From IMG/VR virus record IMGVR_UViG_3300033145_001721, positions 10,973 through 74,972 of that record: a stretch of 64,000 nucleotides of DNA; one strand, written 5' to 3'. A program made the translations under genes and the position numbers. This DNA is from a virus. The notes beneath the pieces are model-generated. The model was not told the DNA's origin. It worked only from the letters and a program-made list of their open reading frames with translations, and searched no databases. Positions 1-64,000 of the stretch are shown piece after piece; position 1 is the first letter of the stretch, and every line of letters begins with the position of its first letter.

Positions 1-725
1 GTAAAAGTTTGGGCTCCTCCGTCCTTAGTCAATTCCCAATTAAGAGAATACTCAATTTTCTCTTTTTCAAAACCCTCCATCACAGTTTGATTCATTGTGC
101 CCAAGCGTTCTTGAGTAACAACATCTGCAAAATTGCCAGCCGGTTGGTCGTTTAAGTATTGAATGTTAGCTCCGGCTCCAGCTACCGGACCTTCACCATA
201 ATCGATAATTAAATTTAGGATTTCATTATCGTCGTCATTTACAGACGTCCACTCAGAAACAACATTGCCATGCATCATTAAGTTGCCATAAGGTCTAGGT
301 CTTGCAAGACCCTCACGCTTTCTTGTTCGGGGATTCCAACTATAATTTTCTGACGGATCGTCTCCACCTTGTGTTTCATCATAATCTTGATTGAACAGCA
401 TCCCGCCCAAATAAGAAAAAGCAAAAGCAATTGCCACTTGCACAGCTATAGGCCAAACATAAACTATAGCAGCCCATATGAATGCAAAAAATTCAACATC
501 AGGTAAAAACTCAACTTTACAACCTGGACGAACTCTGGTAGTTTTCCAATCGCATTTAGAAATTATTTGCCCATCTAAGCGTATAACCCAATGACCTTCT
601 GGCACGCAACGCTTTTTCAATGTAGATAACCGCTCGCGCCTACAAATGTATTCGCCTATATCAGCTTGGGGTGCCTGATCTTTAACTGGGTGTCTCCAGA
701 TGTGGATGTAAAAAGTACTACACAT
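1..725 (-). CDS. Tail tip / host-specificity protein (lambda gpI/gpJ-like), partial, runs off the left edge
   Basis: Not in the ORF track. Read manually from ATG 725: MCSTFYIHIWRHP...WKTTRVRPGCKVEFLPD, a hydrophobic stretch, then YSWNPRT...RPRPYGNLMMHGNVV...IDYGEGPV...ERLGTMNQTV. Follows the gpL- and gpK-like genes. Confidence 0.8.
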   Translation of the reverse strand, partial: MCSTFYIHIWRHPVKDQAPQADIGEYICRRERLSTLKKRCVPEGHWVIRLDGQIISKCDWKTTRVRPGCKVEFLPDVEFFAFIWAAIVYVWPIAVQVAIAFAFSYLGGMLFNQDYDETQGGDDPSENYSWNPRTRKREGLARPRPYGNLMMHGNVVSEWTSVNDDDNEILNLIIDYGEGPVAGAGANIQYLNDQPAGNFADVVTQERLGTMNQTVMEGFEKEKIEYSLNWELTKDGGAQTF

Positions 726-1041
726 GTGAATAGTATCCTTCAATAATTAGAGACCACGGCCATTGTGTCAATCGTCCTTTACGCACAACATAAGTCCCGT
801 TCTTTTCCACCTCTGCATGCACAAAATGCAAACCATCAGGCCACACAACACCTGCGTGCCAATCGCTACTGACTCTCAATAATACAACAGCACCAACCCT
901 CGGAGAATCAATCTTAACCATATCCGTAGGTTCAAATGGTTTATGAATACCTTGCAATACTCCCACACACCAAACAGCAAAGTTCCAGCAATTGCCATCC
1001 CATACTTTGCCAATTTGATTTTGAATCGTATTATTCATCAC
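718..1041 (-). CDS. NlpC/P60-family tail assembly protein (gpK-like, short)
   Basis: GNCWNF and WHAGVV...HFVHA give the Cys/His/His pattern; lies between gpL-like and gpJ-like genes. Confidence 0.75.
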   Translation of the reverse strand: MMNNTIQNQIGKVWDGNCWNFAVWCVGVLQGIHKPFEPTDMVKIDSPRVGAVVLLRVSSDWHAGVVWPDGLHFVHAEVEKNGTYVVRKGRLTQWPWSLIIEGYYSHV

Positions 1042-1664
1042 AATGTCATTCCATTTGGATCTAATCCTAAATCAGCACCAAAACGTGCTTGATTTCCTTT
1101 GGCATAACAATCATCATACGTTCCTGTACATTCTGTATCGGCTCCAGCATAACCACATTCAGGCCCCTTGAACAAAGATGGTGTGGCCCAAGGGCAAGAC
1201 TTGCTAGTGTAGATCCTTTTCGGTACTGCAACAGTAAGTGGATTTGGAATGCCCAACGTGAACGTCACCCAATCATCGTCCGAAGCTGCCGCCAAAATAT
1301 CATAATCTGCTTGCAATGCCGGAATGGGTGTATCCAAAAAGTTTTCACCCACTTTGATAACAGATATAGTACCGTCAATCCCTCCTTGTGTATCATTAAT
1401 GATATTTTCTATTGCCCGTGACCGATCCTGTGCAACCCGCAATGTTATTCTGGGAACGCTTCCATCACAAGACCAAATTTGTTCACTGACATCAAAGCTG
1501 TGAGCATCATAATCTTGTCCAGCAAATGTAACATCCTCTGTGTTACGAGCTAGGTACTGGGTATTTTGTGTAGGGATAGCTATTTCGCACAGTACGAGCC
1601 AAGCTCCACCACTATATGGGCGAATAGAGTCTTCGGCTACGTTTGCTGGTAATGTTTTAGGCAT
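1038..1664 (-). CDS. Tail tip protein L-like (minor tail protein)
   Basis: C-terminal four-Cys pattern CPW...ECGYAG...C.GTYDDC, as in the lambda gpL Fe-S motif; synteny. Confidence 0.8.
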   Translation of the reverse strand: MPKTLPANVAEDSIRPYSGGAWLVLCEIAIPTQNTQYLARNTEDVTFAGQDYDAHSFDVSEQIWSCDGSVPRITLRVAQDRSRAIENIINDTQGGIDGTISVIKVGENFLDTPIPALQADYDILAAASDDDWVTFTLGIPNPLTVAVPKRIYTSKSCPWATPSLFKGPECGYAGADTECTGTYDDCYAKGNQARFGADLGLDPNGMTL

Positions 1665-1673
1665 CGTCCAATC

Positions 1674-4049
1674 CTACCAATCCATCAATAACGTATATAA
1701 CATGCTGAAATGAAATATTACAGGATCTGCAGTTGGGCTTGCCCCATCATCGGGAGCGACACGCTTTAGCTGCAAACCAATACCATCCCCAGCATCTATG
1801 TTTGTCGCAGCAATTGTTCCCAACGTATATTCCATCATTGCATTTGCTTCGGTTGGAATGTTCAAATCGCCGGAATCTATAGTTCCTGTTTGTCCCTCAG
1901 ATGTGATTATTTCAGTGCCATCTTTCTTTACTGTACGCCAAGGAATCTCCCATTGTATTTCACCACTTGCAGTGGCATAAGCTTCATCAGTCGCAACACA
2001 AATTTTAATTGTCAAATCTTCAGATGTATCACAATCATCTGGCACGTCTATTGTGAATATAGAATCGTCACCAATATCATAACTAACACCTTCAAAATAC
2101 CCCACAATAACTGAATCAGGTCCTTGCGAACCTAATGACAAATCTTGCGGGACACGACGAATATTTCGAGTATCGCGTGCTGCTGTAGTAATAAGACCAT
2201 CAGCGTCAATATGCAAAAATCCTGTTTCGTCTATCTCAACGTCTGTTGGCAAAGTGATCGGATGATCGGCTGTTGAAGCTGGACCAATTAGTTTAATATA
2301 GTTGCTACCGTTGTCGCTATCCTCATAAAGATCGATGTAACCGGCGGATGTGACTCCGTTGCAAACAGCCAAGCCAGCCTGGGCCATCAGGGGCATGGTG
2401 GATTCCGGAACAAATTTGGCTTCATTGATGAACTTCTCGGCTAACTCGGCACTGGCGAACTCCACCAGTTGCATGTTGGCTATCAGGAAGGTTGGATTCG
2501 CCGTGGCGTGTTCATTCCAGAGGCGGCAATTGGCCGACGATGTCGTTCCCTCTGTGTGACGGGCAACGCCCCAATATCGTGTCCATCGATCCGTATATGC
2601 CCGCATATTCCGGGATCGCAAGACGGTTGAAGTCGATCTGAACGCAACTGAGAGATATCCTTCGCTCGTGACACTCTTTAAGTCCAAGCTCCAGACGTAC
2701 CACTTAGCTGTCGTAATCGTATAATTCGGCCACAATATTACGCCATCATCCACTTCCTGTCCCGCTTGGTCGAACGTTACTGTCATGCAGTTGCCATGAA
2801 TCGGAGCGGAGTAAGCCGATGAAAATTCCACCGTGTTATCGTTCGCATCTGTAGGCGTAAATGACGAAATCATTGAACCATTCGTCAATTTATTCGTCTT
2901 GGTTCGGTCCAGTGTGGTGGCCATGGGTCCGGGAGCAATCTGCGAAAACGCAAAGGAACTGGTCAGCCAACGACTGGTATGATACACGTCGTTCAGGGCA
3001 TAACCTGACGTGTGTGCACTGTAGGGAGTACCGTGGTTGGCCGTCACGGTATAAGTCGTTCCGCTGTCAGTCTCTAGTGTCCAGTTGTCCACATCAATTG
3101 TGCATCCGTCCAGTACCACGCGACAGGCTCCAGACAGTTTGATACTATGTAAATCCAGGTTCCTCAGAGTCACATTGCGAACTCCAGAAAAGTAAAACTC
3201 AAAGGGGGCTGTAGGAGTGCCATCAATCAAAACGGTTTCCCCGATGCAATTGCCCTCCAGGTGAGTCGAGTCGAAGATCACTGGAAACGACTGGTCGTGC
3301 CCTTCCATATAGGTGACGAATCCTACTGTGTTTTCAATGATTCCTCCCCGCACAAGAATTTCGCCGAGAGCGTTATCGGATCGCAGAGCGGCTATTTTGG
3401 CACCTGAGGAATAACAATTGTCTATCAGGGCACTGGCCGACTGCATCGCCGGAAGTCCCTCGGTATACCAATCGTAGTTATTGTTTATAAGATAACAGTC
3501 TCGAAAGCACCATCCAAAGCAACCCAAAGATGTAAACGCATGTCCACATTCGGAAAAGATGCATTTTTCCACGGTCAGATTTGCGATTCCTCCCGTAGTG
3601 GAATTGACCTTGTAGATTCCATGTTTTGTGTTTGATGCCCCTTGAAATTTAATCCCTGAAACCTTTTGATTGCCGCCCGAACCACTAAGCGTCAAGGCAT
3701 ACTCGCTGGCATTGACCGCTTCCATTATCGTTGCACTCGGACCCGCCCCTTCAATACGCACGTACTTGTTTGCCGTGACCGTAGCCAAGTATATTCCCGC
3801 AGGCAGTTTGACCGTCCCATAAGGACTGGTGCCTGCCTTGTCAAAGGCCGCCTGAATTGCATCGGAATCGTCCGTCACACCGTCACCCTTGGCGCCGAAA
3901 GCCCACACATTAAAAACAGGCGATTTCTTACTAACCACATCGGTAGCAAAAAGTATTTCCCGTTCGGGCGGTAATGTGGGAGCATCCGCAGAAACCAAAC
4001 CACAACACGCAAACATCAAAACAAATGTATACACCAAAAACGTTTTCAT
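1674..4049 (-). CDS. Tailspike/depolymerase-like beta-helix protein with an N-terminal signal-like peptide
   Basis: FNVWAFGAKGDGVTDDSDAIQAA...VKLPAGIY is the pectate-lyase-3/GH55-type N-terminal motif, followed by beta-helix-like repeats and a carbohydrate-binding-like segment. Confidence 0.75.
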   Translation of the reverse strand: MKTFLVYTFVLMFACCGLVSADAPTLPPEREILFATDVVSKKSPVFNVWAFGAKGDGVTDDSDAIQAAFDKAGTSPYGTVKLPAGIYLATVTANKYVRIEGAGPSATIMEAVNASEYALTLSGSGGNQKVSGIKFQGASNTKHGIYKVNSTTGGIANLTVEKCIFSECGHAFTSLGCFGWCFRDCYLINNNYDWYTEGLPAMQSASALIDNCYSSGAKIAALRSDNALGEILVRGGIIENTVGFVTYMEGHDQSFPVIFDSTHLEGNCIGETVLIDGTPTAPFEFYFSGVRNVTLRNLDLHSIKLSGACRVVLDGCTIDVDNWTLETDSGTTYTVTANHGTPYSAHTSGYALNDVYHTSRWLTSSFAFSQIAPGPMATTLDRTKTNKLTNGSMISSFTPTDANDNTVEFSSAYSAPIHGNCMTVTFDQAGQEVDDGVILWPNYTITTAKWYVWSLDLKSVTSEGYLSVAFRSTSTVLRSRNMRAYTDRWTRYWGVARHTEGTTSSANCRLWNEHATANPTFLIANMQLVEFASAELAEKFINEAKFVPESTMPLMAQAGLAVCNGVTSAGYIDLYEDSDNGSNYIKLIGPASTADHPITLPTDVEIDETGFLHIDADGLITTAARDTRNIRRVPQDLSLGSQGPDSVIVGYFEGVSYDIGDDSIFTIDVPDDCDTSEDLTIKICVATDEAYATASGEIQWEIPWRTVKKDGTEIITSEGQTGTIDSGDLNIPTEANAMMEYTLGTIAATNIDAGDGIGLQLKRVAPDDGASPTADPVIFHFSMLYTLLMDW

Positions 4050-4060
4050 CTTGTCAACTC

Positions 4061-4825
4061 CTACAAAAATTGTCCACCGAAAATCAAACCAAAACCAGGC
4101 ATGTTAGCCGCCGTACCACACATTACGTTCAATAGCAAAATATCACCCGTACTCAATGTTGTGTAATCAGTATCAAGTAAACTAGACAAATCAACTGAAT
4201 CCGAAGTAGGTGGTTGATTTGCAGTGTTGAAAGTTTTGGTCAGTAATGTCTGCCCCCCTTCATTTTTCAAAGACAAAACAACCGTATTAGAATCGTCAAT
4301 TCCGGCAGGTGTTCCTTGCGTAAATAAAATCACGCTATCGATTACAAGACCTGTACTTGCTGCGTAGACGATGCGGTCAGTTATATCTGCTCCTGCCGCA
4401 AGATTTTCTACCATTATCATTGCATCGCCTCCGTAGAATTGATGGGTTAAATATGTAACATCTAATGTGGTGGAGCTAGATTGTCTCAGAGTTTGAGAAA
4501 TTGTCCAAAGCTCTTTGTTGTCGTTATTTTGTATGAAAGGGATTGGACGTTCAACAAACACCACTTCGTAAACAGTATTATCCTGTTCATTCAGCCAGTA
4601 AAAAGGCAGAGCTTTATTCGCTTGATAAAACGCCATCCATGTTTCTTTGTCCGTTTCAGAAACATTTCGTCGTCTTTCTTGGAATATGCGAGGATCAAAA
4701 GTAAACAACTCATTTATGCAAGGATACCCACTTGCGAAAGAAGATCGCTGCACGGCATCGTCACTATACTGATCCCCAAACCCTTCTATCTCAGGTTTAG
4801 CCGTTAGCGTTGGAAATGTATTCAT
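4061..4825 (-). CDS. Distal tail protein (gpM/Dit-like) with a C-terminal extension
   Basis: Immediately downstream of the tape measure gene; FPTL...SFASGY...PFYW...YEVVF...W.ISQTLRQ pattern. Confidence 0.65.
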   Translation of the reverse strand: MNTFPTLTAKPEIEGFGDQYSDDAVQRSSFASGYPCINELFTFDPRIFQERRRNVSETDKETWMAFYQANKALPFYWLNEQDNTVYEVVFVERPIPFIQNNDNKELWTISQTLRQSSSTTLDVTYLTHQFYGGDAMIMVENLAAGADITDRIVYAASTGLVIDSVILFTQGTPAGIDDSNTVVLSLKNEGGQTLLTKTFNTANQPPTSDSVDLSSLLDTDYTTLSTGDILLLNVMCGTAANMPGFGLIFGGQFL

Positions 4826-4837
4826 AATTTAACCCAA

Positions 4838-7696
4838 TCAAGTGCTGATCTTATGTGCTCTGCGATATGCACCGTTTGTTCCAGCAGCTGCAATTGTAAC
4901 ATCCAAAATTCTTTGATCCCCCAACATGTATTTTTCTTCTTTTGTTACCTGCACAGGCTGCCCCGTCTCGTTGATTATATTTACAGTTGTGTTGCCACCT
5001 AATGAACCCAACTTTGAGAAGGGTGTAATCAATTCAGGTTCATTCTCAGCAAGACTGGCCATTTGTGGACGCCAAGCAACTCCACCTTCAGCATATTGAT
5101 GATAGCCCCCACTGCCTGCTTGCCCCATTCCACCACCTTCACCACCACCCGACATTCCATCTATAATAGCAGATCCAATTTGGGCAAACGCACTCGCTGC
5201 CGCTGAAGCCGCCGGTTGAATGAAGGCTATGCGAATAGCCTCATAATATACCTCCTCCAATACCTTCTTTACATGCTCGCCCCAATTATCTAAATCGCGA
5301 GACATAGATTGCAAGCCGTTGGATATTGATTGTTCCATTGACTGGGCAAACTCGTATGCTTTCTCTCCCGCTGTTTTGAAAGACCTTTCGGTTTCCAGTG
5401 CGAATGCTTTTAATCCCCCAGCCCACGTACCACCTTGTTTCAATTCTTCAATTTCAAGTAAAACCTTTTGCTCTTTTTCGTATGCCCTAATCAGACTCAA
5501 CACCGCAGCTTCTTCCGTACCAAATTGTTGGGCGATGGCAGCTGTGTTGGCCTTCCACAATTTCACTTCCTCTTTCAAACGACCATATTGGAAATTGAAA
5601 TATTCAGCTGACTTATGATTCAATCCGTTGTACATACGATCCCACGCAGATCGTATAGCTTCCTCTGACATTTCAGTTAATTCGACTATATCGTCAAAAG
5701 CTTTTTGCATTTGAGGATAAGCCCCAGCCCACTTCCAATCACTTTCACTGGGCTGTGTAACAGGACCGATAGGCATACCTCCCATTGACTGCATAGCTTC
5801 ATCAATAGCTGAAGTTAAATTTGGCATCGCTTGCTTTACAATATCAACAATGCCCTCAAAATCTTGTGCAAACTGAGCCTTAACAGCCCCCAGCAAATCC
5901 CCAAGATGCTCTACTGAAGCTTCCCCAAAAGCTTTTATGGCTAATGGAATGCTTGCAAACTTTTCATGCACATACAAAGCCGCATCGTCTGCTGCAGGTT
6001 TAAGTGAATCGAATGTATGCTCAAATGCCGATGCCCACTCTGTTTGAGCTTTTGTCAATCCTTCCTTGAATCGTGTTATCATAGTAGCAATATCAGGTGC
6101 CGTCCATGCATCTGAAATAGCATCTTTCATCTCACGCAAAAACGATCCAGCGCCCATAGCCATAGCAGCAATATCTACTAGAGCATCAACCCAACCTTTT
6201 CTGATTGTATCATAGGCATCCATAAAGCCTTCAACAAAATACCCAAGAAACTTACCGATTGGCGAATCCCATAACCATGCTAATCCAGTCTTGAAAGCTT
6301 CTAACCACTCTTCCATACGGTCCTTAATGGTGCTCAAATTCTGCTCCCAAGCTGCACGTAATGTATATGCAATACTTGCTAACAATACAGCTGCACCCAA
6401 CCACCCCATAGCTGCTACATTTAACGATGCAAAAACACCCACCAACACTGACCCCGCCTTTACAACTAACGCCATAGCCAATGCTAACGGGCCCAAAGAT
6501 GCTGCAAGTACAGCAACGATTCCTACAGTCCGTTGAGTCTCTTCATTCAGATTCAACCAAAAAGTAGTAAATATCTTCACACTCTTTCCCACTTTTAGAA
6601 TCATTGGCTCCAACGTACTCCCAAAAGAAGAAGCCACAGCCTTAACATGATTCCAAATAATCCGCAACTGACTACCAAAAGATTCTAACTGCTTGTTGGC
6701 TACCTCTTCTGTTGTTCCAGCTGCATTCCTAAGCTCTTTTTCATATTTTTCAATCGCATCCGCCATACCAAGAAGGGGAAAAATCGTTTGCTGACTTCTA
6801 GCTTGGAATCCGAGCATCGTTAATGTTGCAACTTTTTGTTTGATAGACATCTCACCCAAAACACCAGTAAGATCCCGCACAATAGCTGAAATAGGTTTAA
6901 GATTTCCCTGGGCATTATACAACTCGATATTGAAATGAGCCCATGCATCCTGATGGTCTTGAAAACCTTTTGTCATCAAACGTAACATCCGACTAAAAAG
7001 TGTACCAGCCTCTTCAGCTTTTCTACCTTGATCAGCATATGCAGCCAAAACAGCAACGCCCTCTTCAACCTGAACTCCAAATGTCTTCATCGCCGAACCA
7101 GCTTCAGAAGTCAACGCTGTTGCAAATTGACTTGTACTGGCATTAGCCAAAGTGTTTGCCTTCACTAATACATCAGACACCCTAACCATATTGGTCATAT
7201 TTTGGATAGAATCCTTGACGGTGAGTCCCAAAGCACTTTGAGCATCTGTAACCAAATCCGTAGCTGTAGAAAGGCTGAACGCACCAGCAGTTGCAAATTT
7301 CTGCACAACAGGAAGTGCCGCCAGAGATTGTTGTACATCTAAACCAGCACTAGCCAAGAAGAAATACGATTCAGCCAATTGCGTAGCTGACTGCACACCA
7401 TTCAAAGATAATGACCGAGCCAACGATCTCAACTTTACATCCATCTCATCAGTCATACCAGCCATAATAGCTGTAGATCGTACCATCGCATCATCAAAAG
7501 AGGCAAACGTTTTCGTAGCAGCAGCACCCAAAGCCAAAAGTGGAACTGTAACTTTCATAGTCATGTTACGACCGAAAGAATTTAACCTTCTCTCAGCCTG
7601 AGTCAAACGAGTTTCCACATTTCGCATGACCCCGGTCCACTGACCACTTTCAAGCTTTAGATGCACGAGCAAATTGCCCAAGTCCAAACTAAACAT
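4838..7696 (-). CDS. Tape measure protein (TP901-like core)
   Basis: 952 aa Ala-rich helical protein; FASFDDAM...SATQLAESYFFLASAG...AGTLFSRML; C-terminal YAEGGV...ENEPELITP. Confidence 0.92.
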   Translation of the reverse strand: MFSLDLGNLLVHLKLESGQWTGVMRNVETRLTQAERRLNSFGRNMTMKVTVPLLALGAAATKTFASFDDAMVRSTAIMAGMTDEMDVKLRSLARSLSLNGVQSATQLAESYFFLASAGLDVQQSLAALPVVQKFATAGAFSLSTATDLVTDAQSALGLTVKDSIQNMTNMVRVSDVLVKANTLANASTSQFATALTSEAGSAMKTFGVQVEEGVAVLAAYADQGRKAEEAGTLFSRMLRLMTKGFQDHQDAWAHFNIELYNAQGNLKPISAIVRDLTGVLGEMSIKQKVATLTMLGFQARSQQTIFPLLGMADAIEKYEKELRNAAGTTEEVANKQLESFGSQLRIIWNHVKAVASSFGSTLEPMILKVGKSVKIFTTFWLNLNEETQRTVGIVAVLAASLGPLALAMALVVKAGSVLVGVFASLNVAAMGWLGAAVLLASIAYTLRAAWEQNLSTIKDRMEEWLEAFKTGLAWLWDSPIGKFLGYFVEGFMDAYDTIRKGWVDALVDIAAMAMGAGSFLREMKDAISDAWTAPDIATMITRFKEGLTKAQTEWASAFEHTFDSLKPAADDAALYVHEKFASIPLAIKAFGEASVEHLGDLLGAVKAQFAQDFEGIVDIVKQAMPNLTSAIDEAMQSMGGMPIGPVTQPSESDWKWAGAYPQMQKAFDDIVELTEMSEEAIRSAWDRMYNGLNHKSAEYFNFQYGRLKEEVKLWKANTAAIAQQFGTEEAAVLSLIRAYEKEQKVLLEIEELKQGGTWAGGLKAFALETERSFKTAGEKAYEFAQSMEQSISNGLQSMSRDLDNWGEHVKKVLEEVYYEAIRIAFIQPAASAAASAFAQIGSAIIDGMSGGGEGGGMGQAGSGGYHQYAEGGVAWRPQMASLAENEPELITPFSKLGSLGGNTTVNIINETGQPVQVTKEEKYMLGDQRILDVTIAAAGTNGAYRRAHKIST

Positions 7697-8033
7697 GCTT
7701 GTTCCTCGTTTTAGATGTTTGTTTCATGCTGCTGGAAGACAAAAGGAAATAACGCCAGTACGCTTTCATACGATTAATGCTTTGCTCCTTTTCTGCAGGT
7801 GTAAGATGCTTAGGTTTCTTTTTTCCATGTATCAAAAAAGATTCCAGCTTGATTTGTTTTGGATCCTTTGCATGTGTCTTTACGATATACATAGCAATCT
7901 GAGCCAAATACGTCTCTTGCACTTGTTCCCTACAGGTTTTTGCTTCTACCCTTTCATCCTCTTCTTTGAAAATGATTCTCCATTTGTAAAACTCTGTAGC
8001 TGTTGTCTCTTGTTGGCACCTTTGTTTTGACAT
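7689..8033 (-). CDS. Tail assembly chaperone, frameshifted C-terminal part (gpT-like)
   Basis: Open and in the -1 frame from the GGGAAAC site at 8081-8087; directly upstream of the tape measure gene. Confidence 0.8.
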   Translation of the reverse strand: MSKQRCQQETTATEFYKWRIIFKEEDERVEAKTCREQVQETYLAQIAMYIVKTHAKDPKQIKLESFLIHGKKKPKHLTPAEKEQSINRMKAYWRYFLLSSSSMKQTSKTRNKHV

Positions 8034-8077
8034 ATGTAATCGGGTAGCGAGTCGGTACCAACTACGCTCCCGAACCG

Positions 8078-8446
8078 TCAGTTTCCCTCAGTCTCATCTT
8101 CCTCGTCAAGCTTGTTGAGCTTTTGTGCAATTTCAAACAATTCCTTTTGAACCTTATGCGGAAACTTACCGATCTCCGGTACACTTACTTTCACCCCATC
8201 TGCTTTGAACAAACAGACAGATAGCAACGAACTGTACATACCCTTATAACTCTTGATAGACTTCACCCGCACTTTGCCATTCTCATCCACCTCAACATCC
8301 AATCTGTCTCGATTGGATTCGAGATAGCCTTCCAAATCATCCCCAGACATTTCCCGCAAGATGAATGTTTCTTCTTGTCCCGCCACATTGATGAGAACGA
8401 CGCGTTGCTCTTTCAGTTTCAAACTTAGCTTGATCGGATCATTCAT
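8078..8446 (-). CDS. Tail assembly chaperone (gpG-like)
   Basis: Position upstream of the tape measure gene; ends GAG GGA AAC TGA, a slippery heptamer. Confidence 0.82.
   Translation of the reverse strand: MNDPIKLSLKLKEQRVVLINVAGQEETFILREMSGDDLEGYLESNRDRLDVEVDENGKVRVKSIKSYKGMYSSLLSVCLFKADGVKVSVPEIGKFPHKVQKELFEIAQKLNKLDEEDETEGN
8081..8087 (-). other. Programmed -1 ribosomal frameshift site G GGA AAC
   Basis: X XXY YYZ heptamer in the correct phase; the -1 frame reads KLTVRERSWYRLATRLH and then MSKQ of 7689..8033 without a stop. Confidence 0.85.
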
Positions 8447-8477
8447 TTTGCTAACCTTTCCATTTTTGTGTATGCCG

Positions 8478-8924
8478 CTATTTCAATGAAGCCAACAACT
8501 TCACCGATAGAATATCTCTTTGCTTTGAATCTACACTTTCGTGCTCAATACCATTCATCGTACTAACATTCAAAATCGTGTAGACCCTTCCATTAACCGT
8601 AGCGTATTGATTAGTGATTTGAGCGAACGTATAAATCACAGCAGACAATTTAGCCCAAGCAGCTAAATACGATGCTCCTCTAACATGCAACAAAACACCG
8701 TAGCGTTGATACTCCTCACCGTTCATATCTTTACATTGGTAATCCCCTTCAACATCAAAAACAGCGGCAGCAGAATCCTCAACACTATTATGATCAGGCA
8801 AATTGCCAGTGAACAGGGGCCAATCGCCAGCCACTTCAGGCTTTGTAAAAAGCTCCAACGTAGTTGTCAGATACTCAGCCAAAACATCTGCTGCTGATCC
8901 TACTGTATCAATCAAGGCTGACAT
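8478..8924 (-). CDS. Tail terminator / minor-capsid-3-like protein (stand-alone paralogue)
   Basis: Probable start MSALID at 8924; aligns by eye with the C-terminal ~140 aa of 9802..12126 (WPLFTG.LPD / WPIFTGRFPD; GVLLHVRG / GIQFRVRG). Confidence 0.6.
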   Translation of the reverse strand: MSALIDTVGSAADVLAEYLTTTLELFTKPEVAGDWPLFTGNLPDHNSVEDSAAAVFDVEGDYQCKDMNGEEYQRYGVLLHVRGASYLAAWAKLSAVIYTFAQITNQYATVNGRVYTILNVSTMNGIEHESVDSKQRDILSVKLLASLK

Positions 8925-9303
8925 CGAGATCACCAATAGCAAAACTTGCTGTATCCCCGTCACCAATAGTTTTGGATGCTGTCAAAGTGCCATATGCCAA
9001 CATTTGCCCGTCAGTTTCAGCATTGAAAAGCGCAAAGTGCGTCACCTCACCCCAATCCCCCGACGCTTCCGCAAAATCAATAGCCGCAGCATTGGCTAAA
9101 GCACCAACAGCTGCAGCATCCCAATCTGATCCTGACGTTTCTACACGCACATACCCATTGCCACTGGGCTCAGCCAACCCACCACCACTTTCTGCTGGAT
9201 CGGCAGTAGACAAACCTACCCAAATCGTAGGTGGATTGTAAACACCTTTCCCAAACAAATGATCCAGAATCTCGTTTTCCCAGTAGTTTGAAAAACTTCC
9301 CAT
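8908..9303 (-). CDS. Small virion/tail accessory protein
   Basis: FSNYWENEILDH...VGLSTADP...EPSGNGYVR...DWGEVTHFALF...GDLDVSLD, a pattern common in phage tail regions. Confidence 0.65.
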   Translation of the reverse strand: MGSFSNYWENEILDHLFGKGVYNPPTIWVGLSTADPAESGGGLAEPSGNGYVRVETSGSDWDAAAVGALANAAAIDFAEASGDWGEVTHFALFNAETDGQMLAYGTLTASKTIGDGDTASFAIGDLDVSLD

Positions 9304-9360
9304 TTGACTATCCTTTCATTTCTGTTCAATGCCTATTGCAGCAAACAGATCATTCAATCA

Positions 9361-9789
9361 TTATCCCAATACAGGTGCAATCTCATCGCCACTGTCATCT
9401 TGATTGCTAACCTCAATCGTAACCGTAGCCGAAGGCGGACTTCCTTCAACAATTTCATTCGGCATGAACTTGTCGATCCATCCCCAAAAAGTCCAGGTTT
9501 GCTCATCCGGGAAGGTAAGCAAAATAGACTGGTTGGTGTTGATCATGTCCAAAATACCTTCGATAAAAGCCGGATCGTAATGGCATGTCAATTGCGATCC
9601 TGACAAACTCTTGAGCGTCTTTGGCTGTTGTGTCCTCCATGCTGTATTTCGCATGTTTGTTGTATCGTTCGGGCCACCCCCATCTACACCAGGAGGAGTG
9701 ACAGCTTGCTCTTCAAAATACAAGGCCACACCCGAATCAGCTTCTGAAAACGTCATCGTTGTTGGAAATCCTTCTGTCATAATACTCAT
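9361..9789 (-). CDS. Major tail tube protein
   Basis: 142 aa; VTPPGVDGGGPNDTT...PKTL...YDP...TFPD..TWTFWGW...ATVTI; synteny. Confidence 0.75.
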   Translation of the reverse strand: MSIMTEGFPTTMTFSEADSGVALYFEEQAVTPPGVDGGGPNDTTNMRNTAWRTQQPKTLKSLSGSQLTCHYDPAFIEGILDMINTNQSILLTFPDEQTWTFWGWIDKFMPNEIVEGSPPSATVTIEVSNQDDSGDEIAPVLG

Positions 9790-9801
9790 AATTCATACTC
9801 C

Positions 9802-12126
9802 TTAAAGTTCCGTGTACGCCAATAACAAATTAGTAACAAAATGGTCTCTGCGTTTTCCATCCCGTTCCAAATGATAAACGGTCGATGTGCGCTGAACGTT
9901 GTGTATCTTAAACACCCTACTTTCTACCGTTACAGTTTCCCCCGCTACAGTTTTCAGAGCATTCAACGTTAACGCCAATTTGGAACTGGTATCTCTGTAA
10001 TTAACACCCCTCACTCTGAATTGTATTCCATGCCGTTCGTTTACAGTATTTTGCATACCCTTTCCGTCTACAATACCTGGTGTATCGTAGAGACATCCAA
10101 GATTGTTCGGCACATCACTTGCATCAGGAAATCTTCCGGTAAAAATAGGCCACTCATCATCATCAGAAGGTTCAGAAAATAAATCTTGAGCCTTCAAGTA
10201 GGCCGCAAGAATAATCGATTGTGGAAGCGTGCCCACAGATATAACGGGGGCACTTGTAACGCTCAATGCGCCTGATACAGAAGATTGCGATGCTATTGAC
10301 CCTATCAATTCCGTAAGTATTGTTGACAAATCAGCAGAAAGCGATGAAGTAGCAGCCAAGCTTCCTGCTAAGCTCACAACACGACTAACGGAACCCGTAA
10401 CAACTGATTGTGCTACTATCGTACCTTGTATTTTCCGTGCTACTGAAACGGTACAAGTAACAATTGACTGTGCTGCAATAGAACCCTGCAAAACAACAAA
10501 CACTTCTTCAACTGTAAGCGTACCACTTACAACGGATTGGGATGTTGCTGATCCAACCAATTTTTTACTGACCGAAAGCGCGCCCGTAACAACTGATTGT
10601 GTGGCTATAGATCCTTTCAATTCCACTTGACCGACAACAGAAAGCGAACCACTAACAGCCGATTGTGCTGTTATTAATCCCTGTACTTTCTTATCAGCAG
10701 AAAGGGAACCACTTACAATTGATTGACTTGTTATAACTCCTTGTATTTCTTTCGACGTTGAAAGTGCACCGCTTACATCCGATTGGGATGTAACAGAGCC
10801 TATCAACTTCTTATCAGCAGAAAGCGCACCCGCAACAACTGATTGTGATGATGTAAATCCAACTAACTTCTTATCAGCAGAAAGGAAACCGCTTACATCC
10901 GATTGGGATGTTACCGATCCTTTCAACTCCACTTGACCAGTAGCAGAAAGTGAACCACTTACATCCGATTGGGATGTAACAGAGCCTATCAACTTCTTAT
11001 CAGCAGAAAGCGCACCACTTACATCCGATTGACTTGTTATAACTCCTTGTATTTCTTTTGATATTGAAAGCGAACCACTAACATCCGATTGGGATGTTAC
11101 AACTCCCTCTATAGTTCGGGTGGGTGTTAAACCACCCGAAAGAGCAATAACCGCCGCAACCGTACCACTAACACCCCGTACAACCGCCACACTGCCCGTT
11201 AGATCCGATATACCAGCGATAGGGCCGGATATACCCCTATTAACCGAAAGCCCAGCAGAAACAGCCGTAGTGGCTGCCGTAGACCCTGCTAATGATGCAG
11301 CAAAAGACATAGAACCAAAAACAATTGATTGTGCGGCGATAGTACCAGCCAAAACCTGAACTACCCCGCCACCACCACCCAGCACAGCGCCCCACAACTC
11401 GATGGGATCGCGACGGTAAATGGCGTAAGGGTCGGCGTAGAGTTGGCGGATTTCGGAGGGGGCCAGGGCACGATTATAAAAACACGTCTTCGATAACCGG
11501 CCATCAAACGCATAGTCCGTGTCTATTGTGCCAATCCATGCCGAGTCCGTGCCAGTGCCCAGCGCGGCAGCCACGCCATTATCGCCATAGTCATACCCCG
11601 GCTGCTTGCCATTAATATAAAAAGCAACTTTCTCGCTCGCGCTGCCGTCAAATACAGTTGCTATCTGATACCACTTCCTCGCTACCAATGTTCCGCTATC
11701 TAGCCAATACTGAATATATTTCATGTTTTGGTCGTACAGCCGTATAGCCCTATCGCCAATCTCTAATCGCACGACAAAGTCATTGTCCTCCCAGGGCGTC
11801 CCTTTGCCAAACAAACCCATTGTACTCTCTGTATTATCCCGCCAGACCTGTACAATTAACGTGAATTGTGTAAGACCACTGAAATCGGCAGCGTGCGGAA
11901 TGACGACTTTGGGAGCGTCCCCAGAGAAATCCAAGCATGACCCGTTAGAGCGGATGTCCCATACCACTGCCCCAGAGAACGTCCCATCATTCCCATGCCC
12001 ACTCAGATCAATCAGCTTATCACCACCCATTCCCTGGACACGAGGGTCCCAGAGGCCGACGAGACCCTTGGCGAGAGGATGGCTCAGAATTGGTCGCGAT
12101 CCAGGTCGTGGCAACCAAATGCTCAT
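9802..12126 (-). CDS. LamG/concanavalin-like domain + S/G/V repeat stalk + C-terminal tail-terminator-like domain
   Basis: GLVGLW...DLSGHGNDGT...WYQIATVFDG...FYING...YNRALAPSEI is LamG-like; ~20-aa repeats G.V.SQS.VSG.LS; C-terminal domain resembles 8478..8924. Confidence 0.7.
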   Translation of the reverse strand: MSIWLPRPGSRPILSHPLAKGLVGLWDPRVQGMGGDKLIDLSGHGNDGTFSGAVVWDIRSNGSCLDFSGDAPKVVIPHAADFSGLTQFTLIVQVWRDNTESTMGLFGKGTPWEDNDFVVRLEIGDRAIRLYDQNMKYIQYWLDSGTLVARKWYQIATVFDGSASEKVAFYINGKQPGYDYGDNGVAAALGTGTDSAWIGTIDTDYAFDGRLSKTCFYNRALAPSEIRQLYADPYAIYRRDPIELWGAVLGGGGGVVQVLAGTIAAQSIVFGSMSFAASLAGSTAATTAVSAGLSVNRGISGPIAGISDLTGSVAVVRGVSGTVAAVIALSGGLTPTRTIEGVVTSQSDVSGSLSISKEIQGVITSQSDVSGALSADKKLIGSVTSQSDVSGSLSATGQVELKGSVTSQSDVSGFLSADKKLVGFTSSQSVVAGALSADKKLIGSVTSQSDVSGALSTSKEIQGVITSQSIVSGSLSADKKVQGLITAQSAVSGSLSVVGQVELKGSIATQSVVTGALSVSKKLVGSATSQSVVSGTLTVEEVFVVLQGSIAAQSIVTCTVSVARKIQGTIVAQSVVTGSVSRVVSLAGSLAATSSLSADLSTILTELIGSIASQSSVSGALSVTSAPVISVGTLPQSIILAAYLKAQDLFSEPSDDDEWPIFTGRFPDASDVPNNLGCLYDTPGIVDGKGMQNTVNERHGIQFRVRGVNYRDTSSKLALTLNALKTVAGETVTVESRVFKIHNVQRTSTVYHLERDGKRRDHFVTNLLLAYTEL
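10500..11110. repeat. Degenerate ~60-66 bp coding repeats (stalk of 9802..12126)
   Basis: Recurring plus-strand blocks such as cttacatccgattgggatgt and aacttcttatcagcagaaag; boundaries approximate. Confidence 0.75.
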
Positions 12127-12129
12127 AGG

Positions 12130-12558
12130 TTAGCTCGCAAGAGGAATAGTGGTCTGTTGGATGTTAATCGTCACGGCAACTTCCTGCCCCGCTTGATTGT
12201 AAATATGGACCTTGAATTTTGGCATATCCACGCCGTGAATTGTGAAACACAGCCGCTCGGTCGCATTTTGAGCCTGATCGATAGCAAAGCCCTGTACGCT
12301 CGCATCGTCCTTGTCTTGCCAACCCTCAGAGTCGGGGTCCATATCCGGGGCCAAGATGTAGACGTTCACATTGCCGTCACAAGCCCCTGTATTATCCTCA
12401 AGAGTCATCACACAGACTGCTGTTGAGCCTTTGATGTCCTGGGAAATCTCATCGGTTGTTTGCACTCCTTCATCGGCTATTGCTACATCATCAAAAGGTG
12501 TACCCGTACCATAGGTTGCATGTGCCGCAGCACTCCAATTGTATCCTGACTCAGCCAC
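12130..12558 (-). CDS. Hypothetical virion-associated protein
   Basis: Tightly packed in the structural operon; acidic, beta-rich sequence. Confidence 0.55.
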   Translation of the reverse strand: MAESGYNWSAAAHATYGTGTPFDDVAIADEGVQTTDEISQDIKGSTAVCVMTLEDNTGACDGNVNVYILAPDMDPDSEGWQDKDDASVQGFAIDQAQNATERLCFTIHGVDMPKFKVHIYNQAGQEVAVTINIQQTTIPLAS

Positions 12559-12850
12559 GGGCCACCTCCAATTTCTCTAGCTCAATGACAATGCTTGCGT
12601 CTGCTATGTTACCAACAATTGTCTCCCTGGCAGCCGCCTTCGCGGCGCTTCGCTCATATGCTGCCTGTAAAGCTGCTGCAATAGCCACCTCTGGCTTTTC
12701 CGCAGGCAAAACAGTTTTGATTCGGTGCTGCGTTACGCTCTCGCCATCAGTCCGTGTTGCACAAATCACCACGCCACGTGGGTACGCTTTGTCCACAGGC
12801 TCGTGGATTGCATACTCCTTTTTACTATCAATAGTCCATGTAACCGCCAT
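12551..12850 (-). CDS. Hypothetical protein
   Basis: ORF packed in the operon and overlapping the next start. Confidence 0.55.
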   Translation of the reverse strand: MAVTWTIDSKKEYAIHEPVDKAYPRGVVICATRTDGESVTQHRIKTVLPAEKPEVAIAAALQAAYERSAAKAAARETIVGNIADASIVIELEKLEVARG

Positions 12851-12860
12851 AATCTATCGC

Positions 12861-12977
12861 CTACTTTCTGCCTTGGCCGGTTGAACGTGTAGTACTACAA
12901 CCACCCCTGCCACGATTTCCTCGTTTTCCACCTCCACTACCATCTCGCTTCGGCACGCCTTTAATTGATTTTGCCAT
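12861..12977 (-). CDS. Small Gly/Arg-rich peptide (38 aa)
   Basis: Not in the track. MAKSIKGVPKRDGSGGGKRGNRGRGGCSTTRSTGQGRK*, strong AAAGGAGA RBS, fills the gap between neighbours. Confidence 0.65.
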   Translation of the reverse strand: MAKSIKGVPKRDGSGGGKRGNRGRGGCSTTRSTGQGRK

Positions 12978-12992
12978 GAGTTATCTCCTTTG

Positions 12993-13370
12993 CTATATTT
13001 TGCCCGCTACTATAGCGAGTATCTTCCTGCGATTCAGCCTTATCGGATTTTCAAGATACTTTGCCGTCTTTCCTGGTTTATGTCTAGCCTGCAAATTCTC
13101 ATGCACATATACAGCATAATGAGCTGTGTAACCAACAATGATATCTGCCGTAAATCCAATCCCTTTCAACTTGCGTGTAAAAGCCGAATTTTTCAACACA
13201 CCAAATTCCACAGGCACCACTTTTTGACTCTCTCGCTGAACAAACAAACCCGCCTTTTTAAGGTGGCCTTCCATAATCATTCCCTGTTGCACACCACCAG
13301 CACGGAGTTTTGCCATGATACTTGAAACACCAGTAACATGAGTTATCCTTGCCATTATAAGTAAGCCCAC
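12993..13370 (-). CDS. Neck/tail-completion protein (HK97 gp10-like)
   Basis: SQKVVPVEFGVLKNS...VGYTAHYAVYVHE...AKYLE motif. Confidence 0.8.
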   Translation of the reverse strand: MGLLIMARITHVTGVSSIMAKLRAGGVQQGMIMEGHLKKAGLFVQRESQKVVPVEFGVLKNSAFTRKLKGIGFTADIIVGYTAHYAVYVHENLQARHKPGKTAKYLENPIRLNRRKILAIVAGKI

Positions 13371-13717
13371 CTAAACATCACAGTTGCTTTTCGATTGGGT
13401 ATCGTATCATACCTTTTGATTTGGTAAGCCCCTTGATTCAACAAAGGGTTGTCCTCATCTGTAATATCATCCAAAGTTCCTAGCATCAAAACTCCACCCG
13501 CCGCAACACCATCTACCATCACCACAGCTTTGCTTACAACTTCCTCCCCCTTATCATCCATAAACTTTTCTATTCTACCCTCCCATCGACACTTCAACTC
13601 TTGAGGGTCGGCAAACTGGGGCTCCCCGTAGCTATTATAACTCTGAGCACCTGACTCAGTAAGATTCAGGGGCCAGTACACACAATCCTGATTTTGGATA
13701 CGTGTTTTGTTAGGCAT
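13355..13717 (-). CDS. Head closure / head-tail adaptor protein
   Basis: VYW...YGEP....P.ELKCRWE...GEEVVSKAVV; synteny; probable start MPNKT. Confidence 0.7.
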   Translation of the reverse strand: MPNKTRIQNQDCVYWPLNLTESGAQSYNSYGEPQFADPQELKCRWEGRIEKFMDDKGEEVVSKAVVMVDGVAAGGVLMLGTLDDITDEDNPLLNQGAYQIKRYDTIPNRKATVMFRWAYL

Positions 13718-14066
13718 CTTTTTTCTCAACCAAAACCTGGACCCTATTCAATACAACAATCATTTTTTCAAACTGAGTATCTTGTGCTTTACGATTTTCT
13801 CTCTGTGTATCCAAATCTTCCTTCCGCTGCGAAACTATCGTTTCAAACATCGTGTCGAAACGTTTGACTATCTGTTGACAGTTGTCAGCATATTGAACCG
13901 TACTCAATTTACGATCTAACTCATCCCTCGTCACAGCTTGTTTCAAACTTCCGTTATTCTTGGTTCCATTATTCTTGGTTCGACTTATAAATCCAAAAAC
14001 CTCCCTCAAAACAACGATACAAAAAATACCACCAATACCAAGCTGCGTTAATGGTAAACCCTCCAT
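13710..14066 (-). CDS. Small membrane protein with one N-terminal TM and a coiled coil (holin/XhlA-like candidate)
   Basis: LTQLGIGGIFCIVVLREVF followed by a charged helical region. Confidence 0.5.
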   Translation of the reverse strand: MEGLPLTQLGIGGIFCIVVLREVFGFISRTKNNGTKNNGSLKQAVTRDELDRKLSTVQYADNCQQIVKRFDTMFETIVSQRKEDLDTQRENRKAQDTQFEKMIVVLNRVQVLVEKKDA

Positions 14067-14075
14067 TGTAACCCC

Positions 14076-14486
14076 TCAAGAACTTGTTTCTATCGAATTT
14101 GGATTTTCCGTACCTGCCCAATCTAAATCCACGGTCCTTCCTAAACCATCCTTCATCGATTTGTCCAGTGCCGCAAGGGCACCACTCCAATCCAATCTCA
14201 TTGCGGTTTGACCAAACTCCGTTGAATTGAAACCAAGATCCTCCGCGTGTTGGTAAGTCTCCGCGATTGTACTCACTTTTTCTGAGGTTGTTCGTCGGTA
14301 TTTCAACGAATACAAATGAGCAGTTAGATACCGTTCAATCAATTCCAATTCAGTTGCCGTGAATCCTGTATCTGTGCAATGTTTCGTTACAATTACATTT
14401 GCAACTGTGATAATAGAATCAATGGTTGTATCCGAATCCAACTCAACTATTGTGCCAACCAATATTGATGTTGTCCTGACAGCCAT
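14076..14486 (-). CDS. Head-tail connector (adaptor) protein
   Basis: LELIERYLTAH...STEFGQTAMRLD.SG.L motif; downstream of the capsid genes. Confidence 0.75.
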   Translation of the reverse strand: MAVRTTSILVGTIVELDSDTTIDSIITVANVIVTKHCTDTGFTATELELIERYLTAHLYSLKYRRTTSEKVSTIAETYQHAEDLGFNSTEFGQTAMRLDWSGALAALDKSMKDGLGRTVDLDWAGTENPNSIETSS

Positions 14487-15139
14487 CAGTCCATCCCTTT
14501 CCCGCGCTTACGATCAGCCCAAAAATCAGTTGGATTCAACCAAGGAATAAGATCAGACGACAAAGCACTACAATCTGTCACGTTATAGATTTCGACATCA
14601 GAAAACTTCGCTTTCCAATCATGCACAAGCCTCTTGAAACCCGATATGAACATTTTGTAAATCTTTGGTGTAGTTGCAGCCGGTCTGATGTTATCTGCAT
14701 GCCAATTAGCTTTGTCATCTATTCGCTGCATATCAAAACCCAGTAAATAGATTCGCTTAGCACCCAACAATATAGCTAAGTTGATAGCTGCTGCACCTGT
14801 GTTGCCATTCCAACCTATTCCATTTGCATGTAATCCCGTGCCATACCGTTTCACAGACCACAACCAGGGAACTGTAGATTTCCGCAAGCCTGTAACGTTG
14901 GTAAAAACTGGATTGGAAAATTGAGACAAATTATCTTTGTGGTGTTTGTACCATGTCATGTCACCAAAGAAACATATCTTGCAAACCTTCTCACCCCACT
15001 TGTAGGCATCATTACATCCAATCGTATGCTCATCATATAGCAGTGACCTATCAAACTGCATCTTTTGCAAGCTATGGCCACCACCTATGATAAACACATC
15101 ATCACCATACCAAACGGGATCTATCTGCCAAACAGGCAT
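14486..15139 (-). CDS. Maf/DUF115 (sialyltransferase-like fold) glycosyltransferase-like protein
   Basis: VFIIGGGHSL...IGCNDAY...NTGAAAINLAILLGAKRIYLLGFDM...IYNVT motifs. Confidence 0.7.
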   Translation of the reverse strand: MPVWQIDPVWYGDDVFIIGGGHSLQKMQFDRSLLYDEHTIGCNDAYKWGEKVCKICFFGDMTWYKHHKDNLSQFSNPVFTNVTGLRKSTVPWLWSVKRYGTGLHANGIGWNGNTGAAAINLAILLGAKRIYLLGFDMQRIDDKANWHADNIRPAATTPKIYKMFISGFKRLVHDWKAKFSDVEIYNVTDCSALSSDLIPWLNPTDFWADRKRGKGMD

Positions 15140-15142
15140 AGT

Positions 15143-15556
15143 TTACTCTGCAAGTCCGTCCAGATAGTTTTCCAGAGATACGATTTGTTTCATCCTCACA
15201 AGAATCTTGTTGTCTTTCTTCACAGCAAATCGCTTTGTCTTAGTATTATACAAAACCACAACACCGACCGCTTGCGCTTGCGGATAGTCCTCTGTCAGAT
15301 CGAGTAGCGTAGAACGAGCGGGGCTCCGCATGGGTCTCGCCCCGCCGTTCCGCTCGATGGGTGTCGGTTTACTTCCTGCAATCACAGGACGCACTACATC
15401 AGCATCCGAAGATAGCAACTCAAACTTGTTGCGCAGAAGCTTAGACAGATCAACATCACTTTCGACTGTATCACCAGGGTGATAAATCTTATCTCCCTCA
15501 ATGTGAATACCTGTCTTGTTGCCCTGCTCATCCTGTGTCTTCAATCTAAACAACAT
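15143..15556 (-). CDS. Hypothetical capsid-associated protein
   Basis: Directly after the capsid gene; H.EG..IYHPGD.VES..DL....NKFE N-terminus. Confidence 0.55.
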   Translation of the reverse strand: MLFRLKTQDEQGNKTGIHIEGDKIYHPGDTVESDVDLSKLLRNKFELLSSDADVVRPVIAGSKPTPIERNGGARPMRSPARSTLLDLTEDYPQAQAVGVVVLYNTKTKRFAVKKDNKILVRMKQIVSLENYLDGLAE

Positions 15557-15621
15557 ACTAATCGCCTTTCCAAACGAGGTTATCAGATTTCAGTGAAACG
15601 CAATTCTATCAATCACCAGAA

Positions 15622-16716
15622 TTACGTTGCTACTGTCAAATGGCACACACCACAATTCCCGTCATAGTCGCTGCGAATTTGTGGTACACGAATACCGAGA
15701 ATACGCCAGTTGAGCAAATTGCCGCCCTGCTCTTCCCACTGAACCGTAGTCCAATCCATACCGATGATTTCACGAACGGTTTCCGTTTCCATCTGCACGA
15801 TCAGAATATCCCAACCTGTCAAATAATCAAGCGAGCGAATATCTTGAATTTGTCCGTGCTTGAGAATACGCTCACGAGTGGTAATAGTGGTTGTCTGACC
15901 TGCTGTCGTAGATACGTAGTCATTCTCCAGGTATCTATCCCACGCAGGCGCAAGATACACCATATACGGACCATACTTCTTGACTGCGATCAACGCCTGA
16001 ATGGCCGTCAACACTTCACCAAGCAGAGTCGATCCAACCCAGCCATCTGTCGTCGGTGCCGTGATAGTTCCGGTAACACGAGAACCAAAATCAGTATACC
16101 CGTAAATCTTAGCGTTGGCGATGTACTGATACTCATCATAATCGCTGTTGCCGATAAGCATTTTCTCAGCCAGTTCAGCACAAGCAAACGCCTGATCCTC
16201 AGCCGAAGCCAAATCCAACGGCAATCCACCACGACGGCTCACAGCCAGTTCACGTGCTCCAAAACCCCAATCAGCCCAAATACAAGGCAATGGAATCAAA
16301 ACCGTATCATTTACGTGCCGATCTTTGGGACCTGTCTGGATCGGGTCCATTCCAAGGTTTGCGGTCCCAACACGGCTGGCTCGTTGAGTCATGAGTGCCT
16401 GCACAGCAAATCCGTTAGGAATGTTACGGACCAAACCTGCCTGCTCCACGTCAGCCACGGCTTTCAAACGCTTCTGCATGGAACGTGTGACTGTCTGATC
16501 GATTTCCAACCACACCTCGTGGGGCAACGTCGCCGTATTGTAAGGGACGCGATGCACTTGCCGTTTGCCAGCGTTCTTGTTGTACAGTTCCACGTAACAT
16601 TTACCGTCGTGCTGGAACGGACGCAGGATACCTGGATCACCTTCAGCATCCATAAGCTTCAGGAGGCTGGGGCCGTCCAATCCACCAATTTGTGCATTCA
16701 AAGTTCTACGATTCAT
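15622..16716 (-). CDS. Major capsid protein (HK97 fold, encapsulin/linocin-like)
   Basis: NTATLPHEVWLEIDQTV...PLPCIWADW...REL..SR..G.PLD...YGPY...VPQIRSDYDG.CG; probable start MNRRT with GAAAGG RBS. Confidence 0.88.
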   Translation of the reverse strand: MNRRTLNAQIGGLDGPSLLKLMDAEGDPGILRPFQHDGKCYVELYNKNAGKRQVHRVPYNTATLPHEVWLEIDQTVTRSMQKRLKAVADVEQAGLVRNIPNGFAVQALMTQRASRVGTANLGMDPIQTGPKDRHVNDTVLIPLPCIWADWGFGARELAVSRRGGLPLDLASAEDQAFACAELAEKMLIGNSDYDEYQYIANAKIYGYTDFGSRVTGTITAPTTDGWVGSTLLGEVLTAIQALIAVKKYGPYMVYLAPAWDRYLENDYVSTTAGQTTTITTRERILKHGQIQDIRSLDYLTGWDILIVQMETETVREIIGMDWTTVQWEEQGGNLLNWRILGIRVPQIRSDYDGNCGVCHLTVAT

Positions 16717-16784
16717 TGTATTGCCTTTCATTCAATGTTATCTGTCATTGTTTTGTTTTGATGTGGTCAATCCCTGACTAATCG

Positions 16785-17231
16785 TTACACAGCTACCATA
16801 CGCACAAGCACATTGTCAGACCCACTGCCGATTTCCTCATCCTCCAGTGCTTGGGCTACCGTATCCCCCTTGTCACCACTGTCGGAATTGCTGATGAACA
16901 ACCCAGAACTATTTCGCGTGAGCATTTCACCGATTGTGATATCCTGCCCGGCAGGAACGAGCCCATGAAACTCTTCGCCCGCTCGGAATTGAATCGCACG
17001 CACTGGATAATCGATAGTATACGCATCGTCCACCGTATGACCTTGCAGTGCATCCTCAATCGCAACAATCAGAGGACCATCCCCACCCTCACTGTCGAAG
17101 AGAGCATAGTCGTCCGAACTATCAATCTTCAATGCCATGCCAGGATAAATCCCAGCCTCAGCGGCATTGCGCTCGTGGTAAACCATACCACCAAAGTTTT
17201 TGACTGCAATCATCTGCTTACTAAGACTCAT
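16785..17231 (-). CDS. Head decoration / cement protein
   Basis: 148 aa between the protease and capsid genes; IYPGM...VAIEDALQG.TVDDAY...VAQALE. Confidence 0.7.
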   Translation of the reverse strand: MSLSKQMIAVKNFGGMVYHERNAAEAGIYPGMALKIDSSDDYALFDSEGGDGPLIVAIEDALQGHTVDDAYTIDYPVRAIQFRAGEEFHGLVPAGQDITIGEMLTRNSSGLFISNSDSGDKGDTVAQALEDEEIGSGSDNVLVRMVAV

Positions 17232-17296
17232 TATCTTATCTCCTATTTACTTGTGTTGTTCTTCTTGTTATCAACGCAACCTTACATACGCTAATG

Positions 17297-18772
17297 TTAG
17301 GCTGTCTTTTCTTCTTTCTTCTGATTAAAAGTCATAGGCAATGGCAACGAGGGAACACCTGCTGTATCATCGTTGGTCACCGGATCACCCTGTCCTTCAT
17401 AGTTGAAACGCAGTACATTCGGCACACTGTCTTGCTTGTCCTGAGTTTCGTCTTTGGCCAAATCGGCAAGATTTTGCAGCATCTCAACATCCTGCGTTTT
17501 GAGCCATTCCGGAGTAAACTTACTCTTTTCGTTTTTGGTGATAATACCAATAAGCCGGTCCTTCTCAACCTCCTCGTTATGAACGAGTGTTTCCCAGCGT
17601 TTGCGAAAGGCCGGAGGCATGGAGTTCAGATACTCCTCATCCGTTTGCGTTTCGACTTTCGGTGTCTCCTTGTTTTTCACCTTCTCGTCAATCACATCCT
17701 TCTTGACTTCAGGTTTGGCCTCGGACTTAGTTTTGGGTTCCTCTTCCTTGTTTTCCACAGGCTGCAACTTCTCCAGCTGCTCGTCTTTCAAACCGTCAAG
17801 GAATTCGCGGTCGTCTTCCTCCCACTTAGTCGATTCGTTAGCGATGAGACCGTCAATAGTTTTCTTGTGGTTCATGATTTTACCTTTCTTAACTTTAGCA
17901 CCATTATTTGTATTCTTACTTAAAGCCACGTAGGTTATCTTTCGCTCTACTGCCTCTGGCAATCCTTCCATCGCAACAACATCACCATCAACCTTGTAAT
18001 CACGCTTGAACAATTTGCTACTATTACCCAAGGAATAAACAAAGTATGTGTCGAAAACATCTTCAACATAATTGTACTCACCATCCTTATAGATGGCTTC
18101 ATCCAAAAGCTTCCGCAAATCATTAGCAGATTGCTCATTTTCAAATTTCTTCAACCAATTCGGGGGAATGTGAATTTTCTCATTGGCTTGATTACGGTAC
18201 AAACCCGCACCATCTTCAATAGAACAAGCGCCAACTTGATCCGGTAGAACAGCTAAATGATCTGGACCGAAATTGGATAGTGTACCCTGATACTCTTCAT
18301 CATTCCACACTCCTGGAGTCTCGTCACTATCAGCAAACAATCCAGTAGACACTTCCAACATTTCTTCATTTGTAACAGCATCCGAAATGCGATCATCAAT
18401 CAACTCCACTCGATCCTTATCCAACCACGCTTCGGCTGACAGTTTGTCCTTGCTCCATTTGGTGTTCATGATAACACCGATACCACGAGTATTGAGCACC
18501 AAGGGCGAACAAGCACTGGGCTCATTGGGGTGGTAAACTACGATGGGTTTGGAATTCCACATCACGGGGCGCTTCTTGATTTCGCTGGCAGGATAGTAAT
18601 AAGGCCCCTCACTTCCATTGTGCACACCTTCCAACATCATAACCATCGGCACAACCAGATATTCTTTACCCTGTAAGTTATCTAATCGCATATCCTTTGG
18701 TTTGAGATTGCAGACAACACGATGGAATGTTTTGCCTTTCTTATCAATCGCTGTCGAATTTTTGGGCTTCAT
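17297..18772 (-). CDS. Prohead protease/scaffold (DUF2213-like)
   Basis: YLVVPMVM..EGVHNG...WNSKPIVVYHP...EVSTG...PDHLAVLPDQVGACSIEDGAG plus a charged scaffold-like C-terminus; probable start MKPKN with AGGAGA RBS. Confidence 0.85.
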   Translation of the reverse strand: MKPKNSTAIDKKGKTFHRVVCNLKPKDMRLDNLQGKEYLVVPMVMMLEGVHNGSEGPYYYPASEIKKRPVMWNSKPIVVYHPNEPSACSPLVLNTRGIGVIMNTKWSKDKLSAEAWLDKDRVELIDDRISDAVTNEEMLEVSTGLFADSDETPGVWNDEEYQGTLSNFGPDHLAVLPDQVGACSIEDGAGLYRNQANEKIHIPPNWLKKFENEQSANDLRKLLDEAIYKDGEYNYVEDVFDTYFVYSLGNSSKLFKRDYKVDGDVVAMEGLPEAVERKITYVALSKNTNNGAKVKKGKIMNHKKTIDGLIANESTKWEEDDREFLDGLKDEQLEKLQPVENKEEEPKTKSEAKPEVKKDVIDEKVKNKETPKVETQTDEEYLNSMPPAFRKRWETLVHNEEVEKDRLIGIITKNEKSKFTPEWLKTQDVEMLQNLADLAKDETQDKQDSVPNVLRFNYEGQGDPVTNDDTAGVPSLPLPMTFNQKKEEKTA

Positions 18773-18840
18773 ACTATCTCCTATGTCTATCAATCTTACT
18801 TACACTCCCAAATCTACTAGCTGTAATATCACAAAGCTAT

Positions 18841-18890
18841 AAATTTCGCATGGGTCTTACGCGCGTACCTATTAAGTCCATGCGAAATTT
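18841..18890. repeat. 13-bp perfect inverted repeat in the divergent intergenic region
   Basis: aaatttcgcatgg (18841-18853) / ccatgcgaaattt (18878-18890). Confidence 0.85.
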
Positions 18891-19135
18891 CTAAATCTTG
18901 CGTATAAGGGTGCAAAATCGTCAGGGGGTACCATAGGGTATAGAAAACAGAGTTAAGCCACTACGTGGGCTGCTAGGGGCTTATATACTATGGATAGTAG
19001 GGCTGATAGGGTAAAAAATCTTAGTTATTTAGCTTTTGTCTGGATCAAAGCTAAAGTCACCACACAAAATAGCCGATACTAAAAGTGTCTTGTGATTCTT
19101 GAATATGTCCGAAATCTAATAAGGGGACTTGAACG

Positions 19136-19531
19136 ATGCTTATGTTAACCTTTTGTATTTTGGCAATACATCCTACAATCTCCGAATCTCAACAAAGAGA
19201 TTTATTCCGAACAATCACTGCAATTTGTATGGTGGAATCATCTGGGGGTCGTGACTGTCGTGATGGGGATAACGGAATGGCCGTTGGCCCGCTACAAATT
19301 CACATGGTTGTCTTATCCGATGTCAACCACCACTACGGAACCACATACAAATCGGCAGACCGGCGCAACTTCGAATCATCGATAGGAATTTGCCTGCGGT
19401 ATCTACTGCTGTGGGCCCCAAATGGCACGCCAGAGCGTTGGGCTAGAATATGGAATGGAGGACCGAAAGGGGATAAGAAAACTTCAACGATAGCCTATTG
19501 GAACAAAGTTCGCCGACACTTATTGCCGTAG
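19136..19531 (+). CDS. Lysozyme-like muramidase (i-type/destabilase-like), endolysin candidate
   Basis: AICMVESSG...GDNG.AVGPLQIH...ARIWNGGPKG...T..YWNKV; hydrophobic N-terminus. Confidence 0.75.
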   Translation: MLMLTFCILAIHPTISESQQRDLFRTITAICMVESSGGRDCRDGDNGMAVGPLQIHMVVLSDVNHHYGTTYKSADRRNFESSIGICLRYLLLWAPNGTPERWARIWNGGPKGDKKTSTIAYWNKVRRHLLP

Positions 19532-19550
19532 TGTTGGCACATCCATCGTG

Positions 19551-20084
19551 TCATATCTTATCTTGTTCTAATGCCTCCAGCAGGATACAGCAGCGTGTAC
19601 GTGACATATTCAACATAAAAGTAAGAAGCCCATTAGCCAGTGATTCAATATGTGTATCCCCTGGATGCGAATATGCACGGGCTATAATCCATAATGTCTC
19701 TTTATTAACCCGTCTCAATAGTTTATCTGCCAAATCGGCCCAGCTTCCATTCGCAGGGTTGGGGATAGAACATGGTGCATACATATCAACATTATCTTTA
19801 TGGCATTTCTTACATTTCGTACATGTAGAAATGTCTGCGCCTTCACAAACAATTGTCACGTCAATATCATGCATCCAAACACTGTAAACCTCAGAACTGA
19901 TTTTATCGTGAATAGATTCCAACACTTTGGATATTTCTATCCTAAGATCAATATCATTTAGGTCCGTGTACTGCTTAGGTATCATGGCCTGCTTCCGTTT
20001 CCGGTTCTCAACACAAACACGGTTGGCGTAATCAATCGTGTGTTGAGGTATGTCACCCCAAAAAGCTTTTTCTTGCTCATTCAT
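19551..20084 (-). CDS. Hypothetical protein
   Basis: Probable start MNEQE with GAGG RBS; CxxCxxC cluster. Confidence 0.5.
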   Translation of the reverse strand: MNEQEKAFWGDIPQHTIDYANRVCVENRKRKQAMIPKQYTDLNDIDLRIEISKVLESIHDKISSEVYSVWMHDIDVTIVCEGADISTCTKCKKCHKDNVDMYAPCSIPNPANGSWADLADKLLRRVNKETLWIIARAYSHPGDTHIESLANGLLTFMLNMSRTRCCILLEALEQDKI

Positions 20085-20239
20085 TTCAACCTCGTAGATC
20101 CTGGCCACACAAAATACAATAATCCTTCTTGGATTGCACAAACTTACACTTGGGGCATGTAACTGTTTTCGTTTCTCCCTGGGGTTCAACATTAACTATC
20201 TCAATGCGCTTACGCTCCTTAGCTTTCTGTTTTGATATT

Positions 20240-20911
20240 TTACTCATCGCGTAGTATTCCTATTTTGCTAAACCGTGCGAATTCATTTTCTACAACCAGC
20301 TTCACCCTATCTGCCCAACACAATTGGCTCCAAGACTCCATTCGCTCAACTATATCTACATTGCCGGTGTCAATGATCTTTAGATTAGAAATCTCAGCAT
20401 CATTATTGACCTTTACAGAATCCAAATCAGAAACGCGCACCCAATACACCACACCCAGATGACGCTCACTCACTTCATTTGAATCGTCATTGATAATGCC
20501 CACAATATTCTGCATATAATTATAAGGCAATAAAAGTTCCTCATGCAATTCACGAATCACACAGGCATTCAATAAACCCAACAACGATTGTAGTTGATCT
20601 GTCGGATTTACATGCCCCCCAAAGCCAATACTAATCTTTGCTTTCAACCTATCATCACACTGCTTACCCCGTGTATAAATCAAAAACCGAACACCATCGG
20701 TAACAATAACATACGGAATAATTTGTTTGACTGTGTCATCTTTCTCAGCTTCATCCCGCACCATGAATCGCATGTTACAAAGATGATATGTGTCAAGCTT
20801 CAATAAATTATGAACACACTTGCAACCTACTACCAACCCAAGGGGTTGTACAACATGCTGACTCAAAGCTACACGATTTGCTACCAGTACTTGTTCTCCG
20901 TCAAAATTCAT
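20240..20911 (-). CDS. NUDIX-family phosphoesterase (COG4112-like)
   Basis: R.EAE.D...KQIIPY...SIGFGGHVN...RELHEEL...GIINDDSNEV...HLG. Confidence 0.8.
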   Translation of the reverse strand: MNFDGEQVLVANRVALSQHVVQPLGLVVGCKCVHNLLKLDTYHLCNMRFMVRDEAEKDDTVKQIIPYVIVTDGVRFLIYTRGKQCDDRLKAKISIGFGGHVNPTDQLQSLLGLLNACVIRELHEELLLPYNYMQNIVGIINDDSNEVSERHLGVVYWVRVSDLDSVKVNNDAEISNLKIIDTGNVDIVERMESWSQLCWADRVKLVVENEFARFSKIGILRDE

Positions 20912-20954
20912 ATTTCTAACCCCATTCCTACATCACCTACATATTGTATTTTAC

Positions 20955-21203
20955 TCATTCCGAAGGTACAAGTTGAAAATGTTTATCAAAACTTTCTTTG
21001 GGACTCCACCACTCGTGTTTATCACCTACAAAGTTGATCTTGTATCCAACGTCAGGATTATCACTAACAGATAAGCCTGATGTTGTCCAACCACGATACT
21101 CGATCCATTCACCCAATGTCATGGGCTCTGCTTCTACATAATTAAGTGATGCATATATCACTGCCATGAATCCCACTTTCTCTATTTCTTTGTAGTATAC
21201 CAT
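20955..21203 (-). CDS. Small conserved phage protein
   Basis: VEAEPMTLGE...RGW...GYKI...WSPKESFD motif. Confidence 0.6.
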   Translation of the reverse strand: MVYYKEIEKVGFMAVIYASLNYVEAEPMTLGEWIEYRGWTTSGLSVSDNPDVGYKINFVGDKHEWWSPKESFDKHFQLVPSE

Positions 21204-21224
21204 AATCCCGCCTACATAAAAATA

Positions 21225-21262
21225 AAAGGGTTGGAGTGGTAAGCCATGTCCCCCAACCCTTT
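21225..21262 (-). terminator. Rho-independent terminator (possibly bidirectional)
   Basis: Stem aaagggttgg / ccaacccttt, followed on the minus strand by UUUUAUUUUU. Confidence 0.7.
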
Positions 21263-21562
21263 ATTCACTTGCGTTACAAACTCGTCGTAAGATTGTTTAT
21301 CTATATACTAGCATGGGGCTAGCCATACGTGCTGGGTTTCTGGCACGTTCGCCACACAGTAGCTCTTATTATGTAGCACGCAGAGTCCATTGCAGTTTGA
21401 ACTATGATTGCTATTGGGAATGTGAAAGTGCAAAGAAGTGATATAATGAAAATGCATCGGAACCAACATCGGTTCCCAACAACAAACATTTTGTGAAACC
21501 ACATAAACATCTACTTTGTACTCTCCTACTCATTACGGCAAAAACTCTGGACACCTATATTA

Positions 21563-21817
21563 TCACTTCATCTCTTTTAGTTGATCTATGAGACGCCTAT
21601 CATTTTCACTTAAAGGCCTGTTCCTACTAAGCCAATCAATCATTATCCATTTCAATTGATTGATTTTAAGATTTGACATGTTGGGCTTGATTGCAATGAA
21701 TCGTCGGATCCGCCTTCGATACAGAATACAAATAACCCCTTGAATCACATACATCGAAAGTAGCGAAAAAGCTACCATAATCCAAATAATGGCGAAAAGG
21801 CTCGATATTTCGTACAT
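21563..21817 (-). CDS. Small membrane protein
   Basis: One N-terminal TM segment followed by a basic stretch. Confidence 0.5.
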   Translation of the reverse strand: MYEISSLFAIIWIMVAFSLLSMYVIQGVICILYRRRIRRFIAIKPNMSNLKINQLKWIMIDWLSRNRPLSENDRRLIDQLKEMK

Positions 21818-21821
21818 TATA

Positions 21822-22007
21822 TTACCCCCTCATGTCCCGCGTCACTTGATGCAAAGTGTACCAAATCATCTTAAGCACATAACGTAAGACCTTAAACGCA
21901 ACAATCCCAGCAAAAACCATACAAACCGGGATAAATACTAACATAGCCTTACCAAATACTTCAGTATAAAGTGGACTTTCAAGTATTAACTTGAACATAT
22001 TCAACAT
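21822..22007 (-). CDS. Small membrane protein
   Basis: Central TM segment; AGGAGA RBS. Confidence 0.5.
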   Translation of the reverse strand: MLNMFKLILESPLYTEVFGKAMLVFIPVCMVFAGIVAFKVLRYVLKMIWYTLHQVTRDMRG

Positions 22008-22022
22008 CGCACTATCTCCTAT

Positions 22023-22262
22023 TCACTCACACACATATCCCTGTGATACAGCCCACATTTCTGCCTCCACCAAATTCTGATACCTACCACGGCGCATTAC
22101 CACGGCAGAATATGGAGCGACAAATGGTGTGTTTGGATCAATCAATATAACCTCTTTGCTTGCCTGTAGCACAATGGGCATCAATGGATCTGCCGACTCG
22201 CATCCACTGCTGATAATACTTATGAGCAGAAACAGCATTGCCATCACGCAAAGCTTTCGCAT
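22023..22262 (-). CDS. Lipoprotein, o-spanin (Rz1-like) candidate
   Basis: Probable start MRKLCVMAMLFLLISIISSG-C (lipobox-like); begins inside 22138..22410 in another frame. Confidence 0.55.
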   Translation of the reverse strand: MRKLCVMAMLFLLISIISSGCESADPLMPIVLQASKEVILIDPNTPFVAPYSAVVMRRGRYQNLVEAEMWAVSQGYVCE

Positions 22263-22410
22263 GCAAATCTCGCAAACCGCTAAATTGTTTATGCAACAAA
22301 TCATATTTCTTCCTCCACTGTGCTTTAGCACCCCAACGATCCTGGTACAACGTCTGAAAGAATTTGATTGCATTACTAAACAAAGACACTATGGCCATTA
22401 AAGATTTCAT
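22138..22410 (-). CDS. i-spanin (Rz-like) candidate
   Basis: Hydrophobic N-terminus and helical body; overlaps the lipoprotein ORF. Confidence 0.4.
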   Translation of the reverse strand: MKSLMAIVSLFSNAIKFFQTLYQDRWGAKAQWRKKYDLLHKQFSGLRDLHAKALRDGNAVSAHKYYQQWMRVGRSIDAHCATGKQRGYID

Positions 22411-22721
22411 GTCATTCTCTCCACTCTCAAATCGCTAAGTAATCTACCCACCCATCCCCTCCATGTCTCCACATGCATCCAACCTATCATCTGAGACTCT
22501 GGTCCCAACTTCGATGTACACAAATCAACAGGTAGGTACAAAGGTTCACATCCACATAAACGCATATACCCAATCAATTTGCCCTCATTAGTTCCACGCG
22601 TCCCATAAATTTTGTATATATCACTTACCCATTTAATTTGTTTAGCATCTGAATCTCGCATCTCATCCCTTTCGTTCCTGCTCAGCTTTACGCTTCCATG
22701 CATCCCACAAAAACGGATCAA
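22407..22721 (-). CDS. Hypothetical protein
   Basis: ORF track; stop overlaps the next start (ATGA). Confidence 0.4.
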   Translation of the reverse strand: MIRFCGMHGSVKLSRNERDEMRDSDAKQIKWVSDIYKIYGTRGTNEGKLIGYMRLCGCEPLYLPVDLCTSKLGPESQMIGWMHVETWRGWVGRLLSDLRVERMT

Positions 22722-22883
22722 TTACAACTACTCGAATTTTGAATACAATTCCGAACATCCACAACAAATCCGACAAATCAAACAAAGACATTTCGGGGAA
22801 TCTTCTCGCCAATTCAGCATAACCAATAGTCTGACTCGGAAATCCCGAAACTTCTAACCGCATATCCCAATCCATTTCAATCC

Positions 22884-23120
22884 CTAAATAACTGGTGTTT
22901 CTGGCTTCGGAGACGGCACAGGATGGCCTAAACGCTGGGCAGCCACATCTTGTATCAGCTGAGCTACAATGACTGCTATAGATAGCCCAAAGATCATCCA
23001 TGATGGGGCATCCCCTTTGCTCAACATCCACATACCAAACAACGCTGCGGCAAATTTCTTTTTCATGATGTTTTGAACCGATGCAGAAATCGCACCATCG
23101 ATCTTCGTTGCTGTTTCCAT
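22884..23120 (-). CDS. Holin-like two-TM protein
   Basis: METATK start with AAGGAG RBS; KKKFAAALFGMWML and WMIFGLSIAVIVAQLIQD. Confidence 0.55.
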   Translation of the reverse strand: METATKIDGAISASVQNIMKKKFAAALFGMWMLSKGDAPSWMIFGLSIAVIVAQLIQDVAAQRLGHPVPSPKPETPVI

Positions 23121-23222
23121 TTTGTTCTCCTTGATCAAAATTAAACCAAAAGGGGAGTGGCTTTATATCTTCAATAGATGTAAATCAAAGATACTCTACC
23201 ACTCCCAGAACAGGAGGGTGTT

Positions 23223-23807
23223 TTATTGGGAAACAAGAACATATCCACTACGCCCCAACACATATGTGCCTTCACGCTTCGCTAATTCCATCAAAGCCTT
23301 TTGCTTCATACGCATCCGCGCTGTAAATGTCTGCAACGTAAGTACTGGGGGTTTGTTTGCTGTATGTACATGCACAATCCAAGTACCCACACGTGATTTC
23401 TGATCTGGATGGTCATCTGTGGCTATCAACGTTATTGGAACTACTCCGGTTTCCTCACAATGATATACGATTGTATAGTCACCGTGCTCGTTCAACGGAA
23501 TTGATTCACCACTGTCATAATAATACAACGTAACTGTTTGTTGTGTATTCGGATCGCAAGCGCGTCCACAAATCACCAAATCCTGTCCAACATAAGCATC
23601 CCACACACCCAAATACAAATGTTGTCCCGACTCGGGATCAATGGGCACTAGATTTAGATCTACGTTCGCGGGTATATCCAAAAACACTTGTACACACATC
23701 GTATCATCATCTGCTTCATCCGCTATGCTTGGTGTTGTTACTGCCTGAATCCAAGGCAATACACCAAGCACAAGAACAAACACAAATCCAATTAGTCGAT
23801 ATTTCAT
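23223..23807 (-). CDS. Secreted protein with signal peptide and Ig/cadherin-like segment
   Basis: Probable start MKYRLIGFVFVLVLGVLPWIQA; ACDPN...ITLIATDD...NKPPVL. Confidence 0.55.
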   Translation of the reverse strand: MKYRLIGFVFVLVLGVLPWIQAVTTPSIADEADDDTMCVQVFLDIPANVDLNLVPIDPESGQHLYLGVWDAYVGQDLVICGRACDPNTQQTVTLYYYDSGESIPLNEHGDYTIVYHCEETGVVPITLIATDDHPDQKSRVGTWIVHVHTANKPPVLTLQTFTARMRMKQKALMELAKREGTYVLGRSGYVLVSQ

Positions 23808-24177
23808 ACATACCATCCTTTCATAAAAGGACTGGGGGAACTTATCCGGAGACAAATGTACGAATTTGACAAGTCCCCCAATCCCAGAGCAGGAAGAAAA
23901 GATAAGTAAACTAAAATGAAACTGGTTGCCTAGAAGTAAATCACCAAAGCACAAAACCAAAATCACAAAAGGGTTCCCGTCCACCTCGGCAATATATGGG
24001 TGTGCTATGTTTCCCGCATCATCGACAACCAGTTTCAAAGACTGAAATATTCATTTGTCAAATAAGGATGCTGAATTGCTAAACGAAAAGGCAACCATTC
24101 ACAATCCATTCACAATAAACCATCCATGTGCAATTCAGCATCCCTTATCTACCTATATTATCGCATGCCCATTATTG

Positions 24178-25293
24178 CTAAATCAATAACCCCTTGGAAC
24201 CTACGCAATGAGGACTTAGAAACAAACATTCCTTATGCCGATTTGTTTTACCACGTGTTTGCTTTGCGCCCGAAGTATTCCCATAACCACCCCCCGATTT
24301 CCAATGATGCGCACGCCAACCATACTGTAACAACTCCTTGTGTTCATCATAGTAACCAGCCAAAACAATACGATATTTCTTACGATTGCCCCGCTTCAAA
24401 CACCATTGTTGTACATCATGTGCCACCTGTAAACTATCCTCAGCATAAATTCCCGCAGTACGATCAGCCACGTCACTATAAGGTGGATCAAAGAAAATAC
24501 CTACAGGTATTCCAGACTTATGCTGCCAATCACCACCACAAACACGTGACCAATCACCACAAACTACTCGAACGTTTCGCAGCCTTTCACTGAGTTCCCT
24601 AAACCAATCATAAATTGGCGTCTTGTAAGGTTCTTGCACACCCTCACCCCTAGCCAAATTTGGTATCGAACCTTTAGCATGTACACCCTCACCCCTAGCC
24701 AAATTTGGTATCGAACCTTTAGCATGTACACCCTTACCAGCATTAGCCAAATTTGGTCTCTGACCTTTTGCATGTACACCCTTACCAGCATTAGCCAAAT
24801 TTGGTCTCTGACCTTTTGCATGTACACCCTTACCAGCATTAGCCAAATTTGGTCTCTGACCGGGACATATCAAACCAGCCCCAATCCAACAAGAGGCTGC
24901 CCATATATAATATCCAGCCAGTTTAGGATCGTAGTATTCGTCATCAGCACATAATCGCTCTAGCAACGTTTCAGTGTTAAGATTGAGCTTGCGTTTACGA
25001 GCAATCAAATCAGCATGATTAACAGGCCAATCACACCACTTAGCTACCTCATCGGGATTAGCTTGCAAGCTGCGCCATACGTTAGCAATATGACCATCCT
25101 TATCTACTACAGTTTCCACATGCTGTTGTGGATTCCAATGAGGCCTTGCCAATAATACAGCACACGATCCGCAAAAAGGTTCCAAGTAATGATTGACATT
25201 ACCCAGAGCCTTCCAAACCCTAGAGGCCACTGTGGCTTTACCACCAAAATACGAAAATGGGGCTTTCAAACATTTCGACATTTTACATCCCAA
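24178..25293 (-). CDS. DNA adenine methyltransferase (Dam/D12-like) with internal tandem repeats
   Basis: APFSYFGGK, YLEPFCGS and IFFDPPY motifs. Confidence 0.88.
   Translation of the reverse strand: MGCKMSKCLKAPFSYFGGKATVASRVWKALGNVNHYLEPFCGSCAVLLARPHWNPQQHVETVVDKDGHIANVWRSLQANPDEVAKWCDWPVNHADLIARKRKLNLNTETLLERLCADDEYYDPKLAGYYIWAASCWIGAGLICPGQRPNLANAGKGVHAKGQRPNLANAGKGVHAKGQRPNLANAGKGVHAKGSIPNLARGEGVHAKGSIPNLARGEGVQEPYKTPIYDWFRELSERLRNVRVVCGDWSRVCGGDWQHKSGIPVGIFFDPPYSDVADRTAGIYAEDSLQVAHDVQQWCLKRGNRKKYRIVLAGYYDEHKELLQYGWRAHHWKSGGGYGNTSGAKQTRGKTNRHKECLFLSPHCVGSKGLLI
24638..24861. repeat. In-frame tandem repeats: 2 x 45 bp plus about 3 x 48 bp
   Basis: Units start at 24638 and 24683 (45 bp) and at 24728, 24776, 24824 (48 bp, last partial); encode GSIPNLARGEGVHAK and GQRPNLANAGKGVHAK. 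Confidence 0.95.
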
Positions 25294-25295
25294 AT

Positions 25296-25817
25296 CTACG
25301 GTTGTGATTGTTTACCTATTGGCTTCGTAACACCGAACAGCAATTTGATCTCGTCATCTATATTATCGCTGTTACTTTCCGGCAGATAATAATCCAACCA
25401 TACTGTAGGCTGTGCAAACCAATCGGGGAAGAATCGCAGTTCCGTACTCGGCTTGAAAATCCAATTATGCTGATCGGTATCATAGAGCATAGACACACCA
25501 CCGTAAAGCTTTGCTGGATATTGGGACAATCCCCAATTGCCTGGAATGACTCTATCTACTACATCCCCAGCAACATCACCCATATTGAATTTGGTGTACA
25601 ATCCTACTGCTACATCCTCATCCTCAAAATCCGATCCTCCCACCACCTCAATACCAATGCTGCTGTTATTCGCATCCGCAATAACACCCAGAGCACCACG
25701 TGTTGCATTATCCCCGCCACCCAACTGCATTTCATATCCATATTCTGTACATCCAGTAAACACAAACACAGATACAATCAGCAATACTACCAACAGAATG
25801 TTTCTATTGCGATTCAT
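25296..25817 (-). CDS. Lipoprotein / outer-membrane beta-barrel-like protein
   Basis: MNRNRNILLVVLLIVSVFVFTG-C lipobox; amphipathic beta strands (SIGIEV, VGLYTKF, LYGGVSMLY, LLFGVT). Confidence 0.55.
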   Translation of the reverse strand: MNRNRNILLVVLLIVSVFVFTGCTEYGYEMQLGGGDNATRGALGVIADANNSSIGIEVVGGSDFEDEDVAVGLYTKFNMGDVAGDVVDRVIPGNWGLSQYPAKLYGGVSMLYDTDQHNWIFKPSTELRFFPDWFAQPTVWLDYYLPESNSDNIDDEIKLLFGVTKPIGKQSQP

Positions 25818-25904
25818 CGTTCTTACCCCTTTGTACATCACTAATGATTTTTGCTTTTTGTATGGCACTTATATTCAACCGATAATGTCATCGGATTATT
25901 TACA

Positions 25905-26144
25905 TCATTGTATTCTTGTCATCGTAACAAAATCACCTTTTTGTTCTATCAGCTTCTTACCACAATGACGACATACAGTCATACGTCCTCTTGGATGTCC
26001 CATCCCTGGATTTTTATTCTCTGTCGCAATCCAATAAGCCTTATTTTTACAACGCCAACGCTTAACCGGTCCAAAAGACATAAACGTTCCATTCGCCCGC
26101 AAACACTGACAACGTTTCAAATCGATTGGTGTTAACTTTTTCAT
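25905..26144 (-). CDS. Small Cys-rich protein
   Basis: RCQC...RC...VCRHC. Confidence 0.5.
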   Translation of the reverse strand: MKKLTPIDLKRCQCLRANGTFMSFGPVKRWRCKNKAYWIATENKNPGMGHPRGRMTVCRHCGKKLIEQKGDFVTMTRIQ

Positions 26145-26147
26145 CGT

Positions 26148-26444
26148 TCATTCTCCCACACATTTCATCTTTTGTACACTTTCACTTGGTTTCTTAGGTA
26201 CAAACGTCTTGATGATATCAAGCACATCATCACACAATAAAACATCAGCCGGACTGTAATATACTACAGTTATTGTTGGAGGCTCATCTGGTATAATTTC
26301 CAACGTTAGAGACTTCACATGCCCTGGAAAATGTTCTCGCAAAGCCCTACCTAATGCCGTATCACTATTCCACAAATCGCATCCTGATCCAAAATAACAA
26401 AGTGATTTGGATTTATCATCCTGATTGTTTGCTTGTGTTCCCAT
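26148..26444 (-). CDS. Hypothetical protein
   Basis: AAGGAG RBS; packed ORF. Confidence 0.5.
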   Translation of the reverse strand: MGTQANNQDDKSKSLCYFGSGCDLWNSDTALGRALREHFPGHVKSLTLEIIPDEPPTITVVYYSPADVLLCDDVLDIIKTFVPKKPSESVQKMKCVGE

Positions 26445-26450
26445 TGTTAT

Positions 26451-26765
26451 TTACTCCTTTTCTTCTTTGTTATCTTTAGACCCCTTCTGTTTCTTCTGGT
26501 TTAGGTCAAACCAAAAAAACAAATCTTTCAATTGTTTCGTTTGGCCTGTTAATTCATCAGCCTCTGCTTTGATAGTTGCTAACGCAGCTTCCTCTCCTTC
26601 CATTTCTACATTATCGGCATAATAATACAGAAAATCAAGCACCCTCTCAATCCTATCACAATAGCCGCCCACATCGAAGTCACTCATACCCGTTTCTAAC
26701 CTCCTAACAGCCCATGTAACTGGCGATCTAGTACGAAGCCACGTTAGTGTACTCCCCCTAAACAA
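26451..26765 (-). CDS. Hypothetical protein
   Basis: ORF track; start uncertain. Confidence 0.45.
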   Translation of the reverse strand: MFRGSTLTWLRTRSPVTWAVRRLETGMSDFDVGGYCDRIERVLDFLYYYADNVEMEGEEAALATIKAEADELTGQTKQLKDLFFWFDLNQKKQKGSKDNKEEKE

Positions 26766-26771
26766 AATCCC

Positions 26772-26948
26772 TTAAACCACTTCCTCCAATGGGCAATTTT
26801 TCTCTTGGCTATTACCCTCACAGCAATCCCGATTATCCGGATAATTACAAAACGTCAACAACACATCACTTTCACTGGAATCCTCTTCTCCCTTCCAAAC
26901 AAAAAACGGACAAATCGCCACACCCAATTTCGTTTTACAAAACTCCAT
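26772..26948 (-). CDS. Small Cys-rich protein (58 aa)
   Basis: Not in the track. MEFCKTKLGVAICPFF...FCNYPDNRDCCEGNSQEKNCPLEEVV*, downstream of the motif at 26988-26998. Confidence 0.45.
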   Translation of the reverse strand: MEFCKTKLGVAICPFFVWKGEEDSSESDVLLTFCNYPDNRDCCEGNSQEKNCPLEEVV

Positions 26949-26991
26949 TTATGAATCATAATAAGGTTAAGATTTCTATGCTCTATTAATA

Positions 26992-27537
26992 TTATCGCAC
27001 ACCCGCAAACACTGACTGAAAACTAGACACAGCTTTATTTCGACGTAGATTGATTGTGCTTTCCGGCCGATCCAAATCCTCACCAATCTCACGATCACAT
27101 TTGTATTCCATGTACCGCTTATGCAATAACAACCAATCAGAAGGGTTGAAAAACCGCTTCCAAAATTCTAATTCATCCTGTAGTTCAAACATGTTTGGTT
27201 CTTCTGGCCCCGATATCATACTAACCAATGTATTGTATTTACCATCCACTGCCATTTGACTAAATGGTATTTGGTACTTACGTGTTCCAATCTTTCTGGT
27301 TTTAGTAAGTGTCCGCACTTTTTCCAACATTGCATAATACATAACACTTTTAACATAAGTATCAAATGGACCTCGATCTTCATTCCATCGTTTGTGACAC
27401 TTAACAGTAGCCATCAACGCTGCCCCCACCAAATCTTCACGATCTATCCACAATCTGCTCGTGTTAAAACAATATGACAATTGCCGTGCTGCGTTCATCG
27501 CTTCTGTTGCTTGATGCTCCGTCATCTGTCCATCCAT
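26992..27537 (-). CDS. Sigma-70-family (ECF-like) sigma factor
   Basis: DREDLVGAALMATVK....WNEDRGPFDTY (region 2) and DREIGEDLDRPESTINLRRNKA (region 4 HTH). Confidence 0.75.
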   Translation of the reverse strand: MDGQMTEHQATEAMNAARQLSYCFNTSRLWIDREDLVGAALMATVKCHKRWNEDRGPFDTYVKSVMYYAMLEKVRTLTKTRKIGTRKYQIPFSQMAVDGKYNTLVSMISGPEEPNMFELQDELEFWKRFFNPSDWLLLHKRYMEYKCDREIGEDLDRPESTINLRRNKAVSSFQSVFAGVR

Positions 27538-27547
27538 GATTATCTCC

Positions 27548-27961
27548 TTATTCGTAAATGTGTGCTGCTTTTTCCTTGCGTATTAATTCCACCATCAACA
27601 CGTACGACCAACCGTAACGATTGCATATGCTTTTCAAATACTTACAAGACGGATACGAATCTCCCGACTTCCAATGACTCACACGCATATCATCGACACC
27701 CAACAATTTTGCTAGTCGTTTGCCTTCCCCATATCCCCCAGACGCTTTCATTGCTTCCCGCAATACTTCTACGAAAGTCTTTGGATTACTCGATTCTTGG
27801 CCTGTTGTAATCCATTGAATCAGTGACTCCATAGTATGCATCGGAATAGCATGCATAGTCAAATCTTGAATAGAAGTCGAATCGGGTACTAATATTTCAA
27901 ACACGCGACCACATCGTCGCAAAGATAATTTTGAAGATAGCTGAAACTCTTGATAAGCCAT
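27548..27961 (-). CDS. XRE-family HTH regulator
   Basis: RLAKLLGVDDMRVSHWKSGDSYPS. Confidence 0.7.
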   Translation of the reverse strand: MAYQEFQLSSKLSLRRCGRVFEILVPDSTSIQDLTMHAIPMHTMESLIQWITTGQESSNPKTFVEVLREAMKASGGYGEGKRLAKLLGVDDMRVSHWKSGDSYPSCKYLKSICNRYGWSYVLMVELIRKEKAAHIYE

Positions 27962-27963
27962 AT

Positions 27964-28827
27964 TTATTCCGCAGGAATCCAAGCACAACGTCCATTTGGA
28001 TGGTGTGGTATCAATCCATGGGCGTCTTCAATTTTGTAAACTTCCCCCTCCTGATCCGCACAATATGGACACACACGATCATCACCTGCCGTTGACCATT
28101 CTACTTTTGCAGATACCTCTTTCACGCCCAACAAAGTAAAACTATCAAGCTGTCCCTCAGCATGAGCGTAAACAATCTCTGTCCGTGCAATGGTTGATGC
28201 GCGCCCACGCGAAAGCGTCTTAATGGACTTTCGCATTTCCCTTGCCACTTTTCTTGCACCTTGTCCATGTGCTACACCATCAGCCAGAATCCGACCCAAC
28301 TGATTTTTCATTGTGTCAGTCAAACCCTTCATATTCTCAAATGCTCGCTCGTACAGCATTTCGATTTTGCTAATCATTTCCGGCTGTAAAAAAGCACTCT
28401 TCAAAAACTGCTCCTGCGATCCACCATACCAAGCAGGAGACACTACCAAGTCAGCTTTGTGTACATCCGTATACGAACGCATCATTCCTTTGTGATATGC
28501 TGAATCAACATATGTTGCTGTCCATGCCTTTTTACCCAACACAGCATCGGTTTCCAAAACACCAGCGTTCACCTGCTGAGTAAGCCACGTTCTGAATTGC
28601 TTAACCTTCTGCGGATTAGTCAGAAACTTGTATTGATGGCGTATAGCGTTTTGCTGCATTGATAATTGAAAAGGTTTTGTCTCTTCCAAACCGAACGCAT
28701 CCATCGTCACAATTAAATTCCACAACTCCTTATCCAACCATCGCAACCGCCTACGTATATCTCGCACATAACGCATCCGCAATGAATAAGTGCGGGAAGG
28801 ATCTATATTCAACCAATGTGCTGGCAT
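27964..28827 (-). CDS. Head morphogenesis protein (SPP1 gp7 / Mu F-like)
   Basis: RASTIARTE...WSTAGDDRVCPYC...IPHHPNGRCAWIP. Confidence 0.88.
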   Translation of the reverse strand: MPAHWLNIDPSRTYSLRMRYVRDIRRRLRWLDKELWNLIVTMDAFGLEETKPFQLSMQQNAIRHQYKFLTNPQKVKQFRTWLTQQVNAGVLETDAVLGKKAWTATYVDSAYHKGMMRSYTDVHKADLVVSPAWYGGSQEQFLKSAFLQPEMISKIEMLYERAFENMKGLTDTMKNQLGRILADGVAHGQGARKVAREMRKSIKTLSRGRASTIARTEIVYAHAEGQLDSFTLLGVKEVSAKVEWSTAGDDRVCPYCADQEGEVYKIEDAHGLIPHHPNGRCAWIPAE

Positions 28828-29099
28828 CGTCTTCCTTCCTTACGGGGTTTCTCCAAAACCATCCATGGTGTTTTGTATGTATGGGCTTGGGGTGTTTGAA
28901 GGTATGATTCAATAGGTTGCTGCAAACATCGCTCCAAATATTTACAACGCTTCCAATAATGCCCCATGCAATTGCCACCCCAACACCGCATCAATCCCAA
29001 TCGTGCCGTACCTGAATCCAAAAACAAAAACTTCCAGCATCGCGTCAAATGTTTACGTTTCATACTTATCTCCAGCAAAAGCGATTCATATCCCTTATA

Positions 29100-30581
29100 T
29101 TATCGCTTCTCACCAGATTGTAGTTGGGGCTCAGGCAATTCCAGATCTTCCAAATCATCTTCTCTGTCTACAACATTATCCCCAATAGCTTCTGCTTGAT
29201 CTTCATCAAGACCCAAAATCGTAACCAAGAAATCCTTTTCCGATATCAATGCATCGACTTGGCCTTGCACATACTTAGACATAGCCTCTGTTTGGTCTTT
29301 TGCTGTTTCGGCTTTTTCCTTTGGAGTAGGTGTATCACGTTCCGGCCATTTAACGATGCATGGCTCCTCCGTCACAGGCAAAATACCTAACAACTGTAAT
29401 CGCTCAACAAACGGTCGAATAAGTAAAGGCGTAACATAGTTTTTCTGCCGACCACACACACGCTCCAGCCACGTCTTTCGATCCTGACCACCTGCCAACT
29501 TACCTTCCTCAGTACCCATAAAAACGCGATACGGAACATCAATACCAATACAAATGAGCAGAATTTGGGATTTGATATACGGTTCCGGATCGGTTAATTT
29601 TGGTGAGATGTCTTGTGCTTTCATACCGGATGAAAATAAATAACGTTGCATACCATCATAGTAATCACTCAAAGCTTCCTTCATCTCAGTTTTTTGATCA
29701 GCAGTCAACACAGTGCCCGCTGGCACAATTTCCGGATCGACGCCCCAAGCAGTACCACTAATACCAGCACGCCAAAACATCTCACCACTACTGGAACTGA
29801 TCTTACGCAAATCGAGAATATTATTGTAGACAGCTTGCAATCGAGACTCCCCAAACAACTCACTCGTCAAACGATTGTCCGCATAATGCAGTACTCTTGT
29901 CCAATGAATACGAATGTCCTTAGAAATACCCCCAGTACCCCCAGTAGTCACATTCTCCATCGTCACTTTGTAAAACAATGGCAATCCATAACGCGGACTA
30001 TTGGTGCTAGTTTCTCGCTTTTCAATAGTTACAGCCGATTCGTCAAAACATTTCACAAACAATAAACGGTGTCCTTTTGTAGCACCTGCAAAATCATCAG
30101 GCATCACACCGTCTACAATTTCAACCGACTCCACTGGAGTATCCAATTTACCACCATCATCAATACCCAAAAGCATCAGACCATAACGACCAATCCCCGA
30201 CAGCACATCCATGCGCTTCAAAAAATGCAAGACGTGTTTCTTTCGGCACAGCAAATCCCACGTCTTTTCAAACTCAGTCTCATCCTTTGTGTCCTCTGTT
30301 TCATACACATCCGGCAAACCCACCCAGCACTCATCAGGCCAAAGATTTACAACACGCCGCGCCACCCCATTACGATCAAACAACTTACGACATTGTGACG
30401 ATTCAATATCTGCTGGATAGCGACATTCATAATCGATATCCAAACCAGGGCTCAAAAACTGCAACAACGAATTCACACGCGATTGAGATCGCAATACATT
30501 TTGGTACAGCCCCTGCAATTGTTGATTCTCGACTGATGTATCTGACGATTTTGCCTTGTGTATTACTTTTTTCTTGGCCAT
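29100..30581 (-). CDS. Portal protein (DUF1073-like)
   Basis: 493 aa after TerL; RNGVARRVV...D.LSGIGRYG...PRYGLP..Y...IHWTRV...G.EEGKLAG..D. Confidence 0.85.
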   Translation of the reverse strand: MAKKKVIHKAKSSDTSVENQQLQGLYQNVLRSQSRVNSLLQFLSPGLDIDYECRYPADIESSQCRKLFDRNGVARRVVNLWPDECWVGLPDVYETEDTKDETEFEKTWDLLCRKKHVLHFLKRMDVLSGIGRYGLMLLGIDDGGKLDTPVESVEIVDGVMPDDFAGATKGHRLLFVKCFDESAVTIEKRETSTNSPRYGLPLFYKVTMENVTTGGTGGISKDIRIHWTRVLHYADNRLTSELFGESRLQAVYNNILDLRKISSSSGEMFWRAGISGTAWGVDPEIVPAGTVLTADQKTEMKEALSDYYDGMQRYLFSSGMKAQDISPKLTDPEPYIKSQILLICIGIDVPYRVFMGTEEGKLAGGQDRKTWLERVCGRQKNYVTPLLIRPFVERLQLLGILPVTEEPCIVKWPERDTPTPKEKAETAKDQTEAMSKYVQGQVDALISEKDFLVTILGLDEDQAEAIGDNVVDREDDLEDLELPEPQLQSGEKR

Positions 30582-30596
30582 GATTTATCCTCACAA

Positions 30597-32072
30597 TTAC
30601 AAATTGTTGAATCCTATTTGGAATGTTCCCTGGCACGTCTGTCCAAATGCCCCGGATAACGCATCAACTTGATCCTTGAATTTGCTGAACGGAAAATATT
30701 GTATCTCACCAATAAACGGTGCGTGCCATGCCTCTGGCAATCCGTCAATGTACCCCTCCGGGGCCAAATACATGTTTCCACCATTCACTTGGGATGCTAC
30801 CGGATCAGCACGCAACTCTTTACTGCCAGTAGGTCGATCAGCTACAATACGCCACCCAGCTAGATTGCGCATAGTGGCTTGTGCATCCCCCTTACCCGAA
30901 CCCCCTGGTTCCTGTTCAATCCCAACAACCACATGTTTACCATCTAACTCTGCTCGCTGCCTAATTCGATTTTCCCGTGCGCGGCTTTCTAACCGAAATC
31001 GATCCACATGAAGAATGCACCAATTCCCATCCAAATCTTTGCCCAACCGCAATCCTACCGTCCAACAACCATCATCATAGGTGGCAGCTTTATCCCAATA
31101 CCGAATCTGTTTAACCCATTTTCTAGGATTGGTAGGATCGGGAGGAGATTTGACAATCAATTTATTAGCCTGAAACATACCACCCCCGACGGGAACAGGT
31201 GATTGGTCATATTGACCCGCATACATAAAATCGCCACTTGCTTTGAGTTCCCGAAGTGCTGCCCGACCTAAACGTTTGGGGTTGAGCATTTTGTCTTGAT
31301 CATAATAATATTTCTTTAGGCTCGCAGGCTTTACCAATGGCGATAATGTAGCAGGCAAACAAACATGTTTCACACGAATCTCCCCGCGTTCCGCCATATC
31401 CAAAAGAAATCCTGTAGGATCTTCTTGAGACAACCGCTGCATTATGAGTATAGTAGGCACTAAATCTATTGAGCGCTTTCTGGATGGCAATGCTTCCAGA
31501 ATAAACTCTTTGACTGCTTTCGTTTCTGCAATAGACCTAGCTGCCCTAGGATTTAATGGATCATCTATAACCACCAAATCTCCATGCTTCCCAGTTATGC
31601 TGCCTTGTGTGCCCGCACTATATCTCACGCCACCAGCTTTCGTGCCATACGTGCCGACAGCATTCATGTCACCTCGAATTACAACTTCTGGAAAGCAATC
31701 TTTGTACTTTTCACTCCGTATCAAATCTCTAGCTTTACGCGCATGCCCCACCATCAAATTTTGCTCGTAAGAACAACCGATGAAATTCATAGATGGGTTT
31801 CTAGCCCATATCCATCCATGCAAAAACATCGCAAATATCGTAGACTTGAGACTGACCGGGGGGATATTGTATATGATATAATCATAACGTTTCTTTTTGC
31901 GTGCTAGTATTCGCTCCACTTCGCGTTGTGCATCCCAACACAAATACTTAATGTGCCAATTGGATTGGAGCGGTTCATTCTGTACGACTATAGGCCAAAA
32001 CTCTTTCACGAATTCGTAGAAAGATTTCCGCGTAATACTCCGGATGATATCGTATTCACGAAACGAAATCAT
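30597..32072 (-). CDS. terL: Terminase large subunit
   Basis: NIPP...KST (Walker A variant), ITGKHGDLVVIDDP, IMQRL, GQYDQSP, YWDKA, DQVDALSGAF. Confidence 0.93.
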   Translation of the reverse strand: MISFREYDIIRSITRKSFYEFVKEFWPIVVQNEPLQSNWHIKYLCWDAQREVERILARKKKRYDYIIYNIPPVSLKSTIFAMFLHGWIWARNPSMNFIGCSYEQNLMVGHARKARDLIRSEKYKDCFPEVVIRGDMNAVGTYGTKAGGVRYSAGTQGSITGKHGDLVVIDDPLNPRAARSIAETKAVKEFILEALPSRKRSIDLVPTILIMQRLSQEDPTGFLLDMAERGEIRVKHVCLPATLSPLVKPASLKKYYYDQDKMLNPKRLGRAALRELKASGDFMYAGQYDQSPVPVGGGMFQANKLIVKSPPDPTNPRKWVKQIRYWDKAATYDDGCWTVGLRLGKDLDGNWCILHVDRFRLESRARENRIRQRAELDGKHVVVGIEQEPGGSGKGDAQATMRNLAGWRIVADRPTGSKELRADPVASQVNGGNMYLAPEGYIDGLPEAWHAPFIGEIQYFPFSKFKDQVDALSGAFGQTCQGTFQIGFNNL

Positions 32073-32836
32073 GCGACAACCTCAGCCTCTATCGCTTTCG
32101 CCTTACGTACATGTGCAAGTATTTGCTTCTGTATGGGCAATGGCAAATCCAAACTCTCCATAGGAAACACTTTATGATTGTGATCGATTTGGCCTTGTAT
32201 ATTAACATCCACAGACGCTTTATCCCCATACCCCCGTTTTTTCAATCGTGATCGCGCTACTGCCAATGTAGCCGACTCACTGCCAGCTTGCACTAAACGA
32301 ATCAAACTGCTCTCAAACATATCGTCCTTTATGTCCTCAATTTCATGAACAAGCTTTTGAAAATCAGGATCTAAATACCATGTTTGAAATGTAGCTCGCT
32401 TAATGCCCACTTTACGACAAGCGGCCGCTATGGAAAAGGAAGATTTGACGAGAGCACACAAAAACAAATGTTGACGAAAATCTTTTCCGTAGTGGGCAAA
32501 CATGGCTTCCACTTTTTCAATACCAACGTTCGCCCGATGCATACGGTCAAGCTTATGCCAAAGCTGCTTCATTGGCTCACTCAGCCTGTCATAAACATAA
32601 TCCCCCATATCGTAAGTACACTTACGCGATTCCTTGCGCCAACGTCGCCCTCTGTGAATTGCATAACGAAACGTCGGACGTGTTTGAATCCAATTGTCAA
32701 TCGTAGGTTTACTGATATTCAAAACTTTGGCTATCTGTGATAGCTTCAATCCATCACGTGCTAATTCATAGCCCACAATAGCCAATTCGGGTTTCCACTT
32801 CCTCATCCACTTTTTCTTGCCCCCAACCATTTGCAT
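32069..32836 (-). CDS. terS: Terminase small subunit (two HTH-like segments)
   Basis: Immediately upstream of terL; QIAKVLNISKPTIDNW and IAAACRKVGIKRATF..W...PDF; probable start MQMVG with AGGAG RBS. Confidence 0.75.
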   Translation of the reverse strand: MQMVGGKKKWMRKWKPELAIVGYELARDGLKLSQIAKVLNISKPTIDNWIQTRPTFRYAIHRGRRWRKESRKCTYDMGDYVYDRLSEPMKQLWHKLDRMHRANVGIEKVEAMFAHYGKDFRQHLFLCALVKSSFSIAAACRKVGIKRATFQTWYLDPDFQKLVHEIEDIKDDMFESSLIRLVQAGSESATLAVARSRLKKRGYGDKASVDVNIQGQIDHNHKVFPMESLDLPLPIQKQILAHVRKAKAIEAEVVA

Positions 32837-32875
32837 TGTACTCCTTCTAAAAACAAAAACCGAATATACACACAT

Positions 32876-33084
32876 TAGATATACACCATATATACAAAAT
32901 TACTATAATTTTCGCATAAAAAAGTATCGATTCTAAACTAATAACCCATATTTTAGATAAAAACTTACATTTCGACTTCTAAAAATCTAAGATTTCTAAG
33001 CTTTTCGCTTTACCCAATAAGCTACTGTAGATATACTAACGGTACCACAAACAAGGACTGAAATATTAACACAGGAGGTATCAA
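32876..33084. promoter_or_regulatory. AT-rich divergent control region between the packaging and replication arms
   Basis: Non-coding, AT-rich, strand switch point. Confidence 0.6.
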
Positions 33085-33642
33085 ATGTCTAGTATGTCTT
33101 TACATAAAGACGTAACTGCTGACAAAGCTTTACACGAAGACATTTCAACCGAAACGTTTGAACAGTGCAAAAATCTAATGTACCAATACGTCTGGAAATT
33201 CTACAACCGCTATGGAGGCGATTTCAACGACTGGGTCAGTGAAGGTCATCTGATATTCATGAAATGTATAGTCTCATACAACAATAAATATGCTTTCACA
33301 ACCTGGTTTACATTCAAGCTCCAAAAGGGTTTCATCTCTGTCATACGGAAAAAATTAGCACAATCGGTACCCAACATCACGTATAACACTAAGCTCACAA
33401 AGGCTCTAAACCCCGCATACCACACAACATTCTTCACCAGGCGAGAACAAGTATCTGATCGTACATGGACCCTCCACCAAGTAATCCAATATCCACCACG
33501 TGAACTAGATGGTGAAATTGACGCTGATGATCCAATCAATACACTAGATGCCATCATGTGGTACTGTGCTACAAAATTCCAATGGACAAAATTACAAGTC
33601 CTTGAAAGCCTAATCGAACTATGGGAATGCAGTCAACTATGA
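33085..33642 (+). CDS. Sigma-factor-like protein (region 2)
   Basis: NLMYQYVWKF...DFNDWVSEGHLIFMKC..SY....AFTTW; AGGAGG RBS. Confidence 0.6.
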   Translation: MSSMSLHKDVTADKALHEDISTETFEQCKNLMYQYVWKFYNRYGGDFNDWVSEGHLIFMKCIVSYNNKYAFTTWFTFKLQKGFISVIRKKLAQSVPNITYNTKLTKALNPAYHTTFFTRREQVSDRTWTLHQVIQYPPRELDGEIDADDPINTLDAIMWYCATKFQWTKLQVLESLIELWECSQL

Positions 33643-33673
33643 CATCGCTATATAAATATCAAAAGGAAATAAA

Positions 33674-34210
33674 ATGCCTACAGGAATATACCATAGAACA
33701 AAAACCCAATTGAAAGCGGTTAAAAAGAACCTCGCAAAAGGACGAACCAAAAAAGCCAGAAAGAAAGCAGCCAAAACACTTACAAAAATTGCTAAAGACC
33801 CGAAATGGAGATCCATGGTATCTGAAAATACAAAAAAAGCAATGCATGACCCAATAATTAGAAAAAAACATTTAGATGGGATGGCGAAGGCACACAAAAA
33901 ATACGGTGTGAATTTCAAAGGTGGAAATGGACTGTCCCCTACTCCCATCATACGATTAGCTGATAGATTACTAAAACTTTGTGGATACGAAAGAGAACTT
34001 GCAGTAAAAACAAAACCCGTAAGATCCAAATTCAGAAACAAAAAACTGCCAGATTGTTACAAAATTGATTTTGGAAATCGTGAAGAAATGATAGCCATAG
34101 AATTTGATGGGCAGTGCCACCAATCCCTTCGACAACAAAAAATAGACAAGAAGAAAACAAAGGTTCTACAAGAACTCGGATGGACGGTTGTTAGGTTGAA
34201 ACACAAATGA
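33674..34210 (+). mobile_element. Free-standing homing-endonuclease-like gene (basic N-terminus + DUF559/Vsr-like nuclease)
   Basis: MPTGIYHRT...; YKIDFG....IAIEFDGQCH...D.KK...LQELGWTVVR. Confidence 0.7.
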
Positions 34211-35559
34211 CTAAACTATTCCCATATCAAAAGCAAGGTATATTAGCAATAGAACGGCTCAATGGCCGTGCGTTGTTGGCTGATTCCATGGGTCTGGGCA
34301 AAACCATCCAAGCTCTATACTACATTCGCCGAAATCGAGCAGCCACAACCCCTACGCTCATCATATCCCCAGCTATAGCCAAATGGGAATGGCAAGAGCA
34401 AGCACGCAAGCACGCACAACTCAACATCACCGTAGGCGAATCCTTTACCGCCCCCAAACATTTCGATCCGAAACGACACAAACGCATAGTCATCAATTAT
34501 GAAATTGCACTGTACTGGTCACGATTCATTATCCGCCACATGCATCCACAATGTCTAATCCTTGATGAATCCCATTACATCAAATCTATAGATGCCGAAC
34601 GCACCGAAATCATTCGTAAAATCGGTGCAAACATTCCCCACATCATAGCCATATCCGGTACACCACTACTCAGTCGCCCCATCGAACTGTTCCCTACCAT
34701 CAATCTACTTTGGCCTAAATCCTTTCCCAATTTCCTATCATACGCCACACGCTACTGCAAACCCAAAATTACATTCGGACGATGGGACTTTACAGGTGCC
34801 TGTAAATTGCCATTGCTGCAAGCCAAACTAAAACGACTGGGAATGATTCGACGACTGACGAAAGATGTACAAAAAGAACTGCCCAACATACACCGAATCA
34901 TCAAACTTGTACACATTGACAATGGGACTGAATACTCCAAAGCACGCGACGATTTCAAAGCGTGGATATCTAAAACCAAAGGCCAAAAAAAGAACCGTGA
35001 ATGGAGCGCTGAACGATTAGTCCGCAATGGCTATCTACGTCGATTGGCAGCGCAAGGAAAAATAACCGCAATCATCGAATGGATCGAATCATTCCTGGAA
35101 GAGAATAACGGCAAACTTGTATTGTTTGCACACCACCACTTTGTAATCGATGCTATACTGAAACGATTTTCCAGCTGCGCCGTTTCCGTTTATGGAAAAA
35201 CCGATGGCAAAGCAAAACACCGCATCGTAAAACAATTTCAAACATCCAAACGCATCCGCATATTTATCGGATCGTTGGCTGCAAAAGAAGCCATTACACT
35301 CACAGCAGCTAACACATTAGCCTTTGCTGAATTGTGGGATGTGCCCGGTTGGCACAAACAAGCTGAACAGCGCATCCGTCGAATCGGACAAAAAAGCAAA
35401 CACGTGCTAGTCTACTATTTTATCGCCGAAGGAACTGTTGATATCGAAGTAGCCGAACGCATAGAAAGAAAACAAAATATTGTTACCCAAACGCTTGATG
35501 GTAAACGAAAAGATCAACAGCTAAACATTCACACATTATACCTCAGGAGCCAAAAATGA
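34207..35559 (+). CDS. SNF2-family helicase
   Basis: LADSMGLGKT, LDESH, SGTP, QAEQRIRRIGQ. Confidence 0.92.
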   Translation: MTKLFPYQKQGILAIERLNGRALLADSMGLGKTIQALYYIRRNRAATTPTLIISPAIAKWEWQEQARKHAQLNITVGESFTAPKHFDPKRHKRIVINYEIALYWSRFIIRHMHPQCLILDESHYIKSIDAERTEIIRKIGANIPHIIAISGTPLLSRPIELFPTINLLWPKSFPNFLSYATRYCKPKITFGRWDFTGACKLPLLQAKLKRLGMIRRLTKDVQKELPNIHRIIKLVHIDNGTEYSKARDDFKAWISKTKGQKKNREWSAERLVRNGYLRRLAAQGKITAIIEWIESFLEENNGKLVLFAHHHFVIDAILKRFSSCAVSVYGKTDGKAKHRIVKQFQTSKRIRIFIGSLAAKEAITLTAANTLAFAELWDVPGWHKQAEQRIRRIGQKSKHVLVYYFIAEGTVDIEVAERIERKQNIVTQTLDGKRKDQQLNIHTLYLRSQK

Positions 35560-35720
35560 AACACCAAAAACATGTATCCATCCTATTCATTAAAACAGGA
35601 GAAACATTCCCGGAAGAACTGAAAAATGCTTTCTCCGCAGAATGCCGACGTCGTGGCACCACTATGACCAAAGCGCTGGCACGACTTATCCGTAAATGGC
35701 TACAAAACCCCACAGCATAA
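35556..35720 (+). CDS. Ribbon-helix-helix-like DNA-binding protein (54 aa)
   Basis: Not in the track. MKHQKHVSILFIK...PEELKNAFSAECRRRGTTMTKALARLIRKWL; AGGAG RBS; ATGA overlap with the helicase stop. Confidence 0.65.
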   Translation: MKHQKHVSILFIKTGETFPEELKNAFSAECRRRGTTMTKALARLIRKWLQNPTA

Positions 35721-35734
35721 GATAAGGTTGACCC

Positions 35735-36607
35735 ATGGATTTTGAAACACTATTACAATCAAATGGGATACGTATAGCACCAGAAGGGCACCACCATGCT
35801 AGATATGGGTGGTTGCAATTTGACTGCCCATTCTGTGGTACAAACAGTGGCAAATATCATATGGGCTATGACCTCACCAACAAATACGTCAACTGTTGGA
35901 ACTGTGGTCACCATTCCATTATCGAAACCATGGCAGTCCTATTTGGCATATCTTATACTGAAGCCAAAACGATTGCCAAAAGTATTCGGCCGGAACGACA
36001 GAAACTAAAATCACACACAGGTCAATTCGTCAAACCGGCTGAAGTAGGCTCATTGCACGCCGCACACAAACGGTACATAAAATCCCGTGGATTCGACTGG
36101 CATCACATCGCTGAATTATGGTCTGTGCAAGGCATTGCCTTAGCTAATCCCGCTATGCAATGGCGATTGTTCCTACCCATATTTTATCAAGGCGAACGTG
36201 TCAGTTGGACAACCAGGGCTATCGATGCCAACATACGTCCCCGATATCTTTCTGCCAAACCAAAATACGAAACCATTCCACACAAAACGTTATTGTATGG
36301 GGAAGACTTCGCACGGCATGCAATCGTCATCGTAGAGGGACCAATAGACGCATGGGCTATTGGCCCTGGAGCAGTTGCAACCTTTGGTTTGTCCATCACC
36401 TCCGCACAAGTTCTCAAAATGTCAAAATACCCCATACGCGCCGTCTGCCTCGATAATACAAAAGAGGCACAAGCCACTGCCAGAAAGCTTGTAGACTCGT
36501 TGTCCGGATATGAAGGCGAAACGTACAATATACAATTGAGTGGAAAAGACGCAGCTGAATCGCCTTCCACTGAATTGGAACGAATCAGAAAGGAGATTTT
36601 AACATGA
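35735..36607 (+). CDS. DNA primase (Zn finger + TOPRIM)
   Basis: CPFC...CWNCG, IVEGPIDA, CLDN, KDAAE. Confidence 0.85.
   Translation: MDFETLLQSNGIRIAPEGHHHARYGWLQFDCPFCGTNSGKYHMGYDLTNKYVNCWNCGHHSIIETMAVLFGISYTEAKTIAKSIRPERQKLKSHTGQFVKPAEVGSLHAAHKRYIKSRGFDWHHIAELWSVQGIALANPAMQWRLFLPIFYQGERVSWTTRAIDANIRPRYLSAKPKYETIPHKTLLYGEDFARHAIVIVEGPIDAWAIGPGAVATFGLSITSAQVLKMSKYPIRAVCLDNTKEAQATARKLVDSLSGYEGETYNIQLSGKDAAESPSTELERIRKEILT
36521..36607 (+). repeat. 87-bp direct repeat, copy A (primase 3' end + RBS/ATG)
   Basis: Matches 38093-38179 with 9 mismatches. Confidence 0.92.
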
Positions 36608-37566
36608 AAATCAAAGTTTCCAGAATCAAACCAAATCCATACCGGCGGATCAAAACCTATCCGATAGACGAAGATAAAGTCAAGCGGCTTGAAACCTCAA
36701 TCCAAGAAACAACTTTTTGGGATAACCTCGTTGCACGTCCCCATCCTAAAAGAGAGGGATATTTCCAATTAGCATATGGACACCATCGACTTATGGCTCT
36801 CGAAAATCTGGGTATCAATACAATAGACATCCCAGTCCGTAACATCGACAATGCCACGATGCTCCGAATCATGGCTAATGAAAACCTGGAATGGAATCAA
36901 TGCCCCGCCGTCATCAACGAAACCGTCCATGCCGCCCGTGATTTCTTGGACAGGGAACTGAAAAAGTATGCTACATGGGAAGAAGCTAAATGCCCTAATA
37001 AATTTATTAGGGCATTATTCACCGGAACAAAAGGAGACTTCAAACATTGCAAAAATCATGGTGTAGGCCAAACAACCATCCTCAAGTTCCTCGGCAAGAA
37101 CTGGGAAGGTAAACGGTGGATGATTCAGGAGGCTTTAAGTCTCTTAGACAACAAAGATGATGTCGATATTGAAGCCGTAGAAAGTCTTGAGACTATGGGA
37201 AAGGCTCGGGAGTTTCACAAGGCTATAAAAGAGCACAAAATCCCAAAAGAACGACATAAGAAACTAGCGAAGAAGTGCAAAAATAAAGGCGATAAGAAAA
37301 TAGGCCAACGCAGAATACGAGAGATAGTGCGGGAGGAATCAGACGATCCATCAATTGACTTGGAAAAGAAGTTCAATGAGATGAAAACAGCATCGAAGCA
37401 TTTGCGTGAAGCAGTCGTAGCCTTTCAAACTTTCTGCAATGACCTGAATGTCACAACACTCAAAGGGATGGAAGTCGAAGCGGGCTGGATGGAACTTGCA
37501 CTGTGCATGCGGACTATCAAAGATTTTGTGGCCTCTATGAAAGAATCAGAAGATGAAAACGAGTGA
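36604..37566 (+). CDS. ParB/Srx N-terminal-domain protein
   Basis: IKPNPY...L..SI...F...LVAR...QLAYGHHRLMAL...ANEN. Confidence 0.8.
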   Translation: MKIKVSRIKPNPYRRIKTYPIDEDKVKRLETSIQETTFWDNLVARPHPKREGYFQLAYGHHRLMALENLGINTIDIPVRNIDNATMLRIMANENLEWNQCPAVINETVHAARDFLDRELKKYATWEEAKCPNKFIRALFTGTKGDFKHCKNHGVGQTTILKFLGKNWEGKRWMIQEALSLLDNKDDVDIEAVESLETMGKAREFHKAIKEHKIPKERHKKLAKKCKNKGDKKIGQRRIREIVREESDDPSIDLEKKFNEMKTASKHLREAVVAFQTFCNDLNVTTLKGMEVEAGWMELALCMRTIKDFVASMKESEDENE

Positions 37567-38092
37567 ACTATACAACCGTCTATATGAAGCATTCCGCAAC
37601 TTCAAAACAAAAAAACATGGAAAAGATTATTCAAACGACCAATGGGTGCAGCTATCCTATCTACAGGTTGACCGTGCTTTGGGTTTACCAAAAATGCCGA
37701 GTCGAAAGTTTCCAGGCCCCCGAAGACTTCACGGCCTACGTCGATCCCAACTGATCGGCAAAATTGACAAATACACCAGAAGACACGAGAAGCCATTCCG
37801 ATTTGAAATTCTGCCGAAACAAGGCTGTCAGATTTGGCACACGTCAACTGATATTGCCCAATATGAAATCAGACGTGCAAACAAGTATTCTTTACACAGG
37901 GCTAAACTCAACAGAAAACGTCTGGACGATACTCTCATACTACCCGACATCGATCCAAAACACCGACAAATGATAAAAGCCAAACGAGCACGAGAATTAG
38001 CTGATGTCAAATCATACAATGAGATGGAAAAATTACTCGTCATGTACGAACAACCTCCATCAAAACAAAAAGCATTGCCCAAACCAAAATAG
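37553..38092 (+). CDS. Hypothetical basic protein (partner of the ParB-like gene)
   Basis: Overlaps the ParB-like stop; lies within the repeat-flanked cassette. Confidence 0.55.
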   Translation: MKTSELYNRLYEAFRNFKTKKHGKDYSNDQWVQLSYLQVDRALGLPKMPSRKFPGPRRLHGLRRSQLIGKIDKYTRRHEKPFRFEILPKQGCQIWHTSTDIAQYEIRRANKYSLHRAKLNRKRLDDTLILPDIDPKHRQMIKAKRARELADVKSYNEMEKLLVMYEQPPSKQKALPKPK

Positions 38093-38179
38093 ACATACAA
38101 TATACAATTGAGCGGGAAAGACGCAGCCGAATCGCCTTCCGATGAATTGAAACGAATTAGAAAGGAAATTTTAACATGA
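38093..38179 (+). repeat. 87-bp direct repeat, copy B (orphan primase 3' end)
   Basis: Would encode TYNIQLSGKDAAESPSDELKRIRKEILT versus primase TYNIQLSGKDAAESPSTELERIRKEILT. Confidence 0.92.
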
Positions 38180-38601
38180 GCGAAAAACAAAATCCAGAAA
38201 TCCTGAAAGCTTGGAACGAAAGACAAAAGCTCTGGGCTGAAGGTGACAAGCTTTGGACGGAAGACTACAAGCTCAAAGCAGAAGGTGACAAGCTTTGGGC
38301 AAAAGGCAACAAGCTCAAAGCAGAAGGTGACAAGCTCTATGCAGAAGGCGACAAGCTCTGGGCAGAAGGCGACAAGCTCAGAGCAGAAGGCGACAAGCTC
38401 AGAGCAGAAGGCGACAAGCTCAGAGCAGAAAGCGACAAGCTCAGTGCTGAAGGCGACAAACTTTGGGCAAAAGGCAGCAAGATCCAAACAGAAGGAGACC
38501 TAATCTTCATCAACAAAGTCATCGAGATACATGGAAACATTGAAGTTGAATGGAAAGGGGGCGCCTGCTATCTCAACAATGGAGAAGTGTACGGCGCATA
38601 A
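38176..38601 (+). CDS. Heptad-repeat (KLxAEGD) coiled-coil protein
   Basis: 13 x 21-bp units at 38227-38499. Confidence 0.75.
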   Translation: MSEKQNPEILKAWNERQKLWAEGDKLWTEDYKLKAEGDKLWAKGNKLKAEGDKLYAEGDKLWAEGDKLRAEGDKLRAEGDKLRAESDKLSAEGDKLWAKGSKIQTEGDLIFINKVIEIHGNIEVEWKGGACYLNNGEVYGA

Positions 38602-38633
38602 ACCGAAACACCAAAAAGCATTGAGATTTAACC

Positions 38634-39467
38634 ATGAAACCTACCAAATCCAATAGCTTACGGCTCGATGGTAACACGATTGCTGAACTCCAACAATTCA
38701 ACACCATCAACGAGCTTGCTGTGTATATTTTCATCCGCTATGCACAAGCTTACACACCCCAAACAAAATACAGCAGCAAAACGTTGGTGAAACTATTGAG
38801 CATTGAACGGGAAGCCATACAAAATGCCATACAAAATCTGATCAGTTTGGATTTGGTAGGTTGGAAGAAGAAAAAACCTGGTGTTGCTTTGGTATTTGCT
38901 ATTGAAACTAAAACACCATCCCCCCTATATACCCCCCGACGGGAATATATCCCCCCCCCTAAAGGGGGGGTAATATATATTCCCTTTTCTGTGGTACGAA
39001 GTAAACACATACACCAAGGATTGCTAATACCTACATCACCAAATGATTACAAACATACACGTCAATACAAATTAGCCAGAAGGTTTTTCAATGCTATTCC
39101 ACTCAAAATAAAAAGACGAATGAATAGATTGCCCAAGAAAATCGATGGACATCGAGACTTTCGTTCTTGGGCTAAGGAATTCGCGCATGTACTCAATCGC
39201 AATTTATACACTACCAAAGAAATTCAAGGCGCTATTGACTGGTATGCAGATCATGTACTAGAACCTTACACACCCAAACTATATTCCGCCCGACGATTTT
39301 GCGATGAGTTATGGCGTGTGTTTGAATCGATGGAAAGAAGTCACAACAATATGCAACGCCAAGTAGTTGTGCCAAAAAGTCGAACGATTCGTAGGAAGGG
39401 ACGCAAAGAAATAGTCGAATTGCCATGGCTAGACCCAGAAACGCCTAGCAGCCCATATGAGCTGTGA
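38634..39467 (+). CDS. Replication initiator-like protein
   Basis: N-terminal wHTH-like segment, central low-complexity linker containing a palindrome, directly upstream of DnaB. Confidence 0.55.
   Translation: MKPTKSNSLRLDGNTIAELQQFNTINELAVYIFIRYAQAYTPQTKYSSKTLVKLLSIEREAIQNAIQNLISLDLVGWKKKKPGVALVFAIETKTPSPLYTPRREYIPPPKGGVIYIPFSVVRSKHIHQGLLIPTSPNDYKHTRQYKLARRFFNAIPLKIKRRMNRLPKKIDGHRDFRSWAKEFAHVLNRNLYTTKEIQGAIDWYADHVLEPYTPKLYSARRFCDELWRVFESMERSHNNMQRQVVVPKSRTIRRKGRKEIVELPWLDPETPSSPYEL
38941..38984. repeat. Imperfect palindrome with C9/G7 runs (origin candidate)
   Basis: gggaatatat ccccccccc taaa ggggggg taat atatattccc. Confidence 0.7.
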
Positions 39468-39584
39468 TATTTTTAAGGGTGTATAATGTTACCCCTGAGC
39501 CATAGAAAATCGATTGTACTGGCTGCTAGGCCCCTTATTAAGATAATATACGCTGCGATTTAATAGCCATAAAAGGATTCTACT

Positions 39585-40988
39585 GTGAAGATCCGGAAAT
39601 CACGCAACTCTGCTGATGAGCATACAGTACTTGCAGCCATGGTAATGGATGATGTAGTATGCGGTCGTGTGGCAAGTAAATGGAAGTCTGATGCATTCAA
39701 ATCGAAGTGGTCCAATCTGGTAGCAAGTTGGTGTGTCCGATATTACAACAAATATGAACATGCACCCAAACGTCGTATTCGCAATTTGTTTGAACGCTGG
39801 GCTGCAAAAACACAAGATGACTCACTGATTGAAAGTGTGGAAACGTTTTTGGAGGAAGTATCAGACGAATTTGTACATGATAAAATAAACACCAACACGG
39901 AATATGTACTTGATGCAGCAGGCCGATTGTTTAACAGCGTTCATCTGGAACGCTTGCGAAACGAAATCGAAGACAGTTTGGAAAATAGCGATCCTGAAAC
40001 TGCCATCGAAACAATCACCAATTGGAATCGTATCAATCTTGGTGTGGGTGAATGGATCGATCCGTTTACAGATCAAGCCGTGTTGAAACAAGCGTTTGCA
40101 CATTCTCATGATCCACTGATTCGTTATCCAGGTGACTTGGGTAAGTTTTTTGGTACACAATTAGAACGAGATGGATTGATTTCATTTGAAGGTCCAGAGA
40201 AGAGAGGAAAAACCTTCTGGCTTATGGATATGGTATTTCGCGCTGTATTACAACGCAGGCGTGTAGCATACTACCAAGCGGGGGATATGTCACAAGATCA
40301 AATTGTCCGTCGCATGGCCTCTCGCATTTCCCGTAGACCTATATACCCTGGTGTATTTCGATATCCCGAAAAACTGAAAGTGCAACATCGTGGGAAACTT
40401 ACTAAAGCCAGAGCTATACGCACACGTCGAACATTCAAACAAGGACTCAGTTGGCGACAAGTATACAAAGATGGTACGTCTTTCATGGCTAACAAAGCAA
40501 AAAGTGATCACAACCTGTTGCGTCTTTCCATTCATCCAAACGATAGTTTGCACGTACGTGATATTGATACCATGCTCAAAGAGTGGCAGCGCGACGGATG
40601 GCCGGTGGATGTTGTGGTGATTGACTACGCAGATATTTTGGACATGACGTATAATGGCATTGAGGGGCGTGATCGAATCAACCAAACGTGGAAAGATTTG
40701 CGGCGAATATCACAAGTATACCATTGTCTTGTCATCACCGCTACGCAAACTAACAGCAGTTCATATCAAGCTACCGTTATCGACCGCCAGCATTTTAGCG
40801 AAGACAAACGAAAACGAGCACACGTTACCGGATCAATAGGTCTCAACCAAACGGAGGAAGAAAAGAAGTCTGGCATCATGCGTTTGAATTGGGTAGTCAA
40901 GCGCGAAGGTGCTTATTTTCCGAGCAAATGTGTGTATGTAGCAGGGTGTCCCGAAATTGGAAACTTGGCAATCCAATCGAGCTTCTGA
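39585..40988 (+). CDS. dnaB: Replicative DnaB-like helicase
   Basis: GPEKRGKT, VVVIDYAD, ITATQTN, FSEDKRK. Confidence 0.85.
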   Translation: MKIRKSRNSADEHTVLAAMVMDDVVCGRVASKWKSDAFKSKWSNLVASWCVRYYNKYEHAPKRRIRNLFERWAAKTQDDSLIESVETFLEEVSDEFVHDKINTNTEYVLDAAGRLFNSVHLERLRNEIEDSLENSDPETAIETITNWNRINLGVGEWIDPFTDQAVLKQAFAHSHDPLIRYPGDLGKFFGTQLERDGLISFEGPEKRGKTFWLMDMVFRAVLQRRRVAYYQAGDMSQDQIVRRMASRISRRPIYPGVFRYPEKLKVQHRGKLTKARAIRTRRTFKQGLSWRQVYKDGTSFMANKAKSDHNLLRLSIHPNDSLHVRDIDTMLKEWQRDGWPVDVVVIDYADILDMTYNGIEGRDRINQTWKDLRRISQVYHCLVITATQTNSSSYQATVIDRQHFSEDKRKRAHVTGSIGLNQTEEEKKSGIMRLNWVVKREGAYFPSKCVYVAGCPEIGNLAIQSSF

Positions 40989-41156
40989 AATTATCAGGTT
41001 TAGATTATTGAATTTTTTTCTGCTTTCCTGGGCCAATATAGGTGGTTTTGAACAATTTTTGCAACTTTTCAGATTTTACACTAGTCAACTTGCGATAATC
41101 ATCGTAAACTATAGACAGTAAGAGACAAGTGAATACAGAACAGAAAGGGCAGAAAG

Positions 41157-41336
41157 ATGGTAGTACATACAAATCCAATCACGTTGGAAGCTGAGCAGTA
41201 CTTTGTTCACACAGACGAACGAACCGAGTACTTCGCCAGCTTGGATGCTGCTCAAGCCTTTATCGATATGCATTGTCTCAGCCGCATACACGGTAACAAC
41301 GTTGAGCGTCTGCTGCGAACCAACGCTATCAAATAA
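41157..41336 (+). CDS. Small hypothetical protein (59 aa)
   Basis: Not in the track. MVVHTNPITLEAEQYF...RTNAIK*; shares a 20-bp leader with the next gene. Confidence 0.6.
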   Translation: MVVHTNPITLEAEQYFVHTDERTEYFASLDAAQAFIDMHCLSRIHGNNVERLLRTNAIK

Positions 41337-41365
41337 AGTCAAACCCGAGCAGAAAGGGCAGAAAG

Positions 41366-41674
41366 ATGGAAAACATGATCAGTAAAATTGCCAGTGACAA
41401 CGCCATGCATCTTTTGGACTGTGCATCTGCACTAGAGGAAACCAAACGTGCGTACAAGATCGAATGTGACATCGATTTTGCAGCAAGTGATTTAGCGACC
41501 TCGCTCAAATCACTTCAGACCGAGATCAACGACTTGCAGGAATTCTTGAAGGGAGAACGCAGCCTCACCAACACCGGTATCAATCACTACGCAGACAATG
41601 TGAAAACTGCCGTGACCAAGTTGATGATCCTGATGCCACAGCGTAAACATCACAATCATCTACTCCAGGACTAA
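41366..41674 (+). CDS. Hypothetical coiled-coil protein
   Basis: Same 20-bp leader as the 41157 ORF. Confidence 0.6.
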   Translation: MENMISKIASDNAMHLLDCASALEETKRAYKIECDIDFAASDLATSLKSLQTEINDLQEFLKGERSLTNTGINHYADNVKTAVTKLMILMPQRKHHNHLLQD

Positions 41675-41779
41675 GTTAGAATGCCAGAATGGAAGAAAAG
41701 ACTAATCTTGTGTATAGCAGCGTATGTAGCGTTGCTGTTTTGAAACAATGCATTAACCTCCTTTGGAAAGGCAACAATC

Positions 41780-42352
41780 ATGGCAGCGAAAAAGACAAAC
41801 AAAACCGCACCGAAGGGAACCCACAAAAGCGCCCCGAAGGCACCCAAGACTCTGGTCGTGACTCGCAAGAACGGTGTGAGCCTGATGAAGACATTCGGAT
41901 TCACGGCACCCCACAAGCTCACCAACGAAAAACTGCTCATGCGGCTGCGTAAAATCGGTCAGTACATGGAAGCGTTTGAGGGCAAGCTGTCTGGTGATGA
42001 TCAAAAGCTGGTGGACACCATTATCGCTGCTGGCGATAATATCAGCGTTGACGTCAGCGATCCGGCATTCGCTGAGCCGAAGAACCCGGACGGAAAGAAA
42101 ACGGATACAAAAAAGAAGTCAGCCAAAAAGACGGCCAAGAGGATTGATTGCGTATGTGCCATGCTCAAGAAACTACCAGACAAGGGCGCTTCTATCGAGC
42201 AAGTGGCGAAGCTCGCCAACCAGATGTATGTGAAAGGTGGTGGGGATGACAATGTCAAACAGACCATCCATCACTTGCGTGTGGTGATGCCCACGCTCCA
42301 GAATTTCGACATTATCAAAGTTGAGGATGGCAAACTCTTTCCGGTCAAGTAA
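41780..42352 (+). CDS. Lys-rich putative DNA-binding protein
   Basis: GAAAGG RBS, histone-H1-like Lys/Ala stretches, C-terminal wHTH-like segment, own terminator. Confidence 0.6.
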   Translation: MAAKKTNKTAPKGTHKSAPKAPKTLVVTRKNGVSLMKTFGFTAPHKLTNEKLLMRLRKIGQYMEAFEGKLSGDDQKLVDTIIAAGDNISVDVSDPAFAEPKNPDGKKTDTKKKSAKKTAKRIDCVCAMLKKLPDKGASIEQVAKLANQMYVKGGGDDNVKQTIHHLRVVMPTLQNFDIIKVEDGKLFPVK

Positions 42353-42367
42353 GATTCTTTCTGTTCG

Positions 42368-42408
42368 AAGCCCCGGTCGGTTTTATCACTCGCTGACCGG
42401 GGCTTTTT
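42368..42408 (+). terminator. Rho-independent terminator
   Basis: aagccccggtc ... gaccggggctt followed by a T run. Confidence 0.85.
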
Positions 42409-42636
42409 CATTGGCCTTCCAAATAGCCCCTTCTAAGCTGTAGTCCCTCCGCATCCACACCGATATACCCTCAAACGACATATAGCCCACTACGCGGGTC
42501 GTCTGTGGCCTAAAATCAAAAGGTATGGGCTGTGCCGGACGCCCTTTAGCCAGAATATTCTTTGTATTAGTCTGAATTCTCTTCTTTGCGATAATATCTG
42601 TAGAGTCCAGTTGATATTTGTTAGGAGCCAAATTCA

Positions 42637-43686
42637 ATGAAAGAATACAAAAACCCGTTTTGCATACGCCACGCCCACATGAGTTGCCCACTACCAATAA
42701 CCCTAGAATCCTATTGGGCTTGTGAAGCTGACTGCCATCACTGCCCAGGTCATAAGCTGAATGAAATATGGGGGAAAGAGCAACGAGTCACTGATCCAGT
42801 CAAAGCCATACACAAATTACACAACGCTCTGCGAAACCCCCACCCACGCAGTCCCCTAGCGGTTGCACTGGCCATGAAGAAGACACTCTGGCTGGGAAGA
42901 AAGACTGATCCCTACCAACCGTTGGAGGCTAGAACTAAAACCACTAGAACCATCGTCCGTGGCTTGAACAAATTGAAGTGGTCGTATGTAGTTTGCTCTC
43001 GGTATACTGATCTGATGAGGCGCGATGAAGATCTATTTCGTCAAGGGCAATCAACATTACTGGTGGAAATCACTCCAGGTGGAGAAAGTGATTGGTCTTT
43101 ATTTGAACGTAAGCGAACTACCCCAATAGAATTTCGATTGTCAGCAGCTGCTCGTTGGAATGCTCTTGGTATAAATGTTGGTGTTCGGGGAGAACCTTTT
43201 ATTCCCGGTTATCATACACCTAAACAATTTGAAGATATGCTGCGAAGGCTGAAAAGCTATGGATTGTATAGCTACAATACATACAATCTCCATCTGAACG
43301 AATACAATGCACGCAGGTTGAGCAGTATTGGATTGGACATAGAAAAGATTTGGCATCATAATCAAGATCGGTTGTGGCGACCGATACAACGCCAGCTTTG
43401 TGAAATAGCTGACAAACAAGGTATCATTCTAGGCTGTCCCGATTTCGTCAACGTGCCAAAAGGATGGTGCAGTCGTACCAATACGTGTTGTGGTGTATCT
43501 GTACCTAACCCATTCAAATTCAATACACACTGGTGGCGCAGGCTTTTGCAAAATGGTAAAACCCCTGAACAAACCATCAAGAAAACATGGGAAGGTATAG
43601 GTACAGAGGATGATCAGCAGGAAGGTCGAGCGATAATATTAGGAACGAGTAAAAACAAATATACAATAAAGGATGCTGAGTTATGA
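42637..43686 (+). CDS. Radical SAM protein (SPL/COG1533-like) 1
   Basis: LESYWACEADCHHC (CxxxCxxC), GRKTDPYQPLE, RGEPFIPG, NTCCG. Confidence 0.85.
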   Translation: MKEYKNPFCIRHAHMSCPLPITLESYWACEADCHHCPGHKLNEIWGKEQRVTDPVKAIHKLHNALRNPHPRSPLAVALAMKKTLWLGRKTDPYQPLEARTKTTRTIVRGLNKLKWSYVVCSRYTDLMRRDEDLFRQGQSTLLVEITPGGESDWSLFERKRTTPIEFRLSAAARWNALGINVGVRGEPFIPGYHTPKQFEDMLRRLKSYGLYSYNTYNLHLNEYNARRLSSIGLDIEKIWHHNQDRLWRPIQRQLCEIADKQGIILGCPDFVNVPKGWCSRTNTCCGVSVPNPFKFNTHWWRRLLQNGKTPEQTIKKTWEGIGTEDDQQEGRAIILGTSKNKYTIKDAEL

Positions 43687-44408
43687 TCTATACTATTGGA
43701 AACCAAAAGTTGGATATACCTGAAACCGGATCAAAGCGGAAGATACGAACACCACGTCAGGTTGTACCATGGCGGGACATGGCTGAAACTTGTCGCAATG
43801 TAGATGCAATTTGCAGCATTATTCAAAAACCTCCGTGTACAATTGTGGACGGTATAGCGCGTGCTGGATTTTGGGGTGCTGTGTTTCGTAACAGGTGGCC
43901 CAAATGTAAACTGCTGATGAATGGAGAGAAAGAAGATTGCATACGTGTTCTCAAACAAAATTTCCCTCAAGATAGACACGTTCAAAAAAATATCAAACAT
44001 TGGTGTCCTCCCGTATCTGATTTAGCCATATTAGATTTTGATAAGTTCACACTGAAAAAGATGGACCAATGGGAAAGGGTTTTGTCTACATGGGCGGCAA
44101 GAACGCAGCACTTTATATTTGTGGATGGTGCTTGTTTTGGATTTAAGTTTGGTACATTAAAATCCTACAATATAAGCAATCCCAATGAGTATTACTATTT
44201 GTTGAACGAGCGTTTGAAAAAAATTATAAGCAAAAGAATTGTAGCTGTATCTGCATTTGGTAACGCTGCTACAATTCTTATGCAAGACCGACACCCCCGC
44301 AAAATCAAATTTGTACCCCCAACAAATTTATCTTTATCACGGGGAAATAAAGTCTACAAATTCAACCCCAATCCTAAAAGGTCTAGGCTTGGATTAGTTA
44401 ACAAATGA
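43683..44408 (+). CDS. Class I SAM-methyltransferase-like fold protein
   Basis: TIVDGIARAGFWG (degenerate motif I), C...LKQNF, DLAILDF. Confidence 0.45.
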   Translation: MIYTIGNQKLDIPETGSKRKIRTPRQVVPWRDMAETCRNVDAICSIIQKPPCTIVDGIARAGFWGAVFRNRWPKCKLLMNGEKEDCIRVLKQNFPQDRHVQKNIKHWCPPVSDLAILDFDKFTLKKMDQWERVLSTWAARTQHFIFVDGACFGFKFGTLKSYNISNPNEYYYLLNERLKKIISKRIVAVSAFGNAATILMQDRHPRKIKFVPPTNLSLSRGNKVYKFNPNPKRSRLGLVNK

Positions 44409-45400
44409 TAAATTGGACTGATGTATTGTCGGATGTTCAAGAGTTCAAATGCAAGAAAAAGACTCTTGGACAGCTAAATTGCTTAGCTGTTGATTCTCTA
44501 TACGGATCAATGTGGGGACTCAATCATCGATACATGACTTTGCAGCAAGCTCTGACCAAAGATTTTTCAAGTATAACTGCTTACGCAATTCGTCGCATTC
44601 ATCGCTTACTGGAAATTGGTCCTGTTTCATTTCGTCCTCGCAAACTTCCAAAAGTTCGTCGTATAGGATTCGGCACATATGGATGGAAGTACGACTCTGA
44701 ACTCATAGCTTTAGCGGTCAAGCATAACCTTCTGATTGATACTGCCGAAGGTTATGGCTATGGCAAAGTGGAAACTGAATTAGGCAAAGCTTTGGTACAT
44801 CACAACGCTGAAGTCACTACCAAGGTATCACGATCTCACATGTCCCCAAAAGCTTTGCCATCAGCTGCACTCCGCAGCCGTAACAAACTTGGACTTATTC
44901 CTCACTACCAACTCCACTTTCCTCATAGCCTATATTCCGATGAGCAAATTGGGCAGTCGTTAGTACAAGTCCGTGAATCCAAAACGATCCAATCTATTGG
45001 GCTTGGCAATTGCAGCGTAGATATGATTGAATCTATGCAAGCTTTTCTGTCAGATTATTCTGGTGATGTTATTCGTAGTGTTCAAATGCGATACAATTTG
45101 GCCGACCGAAGAATTGAAAATGCATTGATGCCTTATTGTCGAAAAAGAGGCATTGCGATAATAGCTTACAGTCCGTTGGGTCAAAAGTTTTCTACTTTGC
45201 AAACACCCACATTGAGTCATATAGCGCGGCGCTATCATTGTACGACGGCACAGATTGCTTTGGCTTGGGTGTTGCGAATGCCTGGGATTATACCTATCCC
45301 CCGTACTAATAATGTAGATCATTTGAAAGACAATATAAAGGCACTTAGTATTCATTTGACCAAAAACGAAATACACAAACTCAACAACGCTTATTTATGA
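44405..45400 (+). CDS. Aldo/keto reductase with an N-terminal extension
   Basis: IGFGTY, IDTAEGYG...ETELG, TTKV, YQLHFP, SIGLGN, AYSPLG, AQIALAW, PIPRT...HLKDN. Confidence 0.9.
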   Translation: MINWTDVLSDVQEFKCKKKTLGQLNCLAVDSLYGSMWGLNHRYMTLQQALTKDFSSITAYAIRRIHRLLEIGPVSFRPRKLPKVRRIGFGTYGWKYDSELIALAVKHNLLIDTAEGYGYGKVETELGKALVHHNAEVTTKVSRSHMSPKALPSAALRSRNKLGLIPHYQLHFPHSLYSDEQIGQSLVQVRESKTIQSIGLGNCSVDMIESMQAFLSDYSGDVIRSVQMRYNLADRRIENALMPYCRKRGIAIIAYSPLGQKFSTLQTPTLSHIARRYHCTTAQIALAWVLRMPGIIPIPRTNNVDHLKDNIKALSIHLTKNEIHKLNNAYL

Positions 45401-45407
45401 GGATGTT

Positions 45408-46808
45408 ATGGACTACTATGAATTGCGATCCGTTTTAAGTCGCATTATCCCACGTGAAACTTCATTGGTACCAACACACCATATGGTTAACGCCATAAAA
45501 GAAAAAGGGCGCAAACAAAACTACTCTGAATATAAATTGAACCAAGATAAATGGGTGAAACAAGAACGACTATTGAATGATCAAGAGATTTCTTCATTTA
45601 TTGAAATCAGCTGCCGTGCAGCTGCGTGTCCAATGCCACTGAATTTGGATATCTGGGATGGTATTCTTTGTCCTTATGGATGTAAATACTGTTTCGCCAA
45701 TCTATTTCGCGCATCTCTTTACACCGCCTTTTTTGATAATAGCAAAACACTAGGGCTGCGACATTGTAACCCTACAAAATACAAAAAGGAAATGGACAAA
45801 CTTTTCAAGCATCGGGGAGAAAATCCACATGACGTTTCCAATTCTTTAGCCAAAGCCATCGCCATGGGATTGCCTATTCGCTTCGGAATTCGCTTTGAGG
45901 ATTTTATAAAAGCAGAAGAACGACATGGCGTCAGCTTAGAGTTAATGAATTATTTAGCTGATCACAAATATCCCCTAATGATCAACACTAAATCAGATTT
46001 GGTATGTCATGATGAATATGTAGATGCCATGATTCGAACAAAATCAGCTGTTCACGTAACACTCATATCCAGTAACAATAAAATCTTGAAAGCGTTAGAG
46101 CCCAATGCACCTTCCTATGAACGCCGATTGGAAGCTATGCGAATTCTTTCTGCTGCAGGTATCAGAGTTGTTGCCCGCATTGAACCCTATCTGGTATATG
46201 TTACAGATCAAAAGGAGGATGTTGAAAAATACATCAAAGACGTTTGGGATGCAGGTGTACGAAACATCACCTTTGATAACTATTCGTACAGTGCGAAAAA
46301 CCCAGGTATCCGTCAAGCGTTTCGGAATGAAGGTATTGATTTTGATCGGTTGTTTTTGTTGGGGTGTGATTCACAACCACTCAGCAGCTTATTGTTGGGT
46401 TCGTTTATGCAGATGTTTCGTGATGCAGGTTTCAGCTGTTCGACTTTTGACATGGGTAATGTTCCGGATAACGATCAGAATATATGTTGCGAAGTCGGTG
46501 ATTGGTTTGGTTCCGGATTCAATTATGGTTGTGCTGTTATGGCTGCCAGATTCATTCAAAGTCGTAAAGGGCGTGAAACAACATGGAAGAATTTTGAAAG
46601 TTGGGTGGATGATCACGGAGGTTTTCTCCGTGATACATTGAAGCATGAAGTTCATCAACTGTGGAATTGCGAAGGGCTAGATGCATACAGTCATAGTTGG
46701 GCTAGAGGATTGGAAGCTGTGGGCAGCGATAGTTCAGGTTTAGTGTGGGTTTGGCATGATACGGACTTCCGATTGGATCTCTACGATAATATAGCTAGAG
46801 GTTTGTAG
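45408..46808 (+). CDS. Radical SAM protein (SPL/COG1533-like) 2
   Basis: CPYGCKYC, INTKS, LEPNAPSYERRL, RVVARIEP, NICCE. Confidence 0.88.
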   Translation: MDYYELRSVLSRIIPRETSLVPTHHMVNAIKEKGRKQNYSEYKLNQDKWVKQERLLNDQEISSFIEISCRAAACPMPLNLDIWDGILCPYGCKYCFANLFRASLYTAFFDNSKTLGLRHCNPTKYKKEMDKLFKHRGENPHDVSNSLAKAIAMGLPIRFGIRFEDFIKAEERHGVSLELMNYLADHKYPLMINTKSDLVCHDEYVDAMIRTKSAVHVTLISSNNKILKALEPNAPSYERRLEAMRILSAAGIRVVARIEPYLVYVTDQKEDVEKYIKDVWDAGVRNITFDNYSYSAKNPGIRQAFRNEGIDFDRLFLLGCDSQPLSSLLLGSFMQMFRDAGFSCSTFDMGNVPDNDQNICCEVGDWFGSGFNYGCAVMAARFIQSRKGRETTWKNFESWVDDHGGFLRDTLKHEVHQLWNCEGLDAYSHSWARGLEAVGSDSSGLVWVWHDTDFRLDLYDNIARGL

Positions 46809-46843
46809 ATTTCAAAGGTTGAACAAAAACGAAAGGTCTGATC

Positions 46844-47269
46844 ATGGGTAAGGGACATACAGCACAAAACAGCAATTTAAGATTTACAAAGGCTGAAATG
46901 TGTTTACTTCTCAGTATATTTATACGGGGATGCCCGCCTCGTGTAATAAGATATATAGCAGAGATATTAGGTCGTTCGATTGAATCTATAGAGAGAGTAA
47001 AGCGTCGGTTATTATACGATGGTAGTGTTGAAGACTATGGGCACCCCCGTAGTTATTTGCAACCACCCAATTCCAACCCATGGACGACTTTAACAGGTTT
47101 CGCAAAGGAATACATTGAGGTACAATATTTTAATCCTCATATCAAATGTTCCGTTTCAAAAATCAGCCAAAAAACAGGAATTCCAGAAGCTATTATTCAA
47201 GCAGAAGTTGACAAAGAGATCATTTCAAGAAACCGAAAAATCAAGAGGCACAAAAAGTTACTATCATAA
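46844..47269 (+). CDS. Hypothetical protein, HTH-like
   Basis: IAEILGRSIESIER and KISQKTGIPE; GAAAGG RBS. Confidence 0.5.
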   Translation: MGKGHTAQNSNLRFTKAEMCLLLSIFIRGCPPRVIRYIAEILGRSIESIERVKRRLLYDGSVEDYGHPRSYLQPPNSNPWTTLTGFAKEYIEVQYFNPHIKCSVSKISQKTGIPEAIIQAEVDKEIISRNRKIKRHKKLLS

Positions 47270-47296
47270 CCATCATCTACTAAAAGGGACAACCAT

Positions 47297-48034
47297 ATGA
47301 GCAAAATAAATGATCGCATCGAAACTATATTTTCACATGCTGTTGCACTCCAGCAGAGTGGACGCTTACGCAATACAATTTATTGTCGAGGATCATTTGT
47401 CTACATCTTCAACCAAGATCATACAGTGTTGATGCGATTCACTATTCCCTCTGCAAGTGTCAAATTCAAACACCCTATAAGCTTCTTTGCCAACGACTAT
47501 GACAGTCGTCGTTTCACGGAGAAAGATGGGTGCATTTGTTTTATCCAAACAAGTAGTGACAACACCCACGAATATGTGCGTGTAAAATCTTGCCGCGTCC
47601 CGAATTTCAAAACCACAGACATCAAAAAGCTATTCGATAAGTATGAATCAAGATTTAAGAAGGTCAATGGCGTTGAAATATCTGAAGCTTTTTGTCAGTT
47701 TCTCGACAGTGCTTTGAGCCATGTCGAATTCAGTAGTAAAGACGGAAAACTTATTGGCGTCCAGCGTAACATTTACACGGGTGCGGCAACAACAATCACA
47801 CAAAATAAGAAGCAACAAAAACTTTTGACATCGGAATCAAAATTACGAAACTTCGAGCCTATCGGATTGCGAACCAATGACTTCACAGCAATATTTACAT
47901 TTGCAAAGTCTGTACAATTTTGGTTCGGCCGCAAGGGCACCGTTCGTTTTTGCAGCAAAGATCCTCGTATGCCCTTTGTGGGTTTCATTAGCCAATGTAT
48001 GTATGATGAATTAGGAGTAGACTATGGGAGGTAA
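47297..48034 (+). CDS. Possible sliding-clamp-like protein (two-domain size)
   Basis: 245 aa; helix-strand pattern IFSHAVAL...IYC....YIFNQDHTVLMRF and C-terminal RTNDF..IF...SVQFWF reminiscent of PCNA/gp45; fold not confirmed. Confidence 0.35.
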   Translation: MSKINDRIETIFSHAVALQQSGRLRNTIYCRGSFVYIFNQDHTVLMRFTIPSASVKFKHPISFFANDYDSRRFTEKDGCICFIQTSSDNTHEYVRVKSCRVPNFKTTDIKKLFDKYESRFKKVNGVEISEAFCQFLDSALSHVEFSSKDGKLIGVQRNIYTGAATTITQNKKQQKLLTSESKLRNFEPIGLRTNDFTAIFTFAKSVQFWFGRKGTVRFCSKDPRMPFVGFISQCMYDELGVDYGR

Positions 48035-48185
48035 ATCACGAAAGACCGGGGGCATCAGTCTCAAACTGATCCAGAAAATAGCAAACCGAACCAATACAGG
48101 TAAAAGCTGTGGAACCAAAAAAAATCAATCAAAACAGCGTCTTGGTTTATCTGAAAATTCTACAGATGACAAAGGTTCATCCTAA
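48024..48185 (+). CDS. Small basic peptide (53 aa)
   Basis: Not in the track. AGGAG RBS at 48013; MGGKSRKTGGISLKLIQKIANRTNTGKSCGTKKNQSKQRLGLSENSTDDKGSS*. Confidence 0.55.
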   Translation: MGGKSRKTGGISLKLIQKIANRTNTGKSCGTKKNQSKQRLGLSENSTDDKGSS

Positions 48186-48885
48186 TTTTTGGACAAGCAA
48201 AGACTATTTACATTACAGCGAAACTCCTTGGATTGAAAAGGATGGATTGTCTGGGTGGTGGGATGAAACAGAATGGCTGATTCCACCCTTAGATAATTTT
48301 GGATGTTTTGTAACGGCAGGTGTAAATGTATACGCTGGATGGCCTCAAATGCATAACGAGGATACTGATAAGTTTGTAGACCACCAATTCGTTTACAATC
48401 CTCAGGATTTCCTAAAAATGGAAGGTCATTCATGGCAAACCTTCCGTAAAAACGTACGGAAGTTTCCTAGGCGAAACTCAGGTGATTTACAATACAGACG
48501 GTTCGACAACGAAGAGGGTTTGGAAAAATTGCTTGTGCTTTGGGCTCAAGGCCGAACAATCTTTGATCCCGATACTATGGTAAGAACTATAATGCGTAGT
48601 CCCAACCGAAAAGGATTGTTCTTGAATGACTGTTTGATTGGTGTCAACGTATGGGATGAAAACTGGATGTATGTGAACTACCGTTACTGCATTGATGATA
48701 GTTCAGGATTTCTCAATGAGTATTTGCGATGGAGGTTTTATACAGATGAAGAAATTTTGAACAAAACCAAATTAGTCAACGATGGAGGTTCACTAGATTC
48801 TGATACACTCTATCGTTTCAAAATGAAACTCAACCCTGTAACCGTATGGAAAGTCTATAGTATTAGGAGTATTAACAATGGCTAA
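48109..48885 (+). CDS. DUF2156 / aaPGS-C-like GNAT-fold transferase
   Basis: FVYNPQDFLKMEG.SW..FRKNVRKF and VNDGGSLD...LYRFKMKLNP resemble the DUF2156 Y.Y...L..L.G...R....F and N..ED.G..GLR..K..Y.P motifs; start may be 48166. Confidence 0.6.
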   Translation: MEPKKINQNSVLVYLKILQMTKVHPNFWTSKDYLHYSETPWIEKDGLSGWWDETEWLIPPLDNFGCFVTAGVNVYAGWPQMHNEDTDKFVDHQFVYNPQDFLKMEGHSWQTFRKNVRKFPRRNSGDLQYRRFDNEEGLEKLLVLWAQGRTIFDPDTMVRTIMRSPNRKGLFLNDCLIGVNVWDENWMYVNYRYCIDDSSGFLNEYLRWRFYTDEEILNKTKLVNDGGSLDSDTLYRFKMKLNPVTVWKVYSIRSINNG

Positions 48886-48931
48886 AATCAAACGTGAACT
48901 ATTATTGAAAGAACTGAATTCAGTCGTTCCC
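48864..48931 (+). repeat. 68-bp direct repeat, copy A (orphan RBS + first 18 codons of the beta clamp)
   Basis: Matches 49994-50061 with 2 mismatches. Confidence 0.95.
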
Positions 48932-49001
48932 ATAAAATTCCATGCGATAATATATTATAATTGCACACGTGTTTAGACTACGAATTATAGAAAGAGCTAA
49001 T

Positions 49002-49985
49002 ATGGGCAAGCCCAAAGTGCTTAAGTATAACCTCGAAAACATACCAACTCGCAAAGACGTCTTCGGCAATGAACGAAAAGACTTATCGGTCAAAGGCCGA
49101 ATAGGATTTGTACCAATATCTATTTGGCGGTGTGATTGGGGATTGGTTAAAAAACTGAAATGCATAATTGGCGATTTTGGTCAGGTCCGATCATTAGATC
49201 AAACACAGTCTTCGGGAATTTGCGGGCATAGACATAAATCTCAAAATGCACGCACGTACGAAAATACATACTGTCACAGTATGCAAAACAAATCTACGGG
49301 TGGTTGGCACCGAATCGGTTCCCGATATGGAGATCGCAGCACAGACGCTGATGATAACGTTTCCATATTCAATCCGCATTTAGCATTGATGATTCTTTCG
49401 GCGTACTGTCCAAAAGGGGCATACATTTACGACCCATTTGCTGGGGGTGGCACGCGCGGATTCATCGCAACCGCAATGGGATTCAAATATTATGGGCGGG
49501 AGATACGTCAAATCGAAGTAAATCGGATAAAACGAGTCCAAAAAAAATTGAAACTCAAATTTCATATCTTCTGTGCAGATGCGAAAAGCGATCCACCAAA
49601 AAATGAACGGTTTGACTTTAGTTACACATGCCCCCCATATTGGAATATGGAAGTCTATTCCAATTTACCGGATGACATTTCTAATGCCAATACATACCAA
49701 GAGTTTCTCTCTGGTATGAAAAAAGCGTTGATCAGTACATACAAAGCCCTTAAACCCGGCACGTTATCAATTTGGGTTGTTGGAAATTTTAGGCAAGGAC
49801 ACAGATTAATTCATTTTAATGGTGATTTGATACACAAAGCAGAAGAAGTCGGTTTCCAACTTCATGATGAAATTATTTTCTGGGGAGGATCTGGACGAGC
49901 AGGCCTCCGCTCGGGGAACTTCGTAAAAAACAGAAAGTCAGTTAGAATTCACGAATATGTAATAATACTGAAAAAGCCGAATTAA
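49002..49985 (+). CDS. DNA amino-methyltransferase (m4C/m6A type)
   Basis: SIFNP, YDPFAGGGTRG, TCPPYWNMEVYS; probable start MGKPK at 49002. Confidence 0.85.
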   Translation: MGKPKVLKYNLENIPTRKDVFGNERKDLSVKGRIGFVPISIWRCDWGLVKKLKCIIGDFGQVRSLDQTQSSGICGHRHKSQNARTYENTYCHSMQNKSTGGWHRIGSRYGDRSTDADDNVSIFNPHLALMILSAYCPKGAYIYDPFAGGGTRGFIATAMGFKYYGREIRQIEVNRIKRVQKKLKLKFHIFCADAKSDPPKNERFDFSYTCPPYWNMEVYSNLPDDISNANTYQEFLSGMKKALISTYKALKPGTLSIWVVGNFRQGHRLIHFNGDLIHKAEEVGFQLHDEIIFWGGSGRAGLRSGNFVKNRKSVRIHEYVIILKKPN

Positions 49986-49993
49986 CCAACATG

Positions 49994-50061
49994 TAGGAGT
50001 ATTAACAATGGTTAAAATCAAACGTGAACAATTATTGAAAGAACTGAATTCAGTCGTTCCC
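49994..50061 (+). repeat. 68-bp direct repeat, copy B (functional beta clamp start)
   Basis: taggagtattaacaatggttaaaatc...cagtcgttccc. Confidence 0.95.
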
Positions 50062-51033
50062 GGGCTATCAGAGCGCGAGATTATTGAACAATCATCATGC
50101 TTTGTATTCAAGGACGGAAACGTTTACACATTCAATGACGAAATAGCTTGTTGGGCTAAATCCTCTTTGGACATCACTGGAGCGGTATCCGCTAAAAAGC
50201 TGATAAGTCTACTGCAAAGTATGTCTGAAGAAAGGCTGGACGTCAACGCATCCAAAAACGGCAAGCTGGTTATCAAGGGGATACACAAGCGAGCTACATA
50301 TGCTCTTGAATCTCGTATCGCTCTGCCCATTGATTCTATCAAGAAACCCAAAACGTGGAAATCACTACCATCTGATTTTCTCGAAGGGCTGTCCCTAGTA
50401 GCTGATTGTGCAGGCCGAGATGAATCAAACTTTGTTTTGACTTGTATCCATATCGCACCAGACAAACTTGAAGCAAGCGACAACGATCGTGTAGCTAAGT
50501 TCATCACAAAAACCCGCGTGCGTAAATCCATGCTTATCCGCAAAGACACCATCAAACATCTGGTCGCTGCCGGAGTGACTTATTTTGGAGAAACATCTGA
50601 TTGGGTTCACTTTCGTACCGGCAAAGGCCCAATCATTTGTTGCCGACGATACACCGAAAGCTTCCCTAACACAGATAAGGCTTTTCAAATCAGCGGGAAG
50701 AAAATGAGCCTGCCGGAAGGGTTGGAAAAAGCTTCTCGTCGTGCTGCTATTTTCAGTGCTGACAATCCAGAAGACAGTGACATATTTGTCACACTCACTA
50801 CCAATAGGGCCCTGATTAGAGGCACAGGCACAGGTGGGGAGTTTCAGGAAATCAAAAAGATAGCGTATACAGGAAAACCCTTAACCTTTTTGATTTCTCC
50901 CACACAACTGATTGCATTAACCCGCAAGCATAACAGCTGTATTGTAGCACAAGAAAAGCTAAAATGCAAAAGCGGACAATTTGAATTCGTAGCTGCGTTG
51001 GGTGTGACTCCGCAAGAAGATGAGAATGTGTAA
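50008..51033 (+). CDS. dnaN: DNA polymerase III beta-type sliding clamp
   Basis: 341 aa; KIKREQLLKELNSV, DESNFVLTCIH...EASD..R, FP...LEKASRRAAIF. Confidence 0.75.
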   Translation: MVKIKREQLLKELNSVVPGLSEREIIEQSSCFVFKDGNVYTFNDEIACWAKSSLDITGAVSAKKLISLLQSMSEERLDVNASKNGKLVIKGIHKRATYALESRIALPIDSIKKPKTWKSLPSDFLEGLSLVADCAGRDESNFVLTCIHIAPDKLEASDNDRVAKFITKTRVRKSMLIRKDTIKHLVAAGVTYFGETSDWVHFRTGKGPIICCRRYTESFPNTDKAFQISGKKMSLPEGLEKASRRAAIFSADNPEDSDIFVTLTTNRALIRGTGTGGEFQEIKKIAYTGKPLTFLISPTQLIALTRKHNSCIVAQEKLKCKSGQFEFVAALGVTPQEDENV

Positions 51034-51122
51034 TGCAATAAAACCCATACGAATCATTCATCAGTGCTTATCTCAAAAGATTGAGGACCAAATCAAGCTA
51101 TGAAAAAGTTGGAAGAAATGTG

Positions 51123-52358
51123 ATGAGAAAAGGATTCTTTGTCCCAAGCGACATATCCACATCCAAATCTATGAGCACAACCCCTCGTTGTGGTTTGTGC
51201 AATTTACATCGTACATGCATACATCCCAAGATGCCGCCTACGGGTAAAGGCCACAAACGATTATTGTTTGTGGCTGAAGCTCCAGGTGGTTTGGAAGATG
51301 AAAAGAACACACAACTCATCGGAAAATCTGGGCAGTACTTGCGATCAATGTTGAAACGTTATGGAATAGACTTAGACAAAGATGCCCGAAAAACGAATGC
51401 TGTAATTTGTTGTCCACCAAAAAACGAAAAGCCAACAAGCGTTCAAATTGCGGCCTGCCGTCCAAACGTGCTGAAAGAAATTGTACGTTTCCAACCTACC
51501 TGTATCGTATTGTTAGGTGCCACAGCAGTTGAATCTGTCATACCTATTTTCTGGAAAGACAAAGTCGATGCATTCTCACGATGGACCGGATGGCAGATAC
51601 CAATACAAAGCAAAAACGTTTGGGTGTGCCCTACTTATCATCCAGCGTACATACTACGCAAACCGGGAAAACAATACACACTGCTTTTCAAACAACACAT
51701 CAAGGCTGCTGTCAAATTGCAAAAACCACCATGGGTAAAGGTGCCAGATTTCAGTACTGGAATTGAAATTATCACATCCCCATCACAAGCGGGTCGATAC
51801 CTACATCAACTATATCGATCTAAGCCCACACACACCACCTGGGACTTGGAAACGTCCAGCCTGAAGCCTGATACCCCTGGATCGGAGATCGTTTGTTGTA
51901 GCGTGTGTACGGGGCCAGAAACAGTAGTGTTTCCCTGGGCTGGCGACGCAGTAGACGAAATGTTAGAGATTCTCCAAAATCCACACATCCGAAAGATAGC
52001 AGCCAACAATAAGTTTGAGCACCGTTGGATTCTACACAAACACAAAGTGCACGTAAATGGTTGGTATTATGATGTAGTGCTTGGGGCACACGCTTTGGAT
52101 AATAGACCAAAAGTCACAGGTGTAAAATTCCAATCATTTGTGCGACTAGGGCAACAAAGTTACAATGATCATATCGAACCATACTTACGTGCAGCCTCGT
52201 ACAAACTCAACAGAATCCTTCAACTGCCTATTACTGAAGTAATGTTGTACTGTGGAATAGATTCAAAAGTAGAAAACGAATTGGCACTAATACAAATACC
52301 CGAACTGATAAAACAAGGAAAGGTTCACCGACGTGCAATGCAAACCTATAACGCATGA
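51123..52358 (+). CDS. Family-4 UDG-like domain fused to a 3'-5' exonuclease (N-terminal part of an SPO1-type polymerase)
   Basis: CGLCNL, FVAEAPG..ED, CCPP, LLGATA, PTYHPAY, then WDLETS (ExoI), NNKFE (ExoII), YCGIDS (ExoIII). Confidence 0.85.
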   Translation: MRKGFFVPSDISTSKSMSTTPRCGLCNLHRTCIHPKMPPTGKGHKRLLFVAEAPGGLEDEKNTQLIGKSGQYLRSMLKRYGIDLDKDARKTNAVICCPPKNEKPTSVQIAACRPNVLKEIVRFQPTCIVLLGATAVESVIPIFWKDKVDAFSRWTGWQIPIQSKNVWVCPTYHPAYILRKPGKQYTLLFKQHIKAAVKLQKPPWVKVPDFSTGIEIITSPSQAGRYLHQLYRSKPTHTTWDLETSSLKPDTPGSEIVCCSVCTGPETVVFPWAGDAVDEMLEILQNPHIRKIAANNKFEHRWILHKHKVHVNGWYYDVVLGAHALDNRPKVTGVKFQSFVRLGQQSYNDHIEPYLRAASYKLNRILQLPITEVMLYCGIDSKVENELALIQIPELIKQGKVHRRAMQTYNA

Positions 52359-53727
52359 CGGATACCATTTGTTTCAACAAGGATCGATCACACTGGCTGA
52401 AATGGAGTGTAACGGATTTTGTATTGATACCGCATATATAGCACGTGCCCAAAAACATTTAAGCGTGAAAATTCAAACGCTTACAGAACGCATGAAAAAG
52501 GATAAGGTCTATCGTGTTTGGAAACGAAAGTATGGCCTTAAAATGAACTTTGGTAGTAGGGAACAATTAGGAGATATTGTTTTCAACGAACTTAAATTGG
52601 CGGAAGGCACGAAGACTAAAACAGGGAGGTACAAAGCCGACAAAGCAGCACTTGAAAATATCGACGTGCCCTTTTTAGAATGGTATACTAAACTCGAACA
52701 GTTTAAGAAAGCTAAAGGTACATACCTTAACGGAATTCAACGACATACAGATTCAGAAGGTTTCATACATCCATTTTTTGGTTTGGATACAGTCCGAACA
52801 TTTCGGGGCTCGTGTGCTGATCCGAATCTACAAAATATACCAGTCCGCGATCCCATTATCAAAAAACTCATACGTCGTGGATTCATCCCACGCGAACCGA
52901 ATAGACATATTGTGGAACATGATTTCAGCGGTGTAGAAGTAAAAACGGCTGCATGCTATAATCACGACCCAACACTTATCCAATACATTAAAGACAAAAA
53001 GTCTGACATGCACCGAGATATGTGCATGCAAATCTATTGTTTGACCCTGAAAGAATATACAGATGCCTTGCGCCACTGTGCAAAAAACATGTTTGTGTTT
53101 CCCGAATTTTACGGCGATTGGTATCTTAGTTGTGCTCAATCGTTATGGTATGCTGTGCAACGATTACATCTGAAAACAAAAACAGGTGAGGATGTGTTTA
53201 AGCATCTTCGTCGTCACGGCATTACAAAGCTAGGCCAATGTATTCCAGGGGAAACCCCTTTACCCCACAGCTTTGAAGGCCATATCAAAAAGGTTGAAAA
53301 GGACTTTTGGGAAAACAGATTTCGTGTGTATACAGAATGGAAATGGGATTGGTGGGAAGACTATTTAGATCGCGGATACTTTGATACCCTCACAGGCTTT
53401 CGTATTTCGGGTGCTATGGATCGCAAGAAGGTCATAAATTATCCAATCCAAGGATCTGCATTTCATTGCCTTTTGTGGTGCCTAATTCGCATCAATAAAC
53501 TGCTGCGAAAATATAAGATGAAGACAAAACTGATTGGGCAGATTCACGATAGTGTAATTGCTGATGTCTTGCACCGTGAGTTGAAAGACTACATTGAAAT
53601 AGCCCACCAGGTCATGACAATTGATTTACGCAAACATTGGAATTGGATTATTGTTCCAATAGGTGTCGATGCAGAAGTAGCACCAATGGGCCGAAGTTGG
53701 TATGAAAAGAAACGATATACATTATGA
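52333..53727 (+). CDS. polA: DNA polymerase family A, polymerase domain
   Basis: DPNLQNIP, DFSGVE (motif A), RHCAKNMFVFPEFYG (motif B), NYPIQGSA, QIHDS (motif C). Confidence 0.92.
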   Translation: MQCKPITHDGYHLFQQGSITLAEMECNGFCIDTAYIARAQKHLSVKIQTLTERMKKDKVYRVWKRKYGLKMNFGSREQLGDIVFNELKLAEGTKTKTGRYKADKAALENIDVPFLEWYTKLEQFKKAKGTYLNGIQRHTDSEGFIHPFFGLDTVRTFRGSCADPNLQNIPVRDPIIKKLIRRGFIPREPNRHIVEHDFSGVEVKTAACYNHDPTLIQYIKDKKSDMHRDMCMQIYCLTLKEYTDALRHCAKNMFVFPEFYGDWYLSCAQSLWYAVQRLHLKTKTGEDVFKHLRRHGITKLGQCIPGETPLPHSFEGHIKKVEKDFWENRFRVYTEWKWDWWEDYLDRGYFDTLTGFRISGAMDRKKVINYPIQGSAFHCLLWCLIRINKLLRKYKMKTKLIGQIHDSVIADVLHRELKDYIEIAHQVMTIDLRKHWNWIIVPIGVDAEVAPMGRSWYEKKRYTL

Positions 53728-54680
53728 AAGATAAGAAAGAGAAAAACACCATGGAACTCTATCGTAAATACAGACCAACAAAATTACAAGACGTATGTGG
53801 CCAGCCACAAGCAACCAAATCATTAATGGCCATGGTGAAGAAAAACCAAATACCACACGTAATGATGTTTGCAGGTCACTCAGGATCGGGTAAAACTACG
53901 AGTGCCCGAATCATGCGAAGATATATCAAGTGCGGGATACGAGATTTTTCAGAAATGAATTGTGCAGACATTCGTGGTATCGATGCTGTACGGCAAATCC
54001 GCAATTCGATGCACTTGAAACCTATGAATGGTAAGTCCAAACTCTGGCTGATTGATGAGGCTCACAGATTAACAGGGGGCGCTCAAGAAGCCATGCTCAA
54101 AATATTGGAAGACGTGCCATCCCATGTATATTTCATTTTGTGTACTACCGATCCAAACAAATTGACACGGACGGTACGTGACAGATGTTTTCCAATCAAA
54201 TTCAAACCACTAGATGCAACTGCAATAAAGCTATCATTGTCTCGTATCGAGAAGCTGGCCAAAATACAAATCAATAAAAAGGCCCAAGCTAAAATCGTGG
54301 AGCAAGCTGATGGTTCGGCACGACGTGCCATTGAAATGTTGGAAGGGGTTTCACTTCTGGATGGTGAGAAAGAACAACTGGAATGGTTGGAAGGTGCGGC
54401 AAACGAGCAACAGCAAATTATTGACCTCTGCCGTTTGTTGTTCAACTTCAAAACAAATTGGAATGTTATTGCTAATATTCTGAAAAATTTGGCTGGTGCT
54501 GACGCTGAATCTATTCGGTGGGCTGTTATCGGTTATGCCCGTGCTATTTTGCTAAAAGGTAATCGCCGAGCATTGCAACAACGCGCTTGTCACGTTATTC
54601 AAACGTTCGAAGGCAATTTTTATGATAGCAAACATGCAGGATTAGCAATGGCATGCTATCAAATCGTTGTTGAAGATTAG
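53724..54680 (+). CDS. dnaX: Clamp loader subunit (DnaX gamma-like AAA+)
   Basis: LYRKYRP, GHSGSGKTT, IDEAH, FILCTT, DRC, GSARRA. Confidence 0.88.
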   Translation: MKDKKEKNTMELYRKYRPTKLQDVCGQPQATKSLMAMVKKNQIPHVMMFAGHSGSGKTTSARIMRRYIKCGIRDFSEMNCADIRGIDAVRQIRNSMHLKPMNGKSKLWLIDEAHRLTGGAQEAMLKILEDVPSHVYFILCTTDPNKLTRTVRDRCFPIKFKPLDATAIKLSLSRIEKLAKIQINKKAQAKIVEQADGSARRAIEMLEGVSLLDGEKEQLEWLEGAANEQQQIIDLCRLLFNFKTNWNVIANILKNLAGADAESIRWAVIGYARAILLKGNRRALQQRACHVIQTFEGNFYDSKHAGLAMACYQIVVED

Positions 54681-54684
54681 TGTA

Positions 54685-54701
54685 GCGATAATATAGGTAG
54701 A
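54685..54701 (+). promoter_or_regulatory. GCGATAATAT promoter-like motif (representative copy)
   Basis: gcgataatataggtaga here is identical over 17 bp to the reverse complement of 24148-24164; further copies are listed in the findings. Confidence 0.7.
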
Positions 54702-54733
54702 AATGGAAACAGATTAGAAAGGAGCTAATTAGT

Positions 54734-55225
54734 GTGAAGACAAGTGCTAAAAGAATCCTGAACCCCGATCCCACACAATTGGATAGGGAATGGGTATTGC
54801 AGCCGAAGCTATTGCTTGAATTTGCTGATCAGTTAAGTGCCAAGAAACGGGAGTATGACAGACAAAAAGCTTTGAACGATATAGCCGATGCTAAATTGTC
54901 ATTGCGAATACGTTCAAATCCGAGTAAATACAAACTCAAATCAGTAAACGAAACAGCAATCAAAAATGTGCTGTATAGTCACCCAGCTTATGCCAAACGC
55001 GTGATGCTACTAATTGAGTTGCGAGAAGAGGTAGATCACTTGGCCAATATAGTAACAGCCATTGAGCACCGCAAACGCGCACTGGAAGGCTTGGTATCAT
55101 TGCATGGTCAAAAGTATTTCAGTGTACCACATGCGAATGAGGAGGGAGCCAAACAACTGCAAAATAATCGTACAAGACGTGTGGCAAACTGCATCGACAA
55201 AAGTTACAAAAAACGACGTGCTTAA
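54734..55225 (+). CDS. Recombination mediator-like (UvsY-like) helical protein
   Basis: LDREWVLQP...ETAIK...AIEHRKRALEGLV.L; next to SSB and RecA. Confidence 0.5.
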   Translation: MKTSAKRILNPDPTQLDREWVLQPKLLLEFADQLSAKKREYDRQKALNDIADAKLSLRIRSNPSKYKLKSVNETAIKNVLYSHPAYAKRVMLLIELREEVDHLANIVTAIEHRKRALEGLVSLHGQKYFSVPHANEEGAKQLQNNRTRRVANCIDKSYKKRRA

Positions 55226-55384
55226 AATGAGTGCTATAACTATATTTATCCTAATTGTAACACCTGTTGTGTTACCTATCATTGCATTCGGCATTATGAA
55301 ATATGGCACGTTTGGATATCTACGCGGCAAAATGCTAGCACGTCGATTGAAAGACGAAACTGAAAACATAAGAAAGGACAAAGC

Positions 55385-56647
55385 ATGAAACGCAAACGAT
55401 ACAAACGTGGAATGGCTTCACGTGGATCAAAACAGGCCGCAAAAAGATCGTCTGAGTTGTATACCAGTCGCGCTTTGGCTTTGCCGAAAAATGTAAGTAT
55501 GCTACAAATCAAAAGTGACGATCCTGTTCGTATCGATATTTTACCTTACATGGTAGGTGAAAACAATCCGTTTGCCGATCCTGGTGCTTTTTCCTTTGAG
55601 CGTACATATTGGGTTCACAAAGGTATAGGACCAAACAATGATACTGTTGTCTGCCCAGCAACAGGTCCCAAACCCTATGGGCCATGCCCCATATGTGAAC
55701 ATCTGGCTATACTACGCGAAGACGTTGATGCCGATGAAGATTTTATCAAATCACTAAAACCGAAACGTCGGCAGATATTCAACGTGATTAATACAAAAGA
55801 TCGAGAACGGGGTGTACAGATATTCGATATTTCTTATCATCTTTTTGGCAAGCTACTTGAAGAGCATTTGGATGATGAAGAAATGCAAGAACAACTTGAG
55901 GACTGGTGTGAATTTGAAGGAGGTAAAACCCTAAGACTGGGACTAAATGAAAAAACATACAACCGCCAGAAGTTTTTTGAAGTGAGTCGAATCAATTTTC
56001 TGGATCGCAAACGTGATTACAATCCAGACCGTATGCTGAAACAAATTGTGTGCCTTGATGGCATCATCAAAGTGTTGCCGTACAAGGAAATCAAAAAGTT
56101 GTTTCTCCGAACTGGAGAATCAAAATCGGAAACTTCTAATAGAAGGAGCAAGAACGTGAAAGCAATCAAGAAAATGTCAGCCAAAGAACTCAAGAAGTTC
56201 ATCTACATGAATGACTTGGACGTGGAGCCAGATGAGTTTGACAAACTCAGTGACCTCCGTGCTGCTGTAGCGGAAGAGGTAGCTGAAGCTGCTGGGACAC
56301 CATCGAATGACAAGGCCAAGAGCAAGACGAAGAGCAAGGCCAAGGAAGCCGACGAGTTCGATGACGAAGACGAATTCGAGGATGAAGACGAGGAAGAGTC
56401 TGACAACGACGAATTCGAGGATGAAGACGAATTCGAGGATGAAGACGAGGAAGAGTCTGACGAAGACGAGGAAGAGTCTGACGACGACGAGGAAGAGTCT
56501 GACGACGACGAGGAAGAGTCTGACGACGACGAAGACGACGAGTTCGAGGAGGAGGAAGAGGAAGAGGAACCACCCGCTAAGAAGAAATCGGGCAAGAAGA
56601 AATCGGCCAAGAAGACGGCTAAGAAGAAAGGCAAGCGCAGGAAGTAA
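55385..56647 (+). CDS. Single-stranded DNA-binding protein (gp32-like) with long acidic tail
   Basis: VHKGIG...VVCP...CPICE...RQIFNV; about 75 aa of D/E repeats, then a Lys-rich end. Confidence 0.7.
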   Translation: MKRKRYKRGMASRGSKQAAKRSSELYTSRALALPKNVSMLQIKSDDPVRIDILPYMVGENNPFADPGAFSFERTYWVHKGIGPNNDTVVCPATGPKPYGPCPICEHLAILREDVDADEDFIKSLKPKRRQIFNVINTKDRERGVQIFDISYHLFGKLLEEHLDDEEMQEQLEDWCEFEGGKTLRLGLNEKTYNRQKFFEVSRINFLDRKRDYNPDRMLKQIVCLDGIIKVLPYKEIKKLFLRTGESKSETSNRRSKNVKAIKKMSAKELKKFIYMNDLDVEPDEFDKLSDLRAAVAEEVAEAAGTPSNDKAKSKTKSKAKEADEFDDEDEFEDEDEEESDNDEFEDEDEFEDEDEEESDEDEEESDDDEEESDDDEEESDDDEDDEFEEEEEEEEPPAKKKSGKKKSAKKTAKKKGKRRK

Positions 56648-56678
56648 TCCGTAGTTTGACTCAGCCGAACGAATACCG

Positions 56679-56721
56679 AATGCTGGGCTGGGATGTGTAG
56701 TCCTGGCCCAGCATTTTCTTT
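56679..56721 (+). terminator. Rho-independent terminator
   Basis: aatgctgggc...gcccagcatt followed by ttcttt. Confidence 0.8.
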
Positions 56722-56733
56722 GAGATAATTCTT

Positions 56734-57822
56734 ATGCGACGTAAAACTAAAAAAATCGTCAAGCAGTTTTTTGCGACAGACTATAACCGTGTGGGTCTAA
56801 AGTATGGGCTCAGCACAGGTAGCACTATGTTGAATCTTGCATGTAGTGATAATCCATCTTATGGGTTTATCAAAGGGGGATATTATCTTATTGTGGGAGA
56901 CAGCAAAAGTGGTAAAACATGGTTGTCGCTATCGTGTATGGCTGAGGCTGCACGTAATTCACGATTTGCCAACTACCGTTTCATTTACGATAACGGTGAG
57001 GGTGGAGCCATGATGAACTTGGAAAAGTTCTTTGGTGAGAAAATGGCTTCCCGTATAGAGCCTCCAGAAATAGACAAACAAGGAAATGCTGTTCACTCAT
57101 ATTTCCTGGAAGACTTTTACTATCATGTGAATGATGCTTTACAAAGAGAACAGCCATTTATTTATGTGCAAGATAGTGCTGATGTGTTAACAAGCCACGC
57201 CGAGGAAAAGAAGTTTAATGAACAAAGGTTAGCGCATCGAAGAGGCAAAACACCAGCGGGTAAAATGACTGATGGCAAAGCTGCTATCAACTCCCAAGAT
57301 TTGCGTCGTCTGCTAACACCGCTACGTCGAACGGGTAGCATACTAATCATCATAAACCAAACACGCGCTAATCTAGGTTTTGGATATGCAGAGAAAACAC
57401 AGAGCGGGGGAAAGGCTCTGACATTTTATGCTGGTATCGTGATGTGGAGCAGCGTCAAAGGCAAAATCATCAAAACAATAAAGGGCAAGCCACGACAGAT
57501 AGGCACATACTGTGATGTGCGAATCCAAAAAAATCGAATCACGGGGAAAGACCGCCGCGTGATTGTGCCTATATATTGGAGTTGTGGAATCGACGATATT
57601 GGTGCTTGTGTTGATTTTCTGGTTGATGAAAACCATTGGACCAAACCGAAAGGCAGCAATATCATTACAGCCCCCGATTTGGATCTTAAGGGAAAACGGG
57701 AATCCCTAATCAGAATCATTGAGCACAGGGGGCTTGAACGCGACGTACGGGAGACTGTAGCTGAGGTATGGGGTGAGATAGAGTCAGCATGCAAAATCAA
57801 AAGGAAGCCAAGATATGCTTAA
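56734..57822 (+). CDS. recA: RecA/UvsX-like recombinase
   Basis: STGSTMLN, GDSKSGKT, VQDS, IINQTR, SGGKALTFYA, KNRI, GIDD. Confidence 0.9.
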   Translation: MRRKTKKIVKQFFATDYNRVGLKYGLSTGSTMLNLACSDNPSYGFIKGGYYLIVGDSKSGKTWLSLSCMAEAARNSRFANYRFIYDNGEGGAMMNLEKFFGEKMASRIEPPEIDKQGNAVHSYFLEDFYYHVNDALQREQPFIYVQDSADVLTSHAEEKKFNEQRLAHRRGKTPAGKMTDGKAAINSQDLRRLLTPLRRTGSILIIINQTRANLGFGYAEKTQSGGKALTFYAGIVMWSSVKGKIIKTIKGKPRQIGTYCDVRIQKNRITGKDRRVIVPIYWSCGIDDIGACVDFLVDENHWTKPKGSNIITAPDLDLKGKRESLIRIIEHRGLERDVRETVAEVWGEIESACKIKRKPRYA

Positions 57823-58045
57823 CAATATGAGCAATTCAGAAGAAATCGATATTGAGCGACATTGCGGAAATTGCGTATATTATAAACCATCCGTACAAGC
57901 AGGCCAAAAAGGATTTGGTACATGTGCATACCCGATCCCCGCATGGTTGTTAGTTATGTTCTACAAAAGCCGAATGGTAGGTTTGAGTTTCGGGCGCGAT
58001 TGTGATTGCCACAAACTAAAACCACCCACCCCAAAAGCAATATAG
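57815..58045 (+). CDS. Small Cys-rich protein
   Basis: CGNC...C..PIP...G.DC.C. Confidence 0.55.
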   Translation: MLNNMSNSEEIDIERHCGNCVYYKPSVQAGQKGFGTCAYPIPAWLLVMFYKSRMVGLSFGRDCDCHKLKPPTPKAI

Positions 58046-58059
58046 AATTGAGTGCTGAT

Positions 58060-58254
58060 ATGAAAAAGAGTTGTGGTACATGTAAATTTTCATCTCCCAT
58101 TACAAAAGTGAAATATCTTGCGCCAATAGGCAAAAAAAGACTGTTATGTAATTGGATATATGAACATAACATCCCAAGTTCCATGCATATATCCCAATCA
58201 TATATGTTTGAAGATGAAGGTTTTTGTTGTCCTTGTTGGAAGGAGAAACCGTGA
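58060..58254 (+). CDS. Small Cys-rich protein (possible paralogue of 57815..58045)
   Basis: CGTC...C.....IP...G.CCPC; probable start 58060. Confidence 0.5.
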   Translation: MKKSCGTCKFSSPITKVKYLAPIGKKRLLCNWIYEHNIPSSMHISQSYMFEDEGFCCPCWKEKP

Positions 58255-59084
58255 ACCCTTGGCTGTTGTTAGATGTCAATTTCCTGTGCCACCGTATACG
58301 TTACACCATGCCCGCATTAACCTATGATGGTAAAGCAACCGGAATCATCTATGGTTTTCTCCAAACAGTTCTATATCTACAAAAACAATTTGAAAGCAAT
58401 CGTGTTGTTTTTTGTTTTGACTCACGATACAACATCCGCACCGATCTGCTCCCAACATACAAAGCCAATCGTAAAAGAGAATTTGTAGACGAAACCGAAC
58501 AATTATTCATCAAAGACTTTCGTCAGCAAATAGCTATGCTACGTACTAAATATTTGCGGAACATTGGATACGCCAACATATTCCTTCAAACTGGATATGA
58601 AGGCGACGATATCTTAGCATCCATTGCACGCCGTATTCCCAAGCATCAAACGGCTATCATCGTTACGGCCGACCACGATTTGTTTCAGTGTATTCGGGGC
58701 AACGTTTCAGTTTACAATCCAACCAAACGTCAAACCATGAATCCCCAAAGGTTTTACAAAACATATAGAATCAAACCTAACCAATGGCATGAAGTAAAAG
58801 CTATCACAGGGTGTTCATCCGACAACGTCAAAGGTATATCTGGAGTGGGTGAAAAAACAGCCATTAAATATCTCCGCAAAGAAAAAATCAGTACGAGATT
58901 ATACAACTGCATTGAACAGTTCAAACAAACCAGCAACTACAAACTCAATTTAACATTAGTCACATTACCACTTGATGGTACTATGCATTTCAAATTGAGA
59001 CCCAACAAATTCTCTCGTTCTAAGTGGAACAAGCTTATGCGGAAACTTGGCATGTATTCATTAGATCGGAAACCAAATGGCTAA
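58251..59084 (+). CDS. 5'-3' exonuclease / flap endonuclease
   Basis: LLLD, FCFD, YKANR, YEGDD, ADHDL, GCSSDNVKGISGVGEKTA; probable GTG start with AGGAG RBS. Confidence 0.9.
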   Translation: MNPWLLLDVNFLCHRIRYTMPALTYDGKATGIIYGFLQTVLYLQKQFESNRVVFCFDSRYNIRTDLLPTYKANRKREFVDETEQLFIKDFRQQIAMLRTKYLRNIGYANIFLQTGYEGDDILASIARRIPKHQTAIIVTADHDLFQCIRGNVSVYNPTKRQTMNPQRFYKTYRIKPNQWHEVKAITGCSSDNVKGISGVGEKTAIKYLRKEKISTRLYNCIEQFKQTSNYKLNLTLVTLPLDGTMHFKLRPNKFSRSKWNKLMRKLGMYSLDRKPNG

Positions 59085-59733
59085 GAAACGTGGTATGGGC
59101 AAACACAAAGGCAATGCATTTGAGCGAAAAGTCAGCAAGCAATTATCGCTCTGGTGGACACATGGTAAACACGACGACATCTTTTGGCGTACTGATACAT
59201 CAGGGGGCAGAGCAACTATAAGAAAAGGCAAACGAACGTACGGACAGCACGGGGATATCTGTGCGCGGCACGAAAGCGGAACGGCTCTAACAGAGCTTTG
59301 CACCATTGAATGCAAACATGGATATGTAAAAGACAGTCTTGCCGATTTGATAGATCGGCAAGAACGACAAAAGCCTACATACCTCAAATTCATCATGCAG
59401 GCTACCAAAGAAAAACGATCAGCAAAAACACCATACTGGTTGTTGATAACGCAGCGAACCGGACGCGAACCTTTGGTTTTGTTTCCGCACGATATGTTGA
59501 TGAAGTTGTTTCAATACCAAAGCCATTTCTCATTTTTTAATCTTAGTCCGAATTTCAGACTGACTATTAAAGTTCCAGACAAAAAAGAAGCTGTATGGAT
59601 TGCCGGAACTTCACTATCCGAATTTACCCGTTGGATAAATCCTAAGTGTTTCATTCTGTTACATGACAAATGGAAACACCATTTAGCCAGAAAGCGCAAA
59701 CAATGTTACGATACGAAAAACTCAATCAGCTAA
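59077..59733 (+). CDS. Holliday junction resolvase (PD-(D/E)xK)
   Basis: KGNAFERKV...WRT..SGG...GDI...IECK. Confidence 0.8.
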   Translation: MAKKRGMGKHKGNAFERKVSKQLSLWWTHGKHDDIFWRTDTSGGRATIRKGKRTYGQHGDICARHESGTALTELCTIECKHGYVKDSLADLIDRQERQKPTYLKFIMQATKEKRSAKTPYWLLITQRTGREPLVLFPHDMLMKLFQYQSHFSFFNLSPNFRLTIKVPDKKEAVWIAGTSLSEFTRWINPKCFILLHDKWKHHLARKRKQCYDTKNSIS

Positions 59734-60281
59734 TTGAGCAATGGACACGCGCTGAGATTATGGCTCGATATGCTTCTTGGGGCATGCATAACGAATGGGG
59801 TGACTATTTTCAACAGGCACTTGAGTTGCAAGGTAAGATACGCAAGCTGGCGTTGGGCAGCGATAATATACTGGAGCTAGGGTACAAGTGGCATTTGATT
59901 CCCATACCCGAAGATATGCATACAAAAGTTGTTAGCTTAGATGCAAAGCAGAGAAAGAAGGCCAGACGAATGCGTATAGTCCATTGCAAAAGAGAAGACT
60001 ACGATGTGTACATCGGGCGTTCGTCCAAATGGGGTAATCCATTTCGGATAGGCAAACATGGGACGCGCAAAGAGGTCATAAACAAATACCGCCGATGGAT
60101 TCTACGACAACCAAAACTTTTGAATTCATTGGATGAGATTTGTGGCAAAGTCCTTGGCTGTTGGTGTCCCCCAAAACCTTGTCATGGTCAAGTGCTGATT
60201 GATTTATGTATGCGCGATTCTACCAATATTGGAGATGAGTTAAAACTCAAACGGAAAAAAAGTCATGCTAGGAGGCATTAG
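59703..60281 (+). CDS. Unknown N-terminal domain fused to a DUF4326-like domain
   Basis: VHCKRE.YDVYIGR.SKWGNPF...GKVLGCWC.PKPCHG.VL. Confidence 0.75.
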   Translation: MLRYEKLNQLIEQWTRAEIMARYASWGMHNEWGDYFQQALELQGKIRKLALGSDNILELGYKWHLIPIPEDMHTKVVSLDAKQRKKARRMRIVHCKREDYDVYIGRSSKWGNPFRIGKHGTRKEVINKYRRWILRQPKLLNSLDEICGKVLGCWCPPKPCHGQVLIDLCMRDSTNIGDELKLKRKKSHARRH

Positions 60282-60284
60282 GAT

Positions 60285-60494
60285 ATGAAATGGGAACCAA
60301 AAACCTATTATGACAACAAAGCAGTAATTGTGTGGGGATTAAACTTGACTGCCGAGCAAATGGATAGGTTGAAGAAAGGTGAAATATTTTATCGCACCAA
60401 TCCTAATGGAGAAGTGCAAACCATTTTTATGGATAGTTACAATCAAATCCGAGAATCATGCCAGTTCAAAAAAACGGAAAAACCGTCATGTTGA
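60285..60494 (+). CDS. Hypothetical protein
   Basis: Packed ORF. Confidence 0.5.
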   Translation: MKWEPKTYYDNKAVIVWGLNLTAEQMDRLKKGEIFYRTNPNGEVQTIFMDSYNQIRESCQFKKTEKPSC

Positions 60495-61408
60495 AAGGCA
60501 TTAGGATAATCAACCACAGATCGAACCACTCCCTCAAACTTTTATTCAGTAAACATGTGACTACAATCTGTGGTGAAAGCTTTCAAGGCAAAAGCAATGT
60601 CTTACGCGCACTCAAATGGATAGCACTAAACAAACCGGCTGGCATCAGCTTCATATCCTGGGGGCATAAAGAATCTTCTGTCTTACTTGCGACGGACAAA
60701 CACCGCGTGCGAAGAACACGCAGTAAATCGAAAAATACATACGAACTAGACAAACAGGAACTACATGCATTTGGAAATAGTGTACCTGACTCCGTACAAA
60801 ATGCTCTACGTTTGTCCGATCTCAATTTTCAAACCCAGCAAGAAATACCGCATGGTAGCGGACCGTTATTCTGGTTTGCACTTTCATCTGGCGAAGTCAG
60901 CAGACGATTGAACGCTGTTGTAAATTTGGATTTGATAGATCGAATCCAAACGAACGCACAGAAAAAATTACGTACAGCACAAACGCTTGAGCGTGAATAC
61001 GAGCGAATCGTTGAAGAGGAAAGGAACCAATCTGAACAATTAGCCTATGCCAAACAAATGTTCCACGATTGGCAATCCATACATCAACTGCATACTGACA
61101 TCCAGAGAATAACACAACAACGGAATGAATTGAGAAAGCTATTTACAGATGCTCAAAACCAAAAACAAAAAGCTGCAAAGCTGAATAAAATTCTATCAGC
61201 TTTACAAAAGGACTTTGCCCAATTTGAAACTTTACGACAAACGATAATAGAAACAGAAAACGACCGTGATAGTTTGCGTATAATGATTCAAAGAACTCAA
61301 CGAATGCAAACTATGATGTGTGAATTGAATGAGCAAAAAGAAACAACAGAACAAAGATACAAACAAAAGATGAAAGGCCGGTGTCCCTTATGCAATCGAA
61401 AGACTTAG
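60488..61408 (+). CDS. SbcC/Rad50-like ATPase, N-terminal half (Walker A, coiled coil, Zn hook)
   Basis: ICGESFQGKSNVLRAL, NFQTQ, ends GRCPLCNRKT. Confidence 0.82.
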   Translation: MLKGIRIINHRSNHSLKLLFSKHVTTICGESFQGKSNVLRALKWIALNKPAGISFISWGHKESSVLLATDKHRVRRTRSKSKNTYELDKQELHAFGNSVPDSVQNALRLSDLNFQTQQEIPHGSGPLFWFALSSGEVSRRLNAVVNLDLIDRIQTNAQKKLRTAQTLEREYERIVEEERNQSEQLAYAKQMFHDWQSIHQLHTDIQRITQQRNELRKLFTDAQNQKQKAAKLNKILSALQKDFAQFETLRQTIIETENDRDSLRIMIQRTQRMQTMMCELNEQKETTEQRYKQKMKGRCPLCNRKT

Positions 61409-62364
61409 AAGTTGCTGCTATATTTTGTAGTGATTTGCACCTAAGCCTTAACCCGCCAATCTACCGATCCAAAGAACCAGATTGGTTTGCAGCTATGTCG
61501 CGACCTTTATGTGAATTGCGACGGTTGCAAATCAAACATCACTGTCCCGTTATATGTTGTGGTGATGTTTTTGATAAATGGAAAGCAGAACCGGAACTAA
61601 TCAACTTTGCCATAGCACAACTACCAAAACAATTCTATACTATTGCCGGACAGCACGATTTACCAAATCATTGTGTGGAAGATATACACAAAAGCGCATT
61701 ATCTACGCTATGTCTTGCCGGTGTTGCTTGTATATTCAATACACTGAACTATTATCCATTCGCTCCTGATTTTATATTGAAATCTGCACATTATGGTCAG
61801 AAACTAATAGAAGCTTCAAACCATAAAGAAAGCCCAATCAACATAGGTGTAATCCATCAATACAATTGGATTCCACAACATGGGCACCAAAAGGCGAAAG
61901 ACAAATACAAAGTAACATCACGCCGCAAAGAATTCAAAAAATACGACTATGTATTTTGTGGAGACAACCACATACCGTTTTACACACCACTCAAATGGAA
62001 ACATCATATTCGGATGTTTGTAAACTGTGGTGCTATGATGATCCGCAAATCTGATGATAAATTCACACCCACATTTTGGCTTCTGGTAAGCTACAATAAT
62101 AAGCAGGGTAGAACTTTTCGTATTGTCCCTTACAAAATAAATATCAAACACGATGTATATTGGAACAATCCAAAAGTCAAAGAAAAAGAACAGGAACCTT
62201 CTATAGATGACTTAGCTAAATTCAGACAAGAACTCGAAAAGCTAGGTGAGAGCGGACAAGATGTTGTGGCTGGAGTAAAAGCGTATGTCGCTGGTTTGCC
62301 TAACGTTTCATCCAGGACTGTAAACTTTATTGAAAAGGTTTTGTATGAATGCCAAAACCAATAG
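61390..62364 (+). CDS. SbcD/Mre11-like metallophosphoesterase nuclease
   Basis: SDLH, GDVFD, AGQHD, GDNH, NCG. Confidence 0.88.
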   Translation: MQSKDLEVAAIFCSDLHLSLNPPIYRSKEPDWFAAMSRPLCELRRLQIKHHCPVICCGDVFDKWKAEPELINFAIAQLPKQFYTIAGQHDLPNHCVEDIHKSALSTLCLAGVACIFNTLNYYPFAPDFILKSAHYGQKLIEASNHKESPINIGVIHQYNWIPQHGHQKAKDKYKVTSRRKEFKKYDYVFCGDNHIPFYTPLKWKHHIRMFVNCGAMMIRKSDDKFTPTFWLLVSYNNKQGRTFRIVPYKINIKHDVYWNNPKVKEKEQEPSIDDLAKFRQELEKLGESGQDVVAGVKAYVAGLPNVSSRTVNFIEKVLYECQNQ

Positions 62365-62599
62365 ACTGCAAGAGGTTCTTCAACTCCGCAAATCAATACA
62401 TGAATTGGAACAGAGCAAAGCTCGCACGGAAGGTTCACTAGAACAATCGATGTGTATGCTACAAAAGGATTTCAAAGTAACATCCATCGATAAAGCCAAA
62501 CAGCTACTGGCAAAAATGGACGCAACGTTAGCTAAAAAGAATCGAACATTTGAAACCAAACTGGAAAGATTCAAACGGCGATGGAAGAAATATCTGTAA
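62345..62599 (+). CDS. Small coiled-coil protein (possible middle fragment of SbcC)
   Basis: Heptad pattern; lies between SbcD and the SbcC C-terminal half. Confidence 0.55.
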   Translation: MNAKTNRLQEVLQLRKSIHELEQSKARTEGSLEQSMCMLQKDFKVTSIDKAKQLLAKMDATLAKKNRTFETKLERFKRRWKKYL

Positions 62600-63159
62600 A
62601 GCAAATTGATATCGTGGTTCGTAACCGTTACGATAAATACACACAAGGTGTGGCTCAATATACACGCGCAAAGAAACAACACAAACAAGCTCGGACCAAT
62701 AGGATTGTTGCGAAAAAAGGCCAAGTTATTTTGCAACAAGCATCAGAACAAATCCAAAGACAAGCACACGAACAAATTGCAAAAACTATCACACAGTGTC
62801 TACAATTCGTGTTTGGTGATTCCTATTCCTTCTGCATAAAATTTGAACGCAAGAGGAACAGAACCCAAGCCTGTTTACAGTTGCTCAAGGATGGCAACAT
62901 AATCGCTGATCCGGCAAATGAGGATTCGGGTGGTGTGTTGTCTGTGGCCAGTTTTGCTCTCCGATTAAGTTGTCTATTTTTGCATAAACCCACACTGCAA
63001 AAAGTGCTTATTCTGGATGAGCCTTTCTCCCACGTAAGCAAGAAATATCTATCGCGTGTACGCGAATTGTTAGAAAGATTGTCCCAAGAATTTGGATGTC
63101 AAATTATCATGGTCACACATATATCAGAACTACAAATTGGAAAGGTGGTAGAGCTATGA
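62581..63159 (+). CDS. SbcC/Rad50-like ATPase, C-terminal half
   Basis: DSGG signature, LILDEPF Walker B, MVTH. Confidence 0.85.
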   Translation: MEEISVKQIDIVVRNRYDKYTQGVAQYTRAKKQHKQARTNRIVAKKGQVILQQASEQIQRQAHEQIAKTITQCLQFVFGDSYSFCIKFERKRNRTQACLQLLKDGNIIADPANEDSGGVLSVASFALRLSCLFLHKPTLQKVLILDEPFSHVSKKYLSRVRELLERLSQEFGCQIIMVTHISELQIGKVVEL

Positions 63160-63917
63160 GTGTAAACTTGATCCGAAACAAAGGATCGTTCAAGATTCTA
63201 CGCATTACAAAAAACCCGCTGCAACTAATAGAACGATGTGGTCGAACTGCTTATCAAAGCCATGATAAAATAACCAAGGACTCTGCCAAAAAGTTTGTCC
63301 AAATGTTAATCAATCGCGGACATGAATCAGTTCTCGAACACGCTACCATAACAGTACAATTTGATAACGTTAGCAGAGGATTTACACATGAGTTGGTGCG
63401 GCATCGCTTATGTTCGTTCACACAGGAATCAACTCGATATGTAAACGAAAGCAATTTCACATTTATATTTCCTCCGGGATTGCGAGATTGTGAAACAGAA
63501 ATGGACGGGCAAGATATCACGGACGCTATCGAAAAAATAGAAGCTACATACACTGAATTAATAAGCAAAGGATGGCCAGCCCAAGACGCACGTCAAATAC
63601 TTCCCATTGGCATCAAAAGCCAAATCGTCATAACAGCAAATTTTCGACAGTGGCGTCACATCTTTCAACTCCGCACATCCCAATCAGCTCATTGGGAAAT
63701 CCGACGTGTAATGATAATGCTACTCACAACACTTCGCGCCCACATTGTACCCATAGTATTTGATGATATAGTTCCACAATTCACCAAACGAGAAGCTGAA
63801 GATTGGGGTTGGAAGATTATTCAATTCAATCCTGAAATCAGCTCATTGGGAAATCCGACGTGTAATGATAATGCTATTTACAACATTTCGCGCCCACATT
63901 GTACCCATAGTATTTGA
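63156..63917 (+). CDS. thyX: Flavin-dependent thymidylate synthase; C-terminus altered by a tandem duplication
   Basis: GHESVLEH, SRGFTHELVRHRLCSFTQESTRY, DARQILP, NFRQW, AHWEIR. Confidence 0.93.
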   Translation: MSVNLIRNKGSFKILRITKNPLQLIERCGRTAYQSHDKITKDSAKKFVQMLINRGHESVLEHATITVQFDNVSRGFTHELVRHRLCSFTQESTRYVNESNFTFIFPPGLRDCETEMDGQDITDAIEKIEATYTELISKGWPAQDARQILPIGIKSQIVITANFRQWRHIFQLRTSQSAHWEIRRVMIMLLTTLRAHIVPIVFDDIVPQFTKREAEDWGWKIIQFNPEISSLGNPTCNDNAIYNISRPHCTHSI

Positions 63918-63989
63918 TGATATAGTTCCACAATTCACCAAACGAGAAGCTGAAGATTGGGGTTGGAAGATTATTCAATTCAATCCTGA
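63682..63989 (+). repeat. 154-bp tandem duplication
   Basis: 63682-63835 and 63836-63989, three C/T differences. Confidence 0.95.
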
Positions 63990-64000
63990 AAATGGATTCA

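Follow-up and report, generated by a model that had tools for sequence, protein, structure and literature searches.

A gene module in the replication region of an uncultured phage, probably for DNA hypermodification by an undescribed entry route

Results

Organization of the locus

The window analysed in our study, a stretch of 64,000 nucleotides, comes from an uncultured 75-kb phage and carries, inside the replication genes, a module with two radical-SAM proteins (RS1 and RS2), a methyltransferase-like (MTase-like) protein, an aldo-keto reductase (AKR), a clamp-like protein, a short peptide and a tandem-GNAT protein (Table 1). All ORFs from RS1 through the replicative clamp (42637-51033) are co-oriented; RS1 and the MTase-like gene share 4 bp (43683-43686), as do the MTase-like and AKR genes (44405-44408), and according to the ORF coordinates 7 bp separate the AKR from RS2.

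Table 1. Features of the locus, numbered from the first nucleotide of the window.
Feature	Position	Strand	Description
Terminator-like boundary	42370..42407	+	GC-rich hairpin then T-run, read directly; 5' of block
Promoter-like motif GCGATAATAT	42588..42597	+	40 nt upstream of RS1
RS1, radical-SAM	42637..43686	+	349 aa; CX3CX2C motif C-E-A-D-C-H-H-C; near-core
GCGATAATAT-type motif copy	43630		Before MTase-like/AKR cassette
MTase-like ORF	43683..44408	+	241 aa; class-I SAM-methyltransferase-like; accessory
AKR	44405..45400	+	331 aa; aldo-keto reductase, PF00248 E 4.8e-36; accessory
RS2, radical-SAM	45408..46808	+	466 aa; cluster motif C-P-Y-G-C-K-Y-C; core
GCGATAATAT-type motif copy	46783		1 mismatch; before 141-aa insert
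141-aa ORF	46844-47269	+	Window-specific insert; outside conserved module
PCNA-like protein (predicted)	47297..48034	+	245 aa; two-domain clamp fold; core; second clamp besides the one at 50008
Conserved peptide	48024..48185	+	53 aa; core; overlaps clamp-like and transferase genes
Tandem-GNAT protein (predicted), DUF2156/aaPGS-C/FemX type	48109..48885	+	258 aa; aminoacyl-tRNA-dependent transferase fold; core
N6/N4 DNA methylase cassette	48864..50061 (gene 48969-49985)	+	Repeat-flanked; PF01555; between module and replicative clamp
GCGATAATAT-type motif copy	48944		Before methylase cassette
Replicative clamp	50008-51033	+	341-aa processivity factor, phrog_947; adjoins PolA and clamp loader

A consensus terminator scan gave no match at the upstream boundary because the hairpin loop exceeds the limit of the scan. 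The motif GCGATAATAT is over-represented, with 17 matches at one mismatch or fewer against 4.0 +/- 2.0 in shuffles, and its exact copies lie on the coding strand, 25-60 nt upstream of starts. Two inserts do not belong to the conserved module. The 141-aa ORF has homologues in none of 80 related loci, and a Pfam search assigned it to no family. The methylase cassette lies between two direct copies of a 68-nt repeat (48864-48931 and 49994-50061, 66 of 68 positions identical), has a methylase homologue in only 10 of the 80 loci and is a separate moron. An earlier note on this DNA had placed all of these features (ORFs with ATGA overlaps, 7-bp gap, terminator, motif, repeat-flanked cassette) at the positions found here; its proposal that the block would abut the clamp genes once the cassette is removed describes the arrangement seen in relatives, where the 258-aa transferase gene directly adjoins the clamp with no gene between them.

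Predicted proteins of the module

RS2 scores 30.5 bits against PF04055 (cut-off 29.5), and both radical-SAM proteins give weak NCBIfam matches to the PA0069, Rv2578c and 'mobile pair B' families (E 1e-9 to 5e-16), although for every named radical-SAM family their scores lie 5 to 10 times under the curated cut-off. Their profiles matched no SPL chain among the PDB sequences, and Pfam and NCBIfam searches detected no SPASM or RiPP-recognition features in either. The two are paralogous (hhalign 98.7%), and profile comparison relates RS1 to gp53 of phage M6 (hhalign 96.6%, E 4.7e-10) and RS2 to the same protein at 85.8%, so that RS1 is, as judged from these profiles, a remote homologue of the gp53 glycinyl-thymine isomerase. 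RS2 is the most conserved gene of the module; we found 548 homologues, mostly about 60% identical and many from contigs of 60-80 kb. JGI annotates RS2 homologues as 'DNA repair photolyase'.

The MTase-like profile matched SAM methyltransferases among PDB sequences at E 0.003-0.008, an Atlas structure search gave TM 0.62-0.64 to tRNA m6A37 methyltransferases, and a relative matched the D12 Dam-class family PF02086 at E 0.0024; in the alignment its glycine-rich loop reads A-R-A-G and not the usual G-x-G, a non-canonical SAM loop. The AKR has a conserved N-terminal extension of about 85 aa and a tetrad (D112, Y117, K140, H171) that is invariant in nine homologues and aligns to 4pmj.

Neither a Pfam nor a PHROG family, nor any detectable sequence similarity to clamps, was found for the 245-aa protein. 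Its AF2 model (pLDDT 91.6) nevertheless matches PCNA in Foldseek at E 4e-10 and viral clamps in BFVD, and a VIA comparison places it in the PCNA fold with Z 16.1 and rmsd 4.1 over 217 aligned residues. The adjacent peptide has the invariant N-terminus M-G-G-K-S-R-K-x-G, followed by a linker rich in Lys, Gly and Ser; close to the C-terminus is a short hydrophobic-acidic patch, a C-terminal hydrophobic patch being present in 40 of 41. Its motif was found in 77 of 86 sources, and in each case the gene lies between those for the clamp-like protein and the transferase. The AF2 model of the 258-aa protein (pLDDT 95.5) gave VIA Z scores of 21.1 to 2hqy, 15-16 to L-PGS/MprF, 12 to Sbb17/Sba18 and 11-12 to FemX, the fold being closest to those of aminoacyl-tRNA users, and PF09924 weakly matched 30 of 54 members of its family (best E 1.3e-6). 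No phage tRNA linked to the module was found.

The earlier note had named each of these products. Its two radical SAMs are borne out by the CX3CX2C motifs, PF04055 for RS2 and the weak PA0069/Rv2578c-type matches, its AKR by PF00248 and an intact catalytic tetrad, its MTase-like fold by profile and structure searches of class-I type, and its small peptide by conservation across sources, while the models support a predicted PCNA fold for its clamp-like protein and a predicted tandem GNAT of DUF2156/aaPGS type for its DUF2156-like transferase.

Synteny and modular inheritance in related phages

Our comparisons drew on about 96 related uncultured phage contigs, from which counts were taken over 80 loci, 75 relatives, 86 sources or 66 loci retrieved through the transferase. 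Across the contigs, four genes (RS2, clamp-like, peptide, transferase) make up a block of fixed composition that has DnaB on one side and the replicative clamp and PolA on the other, with RS1 and a variable cassette immediately upstream, in the order SNF2 helicase, primase, DnaB, RS1, [cassette], RS2, clamp-like protein, peptide, transferase, clamp, UDG/exo-PolA, clamp loader and SSB. RecA-like, FEN and SbcCD-like genes and a UDG-fused PolA are also neighbours in the replication region. The set of 80 loci was retrieved via RS2, which is thus present in all 80 by construction; RS1 occurs in 69 of them, the clamp-like gene in 77 and the transferase in 71. Retrieval through the transferase returned 66 loci, and each of RS2, the clamp-like gene and the peptide is present in 65 of these. 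Co-occurrence, which the earlier note had put forward as a check, is therefore strong in both search directions; since the loci all come from a single phage lineage, it is weak evidence for a function shared by the core genes.

The cassettes are combinatorial, being built from PLP, FAD, AKR, amidoligase and MTase-like genes, and their type follows the tree of RS1 (9 changes) and not those of RS2, the clamp or the transferase (13-15 changes on the other trees). The MTase-like and AKR pair of our phage occurs in 8 of the 75 relatives, almost never alongside the PLP enzyme, and the AKR is always accompanied by an MTase-like or FAD gene. A recognisable cassette is missing from 20 of the 75, so the engine by itself must already carry out a complete function. 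The RS1-RS2 junction also gathers DNA methylases, a dCMP deaminase and homing endonucleases. Alone among the relatives, the sister phage L111 lacks RS1, RS2, the clamp-like gene and the peptide but keeps the transferase, beside which, in the same slot, lies a TET-associated glycosyltransferase of a known DNA-modification family. Contrary to the single pathway of equal parts that had been proposed, the module has a constant engine of RS2, clamp-like protein, peptide and transferase, a near-constant RS1 that is inherited with the cassette, and an accessory MTase-like protein and AKR.

Links to thymidine hypermodification

The M6 5-NedU pathway (Lee et al. 2021, PMC8989533) comprises gp51 (aGPT-Pplase2), gp52 (a PLP decarboxylase), gp53 (a radical-SAM isomerase) and gp54 (a 5-hmdU DNA kinase), while the PaMx11 5-AcNmdU pathway comprises gp46 (transferase), gp47 (flavin-dependent lyase), gp48 (acetyltransferase) and gp49 (kinase). 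The PLP enzyme gp52 decarboxylates C-alpha-glycinylthymidine in DNA (PMC8989533), gp53 is a glycinyl-thymine isomerase, and the substrates of gp52, gp53 and gp47 are glycine-thymidine conjugates in DNA. The commonest cassette gene in our relatives is a PLP enzyme 35% identical to gp52 (E 4e-54); gp52 homologues occur in 48 loci, with identities of up to 47%, and always adjoin RS1, mirroring the adjacency of gp52 and gp53 in M6. The FAD cassette gene of some relatives shares 27% identity over 85% of the protein with the PaMx11 FAD oxidoreductase gp47 (E 8e-24) and is found in cultured phages almost only in the PaMx11 type (17 of 20 records are Pseudomonas phages). These homologues of gp52 and gp47, which tie the relatives to DNA chemistry, are absent from the window.

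In the complete genome and four relatives, PF00303 matched no ThyA-type hydroxymethylase, and single-sequence queries, which could miss very remote analogues, returned no homologue of gp51 or gp54; a search for TET/JBP was run without a positive control. The earlier note had likewise seen no hallmark enzyme of known pathways, and for the ThyA-type hydroxymethylase, the 5-hmdU kinase and the aGPT-Pplase this agrees with our searches.

Discussion

Interpretation of the module

We favour, with moderate confidence, the interpretation that the block serves to hypermodify DNA bases after replication, with an engine that stays constant and a finishing cassette that can be exchanged. This reading is drawn from the homology of RS1 and of the relatives' cassette enzymes to enzymes proven on modified thymidine in DNA, from the clamp fold, from the aminoacyl-tRNA-transferase fold and from the missing entry enzymes; the conserved synteny, the two-way co-occurrence, the cassettes that follow the RS1 tree and the glycosyltransferase in the L111 slot also speak for it. 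Points against it are the single lineage of the loci, in which the clamp-like protein could be a replisome part, the low family scores of RS1 and RS2 and their missing match to SPL, the lack of gp52 and gp47 homologues in the window, the non-canonical SAM loop of the MTase-like protein, the lack of a module-linked phage tRNA and the relatives that have no recognisable cassette. On this reading the module is probably a hypermodification pathway whose entry route is undescribed, in which the bases of the phage DNA are most likely decorated without any enzyme that starts the known pathways. The central idea of the earlier note thus stands as hypermodification beside the polymerase genes, on circumstantial evidence from several independent lines, but not as a pathway of equal parts nor as one lacking known relatives; the combination of genes is indeed unrecognised, and we found no published description of the module in the literature, yet the system is partly homologous to the M6 and PaMx11 thymidine pathways.

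Beyond the observed folds, homologies, synteny, modular inheritance and absence of detectable known entry enzymes, we infer DNA as the substrate, together with the target base, a tRNA donor, the order of the steps and the product. RS2 would activate a base at some position within double-stranded DNA, and the 258-aa tandem GNAT would deliver an amino acid, probably taken from an aminoacyl-tRNA in the manner of Mu Mom. The enzymes may be held on DNA by the 245-aa PCNA-like clamp, with the 53-aa peptide as a clamp-bound adaptor or as an acceptor or carrier for the transferase. RS1 might then rearrange the appended group, which the cassette would sculpt, mostly through a gp52-type PLP decarboxylase and in some relatives through a gp47-type flavin lyase with an AKR. 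In our phage the MTase-fold protein and the AKR would be the finishing cassette, and the end product may carry a reduced (hydroxyl) function, and perhaps also a methylated one, as opposed to the primary amine of the PLP type. The order proposed earlier, a radical step, then a hydroxyl made by the AKR, then decoration by the transferase and MTase, fits poorly because the transferase is core and the AKR optional.

Alternatively, the N-terminus of the peptide could be the true substrate: the GNAT would aminoacylate its N-terminal glycine or a lysine from aminoacyl-tRNA, the radical SAMs and cassette would tailor that residue, and the product might be the peptide in modified form or a small molecule carried on it, scaffold-peptide or RiPP-like, for delivery to DNA by the clamp or for another use. 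The nine invariant N-terminal positions, against about 33% identity in the remainder, agree with such a role, as do the overlap of the gene with both neighbours, its presence in most sources, the peptide-amine tandem GNATs among the structural matches (FemX, L/F-transferase-like enzymes, ATE1 and NMT) and the joint loss of the peptide with RS1, RS2 and the clamp-like gene in L111. However, we consider this explanation unlikely: the radical SAMs are of the COG1533/gp53 type without detected SPASM or RiPP-recognition features, the cassette enzymes have homologues with demonstrated activity on amino acids borne by DNA, both the clamp fold and the place within the replisome operon point to DNA, and L111 keeps the transferase without the peptide.

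It is quite unlikely that the genes are unrelated neighbours, that is, independent replication accessories or morons (nucleotide-pool enzymes, a second replisome clamp, a metabolic AKR) whose linkage is only apparent because they are core or hot-spot genes of one lineage. The other genes gathered at the RS1-RS2 junction and the promoter-like motif that each inserted cassette in the window has of its own would suit this explanation, and the 245-aa protein could be a replisome part, as the phyletic pattern cannot separate its gene from the replisome. Against it, the gp52-like gene always lies beside RS1, the AKR never occurs without an MTase-like or FAD gene, the overlaps of the peptide gene with both flanking genes suggest translational coupling, and the four-gene block is intact in 65 of the 66 independently retrieved loci.

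DNA repair, in which RS1 and RS2 would act without light as lyases on lesions of the spore-photoproduct type or others arising in tightly packed virion DNA, with the extra clamp as a tether and the basic peptide as a DNA coat, would accord with the JGI name, the weak similarity to SplB-type families and the neighbouring genes (RecA-like, FEN, SbcCD-like, UDG-fused PolA), but is very unlikely, given that the SPL family model TIGR04070 scores 12.7 bits against a cut-off of 400, that the core aminoacyl-transferase fold and the combinatorial cassettes co-inherited with RS1 are left unexplained, and that M6 gp53, the closest characterised relative, is a modification enzyme.

Comparison with known systems

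Weak profile matches place RS1 and RS2 in the same superfamily branch as the SplB-like COG1533 families (PA0069, Rv2578c, radical SAM mobile pair B), from which they differ by a conserved C-terminal region of their own that contains a CC motif. In some RS2-family alleles an intein is found at the cluster motif, as in the Rv2578c intein variant. The predicted 245-aa protein resembles PCNA and T4 gp45-type clamps in its two-domain fold and size, the likeness extending over 217 of its 245 residues, but is additional to the phrog_947 factor beside PolA and the clamp loader.

The tandem-GNAT fold is common to the whole predicted 258-aa protein and the C-terminal domain of DUF2156/aaPGS enzymes (MprF, A-PGS, L-PGS; 2hqy); in contrast to these, the phage protein is soluble and stand-alone, has no membrane flippase domain and scores 14.8 bits against the PF09924 cut-off of 27.5. 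A lipid is an unlikely acceptor. A precedent for the proposed donor chemistry, a GNAT using a charged tRNA in post-replication DNA modification, is Mu Mom, which moves glycine from Gly-tRNA to adenine N6 in dsDNA (PMC13219725). Mom is a single-domain GNAT that acts alone, whereas the phage protein is a predicted tandem GNAT of the DUF2156/aaPGS/FemX branch within a multi-enzyme set, and no sequence or fold match to Mom was among the matches listed for it.

The PaMx11 pathway resembles our relatives in its gp47, whose homologue occupies the same slot and is paired with the AKR family of the window. It differs in gp46- and gp49-type genes, of which none was seen here, and in the AKR, present here and not described for PaMx11 in the text available of PMC8989533 (zero occurrences of 'aldo'). 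The M6 5-NedU system is like the module in that RS1 and RS2 appear to be remote homologues of gp53, that the gp52 homologue of relatives lies beside RS1, and that both systems sit among replication genes. M6 has gp51 and gp54, of which no homologues were found with the module, and our window has the MTase-like protein and AKR in place of gp52. Whereas M6 has one radical SAM, the module combines two paralogues with an extra clamp, an invariant peptide and a transferase of predicted tRNA type.

Organization of the block and its genomic surroundings

Our study leads us to regard the block of eight co-oriented ORFs listed in the table below as a system of post-replicative DNA hypermodification, a reading that we hold to be probable though far from secure. 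The block comprises two radical-SAM proteins (RS1 and RS2), a methyltransferase-like (MTase-like) ORF, an aldo-keto reductase (AKR), a clamp-like gene, a peptide, a transferase and one further ORF, and it lies in a record that is complete (74,972 bp, with direct terminal repeats; IMG/VR virus record), of which the window covers bases 10973-74972. The ORF coordinates, with their 4-bp overlaps and 7-bp gap, match those of the earlier note exactly, and the terminator-like hairpin with its T-run and the copy of GCGATAATAT that it had placed 5' of the block are both present. The methylase cassette is repeat-flanked, as stated there; the repeat is 68 nt long and 66/68 identical.

Features of the window (window positions)
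Feature	Position	Strand
190-aa ORF	41780-42352	
Terminator-like hairpin and T-run	42370-42407	
RS1	42637-43686	+ (co-oriented block)
241-aa MTase-like ORF	43683-44408	+
AKR	44405-45400	+
RS2	45408-46808	+
141-aa ORF	46844-47269	+
245-aa clamp-like ORF	47297-48034	+
53-aa peptide ORF	48024-48185	+
258-aa transferase ORF	48109-48885	+
Split family-A DNA polymerase	51081-53727	
ThyX	63096-63917	
GCGATAATAT, example sites	24155, 42033, 42588, 43630, 48944, 54685, 59860	

The block sits within the replication operon, where its 5' neighbours are an SNF2 helicase, a primase, ParB and a DnaB-like helicase. On its 3' side are genes for a 341-aa processivity factor, a UDG-like/3'-5' exonuclease protein, a PolA polymerase domain, a clamp loader and SSB, together with a RecA-like protein, FEN, a PD-(D/E)XK nuclease, SbcCD-like proteins and ThyX. 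Two genes share the family-A DNA polymerase between them, the first carrying a UDG-superfamily domain with the 3'-5' exonuclease and the second the polymerase domain, and this split is conserved throughout the lineage. An Rfam scan of 41000-51500 returned no family.

At one mismatch or fewer, GCGATAATAT has 17 sites across window positions 21557-60395, where shuffled sequences give an expectation of 4.0 +/- 2.0; its copies are strand-matched to genes and lie 25-60 nt before their starts. It is a genuine genome-wide signal and probably a phage promoter. Copies precede RS1, the pair formed by the 241-aa ORF and the AKR, the 141-aa insert and the methylase, and each inserted cassette (MTase-like/AKR, 141-aa ORF, methylase) has its own. 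The 141-aa ORF that separates RS2 from the clamp-like gene has a homologue in 0 of 80 related loci and no Pfam family; its marginal PHROG match is to a D5-like transcriptional regulator (E 9e-4). A 190-aa ORF directly 5' of RS1, with no function assigned, recurs in 10 relatives, always just before RS1 or the MTase-like/AKR pair, and may be part of the AKR-type cassette.

The clamp-like protein, the peptide and the transferase

The protein described earlier as clamp-like is predicted to adopt a two-domain clamp fold (pLDDT 91.6). Its top match is PCNA (Foldseek E 4e-10; for yeast PCNA, VIA Z 16.1 and rmsd 4.1 over 217 residues), and the next matches are viral clamps. No fused form of it was found among longer proteins, which is weak evidence.

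The 53-aa peptide is a real gene, as had been proposed: M-G-G-K-S-R-K was found as a motif in 77 of 86 sources, and the gene is always located between the clamp-like and transferase genes, overlapping both. The remainder of the peptide is a Lys/Gly/Ser-rich linker, with a short hydrophobic-acidic patch at its end in 40 of 41 sequences; we infer this patch to be a possible clamp-binding motif. Since nine N-terminal positions are invariant and the gene overlaps both neighbours, a peptide-centred pathway, in which this N-terminus would be the acceptor of the transferase, has something in its favour; we consider it improbable.

The transferase had been called DUF2156-like. The predicted structure (pLDDT 95.5) is a tandem GNAT of the aaPGS type, which supports the assignment at the level of the fold; family membership is not supported by the Pfam model, since the window protein scores 14.8 bits (E 0.016) against PF09924, below the cut-off of 27.5 bits, and 30 of 54 members of the transferase family give weak matches (best E 1.3e-6). 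Structural similarity is highest to the DUF2156 protein 2hqy (Z 21.1 over 244 residues), followed by L-PGS/MprF (aaPGS) at Z 15-16, clearly above generic tandem GNATs and NMT (about 9-11); the aminoacyl-tRNA-dependent peptide synthases Sbb17/Sba18 reach Z 12 and FemX 11-12. To judge from this modelled fold, the transferase would use aminoacyl-tRNA as its donor. Among 60 relatives, tRNA genes turn up only here and there and differ in identity, one being a tRNA-Gly, and none was found within the window; a dedicated donor tRNA is therefore unsupported.

Distribution and co-occurrence of the module

Our searches identified 548 homologues of RS2 at E <= 0.001, mostly about 60% identical and many of them on contigs of 60-80 kb. 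In viral contigs, a scan with the single RS2 sequence found nothing; an alignment-based scan was successful. The 80 viral loci found via RS2 share one gene order: helicase, primase, DnaB, RS1, a variable segment, RS2, clamp-like gene, peptide, transferase, clamp, PolA and loader. The co-occurrence that the earlier note wanted checked thus holds, and it holds in reverse as well: with the transferase as query, RS2, the clamp-like gene and the peptide are each present in 65 of 66 assessable loci. RS1 is entirely missing from a few relatives.

DNA and protein searches of cultured phages with the whole block, RS2 and the clamp-like protein returned nothing (E <= 1e-5 or 0.01); at E <= 1, RS2 gave weak partial matches only, to fecal contigs and to radical-SAM genes of Acidianus two-tailed virus. 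The collection of species genomes yielded five contigs only, whose MAGs belong to five different phyla; we take these for phage contigs binned in error, and they therefore offer no clue to the host. No description of this gene combination was found in our literature searches. Being absent from cultured phages and from nearly all cellular genomes, the module is a core feature of an uncultured lineage; co-occurrence by itself is therefore no proof of shared function, and the alternative that the genes are merely unrelated neighbours, which this point favours, is in our judgement unlikely.

Relationships of the two radical-SAM proteins

The motif CX3CX2C is present in both RS1 and RS2 (invariant in 27 and 51 homologues), and each has a conserved Cys upstream and a CC motif downstream of it. 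RS2 passes the PF04055 cut-off (30.5 bits versus 29.5); RS1 has no Pfam match, yet it matches RS2 at 98.7% (hhalign). Judged by sequence comparison, the two are paralogues, with an identity of 21%.

It had been suggested that both are SPL-like. In the spore photoproduct lyase model TIGR04070, whose cut-off is 400 bits, RS2 reaches 12.7 bits (E 0.046) and RS1 is not matched at all; no SPL chains were found with the sequence or profile of either protein, and no solved structures were reached by sequence. The homologues of RS2 are named nothing beyond "DNA repair photolyase", but with RS2 so far under the SPL cut-off, plain DNA repair is very unlikely. The only NCBIfam matches of RS1 and RS2 are SplB-like families (PA0069, Rv2578c and mobile pair B), with best scores of 37-59 bits against curated cut-offs of 360-430 bits; membership was rejected, and these are distant relatives only. 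In comparison with gp53 of phage M6, a radical-SAM isomerase, RS1 gives a probability of 96.6% (21% identity over 175 columns, a remote homology) and RS2 one of 85.8%.

Some RS2 alleles carry an intein (HINT plus a DUF559-type endonuclease) within CX3CX2C, whose third cysteine is the +1 residue. Examples are L051:8662-11131 and L078:8355-11164, in two related phage loci, and protein P0043, the L078 intein region having a frame break; the arrangement parallels the NCBIfam variant "intein-containing Rv2578c". HINT/DUF559 ORFs were considered as cassette genes and rejected, since they are parts of the intein inside RS2.

A variable cassette beside RS1

The genes between or beside RS1 and RS2 differ among relatives. 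Our study classified 75 distinct loci having both RS genes, as shown in the following table. The PLP enzyme is present in 41 of these relatives and absent from the window. The AKR always occurs with the MTase-like or the FAD gene, and only once with the PLP enzyme.

Cassette types among 75 distinct loci having both RS genes
Cassette	Loci
PLP enzyme only	35/75
PLP + MTase-like	4/75
PLP + amidoligase	1/75
PLP + AKR + FAD oxidoreductase	1/75
AKR + MTase-like (window's type)	8/75
AKR + FAD oxidoreductase	3/75
MTase-like only	3/75
No recognised cassette	20/75

The PLP enzyme is 35% identical to the PLP decarboxylase gp52 of M6 (E 4e-54; up to 47% in other loci) and its gene always adjoins RS1, as gp52 adjoins gp53 in M6. 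The FAD enzyme matches almost only PaMx11-type phages among those in culture, including the FAD oxidoreductase of PaMx11 (E 8e-24), and 17 of the 20 matching records are Pseudomonas phages. It has been reported that gp53 isomerises N-alpha- to C-alpha-glycinylthymidine in DNA, that its product is decarboxylated by gp52, and that the same glycine-thymidine conjugate is the substrate of gp47 of PaMx11, a flavin-dependent lyase (Lee et al., PMC8989533). Given the homology to gp52, gp53 and gp47, the finishing enzymes are therefore kin to enzymes that act on DNA bases bearing an amino acid.

Modularity was assessed on 48 shared loci with FastTree trees. The RS1 tree shows 9 changes of cassette type, those of RS2 and the clamp-like protein 13 each and that of the transferase 15, compared with about 16.4 for shuffled labels (minimum 12-13); when AKR loci are set against the rest, there are 2 changes on the RS1 tree and 5-6 on the others. 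Because changes are fewest on the RS1 tree, RS1 and the cassette behave as an exchangeable finishing unit, a pattern to which their physical adjacency contributes, and RS2, the clamp-like gene, the peptide and the transferase behave as a constant engine.

The junction between RS1 and RS2 is also a hot spot for DNA methyltransferases (N6/N4, C5, MT-A70), dCMP deaminase and GIY-YIG homing endonucleases (L037/L039 between RS1 and RS2; L050; L077). In a sister phage, L111 (IMGVR_UViG_3300007775_000011; L111:3927-7783), the same frame from DnaB to clamp/PolA retains the transferase and lacks RS1, RS2, the clamp-like gene and the peptide. The slot holds small ORFs and, adjoining the transferase, a TET-associated glycosyltransferase (PF20691, E 5.4e-40), a known DNA-modification family; neither a ThyA-like nor a TET gene was detected in this 87%-complete record.

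The AKR and the MTase-like protein

The AKR proved to be a clear member of PF00248 (E 4.8e-36; 124.8 bits, cut-off 24), as the earlier note had it. Its Asp-Tyr-Lys-His tetrad (D112, Y117, K140, H171) is invariant in nine homologues and aligns with 4pmj, and it has a conserved N-terminal extension of about 85 aa. Among the AKRs of known structure, keto-acid and keto-amide reductases are some of the nearest to it; searches of cultured phages gave generic matches on short unannotated records, without informative context. For the 241-aa protein, an Atlas model (TM 0.62-0.64 to tRNA m6A37 MTases) and profile matches to SAM MTases (E 0.003-0.008) agree with the proposed MTase-like fold and point to class I. 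The family descends from Dam-like enzymes, to judge by a PF02086 match in one relative. It is important to note that the glycine-rich SAM-binding loop (G-x-G-x-G or A-G-x-G) is absent from the window's protein: methyltransferase activity is doubtful because the loop reads A-R-A-G, as it does in AKR-linked relatives, whereas other family members keep A-G-x-G.

Search for entry enzymes

All characterised amino-acid-derived hypermodifications of thymidine begin at 5-hydroxymethyl-dU, a base that is synthesised as a nucleotide before a DNA kinase activates it (PMC8989533). In agreement with the claim that no hallmark dUMP hydroxymethylase is encoded, ThyA-type PF00303 was not found in any of five genomes (this complete one and 4 relatives; three of the five complete), the control being positive in 10 of 14 genomes. 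In the same five, single-sequence searches without a positive control gave no match at E <= 0.1 to M6 gp51 (aGPT-Pplase) or gp54 (5-hmdU DNA kinase). A TET/JBP search gave no matches, but its control was silent too, which makes it uninformative. ThyX (PF02511, E 4e-53) is encoded, so the phage can make ordinary dTMP; it is present in one of two other complete relatives and is thus not universal in the lineage.

Proposed mechanism and its significance

According to the hypermodification reading, the engine would need no pre-activated nucleotide to attach a group derived from an amino acid to a base. Radical activation would fall to RS2, the tandem GNAT would bring in the amino acid, which plausibly comes from aminoacyl-tRNA (cf. 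Mom), and the clamp-like protein would confer processivity; the adduct would then be rearranged by RS1 and completed by the cassette. The pairing of FAD oxidase with AKR suggests amine oxidation followed by carbonyl reduction, and in the AKR types an amine would be converted to a carbonyl and then to an alcohol. In the window, the MTase-fold protein with its altered SAM loop would take the oxidase's place.

A wider reading, which we offer only tentatively, is that RS2 functionalises an unactivated position of a normal base (e.g., the thymine methyl) directly in duplex DNA, that the DUF2156-type transferase adds an amino acid taken from aminoacyl-tRNA, with or without the invariant 53-aa peptide as carrier, and that the system, with its own PCNA-like clamp and the AKR/MTase-like cassette, yields an undescribed base with a hydroxy-acid or hydroxyalkyl side chain. 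Such a route would dispense with the modified nucleotide precursor, the DNA kinase and the pyrophosphorylase.

On the hypermodification reading, a widespread lineage would keep the finishing enzymes of the thymidine pathways and have every starting enzyme replaced; in their stead it would have a further radical-SAM enzyme, a transferase of the tRNA type, a clamp of its own and a very small invariant peptide. The metagenome mining published so far used the DNA kinase as its anchor (PMC8989533) and would therefore have missed the module. If true, DNA modification would have a new entry chemistry, Mom would be joined by a second, unrelated case that depends on tRNA, and there would be an instance of a clamp that serves a modification machine; the natural cassette swaps (PLP, FAD+AKR, MTase-like+AKR, none) would give a series of related new bases, relevant to restriction and CRISPR evasion and to enzymatic tools for DNA labelling.

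Comparison with known systems

The module resembles the M6 pathway in the remote gp53-type homology of RS1 and RS2 and in the gp52-type PLP gene that relatives carry beside RS1; it differs in that the window has no gp52-type gene and no ThyA-type, gp51 or gp54 match was obtained. The likeness to PaMx11 lies in the FAD cassette enzyme of relatives, which matches the FAD oxidoreductase of that phage. Finally, Mom, which transfers glycine onto adenine from aminoacyl-tRNA (PMC13219725), provides a precedent for the proposed tRNA-borne amino-acid donor.

Follow-up and report, generated by a model that had tools for sequence, protein, structure and literature searches.

A soluble tandem-GNAT protein of phage replication operons as a possible amino-acid-installing enzyme of a clamp-linked radical SAM module with a putative role in DNA modification

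Why should a phage carry, among its replication genes, a stand-alone protein with the fold of enzymes that take amino acids from aminoacyl-tRNA (aa-tRNA), and what would such a protein aminoacylate? The question is raised by an open reading frame in a 64,000-nucleotide stretch of viral DNA (the window). The viral genome from which this stretch comes is complete, measures 74,972 bp and has direct terminal repeats of 114 bp. The candidate acceptors are DNA, a nucleotide or an adjacent small peptide. Our analysis places the gene in a gene set whose order is fixed and which most likely decorates the DNA of the phage. The features of this module are collected in Table 1.

Table 1. Features of the module in the window, with accessory genes of related loci; coordinates follow the numbering of the window, and occurrence is given out of 80 loci.
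Feature	Coordinates	Strand	Evidence and occurrence
Radical SAM A (rSAM-A), SPL-like, 349 aa	42637..43686	+	NCBIfam PA0069 1.6e-9; phrog_13321 1.4e-9
Accessory gene, no family match, 241 aa	43683..44408	+	9 loci, same relative position; a protein of this kind inserted in 7 loci
Accessory aldo-keto reductase (AKR)	44405..45400	+	PF00248 4.8e-36; 9 loci; AKR cluster in 7 loci
Radical SAM B (rSAM-B), SPL/PA0069/Rv2578c-like, 466 aa	45408..46808	+	PF04055 4.8e-7
PCNA-fold two-domain sliding-clamp-like protein, 245 aa	47297..48034	+	AF2 pLDDT 91.1
Basic peptide, 53 aa	48024..48185	+	MGGKSRKxG..S..L N-terminus, amphipathic helix, variable Lys-rich linker, hydrophobic tail motif
Putative aa-tRNA-dependent transferase, soluble, DUF2156-like tandem GNAT, 258 aa	48109..48885	+	GTG start
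Inter-lobe helix of the transferase, presumed tRNA acceptor-stem binder	48427..48474	+	W109..F112-R113-K114-N115..K118; helix 88-103 of the 239-aa model, 107-122 in 258-aa numbering
Accessory N6/N4 DNA-methylase-like protein (MTase), 338 aa	48969..49985	+	PF01555 7.6e-14; phrog_498 7e-33; 11 loci
Replicative sliding clamp, downstream module boundary	50008..51033	+	phrog_947 'DNA polymerase processivity factor' 4.1e-27; median +815 nt
Accessory PALP-fold PLP enzyme			25 loci
Accessory DUF362			5 loci
Accessory DAO-type FAD oxidase			3 loci
Accessory TAGT (PF20691) DNA-base glycosyltransferases			L011, L025, L086, L097/L208, L130/L235

The gene caller had placed the start of the transferase at ATG 48166, which gives a protein of 239 aa. 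With the GTG start there are 19 further residues at the N-terminus, which can be aligned with homologs and contain the invariant Tyr14; this start was therefore preferred and the shorter model rejected. The first-pass annotation had picked out two motifs, FVYNPQDFLKMEGHSWQTFRKNVRKF and VNDGGSLDSDTLYRFKMKLNP, and both are found in this reading frame. It had also described a stand-alone gene without transmembrane segments, with radical SAM genes on one side and a clamp gene on the other, and this description was borne out: the location was verified by annotation of the neighbours, the maximum Kyte-Doolittle 19-residue window is 0.97 (1.41 across 52 relatives), and the best 150 of 291 related clusters, made at 50% identity from 1.8 billion proteins, have lengths of 142-327 aa. 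No fused forms of 539-2000 aa were found, which is weak evidence by itself. Taken together, the lack of a hydrophobic segment, the narrow sizes and the lack of a fused form indicate that the transferase is a stand-alone, soluble protein. Across 52 proteins, each 32-55% identical to that of the window, 11 residues are invariant, a conservation far beyond chance in proteins so divergent; the family's own invariant residues include D183, R192, R207, D225, G226 and K238 (258-aa numbering). At a median pI of 5.8, the members of the family are slightly acidic. The enzyme is also compact and has no obvious DNA-binding insertion, and these properties speak against DNA as its substrate.

The AF2 model of the transferase, built with 52 sequences, is of high quality (pLDDT 95.8, pTM 0.91), and its structural neighbours are found with a fold match probability of 1.00. 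In Foldseek the first match was 2hqy (5e-9), followed by the synthase domains of MprF and aaPGS (about 1e-6), Sbb17/Sba18 (1e-5), FemX (1e-4) and ATE1 (1e-3). VIA-align aligned 231 of the 239 model residues with 2hqy (Z 20.5, rmsd 3.1 Å) and gave Z scores of 14-15 over 215-225 residues for the MprF/aaPGS synthase domains, 11.5-12.7 for FemX and Sbb17, and 10-11 for tandem GNATs that use acyl-CoA. Structure prediction and comparison with MprF/aaPGS therefore agree with the double-GNAT fold of the MprF-C/aaPGS/FemX type that had been proposed from the sequence. Both lobes are present in the model, and the N-lobe is shortened and carries the family motifs PNFW and FLDYxFIYxP.

Whether the protein can also be called DUF2156-like, as in the first-pass annotation, depends on the kind of evidence. 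Structure comparison and the relatives sustain the name, and the window sequence alone does not, as PF09924 scores below threshold against it (E=0.016, 14.8 bits vs a cutoff of 27.5, profile positions 101-159 only). The same profile matches 19 of the 52 relatives at E<=0.01, the best at 6.3e-7, and the profile of the family in turn matches 2hqy (E=0.003) over the inter-lobe motif, 2hqy residues 122-183. A PDB sequence search with the single transferase gave just one chance match to an antibody. Because the window protein stays below the gathering threshold of PF09924, we file the transferase as a sister family within the same superfamily and not as a member of PF09924.

The inter-lobe helix region is the sole stretch that aligns by sequence to both PF09924 and 2hqy. 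In the FRKNxRK helix R113, K114 and K118 are invariant, and the motif residues as a whole are invariant or near-invariant. A positively charged helix of this kind is a tRNA-binding feature common to aa-tRNA transferases (PMC6103681). The C-lobe consensus, RYCIxxxxPFLxEYxRY, lacks a Q/R-x-x-G-x-G/A loop according to our reading of the alignment. In acyl-CoA GNATs, this loop holds the CoA pyrophosphate between strand 4 and helix 3.

The family is restricted to phages. It is present in at least 99 IMG/VR contigs, and the module as a whole in 124 viral contigs or more. In a search of about 185,000 genomes of prokaryotic species the transferase had only five matches, all on MAG contigs assigned to five different taxa; each of the five contigs carries the same phage module, and we therefore rejected these matches as cellular homologs. 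Searches by tblastn with the transferase and with rSAM-B found no match in 50,697 records of isolated phages, a set from which records close to the genome of the window may have been withheld, and no paper describing the module was found in the literature. No tRNA genes were found in the phage genome, so any aa-tRNA donor would be that of the host.

The order of the genes is fixed across 80 loci, in which the module is placed between DnaB and the clamp and PolA genes: DnaB (52 loci), rSAM-A (56), rSAM-B (74), the 245-aa PCNA-like protein (77) and the transferase (80) are followed by the clamp (74), UDG-exo (70), PolA (60) and the clamp loader (68). In a survey anchored on rSAM-B, the PCNA-like gene, the transferase and the peptide were present in all 63 loci with enough flank. 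The module is near all-or-none. Promoter and terminator scans gave nothing above the expectation from shuffled sequence. Both rSAMs belong to the SPL-like PA0069/Rv2578c branch. The most conserved gene of the module is rSAM-B, with a mean identity of 51% in the alignment; it has a CxxxCxxC motif at C88/C92/C95, and its NCBIfam matches to Rv2578c, PA0069 and mobile-pair-B (1e-11 to 5e-16) lie far below the cutoffs. Its comparison with M6 gp53 by hhalign gave a probability of 82% (E 1e-5, 213 columns), a remote link that is seen only between profiles, as the rSAM-B profile had no match when the M6 ORFs were searched by HMM. The same profile gave nothing meaningful against PDB sequences, and for the C-terminal domain of rSAM-B a protein atlas returned only unnamed viral clusters and a weak lead to DUF1848. 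The C-terminal tail of rSAM-A is conserved as (F/Y)YT(M/L)KD, and rSAM-B, too, has a short conserved motif at its end.

The 245-aa protein has no Pfam or PHROG match. In Foldseek, all the top matches to its model are PCNA (E about 1e-9 to 6e-10, TM 0.5-0.6), and since its model matches only PCNA the phage appears to have a second clamp that is specific to the module, in addition to the replicative one.

A small ORF is located between the genes of the PCNA-like protein and the transferase, and its product, MGGKSRKTGGISLKLIQK…, carries the GGKSRK head. The ORF overlaps the stop of the PCNA-like gene and, by 77 nt in another frame, the transferase ORF, and a TAGGAG Shine-Dalgarno sequence stands 8 nt upstream of its ATG. 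The peptide was found by regular expression in 74 of the 80 transferase loci, with three more loci in which it has a GTG start. In the reverse direction, an independent scan for the DNA pattern of the head found the transferase just downstream in 91 of 103 matches; the others are chance matches or are cut by contig ends. Residues G2, G3, K4, S5, R6, K7, G9 and L15 are invariant, and G9, S12 and L15 are so or nearly so though the regular expression did not impose them; the partner proteins, by comparison, are only 30-55% identical. The codons of the peptide vary synonymously, including switches between AGY and TCN for Ser and between AGR and CGN for Arg, which points to selection on the peptide itself and led us to reject a conserved nucleotide element. 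Their median pI of 10.4 marks the peptides as basic, and a di-hydrophobic motif is present in the tail of 37 of 47; this tail and the C-terminal motifs of the rSAMs may be clamp-docking tails. The protein atlas had no usable match for the peptide. Lying alongside the enzyme, such a conserved basic peptide is as natural an acceptor as DNA.

A natural experiment on these associations is given by L023, the only one of the 80 loci with enough flank in which rSAM-B, the PCNA-like gene and the GGKSRK motif are missing; none of the three was found in its 87%-complete record. The transferase is kept in the same slot (E 4e-82, 10 of the 11 invariant residues), directly downstream of a TAGT gene (E 5.4e-40), and a decayed MGGSSCG… ORF stands at the position of the peptide. 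A search of this record for TET/JBP (PF12851) gave no match, and the control was likewise silent. Since the locus lost the rSAM, the clamp-like gene and the peptide head together while its transferase was conserved, it suggests that the invariant head belongs with the rSAM and clamp partners and not with the transferase. It also suggests that the transferase keeps company with DNA-modifying enzymes, though as a single lineage it carries limited weight.

Our module resembles in part two routes by which phages place amino acids on DNA. In the thymidine hypermodification of M6, ViI and PaMx11, an amino acid on DNA is sculpted by an SPL-like rSAM (M6 gp53) and by PLP and FAD enzymes, and the pathway starts with 5-hmdU made by a ThyA-like dUMP hydroxymethylase, followed by the DNA kinase 5-HMUDK and an AADT that uses free amino acids (PMC8989533). 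The SPL-like rSAM, the PLP and FAD enzymes and the combinatorial accessory sets are shared with our module, whereas here the aa-tRNA-type transferase is the only candidate for the installing enzyme. The complete 74,972-bp genome has no match to a ThyA-type gene (PF00303) in a search whose positive controls worked, and encodes instead an ordinary ThyX, 14 kb from the module; no DNA kinase or AADT was seen in the annotation of the plus arm. As no known route supplies a reactive group on the base, the starting chemistry would have to be new. The second route is that of Mu Mom: as a study of 2026 reported, this enzyme takes Gly from Gly-tRNA and places it on N6 of adenine in double-stranded DNA, and a rearrangement on the base follows. 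It acts alone as a single-GNAT dimer, which has an HTH-like insertion and an active site at R111/S124 (PMC13219725). Mom and our transferase are both phage enzymes of the GNAT superfamily, and Mom uses a charged tRNA for DNA hypermodification, which makes transfer from aa-tRNA to DNA a real reaction type. In contrast to Mom, which was not among the structural matches listed for our model but may nonetheless be a relative, the transferase is an acidic tandem GNAT of another family without the HTH-like insertion, and it comes with rSAMs, a clamp and a peptide. The first-pass annotation had called such a reaction an unusual use of aa-tRNA; the reaction type now has a precedent in Mom (PMC13219725), although Mom belongs to a different family within the GNATs.

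The cellular relatives differ from the phage family in structure and context. The protein 2hqy, a stand-alone DUF2156 protein of Bacteroides thetaiotaomicron, is likewise a soluble tandem GNAT of similar size along its whole chain; it is cellular, has no known function and is only 13-14% identical to the phage protein, and the phage family is about 40 residues shorter, with N-lobe motifs of its own. MprF and aaPGS (PF09924; PDB 4v34-36, 7duw, 9j8s) share with it the tandem GNAT and the basic tRNA-binding helix, whereas the phage-only protein has no flippase or transmembrane domain and a shortened N-lobe, and a lipid acceptor is implausible in its context. FemX, FemA, FemB and Sbb17/Sba18 are aa-tRNA-dependent peptide synthases, likewise soluble and of tandem-GNAT fold, which pass the amino acid of the charged tRNA to an amine; they have no match to the transferase at the sequence level and serve in cell-wall or antibiotic biosynthesis, as opposed to a phage replisome operon. 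FemA and FemB extend an N-terminal glycine, which resembles the Gly-Gly head of the peptide.

The main alternative to a DNA-borne acceptor is the co-encoded peptide, which would receive the amino acid either on the N-terminal Gly-Gly exposed by removal of Met1 or within the GGKSRK head at Lys4, Ser5 or Lys7. With its C-terminal tail it may dock on the PCNA-like ring, and the reaction would yield either a clamp-bound peptide in modified form or a carrier-peptide intermediate. In favour of this reading, nearly every locus has the peptide, next to or overlapping the transferase gene; it is conserved at the protein level beyond its partners, and its charge is complementary to that of the enzyme. 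Furthermore, most of the soluble relatives, namely FemX/A/B, L/F-transferase, ATE1, Sbb17 and PacB, acylate amines of peptides or amino sugars, and the PEARL/pearlin pathways offer a precedent for aminoacylation of a carrier peptide. Against this, the transferase of L023 outlived the GGKSRK head, which decayed with the rSAM and PCNA-like genes; at insertions, some lineages keep the peptide next to the PCNA-like gene and others keep it next to the transferase, so that linkage does not favour the transferase as its partner; and an amino acid bound to the peptide as an amide would have no further path to DNA. We consider the peptide a somewhat unlikely acceptor. The use of aa-tRNA on some other soluble acceptor, such as a nucleotide or dNTP precursor, a small metabolite or a protein (a clamp, for instance), agrees with the fold and the basic helix, with the great diversity of acceptors among the relatives and with the lack of a known function for 2hqy. 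It would not account for the way in which the gene is strictly linked to SPL-like rSAMs, a PCNA-fold clamp and the peptide, and the module has no partner from nucleotide metabolism, the ThyX gene being distant and ordinary; this reading is in our view unlikely.

The donor could also be something other than aa-tRNA, as the transferase may be a tandem GNAT that uses acyl-CoA or another acyl donor, like MshD, VipF and glucosamine N-acetyltransferases, or that has aa-tRNA as its substrate. Acyl-CoA tandem GNATs do match the model, and the authors of the work on Mom point out that fold alone does not fix the co-substrate (PMC13219725). However, the best matches are aa-tRNA transferases, which score 3-10 Z units above the acyl-CoA enzymes, and the consensus lacks the CoA loop while it retains the invariant basic helix, all of which makes this donor quite improbable. 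Lastly, an enzyme that modifies a membrane lipid or cell-wall precursor of the host, for example in superinfection exclusion, would be in keeping with the place of FemX and the MprF synthase domains among the closest of the solved structures. A role of this kind is nevertheless highly improbable for a protein without a transmembrane segment or flippase fusion, with an N-lobe shortened relative to the lipid enzymes, which is absent from cellular genomes and is embedded in a replisome operon with a clamp and rSAMs.

We tentatively favour the reading that the module modifies DNA by clamp-linked, rSAM-based chemistry and that the transferase installs the amino acid, with host aa-tRNA as its donor and an acceptor borne on DNA. 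The link to DNA is strengthened by the PCNA-fold clamp, the SPL-like rSAMs and the TAGT or N6/N4-MTase accessory genes, TAGT being a family of phage DNA glycosyltransferases (PMC13390438). The PLP and FAD oxidase classes among the accessory genes also support it, since such enzymes tailor amino acids on DNA elsewhere. In this scheme, whose donor, acceptor and chemical steps we infer from the fold and the gene set, the invariant basic helix of the transferase would bind the acceptor stem of a host aminoacyl-tRNA, and the amino acid would be passed to a nucleophile held by the shortened, family-specific N-lobe. The acceptor would be part of the DNA of the phage itself, a base or else a group added to the base by partner enzymes.

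In a bolder version, which we judge unlikely, the transferase would load the amino acid from aa-tRNA onto the Gly-Gly-Lys head of the peptide docked on the PCNA-like clamp, and the SPL-like rSAMs would then graft or rearrange the group onto canonical bases of replicating DNA, without a hydroxymethylated precursor. If the DNA reading is true, the transferase would represent, besides Mom, a second and structurally unrelated class of phage enzymes by which charged tRNA is diverted to DNA modification. It would also open a widespread pathway that does without hydroxymethylase, DNA kinase or AADT, pointing to new radical chemistry on canonical bases. The dedicated PCNA-fold clamp and the invariant mini-peptide would likewise amount to a new coupling of base modification to the replisome. 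DNA modifications of this kind shape the resistance of phages to restriction and CRISPR, and can confound sequencing.

The finishing of the adduct would fall to the swappable PLP, FAD, AKR, MTase and glycosyltransferase enzymes. The inserted accessory genes differ from lineage to lineage, and in one locus (L007) an MTase related to that of the window is located between the PCNA-like gene and the peptide.

The module around the transferase, a DUF2156-like gene putatively encoding an aa-tRNA-dependent aminoacyl transferase, contains a PCNA-fold protein, so that the window carries two clamps, this one and the replicative clamp. In its homologs, an invariant C-terminal C..YDE(L/M)G motif is followed by a variable charged tail. 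The two SPL-like radical SAM proteins of the module, rSAM-A and rSAM-B, also have conserved extreme C-termini in the window and in loci L001-L080, (F/Y)YT(M/L)KD(A/I)G and DFR(K/Q)(D/E)(L/M)L(E), respectively, and these motifs could serve in clamp docking. Additionally, a small peptide gene overlaps the genes on both sides and is conserved at the protein level across nearly all related loci.

Features of the replication arm and of a related locus (window positions unless a locus is named)
Feature	Position	Strand	Remarks
Sigma-70 region-2-like protein	33085-33642	+	weak match
rSAM-A	42637-43686	+	
rSAM-B	45408-46808	+	
PCNA-type two-domain clamp fold, 245 aa	47297-48034	+	fold clear; no family match
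53-aa peptide gene, unannotated	48024-48185	+	invariant MGGKSRKxG head
Replicative clamp	50008-51033		
Family-4 UDG and 3'-5' exonuclease part of DNA polymerase A	51081-52358	+	
Polymerase domain of DNA polymerase A	52333-53727	+	
SbcC/Rad50-like ATPase in N- and C-terminal pieces, SbcD-like phosphoesterase gene between	60458-61408, 61381-62364, 62581-63159	+	
Flavin-dependent thymidylate synthase ThyX	63096-63917	+	PF02511, E 4e-53
TET-associated glycosyltransferase	L023 4710-5855	+	PF20691

Genes for TET-associated glycosyltransferases lie within or adjoining the module in L023, L011, L025, L086, L097/L208 and L130/L235. In L023 such a gene stands in place of the rSAM, PCNA-like and peptide set, and the transferase is retained. 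Neither a ThyA-type nor a TET/JBP gene was detected in the L023 record, the TET/JBP search having had no control match. The complete genome of the window phage has no ThyA-type enzyme and encodes ThyX.

Elsewhere in the replication arm, DNA polymerase A is divided between two ORFs with a 26-nt overlap, which match consecutive parts of phrog_17 and are both found in 60-70 of the 80 loci compared; the gene has either been split or contains a frameshift. The SbcD-like phosphoesterase gene is flanked by the two pieces of the SbcC/Rad50-like ATPase. The sigma-70-like gene opens this plus-strand arm, where the minus-strand structural arm diverges. In addition, a related phage has a mobile element of Hint/intein-like and DUF559 (HNH-type) character inserted into its module region (L002 6347-7357, +), and a DUF559 gene also occurs in the window (33674-34210).
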